Shown: positions 1 through 64,000 of the stretch, piece after piece
How positions within the stretch are numbered: position 1 is the stretch's first letter
How the letters are laid out: the number at the start of each line of letters is the position of its first letter
Translations under genes and position numbers: made by a program
Notes under the pieces: model-generated
Told to the model about the DNA's origin: nothing
Seen by the model: the letters and a program-made list of their open reading frames with translations, nothing else
Databases searched by the model: none
NCBI GenBank assembly: GCA_002104905.1
Contig: MCFE01000227.1
Location: 58,436 to 122,435 of the forward strand
DNA from: Basidiobolus meristosporus CBS 931.73
Taxonomy: Eukaryota; Fungi; Basidiobolomycota
Direction: 5' to 3'
Length of the DNA stretch: 64,000 bases

Positions 1-383
1 TCTACAGAGTTATTCTAACTTGTATGCATGACTAGTACAGGTGTTTTTTGAGTCAGGAAGGAAGGAGTCTGAAAAAGAGGCAATAGTCAATCAATGTACA
101 CAAGTGCAGGAGGTAATTTAGTGTTGGGGATCAGAAAGTGAGCAAACTAGCAGAGAACTAATCAAGAGCCCCCATGTATTGTTGTGATAAATATTTTGCC
201 CAAGCTTTTTGTCAAATCTGGGGTGCTATTCTTCCAAATGGCCTTTTGTGGTGTCCTAATGGCATTGATACCTCTTAGTCACTGAATTTAAATTTTGTGA
301 TGGCCTTTTGTCAGGATCATCACAATTGCTTTTCATAAGGTAGGTTCCCTTCAATATTAAGCAGTCATGGCTCAGCTACAAAC

Positions 384-1135
384 TGTTGTCAAAATCTGTA
401 ATTCTACCTTAATACTCACCTGACTTAGTCACTTAGATCATTACCTTGAAATCCTAGAGAATACTGACCAAATTCCTTAGTTGGATCTGCTTGGAGTATG
501 TTTACCAAAAAATCAGATGCCCAGAGCAGGAGAATTCCCAAAGGTGTCCCAGCAGCCTCAAAGTTTGCACACATGTTCTTGGGACCTTCCTCAACCTATT
601 CTATGTGTTTGCTATGTCAAGACCAAGTAAAAGTATAAATACTTCTTTTGCATTCAATATATCATTAAGTAGAAAATACAATATCTACTTGTTCTCCCAA
701 TCACTTCCAGTATCTCCAAGACTCTTACAACAGTCTATGAGCCTCAAGCTGACACTATCTGCAATATCTACCACTGCTATTACTGATATTTCTCCTTCTG
801 CTGAAAAGTTGGATGGATCTAACAACCAAATGAGGAAGGTGAAGATTGAGATTCTGCTACAAGAAAGAGGCCTTTGTGATATTGTCATGGGAGAAGAATG
901 CCCTCCTAAAAACATGGGAGATGAGTCGTTAAAGTACCAGAAGAAAGAACAAAGTGCCTTTGACTACACTTGCCTTAATGTCAAAGACAAACTGTTAATT
1001 CAATGCTCAAGAGCAAAAGCTGCAAAGAATACCTTGTAGCCATTAGAAGACACCTACCATTCATGTTCAGCTGCCAAGAAAGTGTACCTTAGACAATAAT
1101 TCTCTACTACAAAGATGCTGCCAGAAGAAGAAAAA
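384..1135 (+). mobile_element. Ty1/copia 5' LTR (384-732), degenerate PBS and truncated gag
   Basis: TGTTG...CTTACAACA LTR of ~349 bp matching the other copia LTRs in the window; followed by gtctatgagcc and gag KLDGSNNQMRKVKIEILLQERGL; breaks off near 1135. Confidence 0.85.
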
Positions 1136-2899
1136 AATATAATTAACAGCCCCTATGAGTAATTATTATGATTATCCCATCAAAAGGCTATCACAAATTG
1201 AAAGTTCTGTGACTAAGAGGTACTGATCCCATCACAACACCATGCCAAGATTGTTGGAAAATAATTGCATCCCAGATTTCACAAAAAACTTAGTCAACAT
1301 TTTTCACCACAACATCATATAAGTGGCTTTTGATTGGTTCCTTCCAACTTGCTTACTCTCTGATCCCAGACCCTTGATCACCTCCTATGTTTGTTTACAT
1401 TGATTTGCTGTTGCATCTTTTTTGCACTCCTTACTTCCTGACTCAACTGTTTCTAAACTTTTTACAGGAAAAAATTGATATATTTCTATTGAAACTTCAG
1501 TTGTATGTCAATTGCCAACTTTATTGACCTATACAAGTCCCTATACCCTACAATAACATTAAGCCCAACTCTGCACCCAGCAAATAACTCCATTAAAATC
1601 CACCACTCAATAAGTATTTCTGCTGTAACACTCTGTTTCCATATCTCCTGTGGGAACTCAATGGCTTTATGCCACTATTCATTTGCTGGTTTGTACACAT
1701 CCTGGTCTTCAGCCAGCACTGCAAGGTCAAGCACCTCATCTGCCAGTCTTTGCAATAAATCCTTGCAATAGTCAAGTGTGTTTTCTTGAGCACTGCTCTT
1801 GAAGAAGTGCGGCAACCTCTTAGTGTGCCTATTAGTGTTCCAACATTCCACTGAAGGCATTATGATATTCTTTCAAGTTCTTCACATTGTAGCCTTGTCT
1901 GTAAATCAGATCATCATTCTGTCAGCAATGGAGGATGTGGAAGCTGTGGTAGACAAATTGCCATTCTATGCAAATGCATCTACCTTGCTGGAGTATAGCT
2001 CAACTGGTGGCACTTCTAACTGTTGTGAAAACAGCTGTTTTTTGTTGGTAAATCTTCTGGGCTATAGTGAGACTCAGTCTGTTCTGGGCTTACAGCATTA
2101 GTTGGCAAGAACTGTAGTTTTTTTTTGTATGCTTCCCTGTCTCAGGCTTAGGTAGACATTATTCCCTTTACCTTTGCCTTTATCACTGCCAGGTCTTTCA
2201 TTGCTAATTTGTCTGAGTACCTCATGTAAAGAACTACATTTTCTCCTGGACAAAGTGGAAATAGTGTTACAGATACATGTGTATGTGGTGCCACAATTTT
2301 ATTTATTATGCTCACTATGGCAGGTCATCACTGAATCTTACATTCATCTAGGTGCAATGTCTCAAATACACAACTGACTTAAATTTACATGAGTATTGAC
2401 CAAAAACTGCTGTAATAGTGTTATGTTGCTGAAGGCTAAGCTGTTTCTCCCATAGACAAGAATACTTTGCTTCAACATTGTAAGAGAAGAGAAAAAAGAC
2501 CATGCAGCTGTTGTAGCAAGCCTGTCAGCAATGAAGTATGCATATATCATAGGAAGTATTACTAGGATCATGGCCAGTGTTTTGCCACACAAGTCATAAT
2601 TGACCATTCAGTAGTCACTGCTGTACCAGCATTTTCTTGGCAGCCAGTTGATACTCCTATATTGGGAGCTAGCCATCCTTGTAACCTTGTGCAAACTGAG
2701 TCAGGAGAGTTTGTGATGCCTTTAGGCTCACCTCAGCCTTCTGAATATGGCATGTAGAGTGATAGCTCTATTAGAGAAGGCTTGCTGATGAATTGTGAGC
2801 CAACCTCCCCTAACAGCAGCACCACACATGAGCCTGGTCAAGTCCCAGTATGTAATGAGAGAGCACTTGTTGAAGCAAATACCAAGGATACTTTATGGA

Positions 2900-3236
2900 G
2901 CCAAGTGAGCCCTGTAATCCATGTACTTGTGTGTAATGGAATGTTGTGGCTAGAGAAGTGTCATGTTTCCACTAATATCAGTATTGGGGCTTTGAGGATT
3001 TACTACTACTTCCTGCCAAAATCATCCCAGGATGCAACTTAACATGTACTTGGTACAAGAGGTAAACCTTCAAGCTGCTGGCAACATGTAACCCAGATAC
3101 TGTCCTGATTCCAGCATGTGTAAACAGTTGCATGGTATTCACATCCAAAAATACCACCATTGCAACGTGTCCAAATTGCCAAGAATCCACCACCATTGAG
3201 GGAAAACATTTCCACACTCTGGAGTAGTAAGGTCAC
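2900..3236 (+). mobile_element. CACTA/EnSpm transposase fragment, part A (left limit approximate)
   Basis: Translation KLLATCNPDTVLIPACVNSCMVFTSKNTTIATCPNCQES resembles the Cys-rich segment that precedes the Tnp2 (Transposase_21) domain. Confidence 0.65.
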
Positions 3237-4905
3237 TGTGACACCCACTGACAGATGTGCTCATTCCCATATTATCTACTTCCCTATTTTTTCACTACCC
3301 TTATATTGGTTTTATCCTATTTGTCTTACTTGATCAGTACTATTCCTTAAGCCACTGACTATCACTCCTGCTTACCTTATTGCCTAAGCTATCTCTCACT
3401 TTATGTACAATTACTTGATGTCAGTGCTTCTATGTTAGGCAGATACTCAAACCTGTATCTGTAGCACTTGATCAAACCACATCACTATCCCTACCACTTT
3501 TGTACCATATATGGTATGCATTTGTTCCACAGGTTTCAGAATACTGATCCCTGATTGGTTGGGCCTGCTGTGCCTCTTAGAACCTTCCAGCAGCTACTTA
3601 AAATATGCTTAGCTCATTCTGATGTCATTGATGCTCCCTATCTGACCACTGAAACCTTCTGGAACACCATGATTAGTAATCACTTAGCCAGCAAGAAAGG
3701 TATATAAGGGGGGCAATCCCTCAACAATACATCATTATCCCTTTTATTAATATACCAACTTGTTGATTAGTGTGATCACTGCTACCTGCTGTTACCTGAA
3801 CTTTCAAACCCAGACCACAGGACACTCCCAGGAAGCCATGTTGAGAGCCAACTGACCTTGGAGGCACTACTTGTGAGGAATATTTAGAATATGTATCTTT
3901 TATTATATTTGATTCTTTGCCAAGTATGTTCTTGTACAGGCAAAGATACTTATTGGTCTTTGTAACTATTGGCCACAGCTGCATTCTTATAAAGTCCCTG
4001 CTGGTGGAGTTTACAGTTGTCTTGACTTTGGAAGCTTTAGTATATTGTCATCTCAAAGGACGCTGTAGTGGGGTGAAAGTGACACCCACTGACAGATGTG
4101 CTCATTCCCTTATTTTCTACTTCCCTATATCCCTACTACACTCATTTTAGTTTTATCCCATTTGTCTTACCCAATCAGTACTATCCCATAAGCCGGTTGA
4201 CTATCACACCTGCTTACCTTATTGCATAAGTTACCCCTCACTTGATGAAAGATTACTAGTTACAAGTGCTTCTATATTAGGCAAGTACCCGCGCCAGTAC
4301 CCGTGACACATGATCAACCCGTGACACCATCCCCACCATTTCCATACCATATATGGTATCCCCATGTTACACAGGTTTCAGAATACTGATTCCTGATTGG
4401 TTGGATGTGCTGTGCCTCTTAGAACCTTCCGGCACCTACTTAGAACATTCTTAGGTCATTCTGATGTCATTAAGATTTCTATTGATATCCGGAACCTTCT
4501 GGAACACCATGATTAGTAATCACTTAGCCAGTAAGAAAAGTATATAAGGGAGGCTATCCCTCAACAATAAATCATCATCCCTTTTATCAATATACCAACT
4601 TGTTGATTAGTGTGATCACTGCTACCTGCTGCTACCTGAACTTCCAATCCTAGGCCACAGGACACTCCCAGGAAACCGCGCTGACAGCAACTGACCTTGG
4701 AGGCACTACTTGTGAGGAATACTCAGAGTAGGTATCTTTTATTATATTTGATTCTTTCCCAAGTTTGTTCTTGTACAGGCAAAGATACTTTTCTGTCTTT
4801 GTAACTATTGACCAAAGCTGCATTCTTATCAAGTCCCTGATGGTGGAGTTTACAGTTGTTTTGACTTTGGAAGCTTTAGTACATTGTCATCTCAAAGGAC
4901 GCTGA
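3237..4905. mobile_element. Two tandem ~813-bp LTR-like repeats (3237-4050, 4078-4889) separated by 27 bp
   Basis: Direct repeats starting (T/A)GTGACACCC and ending TTGTCA; both are followed by TCTCAAAGGACGCTG; purine-rich AGTGGGGTGAA precedes copy 2. No coding capacity recognised. Confidence 0.7.
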
Positions 4906-4974
4906 ACCTAGCACATACTTTTGTTAAGACGCCAACTAAGTTGGGAATTGTAGCTCAATAGTTTTCCCTTGACA

Positions 4975-5573
4975 AGCTTGTGGCTTTATTCCCCTTCACA
5001 TTAGATTAGAGACAGAACCCAAGTATTCCTAGCAAGCTTTTGCCAGAGGTTATTGCACCCAGTGAACACCCCACACACAAAACACTTGAGAAGTGTTGGA
5101 CGTATCTCTCCCTTGGACTTATACACCACCACAACGCTGAACCACCACACCAGATATGTTCTGGTAATATCATGTCAAAAGAAGCTCAAGCAGTCCAAAA
5201 AATATTGCAAAGCTACAAAGTACCACACTCAGTATCAATTAAGCGCAAACATACCCAATGTACTTTATGGCAAATATTACAAACAGCTAAGATGTAAAGG
5301 CAACTTTGAAGGTATGTATGACCATGGCTTTGCTCTAGCACTTGATATATTCTCATTAAACAAGTACTCTACCAGCAAATCCTGCTGGCCACTGATTCTT
5401 GTCAACCCAAATCTGCTGCCTATCTTACGGCATTAGAGCCAAAATCTGATGGTAGTGTCACTGGTATTGGGGCCTAAATCACTGTCCAGCCTGGATAGCT
5501 ACCTGTATCCATTGCTGGATAAGTTTGGTATGCTTTCCAGCAGGATAACAGTAAATGGCCATCATGTCAAAAC
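4975..5573 (+). mobile_element. CACTA/EnSpm transposase fragment, part B (Tnp2 domain)
   Basis: FIPLHIRL...GFALALDIFSLNKYSTSKSCWPLILVNPNLLP...NLMVVSLVLGP..SLDSYLYPLLD, a typical Transposase_21 motif series, with stops and frameshifts. Confidence 0.8.
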
Positions 5574-8500
5574 TGTTGTAAAAATTTGTAATTCCACCTA
5601 AGTATTCACCTAACTTAGTCACCTATATCATTATCCTCAAATCCTAGAGAATACTGACCAGATTCCTTGTTGAGATTTACTTGGAATATTTCACCAAAAT
5701 ACATGGTACCCAGAACATGAAATTCTCAAAGTTGTCCAAACAGCCCCAAACTTTGCACACATGCTCTTGGGACCTTCCTTAGCCTATTCTATGTGTTTGT
5801 AATGCTAATATCATGTTGAAGTACAAATACTACTTTCACATTCAATAAATCATTAAGTGAAAACCACATAATCTATTTGTCCTCCCAATCACTTCTGATA
5901 TCCTCAAGACTCTTACAACAGGTTATGAGCCCCAATCTGTCACTCTCTGCAATGTTCACTACTGCTATTACTGGAACTTTTCCCTCTGCTGAAAAGTTGG
6001 ATGGATCTAACCAACAAGTGTGGAAGGTGAAGATGAGGATGCTACTACAAGAAAGAGGCGTTTGTGATATTGTCATGGGAGATGAATTCCCTCCTAAAAA
6101 AATGGGAGATGAATGCCCTCCTAAAAACATGGGAGATAAATCCTTAAAGTACCAGAAGAAAGAACAAAGTACCTTTGACTGCACTTGCCTTAATGTCAGA
6201 GACAAACTGCTAACTCAATGCTCAAGAGCAAAAGCTGCAAAGAATGCCTTGTAGCCACTAGAAGACACCTACCATTCATGTTCAGCTGCCAAGAAAGTGT
6301 ACCCTAGACAATAATTCTCTACTACAAAGATGCATTAGGCTTAATGTTAAAGACAAATTGCTAATTCATTACTCAAGAGCAAAACAGCAAAGAATACCTG
6401 GAAGGCATTAGAAGACACCTACCAGTCATGTTCAGCTGCCGAGAAAATGTATCTGAGATAACAATTCTTTACTACAAAGATGCTGCCAGGAGAAGAAATG
6501 AAAAATCTAATTAACAGAATTACCCTGCTTGTAGATGAAATGGAATCTGTGGGCATACCAACTACTGATGACAATGTGATAGTTACCATCCTTAATAGCC
6601 TGACAGACAAGTTTCAGGGCCTTGCATCAGCCCTAGAGTCCAGAAATAAAGATTTGACCATATAGTATTTATATGGAAGACTCCTGGATGAAGAATTAAG
6701 AAAATCAAGTGCTAATAAGAAGGAAGAAGAAAATCCTTTAATAAGCAATGATAACCAACAAATGAGGTACCCAAGACCCTACAAAGGCAACAGCAATCTG
6801 TTTTGCAAATACTGCAAAAGGAAATGACACACATCAGACTGGTATCTCAAAAGAAAGATAATCAGCAAAAGAAGCCAGAATATGGAAATGCTGTAAAAAA
6901 TAAAGATAGTCTATTCATATCTGCACTAAATATGACCCAAAACAAGGATTTTCAGACATAGTATATTGACTCTGGAACATCTCAGGACTTTACACACTAA
7001 AAGGAGCTTTTTACTCAATATTAATAAATTCCAATTAAGAAGGTCTTCATGGGTGACAATAGAACACTTGATGCAGTGGGAGAAGGAACTATCAAAGTAG
7101 GCCTTAGAAGCAGTGAAGGAAGCCATACACTGATCTTCAAAGAAGTACTCCATTTACCAGAAATAGCCAAGAACCTACTATTTGTAAGCAAGGACACTCC
7201 AGAAGGACTCAGCTTCAGCTTTGACAATTCTGGATGCAGGATCACTGATAAAAATGGTGCCCATATTGCTTTGGGTATTAAAGACCAGAACCTATACAAG
7301 TTGACTTATATTCCATCAAATTTGGAAGCCAATATAAGTAACTTAAATGAAGAAATATCAATGCTTTGGCACAGGAGATTTGGGCACATCAATTTTGATT
7401 ATTTGCGCAAAATGATCAAGGATTAGCTAATATCTGGCAAAAATTGATCCCGCAGCTAATTTGAAGCACTGTGAAGCCTGGATATATGAGAAGCAAGCTA
7501 AACAACTATTTAAGAGCTCTGTGTAAATCAAAACTAAGAAAAATTAGATTTAATTCCCTCAGATCTGTGCGGACCTATGCAAAATTTATCTTTAGGCAGG
7601 ATGTAGTATTTAATCACTTTTATTAATGATTATACAAGATTCACATGGGTCTACTTCATGGAGAGAAAGGAAGAGGCTCTGTTTTAGTTTAAGGAGCTCA
7701 AAGCCATCATGGAGAGTGAAACGGGTGAAAAAATTAAGAAAATATGCTCTGACAATGGTGGAAAGTTTACCTCAGCACTCTTCATCCACTTCTGCAAAAT
7801 CCATGGGAAAAAGTAAGAGACTACTGTGCCATATTCCTCACAGCAAAATTGAGTAGCAGAATGTGCAAACAGATCACTAACTAACATGGCAAGATCTATG
7901 ATCCATGATCAAAAATTATCCTACAATTTTTGAGCAGAATCAGTTGCCACTGATGTATACCTCAAAAATAGGAGTTATAGCAGAATACTTTGTGATTCTA
8001 TTCCATTTGAAGCATGGCATGGGTACAGACCAAGTGCAGAACATCTAAGAATATTTGGGTGTACTGCTTATGCCAAGAAACTGCCTCAAAATCAGTCAAA
8101 ATTTGAACCAAAAAGTGTATAAAGCATATTTTTGGGTTACAGCAGTGAGAATAAAGCATATATACTCTACAATACCAAAGCAAAGATGCTAATCAAGTCC
8201 AGGGATGTGTCATTTGGTGAAAATTCAAAATATTCACAAGAAATAACATCAGATGATAACAAAAATCTGATCTCAAGTCCACCAATTATCAGGATTAAAT
8301 TGGAGCAAAGCATTGAGGATTTCTCACTCCAGAGGATGCTAAAACTGTGATACAGCCTGATTCAGTGCCCAGGAATATCCTAGAAGTGATCATACCAGTA
8401 TCAAAAGCCCAGAGATCTAACTGGACAAGAAATAGCCCAAATTGCTATATCAATGAGGGTACAAACTTAGCCTATGCCTGTTCAGTCCATACTGATGAAC

Positions 8501-11500
8501 CCCAGACTATAAAAGAGGCCCTAAATAGCCCTCAGGCAATGTTTTGGAGATCTGCAATGACTGAGGAATATCAGGCCCTGATAAAAAATCAGGCTTGGGA
8601 CTTAGTCAAATTACTAATCAACCAAAAATAAATTTGATGCAGATGGGTCTTCAAGACAAAAAACAAGGCTGATGGTACAATTGAGAGATACAAAGCAAGA
8701 TTTGTGGCCAAAGGATACTCTCAAACAAAAGGACCTGACTATACTGAGACCTTGGCACCGGTAGCCAAGTTTAATTCCATCAGATTAATATTGGCTATTG
8801 CAGCCAAATTCAAGTTTTTTACTCATCAAGTGGATGTAAAAACTGCATTTTTGAATTAAGAACTTGATGAGGACATATATATGGACCAGCCTGATGGGTT
8901 TGTTGAGCAAGATAGCCCCTATTTGGTCTGCAAGCTTAAAAGTCACTGTATGGTCTGAAACAATTACCAAGAGCCTGGAATTGCAAGAAAGATTCTTATT
9001 TGGAATCTTTGAGTTTCAAAATGAGTAATGCTAACTATAGTATATACTATAAGCCAGATAGAGCAAGTTCCATCTTATTAGCTCTATATGTGGATGATCT
9101 TACTATAGCTGCTAATAAGTTAGAAGCATTTAAAGAGACTAAATCCAGCCTATCTAAGGAGTTCAAGGTGTCCAATCTAGGAGAGCTCAGTTACTACTTA
9201 TGGATTAAGTTCTTCATAGACAGTAGTACCCAGACTATTACCCTAAGCCAATCCCAGTATATTCAAGATATACTAAAGAAGTACAAAATGGAAGACTGTA
9301 ATCCTGCAGCTACCCCAATGGAGACAAGACTGACTTGGTCAAAACTCAACCAAATCAAGAGAGCTTGGTGCCATCTGAAAGCCCAGACTTTCCTTATCAA
9401 TCTATGGTCAGCAGTCTGATGTATAGCATGTTTGGAACATATCCAGATATCTCGTATTCAGTAGGAGTTGTCAGCCAACATAATCAAAACTACGGATCTG
9501 ATTCTATTGCAGCAGTTAAGTGGATTTTTAGATACCTAAAAGGAACTGCTGATATCTGCATAATATACACTTATAAGGATTTAGAACAGGATCTTGTGGG
9601 ATACTCTGATGCTGATTGGGGACAAAATTTGGAAGACAGAAGATCCACCACAGAATACACCTTTCTTTACTGTCAAGGAGCAATTTCATGGAACTCAAGA
9701 AAGCAACCAACTGTAGTACTTTCTACCATATAGGCAGAGTACACAGCAGCCTGTGAAGCTACAAAAGAAGCAATATGGTTAAGAAAGCTTTTACAGATTT
9801 AGTCCTATGTCAAAAAACACCTATTACCTTATTTCAAGATAATCAAGGATGTATACAATTATGTAGAAATCCAACTTTTCATGCTAGAACCAAGCACACA
9901 GATATTAGACATCATTTCATATGTAAAGCTATAGAAAATAACTTAGTTAGCTTAGCTTACTGTCCATTGGATGTAATGAATGCAGACATATTTACCAAAC
10001 CATTAGCTAGAGACAAGTTTGAGTATATTAGGTCAAAATTAGGACTAGTCAGTACAAACATTTAGCTGAGTAGGAGTGTTGAAAAAATTGGTAATTCCAC
10101 CTATGTACTCACCTAATTTGGTCACTTAGATCATTATCATCAAATCCTAGAGAATACTGACCAAATTTCTTGTTAGAATTTACTTAGTATATTTTCACTA
10201 AAATACCAGGTACCCAGAACATGAAAATTCTCAAAGTTGTCCAAACAGCCCCATACTTTGCACACATGTTCTTAGGACCTTCTGTGGTAATGGAAAGTAT
10301 TCCATTACTACAATATCTCTAAACCAATATTGCACTCATTTCTTTATTTTGCTTTTTGCTATTGTAACACACAAGTGAAAGATCAAGAATTTCCAACTTT
10401 GAAGGGCAAATGCTCCAGACCCTGACAGGCAATCAGCCCAAGAATATTATGTCATACAGAACATGTAGTAGCCAACACATGTTTCATATTACAGCGCATT
10501 TGAAGCAGTACTTAAGTAGTTGTGACCAACAAAGTACAATTATTATATATACTATGCCTTATCGCTAGGATTACTAGGGTGACTTTGATTGCATGTAACT
10601 TTTGAACCAGCCAATCAAATCACATGAAATATTCACAGGTGCTGTGCCTATGTCCGATCTGCGCCACTGCAAAATTTTGGCTTTGTATCACGTGTATTGT
10701 TTGCACAATCGCCCAAAAACTTTGATCCTTCAAAATTTTCATATATATGACTTCCCCAGCTGAAAAATAAAGAGAGAGCCTCTCATTCCAGAATCTCCAC
10801 ACTACAATTACAAGTTTAAAGGTTATAAGTCTTCCCCTGCATCACTTGCACTGTTGAGTATTCTGACTTTGATCAGTACTACATCAGTAAAGAGACTGCA
10901 AAGCTCACAAGAATCCAATATAAGTTCTACAAGAAACTACCACTTTTCTGTTGGAAAAGTCCCCTCTAAGAAACCACTTTACTCTAAAGACACCCCTTTA
11001 GGTCTAAAGACCCCTTTAGAGACTTCTACAACACACCCCTTTAGGTTAAAGGGGAGCTCAGAATTTCTGTATTAGGAAATATTTTCTCAGAAAGGAAAGT
11101 GACTTCCAAATAAGGAAAAGTTAGGACCTGGGTAGTTTGAACCTTTCACTATACAAGCATCAAGAAACCTTACAAGAATGACCAATACACCACTCCCAGA
11201 GTTAATAGCCACTTTTAAAGGTGCCATTCCAGTAAAATTCTCAGGAGAGAATGTTACTGAGTTTCTAGAAGAGTTTAACAATATAGCTGCAGCATTTGAG
11301 CATCACACAAGAACAAAATCCAGTTGTTTCCCTTTCTCTGTGAAGTTGAAATATCAAGATTCTTACAAAGTTTGGACCCATTTAAGATATCTGTGAGCGC
11401 TGACTATAACTGGGACACTGCTCAACAAGCTATTTTAGCTGAGTACCAAAAGAAAGCACAGTTTGTTACACTAAATGAGCTAGACATGCCTTACAAGAAG

Positions 11501-14500
11501 ACCCAACCCTTGCAGAAGTACATTCAAAAGTTTGAGTCAAAAGCAAGGCATGTTGAAGCAGCTATTGGAATTCCCAGATTTCATCAAAGAAACTATTTTC
11601 TGATGAATTTACCTCCTGAGATACGTAATGCCATTAGCCACAAAGTTTGGGCTACAAGCTCCCACAACAATGTTAAATAAATGGTGTTAAACTATCAATC
11701 AGGGAGACAAGTCATGGATTCCATTAATATTCAATTGAAGATTTCCACTCCAGCTAAACAAATTCTTCATTGTACAAATAACCCACAAAGTGACCAGGTT
11801 AATGAATTAAATAATGCATTAGGAAAACTGACGCTTAAGTTGGACTCTCAAAGTATACCATCATCAAGCATCAATAAGGCAAGACCAGAAAATCCCAAAA
11901 CAACCAGTAATTATCCACAGCAAACCAAATATTGTGTGTATTGTGAATCTGCTGAGCATAGCCGTTATGGTTGTTAAATATTGAATATTGATATTGATGG
12001 TCATAAGATTATAATTGATCATTATGGGAAGATCTGTGATATTGCTGGAAACCCCTTGCCTATCAACAGAGGTTATGGTGGAATGTGGTCCTATATACTT
12101 GCTCAAGAAGAATCAAGTAAAAGTACCAAGACATCAAATTGCATACAAATCCAAAAGACTGCAGAAATTCCAAGCAATGAACGTTACGTACTCACAATAT
12201 CAGATCCATCAGGACAGGTCCAAGAATATCTAATGGAAAAAGAGGAAGTTGAAGAGTTTAATTGCCTTATTGATAAGACAAAGTATGTTTCTACAGAAAA
12301 CAATCCTAAAAAAGTGTGTACCAACAAAAGAAATCAGCCAATTGTTGAAATACCAGTACAGCCAGAAACATCAAAAATCCAAAAAGAACACTTGCAATCT
12401 CATTCTAAGTATGACACTACTGCAATTACATAGAAAGTTATCGACAAATTCTGGAAATCTCCATTTCCACAACTTACAAATCAAGAAATGTTCACTGCCA
12501 TCAACAATCTCAGTCAACTACTACCAGAAGTGGTTAAGCCTATGAGCAAAGATATCCTGAAGAATTATCAAGAACAGTCATCAACAACAATGTCAAGTGA
12601 ACAACTATGATTTGAAGTGGAAAAAGCCTTTTACTCTATTACAACAGGAAGCTATGCTGCTACAACCAACAATGTTGAAGTGGAATGTGTTTTTGATTCT
12701 GGTTCAGAAATCAATGCTATCACCGCTATGACTTTTGAAAAAATCAAATTGCCATTGACAGAAGTTGACTGGAATATGAGAACTGCTACAGGTGCAACAG
12801 AGAAGATGCTTGGACTTTGTCACTCTGTACCAAGTGAAATTGGAGGAGTCAGGGTTACTTCTCCCTTTTTCATTGTTGCCAATGGACCCACTTTTGAGGT
12901 ATTGTTGGGACAACCATATGAGAGAAAATCTCTTCTACAAGCTGATAATAGACCTAATGGCAGCTTATGGCTGACAATCACATCTGACAATTGAAAAAGA
13001 AGGGCACCCTTTTGTGCAGCAGAAGAGAATAATCCAAGAAATGCAGACTCCATTCCAGTGCAAAACATACAGGTTCATAAGGATATTTTGTTTTATGATC
13101 AACACTTCATTCCATCAACAACAAGTAAGACAAATACCAAGTATAAGCCAGTTGCATTGAAAGCAAAGCCAATGTCTACTGGAATATCACCATCTGCCCA
13201 CAACAATCCTCAAATGGAGCCTTTGCACAAATATGACAAAATCAGACTCACAGAAGAGAAGCTCAAGGAGTTGGCTATTGGGACTACTCTTTCCACTGAG
13301 GAGAAAAGTCTCTTTTTGACTATGCTACAATGCTATGACAATGTCTTTGCATTTAATGATGCACAAAGAGGATGTCTATCCACAGAGCTATTTCCACTGG
13401 TTAGGATCCATACCATTGAACATACACCATGGGCACTGAGATCATATCCTATTCCCTCAAAGTTACTGAACAAAGTAATTGAAATGCTACAATCAAGATT
13501 TCAAAGTGGAGTCATTGAATATAGAAATGGACCTTATTGCAATCCCTGGTTTACACCATTGAAGAAAAATGGAAGTCTACGGTTAATTCAAGATGTACAG
13601 CATTTGAATAAGGTCACCATCAAAGATGCTATGCAACCACCCATACAACATGAGTATATTGAGTCATTTACTGGATATCCTCTGATTACAACATTGGATC
13701 TTTATTCAGCATATGACCAAATACTTCTGGATCCTACCTCAAGAGACTTCACCGCAATGGATACACCAATAGGACTCATAAGGATGACAAGAACTGCTCA
13801 AGGATGGACAAACTCTGTCCAATATTATCAATGTGCAATGATTTGAGTTTTGGATGACTGTTTCCCTGAAATATGCTGACCATTTCTTGATGACATTGCA
13901 TTTAAGAATAAGTCCAGAGAAAACAATACATTGCATGTCTTACCTCAAGTAGGATAATATGTTTATGATCACATATGCACTGTTGAGAGGGTCATGAAGA
14001 AACTTCAAGCTTCTGGTCTGACTGTATCAGGAGCCAAATGCAAGTTTGGCTATGACAATGCAATCATTCTAGGTGAACTTGTTATTAAAAAAGGGAGATT
14101 GCCTGATCCTGCAAAACTTTTATTGGCACTAAATTGGAAGCCACCCAGGAATATTCATCAAGTCAGGCAGCTATTAGGACTTACTGGTCTATTCAGAATC
14201 TGGATCAAGAACTATGCTCAAATTGCTAAGCCACTGACTCAGTTATTACAGAAAAACCAGAAATTTGAATGGCATGAAGAACAGGCAAATGCTATGTCAA
14301 CATTGCTTGAGTCAATATCAAAGCCACCTGTCTTAGCAGCTATAGACTACAGTGTTATTGACTTACAACCAATCATTGTATCAGTTGATAGCTCTGGAAT
14401 TGGAGTTGGTGGAATCATGATTCAAGCTTCAAAAGATCATCATTGACAACCTTGCAAATATCTTAGTAGACTATTCATAGGGAATGAGCTTAACTATCCA

Positions 14501-17353
14501 TCTATCAAGAAAGAAGCACTGGGAGTACTCTATGTACTCAAAAAGCTAAAGCCATACTTATTAGGAGTACACTTCACACTGGAGGTTGATGCCAAGCCAT
14601 TATTAGAAATGTTGAATAAGTTGGAGCTTTTGCCTGATTCTATTCTAGCATGGTGGATATCATACATCCAGATCTTTGACTTTACGCTGCAACACATACC
14701 AGGAGCCAATCACAAAGGACATGATGCCTTATCTAGAAAGCAACCAAATTCACTGTACTCAACTGATGATGGTGAGATTGATGAGTTTCTTGAAAACACT
14801 AGTCTTGGATTCTCATTCAGACATATGATACAAAGCAATTATCATCAAATCAAGGAATTTCTTACATCACTCAAAGTTCCTGCTGATATTCCCACAAATC
14901 AATGCTCAAATTTTAAAAGGACAGCTCTGAAGTTTATACTGCATGATGGCACACTTTTCAGAAAAAGCAAACATGGAGTTCCTTGACGGTATATACATAA
15001 CAAGCATGATCAAGAGAAGATCATTCAAGAATTGCATGAATCTGAATCAGGAGGTCATAAGGGAATTATATCAACATATGCAAAAATCTCCTTATGGTAT
15101 TTTTGGCCAATGCTGTACACCAACACAAAAGAATATGTGAAATCATGTATTCCATGTCAAAGAAGAGACAACCAAAAGATGCATCAACCACTTCACAGTA
15201 TATACACATCTTATGCTTGGCAAATTGCACATGTAGATATTTTACATTTACCAAGTGCAACAGCTGGGTATAAGTATGTGGTGGACTGTTGTGATAACTT
15301 TACTGGCTGGATAGAGTCTAGAATGCTGAAGCAAGCCAATGCAAAAGCAGTAGCAAGATTTCTCAAAGAAGATGTATGTCTCAGACATGGTTCAGTTAGC
15401 ACCCTTATTGCAGACAATGGAGAATGTGGATCTTATGAAATACAAGCACTAGCAACAAAGCATGGAACCAAGCTTATACATACTACACCATATCACCCAC
15501 AAGTAAATTCACCAGTTGAATGTGGACATTCTGCTTTTGCAAACACATTAGCAAAGCTTAGCTATGAAGAACCCAACAAGTGGGCAAATAACTTTCATGC
15601 AGCAATTTGGGCTGATAGAGTTACGGTTAAAAGAAGTACAGGGTATACACCATTTTTTTTAATATATGGACATGAAGCTGTTTTGCCAATAGACATATCT
15701 TTTGAGAATTGGCTTACCCTCCCATGGAAACCAACCATGACAGCATCAGAGCTATTGCTAGCAAGAGTACAACAGATTCCACAAGCACACACTCTGCAAC
15801 AGAATGCAATAGAAAACCTGAAGAAATCCAGAATGGTTGGCAAGGAGTACTTTGATGCTCAAAAATGCCTAAGAAAAACATTGTTAGAAGTAGGTGAGTT
15901 GATACTACTTCACAACACAAAAAGCCAAAGAAACAAGGCATCCAAGCTGGATATGCAATGGCAAGGTCCCTACAAGATCATACATGCAAACAAGAATGGA
16001 TCTTACAAACTAGCAGAACTTGACGGTACACCACTTGCACTGACACAACCTGGTAACAGATTGAAGAAGTTCCATATCAGAAGTAATAATGAGGGCATTA
16101 TTTCTCAAAGTTAGGGGAGACTTGTGGTAGAGGAAAGTATTCCATTACTACAATATCTCTAAACCAATATTGCACTCATATCTTTATTTTGCTTTTTGCT
16201 ATTGTAACACACAAGTGAAAGATCAAGAATTTCCAACTTTGAAGGGCAAATGCTCCAGACCCTGACAAGCAATCCACCCAGGAATATTATGTCATACAGA
16301 ACACATAGTAGCCAACACATGTTTAAAATTACAGCTCATTTGAAGCAGTACTTAAGGAGTTATGACCAAAAGAGTTCAATTATTATATATACTATGCCTT
16401 ATTGCTAGGATTACTAGGGTGACTTTGATCGCATGTAACTTTTGAACCAGCCAATCAAATCACGTGAAATTTTACAGGTGCTGCGCCTATGTCTGATCTG
16501 CGCCACTGCAAAATTTTAGCTTTGTATCACGTGTATTGTTTGCACAATTGCCCAAAAACTTTGATCCTTCAAAATTTTCATATATATGACTCCCCCAGCT
16601 GAAAAATAAAGAGAGAGCCTCTCTTTCCAGAATCTCCACACTACAATTACAAGTCTAAAGGTTATAAGACTTCCCCTGCATCACTTGCACTGTTGAGTAT
16701 TCTGACTTTGATCAGTACTACATCAGTAAAGAGACTGCAAAGCTCACAAGAATCCAATATAAGTTCTACAAGAAACTACCATTTTTCTGTAGGAAAAGTC
16801 CCCTCTAAGAAACCACTTTACTCTAAAGACACCCCTTTAGGTCTAAAGACCCCTTTAGAGACTTCTACAACACACCCCTTTAGGTTAAAGGGGAGCTCAG
16901 AATTTCTGTATTAGGAAATATTTTCTCAGAAAGGAAAGTGACTTCCAAATAAGGAAAAGTTACTATAAAAGTAAATAAGCTGATTAGTTGACAGAAGGCC
17001 AGAACACTGCTGTAGAAGCAATAAACACTGCCTACAGTACATTTCAAGCCTAAGATTGAGAAAATTAGTGAAAGTTATATCTTCTATTGGTAAATCAAAC
17101 TCCCAATAAAATATTTCAGTATTAGCATACTGGAAGTTGTTGTATATTGTTGATTAGCCTCTACATTGTAGAACAAGCCCCAAACTAATCATAATACCAC
17201 ACAACACTTCCTTAATCTATTCTACATGTTTGTAAAGTCAAGACCATGTTAAAGTATAAATACTACTTTTACATTCAATAAATCAGTAAATGAGAACCAC
17301 ATAATCTACTTGTCCTCCCAATCACTTCCAATATCTCCAAGACTCTTACAGCA
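5574..17353 (+). mobile_element. Full-length degenerate Ty1/copia retrotransposon; 3' LTR split by a gypsy insertion
   Basis: 5' LTR 5574-5920; PBS GGTTATGAGCCC 5921-5932; gag (partly duplicated ~6260-6480), protease, integrase, RT (LALYVDDL), RNase H (GYSDADWG) ending 10065; PPT; 3' LTR at 10077-10282 plus 17207-17353; TSD AAAAC/AAAGC. Confidence 0.92.
10283..17201 (+). mobile_element. Ty3/gypsy retrotransposon inactivated by stop codons
   Basis: LTR copies at 10283-11123 and 16123 onward; gag with CCHC knuckle CVYCESAEHSRYGC; protease FDSGS; RT LDLYSAYDQI and FLDDI; RNase H; integrase HHCC plus core after RT (gypsy order); PPT AGTTAGGGGAGAC; termini TGTGGTA...TACCACA. Confidence 0.92.
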
Positions 17354-18400
17354 AAAGCGCATATTGTTATTGGCATTGGAGATACCCAGCAATCAGCAAG
17401 ATAGCAGGTCTTTCTGGGCACAAGGGACAGTATTGCTGCCAACTGTGTGAGATCCAGGGGATTCACTCCATAACTCACACACATTGGTATTACCCCAACA
17501 CCGCCACTAAGAACATCATCTTCCCACAGATAGAACCTGCAGAAGTCAGCATGCAATTGCAGCAAAGTTGGCAAGCTATAAGCCATTGGCCAGAATATGG
17601 AATCAACTAGAAACCAGATATAGTTAAGGTAGAGAGTATCTGTTGGAGCAAAAACTTTCCACGGGGAGCAATGCATTTGCTTTTTGACAATATCCCTACA
17701 CTGACAACCAGGTTGTACACAGGGCATTTCAAGCTAAATGGGCCCTTCAACTTACTGGGGAAATTTGAAAGAACTGGCATGATAATAAAGAGTATCCACT
17801 ACCCTAAGTACCCCTCACAGGCTTCAATCCATTTTCATATGCATATGCAACAATACAGATGCAAAGACTGGATGAGTTGGATATGTATCTATTGAAGTGA
17901 AATTCTGAGGCCATTCCTACCAGGAGTAGATTGAAAGCATTGGAGGTCATATGCAGACATTATAGGGATATTTACACAGAAGCAGATCACCAATGCCAAC
18001 TTGACACATCTACAGCTGTTGTGCAAGTAGTTTGTAGCGGGATTTGAGCAACTATACTACAAACATAAAGCTGAACACATAGATCTTGGTGGCTACTGTA
18101 TTCATTCTCTGCTCCATCTTGCTCTGAGTGTGGAGAATATTGGGCTTTGCCTCACCTTTTGGGAGTTGCTATGGAGTGGATGAGCAGGTGGATAGGGAGA
18201 CAAGTCAAGTTGCAGGTACTGCCATATCTTAATCTCATCAAGAATACTACCTTCAAGTCTGTCATGGATGCAATCAGTTGGCACATGGAGGACAGCCAGG
18301 AAGAGTTGGACAATACTGAGGACAGACATGCACAAGAAGACACCTATACCTTTGGAATTGAGAAGCTAAGCAGTCCCAATATGGGGATAATCAGTTAAGT
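17354..18400 (+). mobile_element. CACTA/EnSpm transposase fragment, part C (right limit approximate)
   Basis: Joining 5568 to 17354 restores HVKAHIVIGIGD..AISKIAGLSGHKGQYCCQLCEIQG; continues MHLLFDNI...YRCKDWMSW and ends near LPYLNL. Confidence 0.75.
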
Positions 18401-19329
18401 AATGCAAAGTTGGGTTGGGTACAACAAGCAACTAATTTTTAATAGGAAAAATCTACCAAGGTATGCCAGGTTTCTCATGGTCACAGCCAACTTCTACACC
18501 ATTCAATACAGAATTCACACAAACAAGAGCCAGAGCACACCTATATGGGGGACTAGAATCCAGCAGGGAGAAGGATTATATTGGCTATATATCAAAAGGT
18601 TCTTTACAGATATTTAGGAGGTATTCATGGCAGAAGTGGCAGCAACCAAGCATATGTTTGCAAGATGTATATGTTACCAGCAGTACAAGGTGTATGGCAA
18701 CTTTGTAAGTTTCACACTAAATGGCTGTAAAGCTCAGGTAATAGAAGTATATCAATTACAATAGGTGTGCAAGTTTGTAGAGGTTAGTAAGCAGGAGGCC
18801 ATAGTATTTTTTGATTCAAACTATAGGTGGAATACCCAAGGTAGTAGTGGGTAGGCAGATAAAAAGGGGTGATTCTACAGTGGAATATATGAATTGCACA
18901 AGGGGAGGTTGAAAAAGGAAATAACATTTGGTAAATTGGTGTGGTGGCATTGTACAGAACTAGTGGTAGGCTGCAATACTGCCATGATAATGCCATTGGA
19001 GACTTGCAAAGAGACTGGCAAAACACTGTCAAGTTTTTTGTCATATAAGGCAATGGGATGTACTGGCTGTTTAGATCCATTCAAAATGGCTATAGAGTGC
19101 ATTAAGACTGCTACAATGCCATGCAATTATTGCTACAGCACCAATCAAACCTCATCAAGTTTTTGAAATTTATTGGGCAGTAAAATTAGCTAAATGCCAT
19201 TGTGATCCCTTCAAAATATCATTAAGGTGGTGACTAGTTCCAAGCTGCTGGTATTATGTTGATGTCCAAATGGGATCCTGACAGCTGATCAGGATTGGAT
19301 TCACCTGCAGGGCCAAGTTATTTTTCATA

Positions 19330-22300
19330 GGAAGAATTGCCCTGCTATTGGATGAGATGGAATATGTGGGTGTACCAACTGCTGATGAGGATATGATAGT
19401 AATCATTCTGAATAACCTGACAGACAAGTTTCAGGGCCTTGTATCAGCCCTAGAGTCCAGAACTGAAGATTTGACCTTAAATTATGTATATGGAAGGCTC
19501 CTGGATGAAGAAGTAACAAAATCAAGAGCCAATAAGAGGGAAGAAGAAAATGCTTCAATAATCAATGCTAACCAACAAATGATATACCTAAGACCATTTA
19601 AAGGCAGTCTAACCTGCTGTGCAACTACTGAAAAAGGAAAGCACACACATCAGACTGGTACTTCAAAAAGAGAGATAGTCAGCAGAAGTAGCCTAAGCAT
19701 AGGTATACTGCAACAACCAAAGATAGACTATTCATATCTACACTAAATATGACCACAAGCAAGGATTCTCAGACATGGTATATACACTTTGGAACAACTC
19801 AATACTTTACAACCAAAAGATTTTTGTACCCAATATTAAGAAGTTCCAATTAAGAAGACTTTTATAGGTGACAATAGAACACATGATGCAGTGGGACAAG
19901 GAAATATCCAAGTAAACCTTAGGAGCAGTGAAGGAAGCCATACTCTTACCTTCAAAGAACTACTCTATGTACCAGAAATAGCCAAGAACCTACTATCTGT
20001 AAGCAAGGCCTTGGCAGAAGGACTCTGTTTCCACTTTGACAATTCTGGATGCAGGATCACTAATCTAAATGCGGCTCTTATCTCTTCAGGTAGCAGAGAT
20101 CCAAATCTGTATAAGCTGACTCATTTCCATCATATGTAGAAGTCAATATAAGTAACTCAAATGAAGAAACACCAATGCTTTGGCACAGGAGATTTGGACA
20201 CATCAATTTTGATCATTTATACAAAATGATCAAATATAAGCCAATTTCTAGAGTAAAGTTTGTTCCCTAGCTGATTTGGAGCACTATGCAGCTTGTATAT
20301 ATGGGAAACATGCCAGACAACCATTCAAGAGCTCCAGTTCAATTAAGACTAGGAAACAACTTAATCTAACTCACTTAGATCTGTGTGGACTTGTGCAAAT
20401 TTATCCCTAAGTAGGATGAAGTGTTTAATCACTGTTATTGATGATTATACAAGATACATGTGGGTCTATGTCATGGAGAGTAAGAAAGAAGCTCTGTCAA
20501 AGATTAGGGTGCTTAAAGTTGTGGCAGAGAGAGAAACTGGTGAAAAATCAAGAAAATACTCTCTGACAATGGTGGAGAATATACCTCAGAACTCTTCATC
20601 CCCTTCTGCAAAACTCATGTGATAAGGCAAGAGACTACTGTGCCACACTCCCCACAGCAAAATGGAGTAGCAGGACATGCAAGCAGATCAAAAGTTGATA
20701 AGGCAAGATCCTGAGTCCATGCTCTGAAGTTATTGTATGATTTTGGGAGGAATCAGATGCCACAGCTGTAAACCTGAAAAATAGGGGTTATAGCAGAATA
20801 CTTTATGATTCTGCTCCATTTGAAATATGGTATGGATACAGATCAAGTGCAGAATATTTAAGAATACTCAGATGCATAGGTCATGCCAACATACTTCCCA
20901 GAAATCAGTCAAGTTATGAGCCAAAATGTGTAAAAAAAATATTTTTGGCCTACTGCAAAGACATTAAAGCATACAGAGTTTAAAATATTGAGGAAAAGAA
21001 GCTAATCAAGCTCAGGGATTTTTTATTTGATGAAAATTCATGATGTTGATAGAAAATGACATCAAATGATGACAAAAATCTGATCTTAAGTCCACTAGTT
21101 GTTAGGATTGAATCAGAGCAAAACAATGAAAGCCTTTTCACTCCAGAGGACCCTACAACCATGGTTCAGCCTGAAGCAGTGCTCAGGAATATCCCAGAAG
21201 TGATTATTCTGGTACCAAATGCCCAAAGATTCAATCAGACAAGAAATAGCCCAAGTTATTATATCAATGAGTGTATAAACTTAGCCTATGCCTATTCAGT
21301 CCATATTGATGGGCCCCAGACTGTAAAAGTGGCCCTAAATAGCCCTCAGGCAATGTTTTAGAGATCTGCAACAATTGAGGAATATTAGGCCCTAATGGAA
21401 AATTAAATTTGGGACTTAGTCATATTACCAATCAACCAAAAATCAATTGATTGCATATGGGTCCCTAAGACAAAATACAAGGCCAATAGTACAAGTGAGA
21501 GATGCAATGCAAGACTTGTGGCCAAAGGATACTCTCCAACAAAAGGACTTGATAATACTGAGACCTTTGCACCAGTAGCTAAGTTTAATTCCATCAGATT
21601 AATATTGACTATTGCAGCCAAATATTAGTTTTTTATACATCAAATGGATGTAAAACTGCATTTTTGAATGTACAACTTGATGAGAATGTATATATGAACC
21701 AGCATGATGGGAATGTTAACCAAGATTACCCCATTTGGTGTGCAAGCTTAAAAAGTCTCTATATGGACTCAAACAATCACTAAGAGCCTGGAATTGCAAA
21801 AAAGATTCTTATTTGGAAACTTTAAGTTTCAAATGAAGTAATGCTGAGTATAGTACATACTGTAAGCCAGATAGAGCAAGTTCAGCTCTATTAGCTCCAT
21901 ATGTGGATGATACTTGTATAGTCACCAATAACCTAGAAACATTGCAAGAGACTAAATCCAGCCTATCCCCAGAGTGAAGATGTCCAATCAAGGAGAACTC
22001 ATTAATTACCTGGGGATAAATTCTCCATAAACAGAGGTACCCAGACTATCACCCTAAGCCAATCCAGATATATTCAAGATATACTAAAGAAGTACAAAAT
22101 GGATGAATGTAAACTGGCTGCTACCCCAATGGAGACAAACCTTAACTTGGTCAAAACTCAACCAAATCAAGAGAGCTTGGTGCCATCTGAAAGCCCAGAC
22201 TTATCTTAGCAATCTATGATTGGTAGGCTGATATATAGTATGCTTGGAACACGCTCAGATATCTATCATTCAGTGGGAGTGGTCAGCCAGCATGATCAGA

Positions 22301-22945
22301 ACAATAGATCTGATCATATTGCAGCAGTTAGTGGATTCTTAGATACCTAAGCAAAACTCCTAATATCTGCTTAAGTTACACCTATAAGGATTCAGAACAG
22401 GGTTGTTTGGGGTACTCTGATGCTAATTGGGGACAAACCTAGAAGACAGATGATCCACCAAAGGATACACCTTTCTTTACTGTAACAGAGCAATTTCATA
22501 GAATTCAAGAAAGCAATCAACTGTAGTACTTTCTACCACAGAGGCAGAGTATACAGCAGCCTGTGAAGCTATAAAAGAAGCAATGTGGTTAAGGAAGCTT
22601 TTTAAAGATCTAGGCCTATGTCAAAAAATGCCTATTACTTTATTTCAAGATAATCAAGGATGTATACAATTAGGTAGAAATCTGACTTTCATGTTGGAAC
22701 TAAGCACATAAATATTGGACATCATTTCATATGTGAAGCTTTAGAGAACAACTTAGCTAACTTAGCTTACTGTCCTACAGATGAAATGATTGCAGACATA
22801 TTCACCAAACCACTAGCTATAGACAAGTTTGAATATTTTAGGTCAAAATTAGGACTAGCCAGTATGAGCACTTTACTGAGTGGAGGTGTTGTAGAAATTT
22901 GTGATTCCAGCTAAATACTAACCTAACTTAGTCAGTTATATCACA
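19330..22945 (+). mobile_element. Ty1/copia remnant without 5' LTR and with truncated 3' LTR (22887-~22945)
   Basis: Decayed gag-pol colinear with 6500-10065; PPT ACTGAGTGGAGG followed by TGTTGTAG. Confidence 0.85.
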
Positions 22946-24221
22946 GAAACTAAGCACATATATATTAGATATTGTATCATTTGTGAAGCTATGGAGAATA
23001 TCCTGGTAAACCAAGCTTACTCTGCTACAGATTAGACTTGTTGTGTTGGATGGTGCCACATTGAGCCATGAGTGCCAAATGATGCCATAGTGTGCCAGGG
23101 AGGCCAAGTGAGCCCAAACTTGGCCACAGAGTGTGAAACATAGCCCTGCATCTTGATGCAAAGCAGCCCCTGTGTTTCACCCATTGTGTTGGAGAAAATC
23201 TATTTTTTGATGTTTTTTTGTGGATCAATGTTGTGCAGGATATGTAAGAGCGCAAAAGGATTGAAGATATGCATCTGGTACTCAATACCCATGGCACTCT
23301 GAATCTAGCTCCTGTGGCTTGTAACACACCACAAAAATGCATGGCACTATCTTGGTCCACTGGTACTCTGTGGCACTATAAGTGCTATGTATTGATATTA
23401 CATTAGGGCTAAAAATTATATATAGTGCCAGATAGAACCAGTGGACCAAGATAGTGCCATGCATTTTTGTGATGTGTTACAAGCCACAGGAGCTAGATTC
23501 AGAGTGCCATGGGTATTGAGTACCAGATGCATATCTTCAATCCTTTTGCGCTCTTACACATCCTGCACAACATTGATCCACAAAAAAACATCAAAAAATA
23601 GATTTTCTCCAACACAATTGGTGAAACACAGGGGCTGCTTTGCATCAAGATGCAGAGCTATGTTTCACACTCTGTGGCCAAGTTTGGGCTCACTTGGCCT
23701 CCCTGGCACACTATGGCATCATTTGGCACTCATGGCTCAATGTGGCACTATCCAACAGAACAAGTTTATTAAATGCTTGTAGATATATTTACCAAAGCAT
23801 TAGTTAGAGATAAATAGATTAACTTTGGTCACAGTTAGAACTAGTCAATAGATACATATAGCTGAGTGGTAGTGTTGTAAAAGTTTGTAATTCCACTTAT
23901 ATATTCACCTTATGTAGACGCTTAGATCATCTCCTTCAAATCCTAGAGAATACTAACCAAAATGCTTGTTGGGATTTACTTAAAATATTTTCATCAAAAT
24001 ATCAGGTACCCAGAGCATGAAAATTCTCAAAGTTGTCCAAACAGCCCCAAACTCTGCACACATGCTCTTAGGACCTTTTTAAACCTATTCTACTTGCTTA
24101 TTATGCCAAGACCATGCAAAAGTATAAATTCTACTTTTACATTCAATTAATCATTAAGTGAAATACACATAATCTACTTGTTCTCCCAATCACTTCCAGC
24201 ATATCCAAGACTCTTACAACA
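22946..24221 (+). mobile_element. Second copia 3' remnant (RNase H end, PPT, LTR 23873-24221) interrupted by the foldback element
   Basis: Degenerate TKH-DIRHHF-EA-ENN coding sequence left of 23034 continues right of 23770; GCTGAGTGGTAG PPT; complete 349-bp LTR. Confidence 0.75.
23034..23767. repeat. 734-bp foldback / MITE-like palindrome
   Basis: Arms ~23034-23380 and ~23421-23767 are near-perfect reverse complements with a 40-bp spacer; flanked by ATT on both sides; rich in GTGCCA/TGGCAC. Confidence 0.9.
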
Positions 24222-27200
24222 CAAATGGGGTAGGAGAGCATAACAAGCCAGCTCACAGGAGCTTTGACAGCCACAGAAGATTCAATCAGAAACCATACCA
24301 ATGGATATAGATGTAATATAGTAGTACTTAACATAGGTGGAATGCTGGAAGCATATGTTTTGCCTCTACTTTTTGTAGAAAGGGCCCTTGCTAGATACTG
24401 TGCTCCATAGACAGAGAGTTGGCAACTGACCAGCAGCCTTAGTCTCACTGTCAGAGCAACCCCCTTGAAATAGGAAAATGACTTGTACCAAGACACATAT
24501 CTTGTATTGAAATTAATATAGAGAAACAGCCCTGATGCATTGCAACTGACAACAGCTATCATGTTCTGATGATCCCCCAATTTGGGTAACAGCTAACATC
24601 ATATTTGCCGCAGGCACTTTATACATCATTAGCTTGGGACAGCTTGCTCAAAAGCTGGAATTAGCACTTGCATTTTCATATATGATCACAAAGTATCAGA
24701 AGCCATCAGAGACCAAGAGGCAAGTTTGTACAGCAAGAACTAACATTGCAGGGAGCCCCAAGCAGGGAGCAAGAGAATACCATCAAGTGGAAAGAGTGCC
24801 AGAAAGCAACATGCCAATAGCAGTCATAGCATAACCAGACCTATACAAAGAAACATGTATAACAGGATGCAAGATTCATCTTGTCTAAGTGGCAGTCTTG
24901 GATCTGATACTGTCAAAGACAAAAGAAAAGGTAAATGCTCAGAGGGGCAAGACAATTACTGAAGCCTGCAAATGTGGGCATTTTTGCCATGCTTTATAAC
25001 CTGGGTATCTGGTGTTTTGGTCAAGTAGAGTATGCAAATCACAACCAGTAGTTTGGCTAGAATACTCCAGGATTTGCTGCCCCATGAGAAATCTCCAACT
25101 TGGAGCTATCTGATAATCTGCTAATATTTTGCTGCTTCTCCATAGGCATATTTGCAGGCATTCTGCTGGTGCTTTTCCTTCCTATTGGCTCCAATACCTG
25201 GTGGATATAGTCAGCAGCTGATTGCCAAATTTGGTATGAGCTCCAGTTGGTTTTGTGTCCTCAAGCAAGATATATCTGCTCATCTGCTAAATAGTTAGTC
25301 CAGGATATGCCTAAAGTTGTTGGTTTTGAGAAAGCTGGAACTCAGGTGATATCATGATGGTATGCTACTAGCCTTTTGTAAGGCATTTTCTCTTTGGGTT
25401 CACTATGATCTGAGCAACTATTTATGTCTATTTTCAGCTGATATCACAAAATCTGTCAAATAACATGACCAATAAAAGTGAACTAGCCTACCACTTGGAG
25501 AATCAGTTCTCTTTAGACTAAAGTAGCTCCTTATCACTTCAAGCCTGCCCAAGAATGAATATGATATACTCAATGAGGAATAGCCTGGTCTTGTAGGTAG
25601 ATCCAATCTAGATGAACCATCCATATCATGTATTACAGCCTTAATAATGCAAGTAACAAGGAATTCTTAACTTCCTAATGGAGTAGTTGCAGCATTGTGA
25701 TAGTGATATGCAGACTAGACAGCTTAAAATAGCATAAACCTAATAGTGTTTTGACAACCTTATTGCAAGATTTTGATGGTAATGATGATACTATTACAGC
25801 CTACATTAATTTAATAGAGCCCAACCTGCCAGTACATTGGTTTGCCATTTATGATAGATATTAGAAGTTATTCAGGGCATCAATTGATGTGCCCAGCCTT
25901 ATCATCTAGTTAGACTTAGCCCAGATAAAGAACCATAAACCAGGTAGATTTTTCTGTGACTAATTAATACCCTACTCTAAGAAAGCTTTACAGTGAGTGG
26001 TCCTCATGGTTTAACATTGACTGAAGAAACCCTGTATTGCTAGCAATCATCAGGACTCCACCAGTTTGGGGGATTAATAATGGCCTGCCAAACTATTAGT
26101 TGTTCAATGAATATTTGGTTTGCCTGTGACAAAATGGATAACAAAGAATGATGAGTTGATCAAGTATCAGCTACATTGTTCAATTACTATTTAACAATCT
26201 TTGATATACTGAATTTGTTATACCTACATAGTAGCCTTGCATTGTTAAGTGGATGACAGTGAGAGCACAACATACTGGTCAACTTTATCCTTACCGTTGA
26301 AATATACCTAATCTTTAGATGGATATTGATATATGCATGATATGGCTCAGCATTCCCCAAGAAAAAAATAGATAACAGGCCAGCAGATTACCATCATAAT
26401 ATCAGCTGAATTCCTGCCTTCTCAAAACTGGCAACTCTCCAAAACTCAGGTTCTGGCTTTTAGGCAGACTAGCAGACATATTTCCCATGAGGAGACAAGG
26501 CCAATTATCATTCATACCAAACATGGTGCTCAGCTGCTCACTACTCCCACCAAAAATTGCAACTGAAAATCTGAATGGAAAACACCAGCTGAGTTTCAGG
26601 CAAAAATCAGATGATTTTCAAGGGTGAGATTTTTCATAGGGATTGGTTGTATATTGGCTAAAAGCATGGGCTTTTACCCCTCCCCCCCCCAAACACTACC
26701 CAGTGCATAGAGCTATACTTGCCTAGTTGCAGATATTTTGGTAATTAGCCTGAGATTCATCAATTATGGGAAGGTGGGGACTTGGCAAACCTCAAAAATA
26801 TTGCTGTAGATATTTGTATGTCCACCAGTCATATCACATTGAGGAAGAAATTTTAGGGGCTTCTTTGGCGGCCATAATGGTTGGTGACGCAACTGCGGGG
26901 CATATCAAAGCCGGGACATCCGTAGCTCAAAAACACATCCTAAAGTAAGCCAGATTATCTTTGAAAAGCTCAAGAGAGCCCTGTATATCGAGCCAACAAC
27001 TCAACGAAAATACTCTATGACAGTATACCATGCCATTCAAAGATCTGGATGTCTGGATGCGACCGATGAAATCTCCTACAATCCATGCCCTAGCGCACGC
27101 AGAGGGGAAATATTGACCTGTAGCAACCTACCCTCTGTACATCGGAATCCAATGATGGGATCCCATGATCTCCGCGTACTGAAACCAGGTAAACCGGAAC

Positions 27201-27641
27201 TCAACGAGGCGCCATCGAGAGTTGGAAGAACACCACATCAGAGGAAGTGAGGGATTCATCGGACGTAATCATTACATGGTGGGAGGGTGATGGATTTAAC
27301 TTTTTTCGGCGTGACACCAGAGTGGTCAGTATGGTGGTCATCCATGATGTCAGTCCATTGGTGGCGGACCCGGAACGGGCAGAATCCAGTTGGCGATGGC
27401 CCGAGGCTAAGACGAAAAAAGCCAGGAAGAGAAGCGGTGATGTCGCACGGCATGATCCATTCGGTAGGGAATCTTGATGGTGTGGGTTGATGTGGATGTG
27501 TACATCGGTGCGTAGGTGATTTGTTACGGGCGCATATATATACAGGAGATCGGTTTGACGCTTGCCGCTTCCTACATTCCCATTCCTGACCTGACTGGCC
27601 CTCAGTCTCTATCTTGTCCCCCCCCCTTACGCCAAACACCC

Positions 27642-29290
27642 ATGCTAAGCCCGGTGAAGAATTGGTGGAAAAGAGTCGACTTGGACGACTTACTTGGGTA
27701 GGTTTTGGAACGCAGTGGTTTGGCTCGCACGCCACCCTTGGCACTGGTTAACTCCCATTTTCAGTTACGACACCTTCAAGGTGGTCCACGTTCGGGACCG
27801 GCGGTTAGGCTTCACTTTCCACGGTTTTCAGATCGCCATCTTCGCCTACATCATTTACTCGGTCATACACAACCAGCTTTATCTTAAAAAGGAGTCCCCG
27901 GTTCCAGGTATAGCCTCGCTGGACGGAAACCTTACGCCCCTAGCCAACCCCATTCTACCAAGCTAACGTTGTATTGACCGTGTCTAGGGGCGATCAGGGT
28001 GTCGCTGTTAGAGCCCACCGGTGAACTTCAAACCTCCCCATACTGCCAACAAAAACCGTGCGTCTTCTGGGGAGCGAACCAGATATTGTATGTGGAAGAG
28101 AGTTGAACGAGGAATTCCCAACCGGACTGATCCCCTTCCATTTAGATATGACCCTGGTGATCAGGGGGCCACTTTTCTGACCACCCGTATCTCCACCAAA
28201 GTGTTCCCAGCCAGAGAGGGGTGCGATTTTCAGCTGCCCACCAATGCCGCCTGCAGATACAATCTACAACCATCCACCGTCTCTCCCGAGTACTACATCA
28301 CGGACCTGGATCGATACACCGTACGCGAACTTCCCTCCATCTTTCTAGTCGCCCCTCGGAACTGATCTTTCCCTCCACACAGCTTATGATCGAGCATTCA
28401 GTTCGCGGCACCGCCACGGGCATCTCCATAAGAAACGGGGAGATGTCTGGCCGGCTGCTGATCACGAAGGCCAACAACCCGTATTACCAAAACGAGACCG
28501 AACTTCACTTCAGCCCCCAAACCCGGCCTCCGAGAGTTCCCGGGGACATCATTACCGTTGGGCAGCTCTTACGTGCCTCAGGAGCCGTACTGGATGGTAG
28601 GTGGAGTCCCCATGGTCGCTAATGGTCCCATGACTCACCGATTCGCACTAGCCCCCTCGGACGCACCAGGTGCGGATCAGGCCAAGGGAGAAACGTACCG
28701 TTCCTCCGGGATCGTGCTCAGCGTGGTGATCGAGTACGACAACGACGGGAGCACGAACTTCAAGTACTCCTACTCAGCAAATTACATCAAGGGAAACGAG
28801 TTCAAGGTCGAGGAAACCATATTCAACCCGACCGATGGATCCATCACCGAACTAAACCGACACGGGTAAGCGCGGTCCAGTCAGACCCACCTTCCACCAC
28901 CCTGATCCTCACCCAACCTCCTGTAGGATCCGGATCGTCTTTTCGCAGACGGGGAACATCGGGAAGTTCGACTTCATGTCCCTGCTGACGAACCTGGTGG
29001 CCTCGATAGCGCTCCTCAAGACGGCCACCTTGCTGGTGGAGATATTCATGCTGAAGTTCCTACCGCAGCGGAAGATGTACTACGAGGCGAAGTACGAGCT
29101 TACCGAGGATTTCGACGACCTTCGTAAACGTCGGAATGGAGAGGATATCGATTTGGAGGGTCGGAAAAAACCCACCACCCTTGGACCTGGTGTCGAGGTC
29201 ACCCAGCCCTCACCATGCCACACCCACTTCTCGGCGGAGCCCCTGGTCGAGCATAGAGATGACCACGTGGGCCCATCCAAAGCTGTGTGA
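27642..29290 (+). CDS. P2X: P2X receptor homolog (ATP-gated cation channel family), 7 exons, 421 aa
   Basis: Exons 27642-27697, 27765-27907, 27988-28087, 28146-28320, 28383-28596, 28652-28865, 28927-29290 join in frame with GT-AG introns. Motifs YDTFKVVHVRDRRLG, TM1, CVFW, FLTTR, RHGIRIVFSQTGNIGKFDF, TM2, YYEAK (YxxxK). Confidence 0.93.
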
Positions 29291-29665
29291 AGGAACGAGG
29301 AACCCGAGAAATTTTGACAATCATAATAACCCCACCCCAACCATGTATTCCGCACCTTAGAACCAGAACCCCTCCGAATAAATAGCTCTTTGACCCCTAT
29401 CTACGTCGTTCTCACCTTTTAGTACACCACCTGGTTCGTGTGATAGCAGTGCTGTTGAGGTGCCAGGAGGATTTCATAAGTAGGCAGTGGACCAGGCCCT
29501 TTACCCCTCGTCCCCTATCCAATCCTCATACGATACCATGTACATACAATGGGAATATATTAATTGGAATAGCATGTTTATTGGTATACATCTTTGCGAT
29601 CCATTGGAATGATTCAATCGGAGGCAGTACCAACAAATTACAATCAACCTATCCGGTGGCATGAC

Positions 29666-31195
29666 TCACTGCGCCCTCTTCAAGCAGATGTTCACATCGG
29701 CCTTGATGAGGCCAAGCACCTTGGCGCGTGCGACAATGTCATCGCACGACCACTTATCGGCGTCTCCCTTGGACCAGTCACTGGCTCCCTTCACCCCAAG
29801 GCAGACGTTCGCGCGGATTTTGAGTCCGAGGATGTTCAGGCGAGCCACGATGTCGTTGCACTCGTCGGAGTCGCTGTTCTCGTCGCCACCTAGTCTTCCA
29901 CCGCGGAGGGTATTCTTGAGGCAGATGTTGACGTCGGCCTTGATGAGACCAAGCACCTTGGCGCGTGCAACAATGTCATCGCACGACCACTTATCGGCAT
30001 CTCCCTTGGACCAGTCACTGGCTCCCTTGACTCCAAGGCAGACATTGGCATCCACTTTGAGGCCAAGCAGGCGAAGGCGAACCACGATGTCATCGCACTC
30101 GTTGTGCTCTCCATCGCCGCCACTTGGCCGTCCACCGCCGAGGACGTTCTTCAAGCAGATGTTGACGTCGGCCTTGATGAGACCAAGCACCTTGGCGCGT
30201 GCAACAATGTCATCGCACGACCACTTGTCGGCATCTACCTTGGACCAGCCACTGGCTCCCTTGATTCCAAGGCAGACGTTGGCGTCCACTTTGAGTCCAA
30301 GCAGGCGAAGACGAGCCACAATATCTTCACATTCATCGTAGTCTCCGTCACTGCCGCTGCTTGGCTGCACACCACCAAGGACATTCTTCAGGCAGACGTT
30401 GACATCGGCCTTGATCAGGCCAAGCACCTTGGCGCGTGCAACAATGTCATCGCATGACCACTTGTCGGCATCTCCCTTGGACCAGCCCCTGGCTCCCTTG
30501 ATTCCGAGGCAGACATTGGCGTCCACCTTGAGCCCAAGTAGGCGCAGGCGGGCCACGATATCGTCACACTCATTGTAGTCGCCATTATCGCCACCATGAC
30601 CATTCTCTGGAAGGATTGACACCAAGCCATCGTTGCTACCTAGTATCGGACCAAGACACACCTTGGCGTCAACCTTGATCCCAAGAAGGCGACCAACGCG
30701 GACAAGATCCTCGCATGACCACTTGGAATAATCGTCGTCATCGTCGTGCCCGTTGCTCAGCACCCCCTTCTCTATCTTCCTTCCGAGGCACACGTTCACG
30801 TTCGCCCGGACCTTCAGCAACTTGAGTCTGGCCACGATGCCGCGACATCTGCGCTCACTCTCCTCCTCGTCGTAATCATCACCACGTTTCTTCAATCCTC
30901 CAATACACACATTCGCGTCGACCTTCACCCCGAGGGCCCGAACTTTGGCCACCAAGGCATCACACAACAGATCAGCTGGATCGTACAGATCTGCCTCGTC
31001 GCTACCCCCATCTCCACCGGGACGACCCTCGCACAGGTCGAGCCCGAGGTTCGCGTGGTAACGGGTATTCAGATGGGATAACAAATCCTGGCAGTAATTC
31101 AATCCACCTGGGGGGACGTATCCTCTCTCCACGACCAAGCTGGATGCAAGAAGCGCACTGGACAGAACTAACAAAAGGCAGTTGGCGGAGAACAT
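29666..31195 (-). CDS. Secreted Cys-pair modular repeat protein A (509 aa from the ATG, 12 modules)
   Basis: Intronless ORF; hydrophobic signal peptide MFSANCLLLVLSSALLAS; alternating ECDDIVARLRLLGLKVDANVC and WSCDDIVARAKVLGLIKADVNIC modules; TATAAAA upstream. Confidence 0.88.
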   Translation of the reverse strand: MFSANCLLLVLSSALLASSLVVERGYVPPGGLNYCQDLLSHLNTRYHANLGLDLCEGRPGGDGGSDEADLYDPADLLCDALVAKVRALGVKVDANVCIGGLKKRGDDYDEEESERRCRGIVARLKLLKVRANVNVCLGRKIEKGVLSNGHDDDDDYSKWSCEDLVRVGRLLGIKVDAKVCLGPILGSNDGLVSILPENGHGGDNGDYNECDDIVARLRLLGLKVDANVCLGIKGARGWSKGDADKWSCDDIVARAKVLGLIKADVNVCLKNVLGGVQPSSGSDGDYDECEDIVARLRLLGLKVDANVCLGIKGASGWSKVDADKWSCDDIVARAKVLGLIKADVNICLKNVLGGGRPSGGDGEHNECDDIVVRLRLLGLKVDANVCLGVKGASDWSKGDADKWSCDDIVARAKVLGLIKADVNICLKNTLRGGRLGGDENSDSDECNDIVARLNILGLKIRANVCLGVKGASDWSKGDADKWSCDDIVARAKVLGLIKADVNICLKRAQ

Positions 31196-32299
31196 TTTGC
31201 ACAAGTCTATCGTCTAAGGCAGAGGCGGAGGCGGAGGAGGGGGAGGAGGATACGCTTGGTTGTTGTGTGAGGAATGAACCACCAGATGGCCGGGTTTTAT
31301 ACCGGACCCATCAGGCAACACCGCCCCTTAGCGCCGCGTCCAACATGACTCTAGATAATACCCGATTGGAATGCGGAGAAGCACCGATATGGTCTAGCAG
31401 AAAAGAGAGACTAATTGTCCAATGTGGCGTATCCCCTTGCTTTAATTTACCATTATCACCCAACCATTATCCTAACCACCATCGGGGTTTCAGATGGGCC
31501 ATTGGCTTTCCGGTATGGCCCACACACCCACGCACCTCCCTGATCATCACCGGACGAAGCCAAATGTGGGCTTCCAATGGATCTTGCATTAGACCAGACT
31601 CGGCTCAATGCTTATTGCCCGCTGTACACTTATGCAGAGGGAATTCATAGCCCCGATAATGCCACTTGACGCATCCCCCTGGTGTGACCGTCCCCAAGCT
31701 CCCAAACCGTGCCAGTCGGCGGGGAATCCAGCTGGTTAGAAATGAAGCGCATCGGTTGGTGGTGGGATGCGAGGTGATGCATATGGTGAATTAGGGACGG
31801 GGTCACGTTGGGTTCATGATGAAGAATCTCACGAAGCTTTCCAACTGCTGTACACCGCCGCCATGATCATGAGGGAGATGGCAATAGTCTGGATAATGGG
31901 GATCTTGATTTTCCCCTATTACCGGTGGAGTATGCATCCCTCCATTTGTACCGATGTGCCCTAGCACAGTGCATTAGTGTGGACCTCGGGGAGTTGGAAC
32001 GAATCCCATCTATATGATGCAAGTCACTTTAGTGATGAATGAGAAGCCTTTCCATTGTAAGTACGCTACATAATGAACGGCGATTATTTCATTTCTACTA
32101 GACCATATCGGTGCTTCCCCTCATTCCAATCGGGTGTTATCTAGAGTCATGTTGGACGCGGCGCTAAGGGGCGGTGTTGCCTGATGGGCCCGGTATAAAA
32201 CGCGGCCATCTGGTGGTCCATTCCTCACACAACAACCAAGCGTATCCTCCTCCCCCTCCTCCGCCTCCGCCTCTGCCTTAGACGATAGACTTGTGCAAA

Positions 32300-34048
32300 A
32301 TGTTCTCCGCCAACTGCCTTTTGTTAGTTCTGTCCAGTGCGCTTCTTGCATCCAGCTTGGTCGTGGAGAGAGGATACGTCCCCCCAGGTGGATTGAATTA
32401 CTGCCAGGATTTGTTATCCCATCTGAATACCCGTTACCACGCGAACCTCGGGCTCGACCTGTGCGAGGGTCGTCCCGGTGGAGATGGGGGTAGCGACGAG
32501 GCAGATCTGTACGATCCAGCTGATCTGTTGTGTGATGCCTTGGTGGCCAAAGTTCGGGCCCTCGGGGTGAAGGTCGACGCGAATGTGTGTATTGGAGGAT
32601 TGAAGAAACGTGGCGATGATTACGACGAGGAGGAGAGTGAGCGCAGATGTCGCGGCATCGTGGCCAGACTCAAGTTGCTGAAGGTCCGGGCGAACGCGAA
32701 CGTATGCCTCGGGAAGAAGTTGGAAAAGGGAGTGCTGAGCAACGGGCACGATGATGACGACGATTACTCCAAGTGGTCATGCGAGGATCTTGTCCGCGTT
32801 GGTCGCCTTCTTGGGATCAAGGTTGACGCCAAGGTGTGTCTTGGTCCGATACTAGGTAGCAACGATGGCTTGGTGTCAATCCTTCCAGAGAATGGTCATG
32901 GTGGCGATAATGGCGACTACAATGAGTGTGACGATATCGTGGCCCGCCTGCGCCTACTTGGGCTCAAGGTGGACGCCAATGTCTGCCTTGGAGTGAAAGG
33001 GGCCACTGACTGGTCCAAGAGAGATGCTGACAAGTGGTCATGCGATGACATTGTTGCACGCGCCAAGGTGCTTGGCCTGATCAAGGCCGATGTCAACGTC
33101 TGCCTGAAGAATGTCCTCGGTGGTGTGCAGCCAAGCAGCGGCAGTGACGGAGACTACGATGAATGTGAAGATATTGTGGCTCGTCTTCGCCTGCTTGGAC
33201 TCAAAGTGGACGCCAACGTCTGCCTTGGAATCAAGGGAGCCAGTGGATGGTCCAAGGGAGATGCCGACAAGTGGTCGTGCGATGACATTGTTGCACGCGC
33301 TAAGGTGCTTGGTCTCATCAAGGCCGACGTCAACATCTGCTTGAAGAACGTCCTCGGCGGTGGACGGCCAAGTGGCAGCGATGGAGAACACAACGAGTGC
33401 GATGACATCGTGGTTCGTCTCCGCCTGCTTGGTCTCAAAGTGGATGCCAATGTCTGCCTTGGGGTGAAGGGAGCCAGTGACTGGTCCAAGGGAGATGCTG
33501 ACAAGTGGTCGTGCGATGACATTGTTGCACGCGCCAAGGTGCTTGGTCTCATCAAGGCCGACGTCAACATCTGCTTGAAGAATGTCATCGGTGGTGGCCG
33601 GCCAGTTGGTGGTAATGATGGAGAGCACAGCGAGTGCGATGACATTGTAGTACGCCTTCGACTTCTTGGACTGAAGGTAGATGCCAACGTCTGTCTCGGA
33701 ATCAAGGGAACCGGAGATTGGAGCAAGTCACGTATCGAGAACTCCAAGTGTGAGGACATCGTCGCACATGCCAAAGTGCTCGGGATCATCAAGGCTGATG
33801 TAAACGTGTGCCTAAACAACGCCAGCCGCCCAGACCAAATTGCCGAACACTTCAACGAATGTGATACCATCGTGGCCAGACTTCGCGTACTCGGTATCCC
33901 TGTCGCCGCCAACATCTGCCTCAACATCAAGGTCGACGGCAAGCTCACCAAAGAGGAGATCGACAACATGAAGTGCGAGGAGATCACCGCTCACGCCAAA
34001 GCCCTTCACATCCTGAAGGCGGATGTCGAGGTGTGCCTTGTAAAATAG
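32300..34048 (+). CDS. Secreted Cys-pair modular repeat protein B (582 aa, 14 modules), inverted duplicate of A
   Basis: Intronless ORF nearly identical to A over the first ~430 aa, with more divergent distal modules; ~200 bp of promoter is also duplicated in inverted orientation. Confidence 0.88.
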   Translation: MFSANCLLLVLSSALLASSLVVERGYVPPGGLNYCQDLLSHLNTRYHANLGLDLCEGRPGGDGGSDEADLYDPADLLCDALVAKVRALGVKVDANVCIGGLKKRGDDYDEEESERRCRGIVARLKLLKVRANANVCLGKKLEKGVLSNGHDDDDDYSKWSCEDLVRVGRLLGIKVDAKVCLGPILGSNDGLVSILPENGHGGDNGDYNECDDIVARLRLLGLKVDANVCLGVKGATDWSKRDADKWSCDDIVARAKVLGLIKADVNVCLKNVLGGVQPSSGSDGDYDECEDIVARLRLLGLKVDANVCLGIKGASGWSKGDADKWSCDDIVARAKVLGLIKADVNICLKNVLGGGRPSGSDGEHNECDDIVVRLRLLGLKVDANVCLGVKGASDWSKGDADKWSCDDIVARAKVLGLIKADVNICLKNVIGGGRPVGGNDGEHSECDDIVVRLRLLGLKVDANVCLGIKGTGDWSKSRIENSKCEDIVAHAKVLGIIKADVNVCLNNASRPDQIAEHFNECDTIVARLRVLGIPVAANICLNIKVDGKLTKEEIDNMKCEEITAHAKALHILKADVEVCLVK

Positions 34049-34615
34049 ATGGGCCACCCAGCGCCCAGTCGATATCCTCCCTGGAAGGAAGCATATTCAG
34101 GGAGGGAGCAGGAATGTTTGCGATATAGCGAAACAATTTTACCACCTTCTTGTGATTTTGATTTTACTCGAATAGAACTTTCAAACTCATAAGATACCAT
34201 ACCAATAAAGGGCGAAGTTATCGTACACGAAGTGCCGCACCATCTCTTCATCCTAACCATACTCCCAAGGTGGCTTTTGTTATGTGGAATCTTGATAACC
34301 ATATACGTTGAGGCTATGGAGGGCTTAGGTTCCAATGTGATGGCCATTCCTGTCTGTGCAGTGCTACAGGTATCATCGATGGGGACTGTGAAACGAGAGA
34401 GCCCTGATGTGTCTTTCATGAAAGTGGTTTATTTTTGGTACTTCCTACGAATCCATGAAAAGAGATGGGGGAAAATCCGAGGGAGAGTATGCATGATGAA
34501 GATGATGTGAAGTGAATGTCATGAAGCGGAGCAATGTTTGAAGCGGAATTTACAGTGGATATGTTTCATTAAGCGTTGGAAAATCAGTACCTAAACATTC
34601 TCCTGGGTTTGATGC

Positions 34616-37104
34616 TTAGTTGTTAGCTTCAGCCATCTTGTTCAATGCAGAACCGGCCTTGAACCACTCGATTTGGTTCTCGTTGAAGGTGTGGTTGACG
34701 GGGATCTCGATCTTCTCGCCGGACTCGCGGGTGACGCGAAGGGTCAATGGCTTGCCGGGGGTGAAGGTGGTGAGACCGACGATGGACACCTTGTCGGAGG
34801 GCTTGATCTTCTCGTAGTCAGCGGGGTCAGCGAAGGTCAAGGGAAGAACACCTTGCTTCTTCAAGTTGGTCTCGTGAATACGAGCGAAGGACTTGGTAAT
34901 GACGGCGATACCACCCAAGTGACGAACTTCGAGGGCGGCGTGCTCGCGGGAAGAACCTTCACCGTAGTTCTCGTCACCGACGACGACCCAGCTGATGCCC
35001 TTGGCCTTGTAGTCTCTGGCAACGGCGGGAACGGCTCCGAATTCACCGGTCAAGACGTTCTTGATGTTGTTGGCTTCTCCGTTCTCGGAGTTAATGGCAC
35101 CGATCAACATGTTGTTAGAGATGTTGTCCAAGTGACCACGGTACTTGAGCCAGGGACCGGCCATAGAGATGTGATCAGTGGTGCACTTGCCCTTGACCTT
35201 GATCAAGACGGGAAGATCTTCGGCGTCCTGGCCGTTCCACTTGGCGAAAGGCTCAAGGATTTGAAGTCTGTTACTCTCGGGGGATACCTCAACCTTGACG
35301 GTGGAGCGGTCCTCAGGGGGGGCTTGGTAGGTGTTCTCACCAGCGTCGTAACCGCGAGGGGGAAGTTCGGCACCGTGGGGAGGAGTGAACTTGAACTTCT
35401 TGCCGTCGGCACCAGTAAGCTCATCAGTGATGGGGTTGAAGCAAAGGTCACCGGCGAAGGACATGGCAGTGACGAGCTCAGGGGAAGCAACGAAAGCGTG
35501 GGTGGCAGGGTTACCGTCGTTACGTCCGGTGAAGTTTCTGTTGTAGGAGGTGATGATGGAGTTCTTGTCACCCTTCTTGATGTCTTGACGATCCCATTGA
35601 CCGATGCAAGGACCGCAGGCGTTGGCGAGAACGACACCACCGGCCTTGTCGAAGACCTCCATTTGTCCGTCACGCTCGATGGTGGCACGGATTTGCTCGG
35701 AACCAGGGGTGATGGTGAACTTGGACTTGACTTGGAGTCCGTGGTCAAGAGCCTCTTGGGCAAGGGAGGCGGAGCGGGACATATCTTCATAGGAAGAGTT
35801 GGTGCAGGAGCCGATGAGACCGACCTTCAATTCACTGGGCCAGTTGTTCTTCTTGACGGTTTCGGCGAACTTGCTCAAGGGAGTGGCAAGATCGGGAGTG
35901 AAGGGTCCGTTGATGTGTGGCTCCAATTCGGAAAGGTTGATCTCGATGACGTGATCGTATTTGGCACCCTCATCAGCACGGAGGTTGTGGGCGAACTCCT
36001 CAGAAGACTTGGCGATGTGAGGACGGCTGGTGGCACGGAGGTAGTCACCCATACGCTTGTTGAAGGGGAACACGGAGGTAGTGGCACCGATTTCGGCACC
36101 CATGTTACAGATGGTAGCCATACCAGTGCAAGACAAGCTCTCAACACCAGGGCCGAAGTATTCGACAATAGCACCAGTTCCTCCCTTGACGGTCAAGATA
36201 CCAGCAACCTTCAAGATGACATCCTTGGCGGAGGTCCAACCGCTGATTTGGCCGGTGAGCTTAACACCAATGACCTTGGGGCACTTGAGTTCCCATGGGA
36301 TGTCGGCCATGACGTCAACAGCATCGGCACCACCAACACCGATAGCGCACATACCCAAACCACCAGCGTTGGGGGTATGGGAGTCAGTACCGATCATGAG
36401 ACCACCGGGGAAAGCATAGTTCTCGAGGATGATTTGATGGATAATGCCGGATCCTGGCTTCCAGAAACCAAGACCGTACTTGGCGGTGGCGCTGGCCAAG
36501 AAGTCGTAGACTTCCTTGTTGATGTCCTTGGCCCTGGCCAAATCCTTGGGGCCACCCAACTGAGCCTCGATCAAGTGATCGCAGTGAACGGTGGAGGGGA
36601 CGGCAACTGTGGGAAGACCAGCGGAGATGAATTGAAGAAGAGCCATTTGGGCGGTGGCATCTTGGCAAGCAACACGATCAGGTCTGAGCTTGAGGTAGGA
36701 GGAACCACGCTCGATGTCTTGGTTCTTGGCATCGTCCAAGTGACCGTAGATAATCTTCTCAGCAAGAGTAAGGGGATGGTTCAAACTGTAGAGCAACCGT
36801 TAGTACGAATGTAGCAGGGATCCAGTTCAACCAGGGTACTTACCGATCTCTGATGATGGCCAAGTTGTCCTCAATTCTTTGGTAGTTGATGTACTTGTCC
36901 TTCTCCAAGTTGGAGATGGACACCTTTTGAGGAGCAACACCACCGGTAGCGGTAGCTAAGCCTCTGGCAGAGACTGCCTTGCGTACAATAGGAGAGAAGT
37001 TCTACAGGAGAAAAATCGGCGGTGGTTAGACTCGGGGGGTATGCAACAGAGAGGAGGCATTGAATTGAACATACTCTAGAAGCACGACTGAAAGTAGACA
37101 TCAT
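34616..37104 (-). CDS. ACO1: Mitochondrial aconitate hydratase, 3 exons, 785 aa
   Basis: Exons 37104-37075, 37001-36844, 36785-34616; Arg/Ser-rich presequence; [26 protein letters not shown] and NACGPCIG Fe-S ligands, GSSREHAA. Confidence 0.97.
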
Positions 37105-38495
37105 CTTCGTTGGATGATGAAAGAGAAGCAGACAGGGTTGTCGGAAATGAGTGTGGGGTGTGGCTATTTGTAGGTTTTTCGAGATGCTTTCGTTCCACCA
37201 ATCAGCAGATCGTTGGAAAAATTTTAAATCCTCATTATCTATGGATAAGACCGATTGATACCCGGGTAAAATAGCATCAACTCAACCATCGTCACGCGGC
37301 ACGGTAACGTCGCTCTAAAGAGCAGATAAACCTGATTGTCAACATACGTACTACAATACCCAATGGCATATTTCTGGTGTGAATGCACAGGGATTCTGCC
37401 GTCCGTGGCTACAGGATTGTCATTCCACTGAGCCAGTTGTGATTAACTTGTGCGCCCCGAAGGTCAGCTGCAGCAGGTATATTATTCACCTTCAAATTCG
37501 GGTCATTTAGCGAGGTGGTGTCTGGCAAGTGAATGCACGTGCTGACGAAAACGAAATTTCGATTACTTAATAGCCAGTGTTGACACACACCTCAAAACGG
37601 AAGGGGTTAAGAAAAATTAGCACTTAACCCCTTCCTATTCGGATGCTGGAGCAGCGAGCCAATCAACAGCCTCCAAACCGGATGCCCATTTCCATCAAAA
37701 TGCTCTGTTTCTCCGCGCCTTAATAGGTTAAATATATATTGTATCCAGAGTCACAGGATGGTAATACCTAACGAATCCTAGTGGCTTTGAGCATTCCCCT
37801 CCCCCAAAACCACGCCACCTTCCCCCAGAAAATTCTGCTTGCATTATTTTCCACTCACCCACCCATGCTTGCTTTCATGCCCGCTAGGCCAGCGCCGAAA
37901 GTCTGGTAGAGAGTAGTGAAGTGTGTCGGATGTGACGTACCGTTATTTGATGATTTCCATTTGGCACTGTGAGAATGGATGCTCGGATAAATTCGTCTGA
38001 CACTTATTTCATCGGTGCCCCATAAATTTCACTACATTACGTCGGGATATGGTCTCGGGCTTCTAATTTGACAGCTCATTTATTGAGGCCCAACTGTCAA
38101 ATCTGTCACCGTAATCGGCTTTCGATTTGGTTTGACCACATTATTCGCTTTCCGAGACTCGGCTTTCGTTCTTTTCTATGCGCCGATTCTACGTCGACCG
38201 ATGTTGGGCTTTCCTCTGCTCCTTAGTGGTTGGTACCACTAGGATACTCTGTTGAGCCCTCTTTCGGTAGTGTAACATGTAGTTGCTTTATTGGATACCG
38301 TTGAGCCCGGATTCGCTTTCTCTGTCCTTTTGTTCGGCTAAATCAATTGCGCTTAGCCTCCATTTATTTTTTACCAACCGCGACCGTAGGAAGATTCATG
38401 GAATTACGTATTTCTGTATCATTGTGCGTATCTTTATTCAGGGTGTTTATCTTTATCCAAGGTATGCTAGCTATACACCGGTAACTCGGGCATCT

Positions 38496-39326
38496 TTAAG
38501 TGAATACAACTGGTTTGTCCATGCATGCCACACGCTTGATTGGTACCTGATGCTCCTCAAGTTTGCTTGCCACTTTGTTGCACAATTCTGGATCACCACG
38601 ACCAGTTGCTTTCGAAGCGTCGAGCGAGTCGCTCTCTCCGACGCATCTCCAGGTCTGTGGCGAGAATCCTTCCGCAGTTAGTACCTGCTTGACAAGGTCG
38701 CACTTATTGATGGTCTTGGTGACCTTGTCTGTAGGATCAGCACGCTTTCTGAATTCTCTTCTCGCTTTTGTCCGCTTCTCGCAGACATTTCGATCGATTC
38801 GCACCCCCAGAATGTTCAATTGCCGAATTAGTCCATTGCAGTCATATTGTGATAGGTCATCTTCTGGGGCGTGAGTGCCACCTAGCAAAGGCTTGACCGG
38901 GTCGAGGGCGACACTGACACACACACTTACCAAGGGCTTGTGCGTGTATTGCTGAAGTCTTTGGATGATGTCTTCACACCGGTCCTTGTACTTGCCCTTC
39001 ACCTCGTCGAGAGTGCCGACACCATTCTTGTCTACCGAACAGACATGTTCATCAACAAGGACATCTCGCTCTCGAAGATCCTTCAGAAGTTCGTGGCAAC
39101 CAAGACTGCTTGGGTCGGGTAATTCAGTCTCCCCAGCACTGCTGTCAGGAATGTTGAGGCATTTCTCCAGGGGAAGCTCGGCTTTGTACCGAGTGTTGAG
39201 GTGAGACACCAGATCCTGGCAGTAGTTCAACCCGACTGGGGGAGTGTACCCTCTCTCCACTACGTAGCCCGAGGCTAGAAGAGCACTGGACAATACGAAC
39301 AACAGGTTGTTGATTGAAAGCGTCAT
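38496..39326 (-). CDS. Secreted Cys-pair modular protein C1 (276 aa, 6 modules)
   Basis: Signal peptide and VVERGYTPPVGLNYCQDLVSHLNTRY shared with A/B; six C-x(18-20)-C units; TATAAATA upstream. Confidence 0.85.
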   Translation of the reverse strand: MTLSINNLLFVLSSALLASGYVVERGYTPPVGLNYCQDLVSHLNTRYKAELPLEKCLNIPDSSAGETELPDPSSLGCHELLKDLRERDVLVDEHVCSVDKNGVGTLDEVKGKYKDRCEDIIQRLQQYTHKPLVSVCVSVALDPVKPLLGGTHAPEDDLSQYDCNGLIRQLNILGVRIDRNVCEKRTKARREFRKRADPTDKVTKTINKCDLVKQVLTAEGFSPQTWRCVGESDSLDASKATGRGDPELCNKVASKLEEHQVPIKRVACMDKPVVFT

Positions 39327-40225
39327 GGCAGCACTCGACACAATGAAGAGAAGGATACTGAAGGCACGAATGATGTTGACGATGCTGTGGCTGGCTATTT
39401 ATACAGTCCATCGGTCTGTTTATGCGGAAGACTTATCTCAGTCACCACATGGAAGTTGGTAACAATGGGAGCTTATCGAAATCACCGAAGGATCAATGAA
39501 GGCATGACGTCATCAGCAACTCCTTTTTTCCAGTTGTAATGTAGGTACGAAGATGCCTCGATGGCCCCTGGCTTATTCTAGCTTTAGCTGGCCATAGAGT
39601 CAATGCATTGCTAGGACTGACTTCAGGAGGTTCTAATATTATCCTCACGAATACAGCGCTCAGACTTGAAGATGCAGCATGTAACTAGTTCATTGAATGG
39701 GATTCCTGGTTGGGGTTGCGAAAGGTTGGTAACGCTTTTCATTGGCTATGGTCAATTTTTGGTTTAAGTTCGTGCGCATTATAGAATATATGTGATTTGA
39801 ACGGAGGTGACCGTCATAGCCTACCACCGTCGATCATTCAATATTCTGGAATACAAACCGACTACCGTCGCAGTGATCACTATTCAGCATCAAGTGTGCA
39901 TTACCATTGATGGTGTCGGAGTGTCTTCTCGTCATCAGCCAAATGAAATGAATAGCTTGAATCAATACCACCCCACTACAACTGACCTCTGGGCTGTTTC
40001 ATGAAGGCCCTTTCCTAGTACGGGAATCTTAGTAGGGAAAATATAGATTTCTGCTTGGATTTTGATTTCAAGCAAACAGGGGTTATGTGCAACACCACAA
40101 ACTCCTTTCTCAAGAGGAATGCCACGGATATGCAATGGGTGGGTTATTGGGCAAATGTTGGTGAGAGTTTATTGGGTTATCTTTATCCAAGGTATGCTAG
40201 CTATACACCGGTAACTCGGGCATCT

Positions 40226-41056
40226 CTAAGTGAACACAACTGGCTTGTCCATGCATGCTACACGCTTGATTGGCACCTGATGCTTTTCAAGCTTACTCTT
40301 CATGCTATTGCACAATCCTTGATCACCACGACCAGTTGCTTTCGAAGCGTCGAACGAGTCGCTCTCTCCGACACACCTCCAGGTCTGTGGTGAGAATCCT
40401 TCAGCGGTCAGTGCTTGCTTGACAAGATCGCACTTATTGGCAGTCCCAGGTGCTTTGTTTGTAGGGTCAGCGCGCTTTCTGAATTCTCTTCTCGCTTTTG
40501 TCCGCTTCTCGCAGACATTTCGATCGATTCGCACCCCCAGAATGTTCAATTGCCGAATTAGTCCATTGCAGTCATATTGTGATAGGTCATCTTCTGGGGC
40601 GTGAGTGCCACCTAGCAAAGGCTTGACCGGGTCGAGGGCGACACTGACACACACACTTACCAAGGGCTTGTGCGTGTATTGCTGAAGTCTTTGGATGATG
40701 TCTTCACACCGGTCCTTGTACTTGCCCTTCACCTCGTCAAGAGTGCCGACATCATTCTTGTCTACCGAACAGACATGTTCATCAACAAGGACATCTCGCT
40801 CTCGAAGACCCTTCAGAAGTTCGTGGCAACCAAGACTGCTTGGGTCGGGTAATTCAGTCTCCCCAGCACTGCTGTCAGGAATGTTGAGGCATTTCTCCAG
40901 GGGAAGCTCGGCTTTGTACCGAGTGTTGAGGTGAGACACCAGATCCTGGCAGTAGTTCAATCCGACTGGGGGAGTGTACCCTCTCTCCACTACGTAGCCC
41001 GAGGCTAGAAGAGCACTGGACAATACGAACAACAGGTTGTTGATTGAAAGCGTCAT
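40226..41056 (-). CDS. Secreted Cys-pair modular protein C2 (276 aa), tandem duplicate of C1
   Basis: Duplicated block ~38446-39615 vs ~40186-41348; 15 amino-acid differences from C1. Confidence 0.85.
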   Translation of the reverse strand: MTLSINNLLFVLSSALLASGYVVERGYTPPVGLNYCQDLVSHLNTRYKAELPLEKCLNIPDSSAGETELPDPSSLGCHELLKGLRERDVLVDEHVCSVDKNDVGTLDEVKGKYKDRCEDIIQRLQQYTHKPLVSVCVSVALDPVKPLLGGTHAPEDDLSQYDCNGLIRQLNILGVRIDRNVCEKRTKARREFRKRADPTNKAPGTANKCDLVKQALTAEGFSPQTWRCVGESDSFDASKATGRGDQGLCNSMKSKLEKHQVPIKRVACMDKPVVFT

Positions 41057-41356
41057 GGCAGCACTCGACACAATGAAGAGAAGGATACTGAAGGCACGAA
41101 TGATGTTGACGATGCTGTGGCTGGCTATTTATACAGTCCATCGGTCTGTTTATGCGGAAGACTTATCTCAGTCACCACAATGGAAGTTGGCAACAATGGG
41201 AGCTTATCGAAATCACCGAAGGATCAATGAAGGCATGACATCATGAGCAACTCCTTTATTTCCGGTTGCAATGCAAGTAAGATGCATCGATGGCCCCTGG
41301 CTTATTCTAGTTTGAGCTGGCCATAGAGAACGAATGCATTATTTAGGAATCAATAT

Positions 41357-41383
41357 CACACACACACACACACACACACACAC
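41357..41383 (+). repeat. (CA)n microsatellite
   Basis: Direct reading; a second (CA)n tract lies at ~52647-52670. Confidence 0.9.
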
Positions 41384-41517
41384 CTATATGATATAATCTC
41401 TATAAAACATGTGTATATATATATTGCAGAATATGTCTAGTTTATTCAAAAGGTTGGGAATAGGCTGGAGTGTATGTTGGAATGTATGCTGGTATAAAGC
41501 ATAGGAAAACTTGATAC

Positions 41518-42585
41518 TCAAACGACAATCAATGGTTTGCTTAAACACTTGACCATCTCAACCTGAAGACCATACTCATTAATCAACTGCTTGATTCTGT
41601 TGCAGTGCTTCAGGTTGGCAGGCCGTGAGAGGCTCTCATAATTCATCAACTTCTCATTCTCTGTACAGATGAAAGTGTTGGGACGAACGCCCCTTAAGTG
41701 TAGCTGGTCTTTGATTACACGACAGGTGGAATGAGCCACTGCTCGGCGGAAGAGATTGTGCTCAGGGCGATCAACTCCACTCAAACATACATCCACATTG
41801 ACTCTGAGGATACCCAGTGCCCGGGCGTGTGCCGTGATATCTTGGCATCCCATGCGAGCGATCTCCTCCCGAGAGAGTCTGCTTTGTCTTCTCAACCCAA
41901 GACATACATCCACATTCACGTTGATTCCTAGTACGTGGAGTCTTGCGACGATATCTGGGCAGCTTCGGCGTTCTCTCTCCTCTTCAACATGACGACCAGT
42001 GCTGAGGAAGGCAAATCTACCACCTTCACCACTGGCCCAGTTTTCATGATCAAGACATACTTTCTCACTAACAGTTATTCCTATCACCCTTGCTAACTCA
42101 ATAGTGCTTCTGCAGGTTAATCTGGAATAGTCCACGTCTCTCCATCCCATCCTTCTGAAACCATCTTGGGATACTTGCTGACACACTTCACGCTCCACCT
42201 CAACATGGAGCTCCCTCAGCCTCTCAACAATCCTTTGACAATGATGCTCATGCTCGTTTTCTCTTCCGCCTTCCCTACTGGGCACCTCATTTATGGGACA
42301 AACTAGAACACCAACACGAATCCCGTGTTCATGTGCCTTTCGAACGAGTTCGTTACACTTCAACTCGGCAGGATCGCGTAGCTCGGAATCTCCATTGCTG
42401 ACGGCAGGAAAGTCGGCTACGCACTTCTCAACGGGGATACCTGCCGAGTAGCGAGTGTTCAGATGGGTCACCAATTCCTGACAGTAGCTTGTCCCAACCG
42501 GAGGGGTGTAGGCTCTCTCCACCACATGGCCAGAGGCTAGAAGCGCGCCAGATACGATGAACAAAAGCTTACCGATAGAAAGCAT
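41518..42585 (-). CDS. Secreted Cys-pair modular protein D (355 aa, 8 modules)
   Basis: Signal peptide; VVERAYTPPVGTSYCQELVTHLNTRY; modules such as SCPDIVARLHVLGINVNVDVC and GCQDITAHARALGILRVNVDVC; TATATAA upstream. Confidence 0.85.
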   Translation of the reverse strand: MLSIGKLLFIVSGALLASGHVVERAYTPPVGTSYCQELVTHLNTRYSAGIPVEKCVADFPAVSNGDSELRDPAELKCNELVRKAHEHGIRVGVLVCPINEVPSREGGRENEHEHHCQRIVERLRELHVEVEREVCQQVSQDGFRRMGWRDVDYSRLTCRSTIELARVIGITVSEKVCLDHENWASGEGGRFAFLSTGRHVEEERERRSCPDIVARLHVLGINVNVDVCLGLRRQSRLSREEIARMGCQDITAHARALGILRVNVDVCLSGVDRPEHNLFRRAVAHSTCRVIKDQLHLRGVRPNTFICTENEKLMNYESLSRPANLKHCNRIKQLINEYGLQVEMVKCLSKPLIVV

Positions 42586-42857
42586 TCTTGAGATGTTCAC
42601 CCTGGTGGAGAAAAAGAGAGCAAGAAGAGTGGGGATTCGTTATGTGGAATCGCCCGCTTATATACGGAATTGGTATATTTTCTGGCAGGCAATAGGGCGT
42701 ACCTCTATCATCCATCAGCCCACCCTTTCGGGAGTTTAGATACACCACCTGAATCGCATCCAGACAATAGGATCAAAGCACATCGGATAGTTGCATTGCT
42801 GGAGAACAATCGTGTCGATACTTTAATGAAAAGAACATTGGGGGGAAGGGACGGGGG

Positions 42858-43424
42858 TTAGATTCCATCATCGATCAGATCCATCTTGGGCTGACTATTC
42901 GGTATCATGGCATCAATACCGATGGCCCCCTTCAACCCCTCTTCTCTAATCTCCTCATTCTCCTTTTTGCGTTGGTCGCTTGCGAGCTCCTCCCCGTTGA
43001 GTTCGGAGAATTCTTTGGCGCTCAGGTCACCCAGCACCACCCTCTTACGCAGCTCGGGGTTGTTTTGGTCCTTCAGATTCAGCACTTTCGACCGGATGTT
43101 GCTTTTATACTCGTGGTTTGTAGCGTGCTCCTCGGAGTAGATCTCTATATGCAAGACAGTTTTTGCGGTTGGTCAGTAACTGGAGCCTGGAAGCGTTGGG
43201 TGGATATGTCAGGCTGTTCAGGAGTGGGGCCGAAAAATACCTGCTTCTATGTTGACCGCTTTCTGGAGCAATATCGACTCCTGCTTCTCATTGGCGACTG
43301 GGTCCTCTTTCAAGGCCTCAAAGATCATCTGCACGCCTGTCATGAATGGTTGAGTGGCCAGTTGCGGTGCTCAGAGATGCGCTAACCTACCTTTCTCTCG
43401 GGTTTCGTCGAGTTTGTCGGACAT
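42858..43424 (-). CDS. Stand-alone TFIIS central-domain (TFIIS_M-like) protein, 3 exons, 138 aa
   Basis: Exons 43424-43391, 43336-43241, 43144-42858 in frame; MIFEAL...AVNIEAEIY...EYKSNIRSKVLNLKDQNNPELRKRVVLG...EELAS. Confidence 0.8.
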
Positions 43425-43664
43425 TTTTTGGGAAGGAAATGGATTCCTTTGGCTTTACTCGTAAGCCACATATTTATTGAGATAGATGACGTTGAGATCA
43501 CATCATGTCAGCATACCACCTGAATGACAGGCAGATCACACCGTCATGTCTAGCGTACAATGGGATTGGATTGGATTGGATTTATGTTTACAGAAGTGGG
43601 ATTTATTGTGGGATATAACACGGTGGCTGTTAATATACAAAAGATGCAAGATTCCACCCACACA

Positions 43665-44643
43665 TTACCAATCGTTGACAGCGCAAGCATGAATGCTGCT
43701 ACTGTTTTGAGTGCATTGACCTCCGCGGTCCAACGAGAAGCTCCAGTTGTGCTTGGAGCAGATCAGATTGTTTCCAACGACAATTCCCTGTTCGAGGTGA
43801 GTGTTAGTACTTCGGAACGGGTGGCGTTTGTGCTGGTGGATTACCTTGGAGGAAAGATCGACCCTCTTATGTGGGCAGTATCTATCCACTTCGTATACCT
43901 GTCCATTGCCCGCCGACACTCTGATACGGTTGCCATTGGCCTGAATACGGCCGGGTCCGGGGAGATACTTGAGTCTATTTTGGTTTGGGTTGTCTACTTT
44001 TACCAAACCAGCATTCTTGTTGCTGGGGGATTCGCTGATCTCCTCTTCGGAAGAACTGCTGGAGCTGGAACTCATACTCTCCGCCAGCTTGGCCTCACTT
44101 CCATTCCCTGGTTCCTGCGAGCGCAACCCCTCCCTTGCCAAGCGCTTCTCCATTTTCTTTTGCTTTTTCTTGATCTTTTTCTCGATCTTCAATCGCCGAT
44201 ACTCCTCCTCTGATGGATAGATATGAGGATCTGGGACACACTAGGTCGAATGAAGAGGATTTGTTTCGTACCTGGTTTGGCCAATCCGATCTGGATGGAT
44301 TTCTTTAGCAAATCCTTGACAAGTGGTAGAAGTTCGATCACCTATTCGCGCGGGTTGAATAGACGTGTCGATATGGTGAGTTTGTACGCTCCAGTGTGAA
44401 ATCCCAACCCTTTCTTCAACTTCGCTTACCTTCCAGCTCTCTTCGCTGAGATCCCTCAAATCTCGAACCGCATATAGTCGATGTTTCTCTAGTATGGTCA
44501 AATCATCGTTGACATCCTTACGGTTCCAACTTCTCTCGGAAGCGATTTGCTCCAACAGAGTGGATGCTTTCTACGGGAAGCGTCAAACCGCATTAGCCTC
44601 TTGGTGTAGTGCAAAAAGGGACGCCCCGAACGAGCCGTACCAT
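43665..44643 (-). CDS. Rieske [2Fe-2S] domain protein with N-terminal helical domain, 5 exons, 233 aa
   Basis: Exons 44643-44641, 44570-44430, 44341-44272, 44209-43845, 43787-43665 join in frame; Rieske ligands CPH...CSKH at the C-terminus; Lys-rich and Ser-rich linker. Confidence 0.78.
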
Positions 44644-45674
44644 GCTGTCCGGAAAAGAGACTTCTCCATTGGAAGAGCCTAAAGCGAGTTGACCAAATAG
44701 GTTAAAACCAAGACTGGTTCAGGATGGTGGCCAGATCGAGTACCAACCTTGACTTGTATTTGGGAGATTGTTTACAAATGCGTCAAATATTCCGCCACCT
44801 CCAAATTCTTTCCCCTTGTGCTTTCCCATATGAAAGATTGACTTCGTTGTTATCTAAAATAAAATTTCAACCTTACAAAGTTGGAAAATTCGGTGAAATA
44901 AGGTGGGGTAACGCAGAAGATCATGTGACGAGCGGCCTGCCCCTGATTGGAGCCATCAGTCAATACTCGATTCCCGAAACCATGTGTCTTAGTAGAGAGG
45001 CAAACCATTTCGGAATGAGCCTTTTGGAGTGAATCATACGGAGCAGACCTTTCCCTAGCAGCTCATACCAGAACATTTTGCAGTTGGATCAAAGGGCCTT
45101 TTTAAGACATTCTTCGAAAAAGGCATCTAATAATTGCCAAAAATTTGCTTGCAATACTATTTCCCGGAAGCACTAATCGCGTGGATTTCAAGTACGTCCC
45201 AAGCCATTTGTAGGGGAATATTTGGGGGGAGGCTTAGTCAATTCAGTCAATTAGATAAGATACCTTCCCATAAGTAGTAAGCTCCTTTGCGAATACCTAG
45301 CGCTCCGGTTATACGCTTTCCCAAGATTGTTCCCAACAGAACAATCCGTAGGTTCTGCAAACAATTCTTTATCTACGGCTGTACCTATCTTGGACGGTGC
45401 CGATACATCCAAATACTGAGCGTAACCCACTGGCGGCCCGTGGGATTGTCGAATAGAGAGTGGTATCAGGCACGTCCATAAAGTACTACGATTTATTGGT
45501 TTCAAAGTTTTCATCAACAATCAATGTACGGAAATAGGTGTCGGTATAAATTACTCTATTATCTAGTTAAATTGAATATACATTCCAGAATGGAGATAGA
45601 GATATAGGTCTATCGAACTTTAACGTTCCTCCTCGGGAGTAGAGGAAGCAGGTGCAGCTTCTTCAGGAGTGGAG

Positions 45675-47180
45675 TTAACAGGAACAATGGCAGGTACCTC
45701 TTCGGGAGTGGTGTTCAACGGAATCAACGACGGGTACCTCCTCGGGAGTGGTGTTAACGGGAGCAACGGCAGGCACCTCTTCGGGAGTGGCGTTAATGGG
45801 AACGATGGTAGGAATCTCTTCAGCGGTGGCCATTTGTTCAGGCGCACTAGTCATTTTCTCGCCCTTTTCGGCGTCGTGTCCATGACCATGAGCAGGCTCC
45901 ATGAATCCGTAGGCAGTTTCTCCCAAAATGGCAAGATCGGTACCAAGATCTTCCTCATCATCGCGGAGACGGAGACGAAGTCCGCACTTAAGCATCACCC
46001 AAAGAATAAGATAGGTCATTCCGAAGGACCAGACAGAGGATGCGGCAATAGCGGCCATTTGGATGGGCAATTGGATCCAGTGTCTGTCGAACCAGCCACC
46101 GAGGGGAACATTGGTGGCACCTGGGGGATATCCCATAGCAATGACTGCTTGCTCGGCAAAGATACCGTTCATGAAAGTACCTACGATACCACTCACGTAA
46201 TGGACGGCGAACACATCGAGGCAATCATCGAAGGGGAACAAGATGTTCTTGTACAAGACACAGACGTAGCAAATAATGGCTCCGAAGAATCCGAAAGCCA
46301 AAGAAGAGCTGGGGGTGACGAATCCGGATGCGGGAGTGATGGTAGCAAGACCAGCAACAGCTCCAGTACAGATACCGACCAACGACCACTTCTTGGTACG
46401 AAGGAAGTCGATGTAGACCCAGACGGCTCCACCAACAGCTCCGGCAATGTGAGTGACGATGACAGCGTTGGCGGCTCTTCCGTCGGCAGCTCCTTCACTT
46501 CCTCCGTTGAAGCCGAACCATCCGAACCACAAGAAGGCGGTACCCAAGAACACAAAGGCAACGTTGTTGGGAGTGAAGTGACCGTGCTTGCTATAATCCT
46601 TTCTGTCACCGATCAAAAGGGCGTAGGCTCCAGCGGCAGCTCCTGATCCAAGATGCACAGCAATACCGCCGGCGAAATCGTGAACACCAAGTTGGTACAA
46701 CCAACCCTTAGGATTCCACACCCACATGGCAATCACGTTGTACACCAAGGTGGACCAGACAAACAAGAAGATCACAACAGGTCCGATCTTCATACGCTCA
46801 GCGGTAGATCCGAAGGCAAGGGCCGGAGTGATGATTGCGAACATGCACTGGTAGATGAAGTAGGTTCCACTGGGAATGGTGGGGGCGTTGGGATGAGGCT
46901 CATTGCCAACATGGCGGGCAATGATATGGTGCAGATTACCGATGAAGTTGTTGTTCGTAGTGACACTGTAGGTGAGAGAGTATCCCCAGAAGTACCACTG
47001 GATGGTGACCACACAGGTGGAGATCATCATGAGGAACATGAGGGAGAGGGTGTGATTAGTTCTGGCAAGACCACCATAGAAGAACCCGAGACCGAGGCAC
47101 ATGATGAAGACTAGGGCAGTGGATGTGAGCATCCACGCGTTATCGCCATGGTTGACGACGGAGGCTACGTTCAGGTCCAT
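45675..47180 (-). CDS. MEP: Ammonium transporter (Amt/MEP family), copy 1
   Basis: Intronless; GDNAWMLTSTALV, YQCMFAIITPAL, DFAGGIAVH, LWFGWFGFNGGS, GLATITPASG, DDCLDVFAVH; EExxGxD C-terminal motif. The C-terminal repeat tail is frameshifted at 45716. Confidence 0.95.
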   Translation of the reverse strand: MDLNVASVVNHGDNAWMLTSTALVFIMCLGLGFFYGGLARTNHTLSLMFLMMISTCVVTIQWYFWGYSLTYSVTTNNNFIGNLHHIIARHVGNEPHPNAPTIPSGTYFIYQCMFAIITPALAFGSTAERMKIGPVVIFLFVWSTLVYNVIAMWVWNPKGWLYQLGVHDFAGGIAVHLGSGAAAGAYALLIGDRKDYSKHGHFTPNNVAFVFLGTAFLWFGWFGFNGGSEGAADGRAANAVIVTHIAGAVGGAVWVYIDFLRTKKWSLVGICTGAVAGLATITPASGFVTPSSSLAFGFFGAIICYVCVLYKNILFPFDDCLDVFAVHYVSGIVGTFMNGIFAEQAVIAMGYPPGATNVPLGGWFDRHWIQLPIQMAAIAASSVWSFGMTYLILWVMLKCGLRLRLRDDEEDLGTDLAILGETAYGFMEPAHGHGHDAEKGEKMTSAPEQMATAEEIPTIVPINATPEEVPAVAPVNTTPEEVPVVDSVEHHSRRGTCHCSC

Positions 47181-47994
47181 TGTTGTATCAAACTTGACGT
47201 GAACTTCACTTGACGCTTTCACAGCCGATATTTATACATTCATGGTAAAGAAATGTTGCAACAGAAGGTGGCCGTACCTCAACATGAAAAAGGAATGTGG
47301 CTTCCTTCTAGACTGTTATTTGAACTCAACTGTTATCAAGACCTTCCGCACTCTTACTTTTGCTTAAAGAACCTTCCTCACAACGAAGCATTGGCCAATC
47401 AATCGCATCCGAGATCCGAATCTAAACAGAATTTTTTCCCAAAATGTGAAATGGAAATTTATTTGGAACTTGGTAATTATTGGATGTTTCCAATTCGAAT
47501 GTATTAATCAGAAATCGGTACCGGGATTGCGATTTGGTAGATATCCCTCTGCTCATTAGCCGATTTTGGGACTTGATTGATCTTAGAAAGTGCTACTCAA
47601 TTTGCATTTGCCATGTTGATCTGGATGGTGGGAGTGGTGTCGTTCCTAGGTCGCGGAAAAGGGGGTAAAACACGTGGTTGTTTACTCCATCCCACGACTT
47701 TGTTCAAAGCAAAGTAAATATGGAAATATGCAAGTAACTGAAACATTTACATAGCTTTAGTTCTTGCAGACGAGTTGTTGATAGATGGAATTCTGTGATG
47801 GAAAATGGGGGAGTGATTTGTTTTCATGAGTACTTTATTGTAAAGGTCTATTAGATAGGTATCTATATATGTATCCGAAAGAAACGACGCGTTCATAAAA
47901 ATATTACATTGAATAAAGAGATTGAATATCTGTCCGGGAACGCTCTCTAAGCTTGAACTATTCCCGAGTGTACAAGGAGGTACTCCACATTAAA

Positions 47995-49596
47995 CTACTG
48001 AGTTTCTTCAGCTGGAGTTTCTTCTGCACTAGGAGTGGAGACGACCGCTACTTCCGTGGCGGAAGTGGAGGATTCTCCTTCAGGTGTTTTCTGAATTTGG
48101 GTTATGGAGCCGGTCGATAGACGAGCAATTGAACCACTGGCCATTCCGATCATAGAGTTACGTTCGGCCTTGGCTGCAGCTGCAACTTCAGCTACTTCCG
48201 AGTTGGACGAAATTGGAACGATATTAGGTAATTCGGGGACTGCTTCCATTTGTTCGGGAGCACTGGTCATTTTCTCGCCCTTTTCGGGGTCATGACCATG
48301 ACCATGAGCAGGCTCCATGAATCCGTAGGCAGTTTCTCCCAAAATGGCAAGATCGGTACCAAGATCTTCCTCATCATCGCGGAGACGGAGACGAAGTCCG
48401 CACTTAAGCATCACCCAAAGAATAAGATAGGTCATTCCGAAGGACCAAACGGAAGCTGCTCCAATACCAGCCATTTGGATGGGCAACTGGATCCAGTGTC
48501 TGTCGAACCAGCCACCGAGGGGAACATTGGTGGCACCTGGGGGATATCCCATAGCAATGACTGCTTGCTCGGCAAAGATACCGTTCATGAAAGTACCTAC
48601 GATACCACTCACGTAATGGACGGCGAACACATCGAGGCAATCATCGAAGGGGAACAAGATGTTCTTGTACAAGACACATGCGTAGCAAATAATGGCTCCG
48701 AAGAATCCGAAAGCCAAAGAAGAACTGGGGGTGACGAATCCGGATGCGGGAGTGATGGTGGCAAGACCAGCAACAGCTCCAGTACAGATACCGACCAACG
48801 ACCACTTCTTGGTACGAAGGAAGTCGATGTAGACCCAGACGGCTCCACCAACAGCTCCAGCAATGTGAGTGACGATGACAGCGTTGGCGGCTCTTCCGTC
48901 GGCAGCTCCTTCACTTCCTCCGTTGAAGCCGAACCATCCGAACCACAAGAAGGCGGTACCCAAGAACACAAAGGCAACGTTGTTGGGAGTGAAGTGACCG
49001 TGCTTGCTATAATCCTTTCTGTCACCGATCAAAAGGGCGTAGGCTCCAGCGGCAGCTCCTGATCCAAGATGCACAGCAATACCACCGGCGAAATCGTGAA
49101 CACCAAGCTTGTACAACCAACCCTTAGGATTCCACACCCACATGGCAATCACGTTGTACACCAAGGTGGACCAGACAAACAAGAAGATCACAACAGGTCC
49201 GATCTTCATACGCTCAGCGGTAGATCCGAAGGCAAGGGCTGGAGTGATGATTGCGAACATGCACTGGTAGATGAAGTAGGTTCCACCGGGAATGGTGGGG
49301 GCGTTGGGATGAGGCACATTGTCGACATGGCGGGCAATGATATGGTGCAGATTACCGATGAAGTTGTTGTTCGTAGTGACACTGTAGGTGAGAGAGTATC
49401 CCCAGAAGTACCACTGGATGGTGACCACACAGGTGGAGATCATCATGAGGAACATGAGGGAGAGGGTGTGATTAGTTCTGGCAAGACCACCATAGAAGAA
49501 CCCGAGACCGAGGCACATGATGAAGACTAGGGCAGTGGATGTGAGCATCCACGCGTTATCTCCATGGTTGATGGGGGAAGCAACGTTCAGATCCAT
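47995..49596 (-). CDS. MEP: Ammonium transporter (Amt/MEP family), copy 2
   Basis: Core nearly identical to copy 1; different C-terminal tail and unrelated upstream sequence containing GATAAA/GATAAG sites. Confidence 0.95.
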   Translation of the reverse strand: MDLNVASPINHGDNAWMLTSTALVFIMCLGLGFFYGGLARTNHTLSLMFLMMISTCVVTIQWYFWGYSLTYSVTTNNNFIGNLHHIIARHVDNVPHPNAPTIPGGTYFIYQCMFAIITPALAFGSTAERMKIGPVVIFLFVWSTLVYNVIAMWVWNPKGWLYKLGVHDFAGGIAVHLGSGAAAGAYALLIGDRKDYSKHGHFTPNNVAFVFLGTAFLWFGWFGFNGGSEGAADGRAANAVIVTHIAGAVGGAVWVYIDFLRTKKWSLVGICTGAVAGLATITPASGFVTPSSSLAFGFFGAIICYACVLYKNILFPFDDCLDVFAVHYVSGIVGTFMNGIFAEQAVIAMGYPPGATNVPLGGWFDRHWIQLPIQMAGIGAASVWSFGMTYLILWVMLKCGLRLRLRDDEEDLGTDLAILGETAYGFMEPAHGHGHDPEKGEKMTSAPEQMEAVPELPNIVPISSNSEVAEVAAAAKAERNSMIGMASGSIARLSTGSITQIQKTPEGESSTSATEVAVVSTPSAEETPAEETQ

Positions 49597-50169
49597 CGCA
49601 AAATGTTCACAAATTAACGTTCTAACTGTACGACGATTTGCGCGAACCCGCAATTATATAGAAAAAAGAAGCCATGATAAAATAACCATATATGGCAATA
49701 AAAAACCTTTAGTTTTGATGACCAAATCAGGACGCTCAACGACTGTCTAGTTCAATCGAGTTTGGTTTGATAAGCCTGATTTGTCCAGCCATGGAATAGG
49801 GGCAGATGGATCATTCTATTATAGATGATTCAGAAATAGCACGTGTAAACATTTTGCGGGAAAACCAAAGATTTCGAAGTATATTTGCAAGAGGCGTTCG
49901 GAATTGGTGGAATGTATACTGATTCTGGTCAGGCCCTATGGTAGTTGCAGTAGAAAGCTGAAAGCAGTGACAGATGATGTAGGTAAAATATTTACCACGG
50001 ATGAGAAGACAGTATCCGTAGTCGATACCGCTAAGCCTTCACTGCCACTTTAGCTGGATCAATCTTTTTTGCTCCTCTTCGGTAGCAAAATTGCATAATT
50101 TACTCGATTTCCCAAAAATATTGAAATAAGGAAATTGAATGTTCATGTGGATTTCAACTGTAAACTCCG

Positions 50170-51341
50170 ATGGCCAAGAATCATTTCCAGGTTGAGCCAA
50201 GGAAAAATACACAAGAGCTTGCTGCGACATTGCAGACATTTCGAGCTGAGTTTAAAAATGGCTCCTTGACAGTTTCCGAGTTTATTTCGGCATACATTAT
50301 CCTATTTACTGCCAACAAACGACCCAACAAATGGCTTACTGGTAAACTGAACCCATCCATTGAGTATGAGCTTTCTTGGTTGTATCCAGAGATGCAGAAC
50401 CCTACTGCCGCCTCATTATGTAAATATCAAGATGAGCTGGGAATCTCGCCACAAGATCTCTCAAGACTTCGAAAAATGCTACCAAAAGGTGATTCCGAAA
50501 AGGAGTTGACCTTTACGGATGTATTCAAATACGCAGCAGTCTACGGAGTAGAGCGTTATGTTAATCAAGCGATCGTCAATTTGGGTAAGAAATGCGGCGG
50601 TTCTTTTTACCATCACTTGCGCTAACCGATCATCCAGCTCTAGGCTCACCTACAATCCATTTATTGTTTCACATCCCTTCGGCAGTGCGGGTCCTAAAAT
50701 TCCAAGCCGAAGGCTCAAGAATAGTAACTTGCTTTTTGAAAGCCACCGAACTGGAGCAGATTCTTACCGACACTTACCCACCATACGAAAGCCGGGATGT
50801 GGTCGGATTTATGATCCATGACTTGAAGCATTTGCAAGCGTTCTTCGAGCCATCGTTGTATTTTGAACAGGTACGAGGGGCTCCTCGTGGTACCACCACC
50901 TCTTCGTTCAGCTAAGATAAATTATACTAGGTCGGTTTTGCTCATTGCCTGGCCTCCACCTTGGAATACCCTGGACTGCGAGAGTTTTTTAGCGACCCGT
51001 ACTTTGCGGCTGACTTTGACCACTGTATATCTGACATGAATTCGGCCTCCATTCATTTACTGTCCTTCCTGAAGGCTAAATGGATCTCTGCGTTCCACCG
51101 GTCAATCTATCCACCACCATGTACGAAGCTAAGACTTGACGATGATGAGCACGAACTATTCGAAGTGAGATACTGGAAGCCTTTACTGAGTTCGTGGGGA
51201 ATGCCTCAAGCCCACCTCGATCACTGCTGGAAAATCTGCAAGCCTCAATTCAGCCAAGAGGACAAATTGGCCATTAGGAGGTGGTTCCACGAGCTAGGCT
51301 GCCAGTTGATGAATAGGCATGCAGAGTTCGTTGTGGCATGA
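50170..51341 (+). CDS. Uncharacterised protein with RD..F.IHDLKH and DFDHCISDMN motifs, 3 exons, ~350 aa
   Basis: Exons 50170-50584, 50644-50870, 50931-51341 join in frame via GT-AG introns; the start codon is uncertain. Confidence 0.72.
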
Positions 51342-51473
51342 AGGGAGGGCTTCACCCATCCTTGTGCCACTCTCCGCCGACGTCCAGAATAAAGCAGATC
51401 TCAAAACAATGCATGTTGCTTATTTCTTGATGTTGCCTCGGTCATGGTTAGAAGCCTCTGCTGTGTTTCGAGT

Positions 51474-52415
51474 TTAGTTTTTATTGATAATACAGACCAC
51501 TTGCTCCTCGTTTGCACTCCACATGCCCGCTCTCTTGCCCAGCTTGATATCGCTCTGAGGATTATGAAGCATGTTGAGTGCGTGTTGGAGCTTTCTCACG
51601 TCAAACGGTTCATCATTGGATTCGATCAACTCCCCAACCAAGCTCATAGCAGCCAAGTCATCGACACTATCTCCGTAGAACCTGCTGTTACATACAACTG
51701 AGCTCATGGTAATCTTATCACGAGGGTACAGCGATTGTAATACAGGGAGAATCCCTCGCTCCTGAAGCACCTCATTCCGGGTTCTGTAGAGTCTAAGCAA
51801 GTTGGAATGGTGGTGTTTCTGCCCATGGGTGGCGAAGTAACTAGCAGCAACCTTTCCTGCAAAGGCTTTCTCCATGTCGGCGTACACCAGGAATATGCCG
51901 CCGCCGTCCGCGAGCAAGTCGTACAACTGGACAATAAAATCTTTCAGGTCGGCCTCGGGGTTGACATCTTCAGCAGTAAGATCGGTCAAATGGTATATCA
52001 TGTGAATCGATAGGACGCAGTCGGCAAAATTCTGCTTGTCCTTCCTCTTCAAATACTCCTGTGCTGGGCTTGAACTGGCCTCCCTTAGTTGGATATCGTA
52101 GCGACGCAAGCGCTCTATGTATTCATTTAGTAGCATGCGGTTGGGTTCTTCTATGTAGAAGGTGGACTCCAAGACGTATGGATGAATGTCGTCCAAAAGT
52201 TCACCGGCCCCGGCGCCCAAGTCCACAATGACCTTCTTGCCGCTCACAAAGTCCAGCAAGTACGGTGTAAACAGTTCCCTCTGATCGTTTCCAATGACAT
52301 GGCCAGTACGCTCGTCCCTTTGGAAAACCCTGTCATTGAAGGCCCTCTTGTAGGCCTCATTGTTTGTTATGCCGGTGAACTCTGTCAACAATTGACTACC
52401 GATGAACGATTCCAT
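51474..52415 (-). CDS. Class I SAM-dependent methyltransferase, intronless, 313 aa
   Basis: Motif I VIVDLGAGAGE, acidic end of beta-2 (YIEEPN), ADCVLSIHMIYHL (post-beta-4), resembling small-molecule N-methyltransferases. Confidence 0.85.
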   Translation of the reverse strand: MESFIGSQLLTEFTGITNNEAYKRAFNDRVFQRDERTGHVIGNDQRELFTPYLLDFVSGKKVIVDLGAGAGELLDDIHPYVLESTFYIEEPNRMLLNEYIERLRRYDIQLREASSSPAQEYLKRKDKQNFADCVLSIHMIYHLTDLTAEDVNPEADLKDFIVQLYDLLADGGGIFLVYADMEKAFAGKVAASYFATHGQKHHHSNLLRLYRTRNEVLQERGILPVLQSLYPRDKITMSSVVCNSRFYGDSVDDLAAMSLVGELIESNDEPFDVRKLQHALNMLHNPQSDIKLGKRAGMWSANEEQVVCIINKN

Positions 52416-53059
52416 AGTTGCTAATGCCAAATCATCTCATAGGCACTTTATATCTGTATCACAACTTCCAGAGTTGCGGTCCAACATAAAATTCACCCAT
52501 TTGGTAATAATTGAGCATACATTTAATTGCCTAAGGATTGGATGTTCCTCTGTCATTTAAGAATGCCTAATGTGGAAAATTGTCATGCAGATCCAACAAT
52601 GGGCGTTGCACATCATTGAAAATTTTCTGTGTAGCAATATTGGATGCCACACACACACACACACACACATACTGATACGATATCAGCACCCATTTTGGCT
52701 TACCTGAGCAAAGATGGTCGTGTGTCAGTTTATTTTATTGTGTTGTTGGTTCAAGCCCAGTTTTTCATATCCAAAGTAAGCTTCCCCATAACTTTACCAT
52801 CTTCGACCTTCTTCAAGGCGATCCCAAGGCCCACCAACGAAAACCCTCGCTAAAACTCACCAGAGAAACATGAGAGGTGAACCGTTGATTAGTGTGTCGT
52901 GAGTTGTTGCGTGCACGCAATTGCATAAAGCAGTCACATAATTTATTGTCAGGGGCCCATGATTGGTACAGACATAACTGGTGGTGAATTGGCTGCCTAG
53001 GTGTTTCATGGTCAAATGATACGAGGGGTTCCATTGCTAGGTAGATTATTGATTAGTAA

Positions 53060-53995
53060 GCTACTGTGTCTTGACAATACGCAGAGTGCTTTGGGTGACT
53101 TCGTCAGAATATTTGATTTCGATGTTTTGAGGGTCGCGCCGGAGGGCGAGATTGTAAGGTTGAAGCCGCTGGGATAGTAAATACGACGGTTGAGCTTGAC
53201 CTCGGTAGGCGCAGTAATAGAGCTATCTGCAGTCCAAGTGATTTGATAATCAGAGGTATCTTCATTGAACCTCATTGACTTGACAATGTGCGAGCATAAT
53301 GCCTTCCCAGGTCAGCATGGGGCTTGCCATTGTCATCGAAGAGGTTCTTAAACTCCCATCCGATCCAGGATTGCAAGTATTGGTCGGATAGGTCAACAGT
53401 CTGGCGCATCTCCTTCATGACCTTATCGTCGCCCATCCACATCTGAAACTCTGTCAACATACCTTCAGTGCACAGGCGATCCTGGTCATTACGGCGGTTC
53501 TTGAACATCCCCTCCAGCGAGGTTTGAGAGGGCTTGTAGTAATGGCCCGGAACATCCTCGTGTCCAGCACTGATATCCTATGTCACTCCTTCAAAGAACA
53601 CCAGGGTGGTGTTATCCACCGACCGGATCTCCTTGTTGCACTTGCTCCACAGTGGCTACACACACAACACCAGGCACTAGTAGAGTTGGGTCTGACCATG
53701 GCTCTATCAAAAGCAAGTCAGTTGTGAAACAGAAGGACAGACCGTTTTCGCCTACCATTGAGCAGATCGTATCCTAATACGCTATTGTATCCTCCATACT
53801 CGACGGCAAGGCAATTCCAGTATTCCAGTACAGAAGGAATACTCTAGGATATGGCTGCAAGCTTGGCCGGTGGCCAGATACCAAGGTTCCCATTTCTTCA
53901 CTACGTTGGTTCCATGAAACCGCTGAGTTCGGTCACAAGAGTCCAAGAATTGATGGGAGGAACTGTGAACCTTCAGTACCTTGGCATGGGGATCT
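53060..53995 (-). pseudogene. Endoglycoceramidase-like GH5 pseudogene
   Basis: Ordered fragments FHGTNVVKKWEPWY; VLGYDLLN|EPW (NEP across an intron); IRSVDNTTLVFFEGVT* (TAG where W is expected); MLTEF; SWIGWEFK; C-terminal beta domain APTEV...YYPSG. Has internal deletions and an 8-bp duplication (TACTGGAA x2). Confidence 0.75.
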
Positions 53996-54004
53996 AACCC
54001 CTAA

Positions 54005-54125
54005 GTAAATGAATCTTAGACAAGTATTTTTTACTACACATATGATCCCAAGAGAAGAAATGCAATATCTGATCAATAGCGCTACTCTGTTGGTTGATGA
54101 GATGGAATTAGTGGGCACACAGTTA
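54005..54125 (+). mobile_element. Copia gag scrap abutting the 5' end of the pseudogene
   Basis: REEMQYLINSATLLVDEMELVG matches gag of the resident copia family. Confidence 0.6.
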
Positions 54126-54652
54126 GAGGAGGGAAGGTCACTGTTATGGTGAAACCTTTATTTTTTGTTAAGTAGTTACAAATATAACTGAAGCAACAAA
54201 ATAAATAAGCCAACTAAGAGTTTTTAAGTCTCTCAAGTAAATAATCTAATTTTTAATATTTTTTTGGGTAAGATTGCACAGAATTAAATAATGTTTGTCT
54301 TGAGAGAAGAGAAAGCTGAGGGGTGTTGGAGGAATCACAAACTGTAAGTGACACTTGTCTACATAATGAATATTACTGCAAAAGCCTGGAATCATGTTGA
54401 CTAGGGTCCTAATATAAACATTGAGAAACCTATCTAGACAGTAAAAATCATGGGTGGAGAATAGTGTCAGAGGGTGGAGAGTCAAAAAGTATTGATGCAA
54501 TCTTTGTTTGCAGCCTGGACTGAAACAAGCAAAGTATCCAGTAGGGATGTAGGTCCCTTATGCAACAAATCTAAGCTGAATTCAAAGCAGTATCACAGAA
54601 TATATCAAGTTCAGGGATACATGGGGAGGGGGGAGGGTGTAGATGTTATAAG

Positions 54653-57600
54653 TGTTGTAAGAGTCTTGGAGATATTGGAAGTGATTGGGAAAACAAGTAG
54701 ATTATGTGGTTTTACATGATGATTTATTGAATGTAAAAGTAGTATTTATACTTTTACCTGGTCTTGACATTACAAACACGCAGAATAGGTTAAGGAAGGT
54801 CCCAAAAACATGTGTGCAAAGTTTGGGGCTGTTTGGACAACTTTGAGAATTTTCATGCTCTGGGTAAATATTCTAAGTAAACCCCAACAAGGAATTTGGT
54901 CAGTATTCTCTAGAATTTGAGGGTAATGATCTAAGTGACTAAGTTAGGTCAATATTCAGGTGGAATTACAAATCTCTACAACACTCCCACTCAGCTAAAT
55001 GTTCATACCAACAAGTCCTAATTTTGACCTAAGATATTCAATCTTGTCACTAGCTAATGGTTTGGTAAATATGTCTGCAATCATTTCATCTGTAGGACAG
55101 TACACTAAGCTAACTAAGTTATTCTCTATAGTTTCATGTATGAAATGATGTCTAATATCCATGTGCTTGGTTCTTGCATGAAAAGTTAGATTTCTACCTA
55201 ATTGTATACATCCTTGATTATCTTGAAATAAAGTAATAGGCGCTTTTTGACATAGGCCTAAATCTGTAAGAAGCTTTCTTAGCCACATTGCTTCTTTTGT
55301 AGCTTCACAGGCTGCCATATACTCTGCCTCTGTGGTGGAAAGTGCTACAGTTGGTTGCTTTCTTGAATTCCATGAAATTGCTCCTTTACAGTAAAGAAAG
55401 GTGTATCCTGTGGTGGATCTTCTGTCTTCTAAATTTTGTCCCCAATCAGCATCAGAGTATCCCACAAGATTCTGTTCTGAATCCTTATAAGTGTATCTTA
55501 AGCAGATATCAGCAGTTCCTTTTAGGTATCTAAAAATCCGCTTAACTGCTGCAATATGATCAGATCCATAGTTCTGATTATGTTGGCTGACAACTCCCAC
55601 TGAATATGAGATATCTGGACGTGTTCCAAGCATGATAGCCAACAGACTGCCAACCATAGATTGATAGGGAAAGTCAGGGCTTTCAGATGGCACCAAGCTC
55701 TCTTGATTTGGTTGAGTTTTAACCAAGTTAAGGTTTGTCTCCATTGGGGTAGCTGCCAGTTTACAGTCTTCCATTTGGTACTTGTTTAGTATATCTTGAA
55801 TATACTTGGACTGGCTTAGGGTGATAGTCTGGGTACTTCTGTCTATGGAGAATGTAATCCCTTAGTAGTAACAGATTTCTCCTAGATTGGACATCTCCAA
55901 CTCTTGAGATAGGCTGGATATAGTCTCTTCCAATGTTGCAAGGTTATTGGTGGCTATAATAAAATCATCCACATATAGAGCTAATAGAGCTGGATTTGCT
56001 CTATCTGGCTTATAGTATATCCTATAGTCAGCATTACTCCTTTTGAAACTCAAAGGTTCCAAATAAGAATCTATCTTGCAATTCCAGGCTCTTGGTGATT
56101 GTTTGAGACCATATAGTGGCTTTTTAAGCTTGCAGACCATGTGGGGGTTATCTTGGTCAACAAACCCATCAGGCTGGTCTATATACATGTCCTCATCAAG
56201 TTCTCCATTCAAAAATGCAGTTTTTACATCCATTTGATGAATAAAAAACTTATATTTGGCTGCAATAGCCAATATTAATCTGATGGAATTAAACTTGGCT
56301 ACCAGTGCAAAGGTCTCAGTATAGTCAAGTCCTTTTGTTTGAGAGTATCCTTTGGCTACAAGTCTTGCCTTGTATCTTTCAATTGTACCATCAGCCTTGT
56401 ATTTTGTCTTGAAGACCCATCTGTATCCAATTGATTTTCAGTTGATTGGTAATTTGACTAAGTCCCAGGTTTGATTTTCCATCAGGACCTGATATTCCTC
56501 AGTCATTGCAGATCTCCAAAACTTTGTCTGAGGGCTATTTAGGGCCTTCTTTACAGTCTGGGGCTCATCAACATGGACTGAATAGTCATAGGCCAAGTTT
56601 GTACCCTCATTGATATAGTAATTTGGGCTATTTCTTGTCTGATTGGATCTCCTGGCATTTGATACTGGAATGATCACTTCTGGGATATTCTGGGCCACTG
56701 ACTCTGGCTGAACCATGGTTGTAGAGTCCTCTGGAGTGAAAAAATTTTCATTGTTTTGCTCTGATTCAATCCTGACAATTGGTGGACTTGAGATCAGATT
56801 TTTGTTATCATTTGATGTCATTTTTTGTGAAAATTCTGAATTTTCATGAAACAACACATCCCTGGACTTGCTCCGCTTCTTTGCTTTGGTATTGTAGAGT
56901 CTGTATCCCTTACTCTCATTGCAGTAGCCCAAAAATGTGCATTTTACACTTTTTGGCTCAAATTTTGACTGATTTCCAGCCAGTTTTTGGTATATGCTGT
57001 ACACCCAAATATTCATAGATGTTCTGCACTTGGTCTATATCCATACCATGCTTCTAATGGAGTAGAATCACAAAGTATTCTGTTATAACTCCAATTTTTA
57101 AGGTATACAGCAATGGCAACTGATTTGGCCCAAAAAATCATGGGATAATTTTTGATCATGGATCATAGTTCTTGCCATATCAATTATTGATCTGTTAGGT
57201 TGTTCTGCTACTCCATTTTGCTGTGGGGAGTATGGTACAGTAGTCTCTTGCTTTATCCCATGAATTTTGCAGAAGTGGATGAAGAGTTTTGCGGTATATT
57301 CTCCACCATTGTCAGAGCATATTTTCTTGATTTTTTCACCAGTTTCTCTCTCCACCATGGCTTTAAGCTCCCTGAACTTAGACAAAGCTTCTTCCTTTCT
57401 CTCCATGAAGTAGAGCCATGTGTATCTTGTATAATCATCAATAAAAGTGATTAAATACTTCATCCTGCCTAAGGATAAATTTTGCATAGGTCTACACAGA
57501 TCTGAGTGAATTAGATCTAATTTTTTCCTAGTTCTGATTAACCCAGAGCTCTTGAACAGTTGTCTGGCTTGCTTCCCATATATGCAGGCTTCACCGTGCT

Positions 57601-59316
57601 CCCAATTAGCTGGGGGATTAGTTTTCACTCCAGAAATTAGCTGAACTTTGATCATTTTACGCAAATAATCAAAATTGATGTGTCCAAATCTCCTGTGCCA
57701 AAGCATTGGTGTTTCTTCATTTAAGTTACTTATATTGGCTTCCAGATATGATGGAATATAGGTCAACTTGTGTAGCTTCTGATCTCTGATGCCTGAAGCA
57801 ATATGGGCACCATTTTGATCAGTAATCCTGCATCTAGAATTATCAAAACTGAAACTGAGTCCTTCTGCTGTGGCCTTGCTTACAGAGAGTAGGTTCTTGG
57901 CTATTTCTAGTACATAGGGTACTTCTTTAAAGGTCTGTGTATGGCTTCCTTCACTGCTTCTAAGGTTTACTTGGATAGTTCCTTCTCCCACTGCATCAAG
58001 TGTTCTATTGTCACCCATAAAAACCTTCTTAATTGGAATTTCTTGATATTGGGTAAAAGTTCTTTTTGGTGTGTAAAGTGTTGAAATGCTCCAGAGTCAA
58101 TATACCACGTCTGAAAATCCTTGTGTGCGGTCATATTTAGTGCAGATATAAATAGTCTATCTTCAGTTGTTGCAGCATTTCCATATTCAGGCTTCATTTG
58201 CTAATAATCTCTCTTTTTGAGACACTGGTCTGATGTGTGTCCTTTCCTTGTGCAGTAGTTGCAAAATAGGTTGCTGTTGCCTTTGTAGGGTCTTGGGTAC
58301 CTCCTTTGTTGGCTATCATTGCTTATTAAAGAATTTTCTTCTTCCTTCTTGTTGGCGCTTGATTTTCTTAATTCTTCATCAAGGAGCCTTCCATATACAA
58401 ATTTAAGGTCAAATCTTCAGTTCTGGACTCTAGGGCTGATACAAGGCCCTGAAACTTGTCTGTCAGGCTATTCAGGATGGTAACTATCACATCCTCATCA
58501 GTAGTTGGTACGCCCACAGATTCCATCTCATCTACCAGCAGGGTAGTTCTGTTGATTAGATTTTTCACTTCTTCTCCTGGCAGCATCTTTGTAGTAAAGA
58601 ATTTTTGTCTCAGATACATCTTCTTGCAGCTGAACATGACTGGTAGGTGTCTTCTAATGCTTTCCAGGCATTCTTTGCCGTTTTTGCTCTTGAGCATTGA
58701 GTAAGCAACTTGTCCTTGACATTAAGGCAAATGCAGTTAAAGGCACTTTGTTCTTTCTTCTGGTACTTTAAGGCTTCCTTTCCCATATTTTTAGGAGGGC
58801 ATTCTTCTCCCATGACAATATCCCAAAGGCCTCTTTCTTGTAGCAGCATCTTCATCTTCACCTTCCACACTTGGTACTTGAATCCAACTAACTTTTCAGC
58901 AAAGGGAAAAATTCCAGTAATAGCAGTAGTAGACATTACAGAGAGTGACAGCTTGGGGCTCATATCTTGTTGTAAGAGTCTTGGAGATATTGGAAGTGAT
59001 TGGGAGGATAAGTAGATTATGTGGTTTTCACTTAATGATTTGATAAATGTAAAAGTAGTAGTTATACTTTTACCTGGTCTTGGCATTACAAGCATGTAGA
59101 ATAGGTTAAGGAAGGTCCCAAGTACATGTGTGCAAAGTTTGGGGCTGTTTGGACAACTTTGAGAATTTTCATGTTCTGGGTACCTGGTATTTTGGTGAAA
59201 ATATTCTAAGTATATCCCAACAAGGAATTTGGTCAGTATTCTCTAGGATTTGAAGGTGATGATCTAAGTGACTAAGTTAGGTGGATATTTAGGTGGAATT
59301 ACAAATTTTTACAACA
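54653..59316 (-). mobile_element. Full-length Ty1/copia retrotransposon (frameshifted)
   Basis: 5' LTR 58968-59316, PBS-like site, gag with CNYCTRKGHTSDQC knuckle, protease WYIDSGA, integrase (HSDLC, SDNGGEY), RT LALYVDD, RNase H to 54995, PPT, 3' LTR 54653-54983. No matching TSD. Confidence 0.92.
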
Positions 59317-60054
59317 GTTGCAGTGGTGAAGTCTGAGATATAATCTGGTTCTAAGGTAGAGTAGTCTGATCTTGTAGGGCATAAACCCAAAAGCACCAAG
59401 AATAGCATGTCTGTAGGGGCATTCAGGCAGATGAGGCACCAGGGATGTGATGCCCCAGACTGCAAACTTGTCATGCTTAGTGCAGTCTCTAGAAGTAAGA
59501 GAGAGAAGTGGTAAGCCAAATTCCAGGACAGGGAAGACAAACTGCTTGAGTAGAAGGAGGCAGCTGGGAGCTGAAGTTGTAAGAGGAGGTACAGCCAGTA
59601 GCTTGTGGAGTGCTTGTCTTGCCAGGATGATTCTCTTCTTCAGGTGTACTCTAGAGTCTAGTCCAGTAGGAAGGAAAGGAAAGCCAAGATATGTAGCAGA
59701 AACCTGAGCAGGTAGAGTGCAGCTGTCTAAGTTGATAGGACAACCCAAAGGTACTGTCTTTGCAATGGAAAGCTGGAGATTATTCTTCTGCAGATACTGG
59801 TGGATGGACTGGGAATCTTGTTGCACATTGGAGGAGGATATTCTGATGTCATCAGCAAAGAGAGTAACCAGGCAGTCAGCTGAGAGTCTTGGGAAGTCAT
59901 TCAGGAAGATGGCAAATAGTATAAGACCAAGCACAGAGCCTTGACCTACTCCATTAGGAACTGAGAACACAGCTGATTGCTCACTTGGGTGCAGAATTCT
60001 TGCTTGTGGATCCAGAAACAGAGACCTGACAAGGAGGGTGAGAGAGGTACTGGA
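59317..60054 (-). mobile_element. LINE RT fragment, same family as 61690-64000
   Basis: QGSVLGLILF...LFADD; closely colinear with 62115-62854; cut at both ends. Confidence 0.88.
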
Positions 60055-60673
60055 TGTTGTGCATCAACATTTAAAACTTAGCCAATTTTACTCCGTTTGA
60101 AAATCTAGTACCCTAACTGATTTTCCCTAACCCATACATAACAAATCCCAGTTACAGTTTATTTTATCCCACCTCAGAATCAATTTTTAGCTATCACAAC
60201 TGATCTATTTTCAAATGGGCATTATGTTATCAACCTATCTGCCAAGCCTTCCCAGGTGATTAGTCATCTGAGATCTATCCAACCACTGTGCAGTTGCCAA
60301 GACATCAGTTGATTGATGATGTAATTTTCATTTATCTTATGCACCTATGAACACCCAAATTGATTTTAATCAATCCAGTCCCTTGGCACTTACTAATTCA
60401 ACTTGATCAGAAAAGTAAAAATTAAGTTTACTAAACCTTTTGGTTTAGTGTGTGTCTCAACAAAATTAAGATTCCGTCTCAGCAAAAATATGAATCCAAC
60501 AATTCCGTTCTAGTTTCTATCCAAGCCTAGTATATCTAGCACTCCAAAGAACACCAAGCCTAGCCTGCCTAGCAAACAAATATCATTATCTTTATAGCCA
60601 ACCCAGCTACATCCAAGACCAATATTAGATCAGAATCTTTCTGCTAATATTTCCGCCACTCTCTGACAATTCT

Positions 60674-61685
60674 TGTTGTAAGAGTTTTGGAGATATTGGA
60701 AGTGATTTGGAGAACAAGTAGATTATGTGTTTTTCACTTAATGATTTATTGAATGTAAAAGTGGTATTTATACTTTTACCTGGTCTTGGCATTACAAACA
60801 CGTAGAATAGGTTAAGGAAGGTCCCAAGAACATGTGTGCAAAGTTTGGGGCTGTTTGGACAACTTTGAGAATTTTCATGTTCTGGGTACCTGGTATTTTG
60901 GTGAAAATATTCTAAGTAAATCCCGACAAGGAATTTGGTCAGTATTTTCTAGGATTTGAAGGTAATGATCTAAGTGACTAAGTTAGGTGAATATTTAGGT
61001 GGAAATACAAATTTTTACAACACTCCCACTCAGCTAAATGTTCATACTGACTAGTCCTAATTTTGACCTAAGATATTCAAACTTGTCTCTAGCTAATGGT
61101 TTGGTAAATATGTCTGCAATCATTTCATCTGTAGGACAGTAAACTAAGCTAACTAAGTTACTCTCTATAGCTTCACGTATGAAATGATGTCTAATATCTA
61201 TGTGCTTGGTTCTAGCATGAAAAGTTGGATTTCTACCTAATTGTATACATCCTTGATTATCTTGAAATAAAGTAATAGGCGTTTTTTGACATAGGCCTAA
61301 ATCTGGTAAGAGTTTTCTTAACCACATTGCTTCTTTTGTAGCTTCACAGGCTGCCATATACTCTGCCTCTGTAGTAGAAAGTGCTACGGTTGGTTGCTTT
61401 CTTGAATTCCATGAAATGGCTCCTTTACAGTAAAGAAAGGTATATCCAGTGGTGGATCTTCTGTCTTCAAAATTCCGTCCCCAATCAGCATCAGAGTATC
61501 CCACAAGATCATGTTCTGAATCCTTATAAGTGTATCTTAAGCAGATATCAGCAGTTCCTTTTAGGTATCTAAAAATCCGCTTGACTGCTGCAATATGATC
61601 AGATCCATAATTCTGATTATGTTGGCTGACAACTCCCACTGAATATGAGATATCTGGACGTGTTCCAAGCATGATATACATCAGG
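60674..61685 (-). mobile_element. Copia 3' LTR (60674-61022) plus RNase H end, abutting the LINE 3' end
   Basis: 349-bp LTR, PPT GCTGAGTGGGAG, intact GYSDADWG...TEAEY...ADIFTKPL frame. Confidence 0.9.
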
Positions 61686-61689
61686 GGGA

Positions 61690-64000
61690 GACAGTCACCA
61701 ACAGGTGAAATCTTTATTTCAGTTGAAACAAAGAAGCCAGCGCTACTGTTGTAGCTTTGATACAAGAGTGTGTAGCTGAGGGGAATTTGTAGGTAAGTTA
61801 ATAAGAAGTGATGATAGTTCTTCAGTGCTCAACACACTGTTCAGTGGGAAGGGGGGTAGCAAGAGAGGTAAGAATGACTTGTGAACAACATTAATGAGGG
61901 GAATGTGATAAGGATTGATATTCATCATAAAGGGAGTGTGCTGCTGCAGATATTGCTGCCAAAGGTCTGTCAAGTACTTCAGGTAGGCCAGCTTGGGTTT
62001 TTCTGACTGCAGAATAAATTGAGCAAACTTCTTGACTTCAGGATCTCCAAGTATAGTTCTCCAGCAGGAGTCAGCTGTTGTGTGGTGTGTTCTCTTCCAG
62101 GCCTTAATCAGTGGGTTGTTGCAGTTGTGAAGTCTGATGTATAATCTGGTTCTAAGGTAGAGAAGTCTGATCTTGTAGGGCATAAACCCAAAAGCACCAA
62201 GAATAGCATGTCTGTAGGGGCATTCAGGCAAATGAGGCACCAAGGAGGTAATGCACCATACTGCAAACTTGTCAAGCTTAGTGCAGTCTCTAGAAGTAAG
62301 AGAGAGAAGTGGTAAGCCAAATTCCAGGACAGGGAAGACAAACTGCTTGAGTAGAAGGAGGCAGCTGGGAGCTGAAGTTGTAGGAGGAGTAACAGCCAGT
62401 AGCTTGTGGAGTGCCTGTCTTGCCAGGATAATTCTCTTCTTCAGATGTGCTCCAGAGTCTAGTCCAATAGGAAGGAAAGGAAAGCCAAGATATGTAGCAG
62501 AAACCTGAGCAGGTAGAGTGGAGTTCTCCAAGTTGATAGGAGAGCCCAAAGGTACTGTCTTTGCAATGGAAAGCTGGAGATTATTCTTCTGCAGATACTG
62601 GTGGATGGTCTGGGAGTCTTGTTGCACATTGGAGGAGGATATTCTGATGTCATCAGCAAAGAGAGTAACCAGGCAGTCAGCTGAGAGTCTTGGGAAATCA
62701 TTCAGGAAGATGGCAAACAGTATAGGACCAAGCACAGAGCCTTGAACCACTCCATTAGGAACTGAGAACACAGCTGATTGCTCACTTGGGTGCAGAATTC
62801 TTGCTTGTGGATCCAGAAACAGAGACCTGACAAGGAGGGTGAGAGAGGTACTGGAGAAGCATTGCAACTTGGACCAAAGCAGATTTCTGTCAACTGAATC
62901 AAAGGCCTTAGTAATATCAAACAGAACAGAGGGATACTTGCTCTGGAGAGAGTGATCTTGGCTAAGTATGACTGCATATTCCAAGGAGAGGCCATGAACA
63001 AAGCCAAACTGTGCAGGATGAAACTTGAGGGAGTCAGAGTAGAGCTCCTGAGCAAGCAGAAGCTCAAACACCTTTCTGCAGGTGGGCAGCAGAGATATTG
63101 GCCTATAGGAGCTAGGATCCAGGTGCTTTCCTTTACCCTTGTACAGTGGCAGAACATTTGCAAAGGACCATTCCTCAGGAGTAGAAAGCTGGGCTGAGCA
63201 TTGCTGAAACAGTGGAAGCAGAAGTGCAGACATGGCCTTGGTACTAGTCTTCAGAAGCTCATAAGAGATTGTGTCCACACCTGGAGCAGTAGAGTTGGGA
63301 AGCCTCTTGAGCACATTATGGATTCTCCTTTGATCAAGTGCAAGTGGGATGGGCAGAGTCTTGAAGTCAGGAAGAAAGCCAGGAGTTGAGTACTCCTTTG
63401 TAGAGAAGAAGATGTTAGCCAGCTGTTCTGTTGAAGGTAACTTCCTGGAAGAGGGCCTCATTGCCCTGTAGAGTCTTGATACTGTTCTTGTTATAGAGTT
63501 GGAAGATTGCAGAGGCAAGGAACTCATAATATGATCCCAGAGCTGAGTATGCAGAGTGTGGTGAATTGCCTTGGAGTGGTGTATTGCTGTCAGGAGGAGT
63601 TTCTCTGTTTTTGGGTTAGGGAAACTCAGGTAGCTTTGTTGCAGGGCTGAAACAATGGATTCCCATTTTCTTGAGGTAACAGCAGTAGTCTTGCATGGCA
63701 GTGAGAGGGAGGCAGACACCAGAATCAGATGCTTCACAAAGAGCCAGGCATAGTTGAGATCATCTGGCAGAGAAAGTAGCAAACTGGCAAGCTTCAAGTA
63801 GTTCCCAAAGTCTTTCTTCTGATTCTTGGTAGCTTTGTGGGTGAGCACAGTAAGTTTTGGCAGCTTCTTCTTCACAACTGGTTGCATAGAAAGGGACCAG
63901 GCTGGATGGTCAGAGGCTCTCAAGGATCCTAGCTCAGCTCCAGAGAATTGCTTAACTTCATTCACAAAGTAGAGGGCAGCAGCAGAAGGGCAGATCCAGT
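61690..64000 (-). mobile_element. LINE (non-LTR retrotransposon) ORF2: end of APE endonuclease plus RT, open frame running off the window
   Basis: SDH motif near the window edge; STAPGVD, YRPISLL, DITKAFDSV, GVVQGSVLGP, LFADD; stop at 61743; AATAAA at ~61711. The frame is also open upstream of 63965. Confidence 0.93.

Follow-up and report, generated by a model that had tools for sequence, protein, structure and literature searches.

Five intronless genes at one locus

Five intact genes without introns (A1, A2, C1, C2, and B) form a cluster at positions 29666–42585 of the window, i.e., the whole 64-kb stretch of the Basidiobolus meristosporus CBS 931.73 genome that was analysed; gene and residue coordinates run from the first ATG. 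A1 (29666–31195, minus strand) and A2 (32300–34048, plus strand) are divergently oriented and encode proteins of 509 and 582 aa, respectively. C1 (38496–39326) and its tandem copy C2 (40226–41056) encode 276 aa each, and B (41518–42585) encodes 355 aa, all three on the minus strand. Four of the five proteins, including A1, occur letter for letter in NCBI as annotated hypothetical proteins of equal length; the intronless models are thus consistent with the public annotation.

The N-termini of all five proteins consist of a hydrophobic, signal-like segment ending in ..ALLAS[GS], followed by a conserved leader. Inspection of the sequences found small residues at positions −3 and −1 (A-S-G or A-S-S) ahead of this leader. 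An earlier note on this DNA had described five ORFs with a common predicted signal peptide and an invariant leader, and all five were found where it had placed them. It had also described Cys-bounded modules coming after the leader; the modules are present, but the first Cys of module 1 is carried by the leader itself.

Domain architecture

Past the signal peptide, A1, A2, C1, C2, and B contain 24, 28, 12, 12, and 16 cysteines, which delimit 12, 14, 6, 6, and 8 modules of the form C-x18-C or C-x19-C, respectively. These counts agree with the 6, 6, 8, 12, or 14 modules, always an even number, reported in the earlier note, as does its proposal that the unit is a module pair: a module-pair profile matched 6, 7, 3, 3, and 4 times in A1, A2, C1, C2, and B, respectively, with all four Cys in place and E-values per domain between 1e-12 and 1e-25, and it had no further match elsewhere within the 64-kb window. 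The module pair is a domain of ~60 aa, whose four Cys are invariant across 56 aligned domains and are spaced x18/19, x13–42, and x18/19, with no adjacent CC. The central interval, between the second and third Cys, varies in both length and sequence across the family. Conserved positions are limited to the cysteines, core hydrophobics, and one glycine, and flexible linkers, either Gly/Ser/acidic or charged, connect the domains. Because the x18/19 spacing is fixed within modules while spacing elsewhere is variable, and because lone modules occur in the paralogues P0023 and P0008, each module is probably closed by its own disulfide.

The module pairs fall into four positional classes, d1 to d4. 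The fullest architecture is that of B (d1-d2-d3-d4), while C1 and C2 have d1-d2-d4, and A1 and A2 have d1-d2 followed by four and five d3 domains, respectively, with no d4. Accordingly, the C type has lost d3, the A type has lost d4 and amplified d3, and B retains all four classes.

Duplication history of the cluster

The earlier note had claimed expansion by three routes, and the traces of all three were seen. An inverted duplication has its left arm at 29886–31406, comprising most of the A1 coding sequence and ~210 bp upstream, and its right arm at 32089–33609, comprising the A2 upstream region and the first ~1310 nt of the coding sequence; the two arms are 96% complementary. Internal arrays are present in A1 (29643–30584, minus strand), with four copies of a 234–237 nt unit that corresponds to one d3 and its Gly/Ser/acidic linker, and in A2 (32901–33824, plus strand), with four in-register copies of a 234–237 nt unit, from which a fifth, more diverged d3 runs on to 34045. 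The tandem duplication consists of a first unit at about 38447–39600, containing C1 and ~270 bp upstream, and a second at about 40177–41330, holding C2, with an offset of 1730 nt.

The first 190 codons of C1 and C2 are near-identical (pS 0.015), whereas the 3′ ends have diverged (pS 0.41), a contrast that is explained by homogenisation of the 5′ 190 codons. Positive selection at the 3′ end was considered and rejected, as pN/pS there is 0.21. This single locus thereby displays several modes of family growth: domains have been lost or amplified, genes have been duplicated both in inverted orientation and in tandem, and gene conversion has acted.

Selection, synteny, and transcript-like coverage

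The five genes are under purifying selection (pN/pS of 0.2–0.3), with values of 0.27 for A1/A2 and 0.23 for C1/C2. Their B. ranarum orthologues keep every Cys, and the orthologue of B (P0001) shows 44% identity. A C-type gene adjoins a Rieske gene in B. ranarum, and B likewise adjoins one in B. meristosporus; furthermore, a second contig of the B. meristosporus assembly repeats the gene order A1-A2-aconitase-C. No RNA run was listed for B. Sequencing run X3, labelled ‘DNA?’, covers C2 fully (40196–41085, depth of about 1100, with short UTRs), most of B (41456–42518, depth of about 25), and the 3′ end of C1. Its reads are confined to gene bodies, with none in intergenic DNA and no joints, and coverage by the DNA runs X1 and X2 is even across the region except at a collapsed repeat. 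Judged from the coverage pattern alone, X3 looks like a transcriptome, and C1, C2, and B are apparently transcribed.

These data bear on whether the ORFs could be something other than functional genes, i.e., frames that happen to stay open in a repeat, or copies in decay. Long antisense ORFs also cross the A1 and A2 repeats, so repeats alone can keep frames open. However, the low pN/pS values, the retention of all Cys in the orthologues of another species, the transcript-like coverage, and the synteny of the locus all stand against such a reading; selection, orthology, and coverage refute it in practice, and its probability is close to nil.

A family restricted to Basidiobolus

When 1.84 billion proteins (representatives) were searched with the domain profile, 26 relatives were retrieved, and every relative looked up among them belonged to B. 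meristosporus or B. ranarum. A second profile, built from single-domain members, again retrieved Basidiobolus proteins only. Pfam gave nothing above sub-threshold noise for the five proteins and ten paralogues, and the sole match in a profile search of PDB sequences was a designed helical repeat (E 0.007). Foldseek (PDB, AFDB clusters, and ESM Atlas) and wide VIA-align searches found no fold match, the only good match being a paralogue from the same genome. The best scores of an Atlas feature search (0.56–0.61) were within the chance range, as were those of the weak language-model look-alikes, such as chaplins, spidroins, and hydrophobins (0.46–0.61). Resemblances to LRR, SAP/HeH, and saposin-like proteins were considered and rejected because neither a Pfam profile match nor a matching fold was obtained. 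No description of the family was found in literature searches. The earlier note had not recognised a described family, and this stands: the profile, Pfam, PDB, and fold searches led to no characterised family or fold. A1, A2, C1, C2, and B are functional paralogues within a Basidiobolus-restricted family, and we are highly confident in this reading when it is combined with the module-pair domains and secretion.

Other Basidiobolus paralogues (e.g., ORX80994.1, ORX93878.1, and ORY04317.1) share the 60-residue unit made up of two C-x18/19-C modules and also carry a signal peptide, and they likewise occur in tandem gene clusters and are predicted to be helical, without a known family or fold. The five cluster genes nevertheless constitute a distinct subfamily, marked by a highly conserved leader and d1, the ordered classes d1–d4, and direct B. 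ranarum orthologues. Their linkers are charged or acidic, whereas the other paralogues have Gly/Asn or Pro-rich spacers; P0008–P0010, P0013, and P0014 join the domain to Pro-rich or Gly/Tyr/Asn-rich low-complexity segments.

Basidiobolus is an early-diverging and phylogenetically awkward fungus that occasionally infects people, and to our knowledge very little is known of its surface and secreted proteins. A sizeable genus-restricted family that is apparently transcribed, selectively maintained, and predicted to be secreted provides a concrete handle on the biology of this fungus. Since lineage-specific Cys-rich secreted families are common in fungi and the function proposed here is inferred, the find is solid rather than startling.

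Predicted structure and physical properties

AlphaFold2 modelled the d3 domain as a small structure of helices and loops with no strand (pLDDT 74, pTM 0.59), contrary to the helix-plus-strand modules proposed in the earlier note. Based on this model of middling confidence, the module pair is probably a small, mainly helical domain, and the four-Cys disulfide domain may be a new fold. The full-length model of B, in which the domains are confident and the linkers floppy, was too poor for a fold search (pLDDT 58). With a GRAVY of −0.1 to −0.56, the proteins are hydrophilic once mature, which tells against a hydrophobin-like or stacking amphiphile. In the d3 modules, the hydrophobic moment at 170 degrees is high, and hydrophobic and polar residues alternate in the second half of many modules; this pattern is weak in the modules of d1, d2, and d4. 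The five proteins contain no GPI signal, Ser/Thr-rich stalk, or Pir repeats and almost no N-glycosylation sites, so nothing indicates a means of wall anchoring.

True hydrophobins have been described mainly from Dikarya. Hydrophobins (PF01185 and PF06766) and the five proteins are alike in being fungal, Cys-rich, built on a small domain, and, here by prediction, secreted. However, hydrophobins have eight Cys with two adjacent CC pairs (C-CC-C-C-CC-C), a beta-barrel core, and a hydrophobic character, whereas the present proteins have four Cys per domain and no CC pair, are predicted to be helical, and are hydrophilic. Neither Pfam profile matched any of 15 family members at E ≤ 1. The earlier exclusion of hydrophobins was thus borne out by the Cys pattern and by the Pfam, PDB sequence, and fold tests, all of which were negative.

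Possible functions

The surface coat proposed in the earlier note would be a self-assembling analogue of hydrophobins, in which amphipathic hairpins would stack into films or amyloid-like rodlets on aerial, forcibly discharged, or adhesive spores. The alternation in the second half of many modules and the high moment in d3 point in this direction, as do the automatic UniRef names, which call several paralogues ‘Hydrophobin’, and the weak Atlas look-alikes, which are structural or surface proteins. Nevertheless, the strand-free prediction for d3, the overall hydrophilicity, the weak alternation in the other three classes, and the failure to match any Pfam hydrophobin (E ≤ 1) or any solved hydrophobin by sequence (E ≤ 10) or fold make such a coat quite improbable. 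As a further alternative, the proteins could be multi-headed binders (e.g., protease inhibitors or lectin-like proteins) that display a variable loop on every disulfide-fixed domain and shield the fungus in the gut of its host; the genus inhabits the guts of amphibians and reptiles (PMC9391592). The variable 13–42-residue loop fits this idea, and the layout of many small disulfide-fixed domains recalls multi-domain Kazal-type inhibitors. The five proteins can also be likened to these inhibitors and to prosaposin as secreted proteins with processed or flexible linkers, in which small disulfide-fixed domains (helical in the saposins) follow one another like beads on a string. The likeness is no more than an analogy: Cys number and spacing are different, and neither sequence nor structure matches. 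Moreover, neither the sequence nor the fold searches linked the proteins to an inhibitor or lectin family, and the near-identical d3 copies of A1 and A2 lack the loop diversification expected of multi-specific inhibitors. We therefore regard binders of this kind as very improbable.

The proteins could also be polyprotein precursors from which cleavage, either in the Golgi or extracellularly, releases single, diffusible 4-Cys peptides, such as antimicrobials, signals, or effectors directed at the microbiota or the gut host. Their tandem domains are near-identical with exposed linkers between them, a dibasic cluster directly ahead of d4 (residues 184–195 in C1) is kept in C1/C2, B, and the B. 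ranarum orthologues, and, among fungi, Kex2-processed repeat proteins are reportedly most numerous in B. meristosporus (PMC7329392). Membership in the KEPs is defined by at least three tandem repeats, each bounded by KR/KK/RK/RR (PMC7329392). KEPs, which include the Ustilago Rep1 repellents, ustiloxin precursors, and alpha-factor (PMC7329392), resemble the five proteins in having a signal peptide and then tandem repeats, and the single conserved dibasic site of the B and C types adds to the likeness. However, KEP repeats are separated by Kex2 sites and the amplified units of A1 and A2 are not; KEP units are also short core peptides, in contrast to the predicted folded disulfide domains of ~60 aa. 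Dibasic sites occur at residues 103, 115, and 506 in A1 and at 103, 115, and 240 in A2, and none separates the d3 repeats: no KR, RR, KK, or RK lies between these units, and one KR falls inside a d3 of A2. KEP membership was accordingly rejected. The linkers are Gly/Ser/acidic rather than basic, and the domains are non-cationic. The polyprotein of 4-Cys effectors that the earlier note had offered as an option thus lacks regular cleavage sites, the sole conserved dibasic site preceding the last domain in the B and C types, and we consider it unlikely.

The best explanation as a whole, to which we give a little under an even chance, is a secreted string of four-Cys domains that acts as a scaffold in the wall or matrix; a structural or matrix role for the proteins is itself possible, if somewhat doubtful. 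The steps of this model are given in order of falling support. The proteins would enter the secretory pathway, and within each module a disulfide would staple an amphipathic helix to the next hydrophobic segment, such that a domain forms a small, mainly helical knot with two staples. The mature proteins would then be extracellular beads-on-a-string scaffolds in the wall or extracellular matrix, with a structural, spacing, or adhesive job rather than a catalytic one. Such a job is suggested by the narrow set of conserved positions (cysteines, core hydrophobics, one glycine) and by the paralogues that fuse the domain to Pro-rich and Gly/Tyr/Asn-rich low-complexity segments, which are typical of wall and matrix proteins. 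Finally, a single cleavage of the B and C types may take place at the conserved dibasic site ahead of d4. A bolder version of the scaffold model, which we hold to be rather improbable, is that the module pair is a new fold that arose within Basidiobolus and that the family is the genus's own counterpart of hydrophobins or repellents. It would organise itself into a coat or glue for the discharged and adhesive spores, or serve survival in the guts of reptiles and amphibians, and d3 amplification would then tune polymer length.

Gene cluster and module architecture

We consider it very probable that the window carries real, selected genes of an undescribed, Basidiobolus-restricted family. An ORF scan recovered five long ORFs, using both strands, at 29666–42585, namely A1 (29666–31195, − strand, 509 aa), A2 (32300–34048, +, 582 aa), C1 (38496–39326, −, 276 aa), C2 (40226–41056, −, 276 aa), and B (41518–42585, −, 355 aa), with coordinates and lengths counted from the first ATG. 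A1, A2, C1, and C2 were letter-for-letter identical to NCBI proteins from the 122,435-bp contig, and their NCBI cluster mates are recorded as hypothetical proteins from Basidiobolus meristosporus CBS 931.73. At the N-terminus of all five proteins, a hydrophobic, signal-like segment closes with A-S-G or A-S-S and is followed by the shared leader that an earlier note had described, to which the first cysteine of module 1 belongs. The module numbers (C-x18-C or C-x19-C segments) in that note were reproduced as well (12, 14, 6, 6, and 8 in A1, A2, C1, C2, and B, respectively). A profile of the module pair, a four-cysteine domain of ~60 aa, matched the same proteins 6, 7, 3, 3, and 4 times, respectively (E 1e-12 to 1e-25), with zero further matches in the rest of the 64-kb window.

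Intramodule spacing was constant (18 or 19 residues) in 43 of the 43 collected family proteins, whereas 13 to 42 residues separated the two modules of a pair and 8 to 100 separated pairs. Single unpaired modules occur in the family protein P0023 and, in shorter form, in P0008. Because spacing is fixed inside modules and variable elsewhere, and because lone modules exist, the sequences favour a disulfide within each module. Across 56 aligned module pairs, the four cysteines were the only invariant columns, the remaining conserved columns being hydrophobic core positions and one glycine; no conserved polar residue fit for catalysis or ligand binding was found in these pairs.

Relatives and predicted fold

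Searching the whole library in HMMER with the profile of the module pair gave 26 representatives among 1.84 billion, and B. meristosporus or B. ranarum was the source of all 16 matches looked up. A second search, with single-domain members as the query, gave 11 matches, all from these two species. The domain's partners in other family members are proline-rich, Pro/Tyr, or Gly/Asn/Tyr/His-rich low-complexity stretches. No Pfam family exceeded the threshold for 15 family members, and the sole match in a PDB sequence search was a designed helical repeat (E 0.007). The family is genus-specific and consists of a ~60-residue four-cysteine unit without a known fold; to this, the locus adds a leader-bearing subfamily with ordered domain classes, B. 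ranarum orthologues with synteny, selection measurements, and clear traces of gene conversion and of domains having been lost and amplified. A Rieske [2Fe-2S] domain gene (43665–44192, −) adjoins B in the window and a C-type gene in B. ranarum (L001 1318–2610); this shared neighbour indicates that the locus is syntenic and supports orthology.

The AlphaFold2 model of one domain of class d3 (56 aligned domains; pLDDT 74, pTM 0.59) placed helices at residues 4–14, 21–24, 35–38, 43–52, and 60–63 and contained no strand. The strand-containing hairpin modules proposed earlier are at odds with this model, which predicts a helical domain rather than amyloid hairpins. The full-length B model was of low quality (pLDDT 58); its domains were modelled better, and its linkers were disordered.

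Domain classes, duplication, and selection

In a maximum-likelihood tree, module pairs clustered by position and not by gene, forming four classes, d1 (leader domain), d2, d3, and d4 (C-terminal domain), each with B. ranarum counterparts; only these four classes are firm, since the alignment has few columns and several forks are unresolved. B and its B. ranarum orthologue P0001 have the layout d1-d2-d3-d4, and C1, C2, and P0002 have d1-d2-d4. A1 and A2 carry d1-d2 followed by four and five d3 copies, respectively, without d4, and d3 is likewise amplified in P0004, an incomplete A-type protein from B. ranarum. In the tree, the A1 and A2 copies of d3 grouped together, with the final A2 unit nearest to the single d3 of B, which fits an array that may have grown from an ancestral C-terminal unit and then been homogenised.

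The internal repeat measures 234–237 nt, i.e., one d3 plus linker. An inverted duplication (29886–31406 versus 32089–33609, 96%) takes in ~210 bp upstream of each A gene, and a tandem duplication joins about 38447–39600 and 40177–41330 (offset 1730). Between C1 and C2, only 4 of the 190 codons at the 5' end differ (pS 0.015), against 33 of the other 86 (pS 0.41). As pN/pS is about 0.2–0.3 in both parts, the contrast stems from gene conversion or from the 5' part being younger, and positive selection on the last domain was ruled out. The A1/A2 pN/pS was 0.27.

Transcript-like coverage

A search of public runs returned no RNA run for gene B. Three sequencing runs (X1, X2, and X3) contain DNA of the locus, and their coverage was analysed over 38400–42700 (C1, C2, and B). 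Coverage in X1 and X2 was even over genes and spacers, i.e., genomic. X3, with 27 Mb of contigs in total, covered gene bodies alone: C2 at 40196–41085 (depth about 1100), B at 41456–42518 (depth about 25), and the 3' end of C1, with no coverage in spacers 39408–40127 and 41136–41423 and no joints. Neighbouring genes thus differ roughly 40-fold in depth. Because gene bodies are covered and spacers empty, X3 shows the pattern expected of a transcriptome, though it is labelled 'DNA?'. If it is one, transcripts of C2 (and probably of C1) reach far greater depth than those of B, and neither C2 nor B is spliced. The X3 contig showed four differences, none matching C1, which may derive from a second copy of the locus.

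Possible role

We tentatively propose, with somewhat less than even confidence, that the proteins are secreted as beads on a string, in which small, mainly helical domains, each held by two intramodule disulfides, would serve extracellularly in the wall or matrix, giving structure, spacing, or adhesion. This proposal is based indirectly on conservation confined to scaffold residues, one domain that varies in copy number, the flexibility of the linkers, the wall-like low-complexity partners of paralogues, and what appears to be a high depth of C-gene transcripts in culture. Processing into four-cysteine peptides is unlikely: one dibasic cluster directly before d4 is conserved between species in C and B types, but the amplified units have no dibasic sites between them. 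For the same reason, the five proteins do not qualify as Kex2-processed repeat proteins under the published criterion (at least 3 repeats between Kex2 sites; PMC7329392).

A hydrophobin-like self-assembling coat is improbable. Several family members (P0009, P0033, P0034, P0038, and the AFDB entry A0A1Y1Y8H1) bear the automatic name 'Hydrophobin' in UniRef or AFDB, but the hydrophobin signature is absent, and hydrophobin identity is contradicted by hydropathy, profile searches, predicted fold, and the cysteine pattern, the last as the earlier note had observed. This label seems to be an annotation error, one that could propagate. That the proteins are multi-headed binders or inhibitors is very doubtful, and the least probable of these readings; the wall or matrix role remains our tentative preference.

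Second copy and surroundings of the locus

A second, slightly diverged version of the locus lies on a 30-kb contig of the same assembly (MCFE01000851.1, GCA_002104905.1, 5328–17029), in the order P2X receptor, A1-like (509 aa), A2-like (582 aa), aconitase, and C-like (260 aa). The inverted A1/A2 pair is also found there and is therefore not an assembly artefact; the copy represents a haplotig or else a segmental duplication of recent date.

In the window, an aconitase gene (34616–36796, −) without evident connection to the family lies between A2 and C1 and contains a 713-aa antisense ORF. Long antisense ORFs also cross the A1/A2 repeat arrays (29661–30341, +; 33154–33987, −; 33038–33628, −); their Ser/Pro/Arg/Thr-rich composition suggests incidental products of the repeat's periodicity rather than genes. 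Downstream of the cluster are two tandem ammonium-transporter genes (45675–47222, −; 47995–49653, −; Pfam PF00909, E about 1e-106 each). The cluster sits in a gene island with a GC content of 0.46–0.55, flanked by AT-rich sequence at 1–26000 and 54000–62000 (GC 0.37–0.41).
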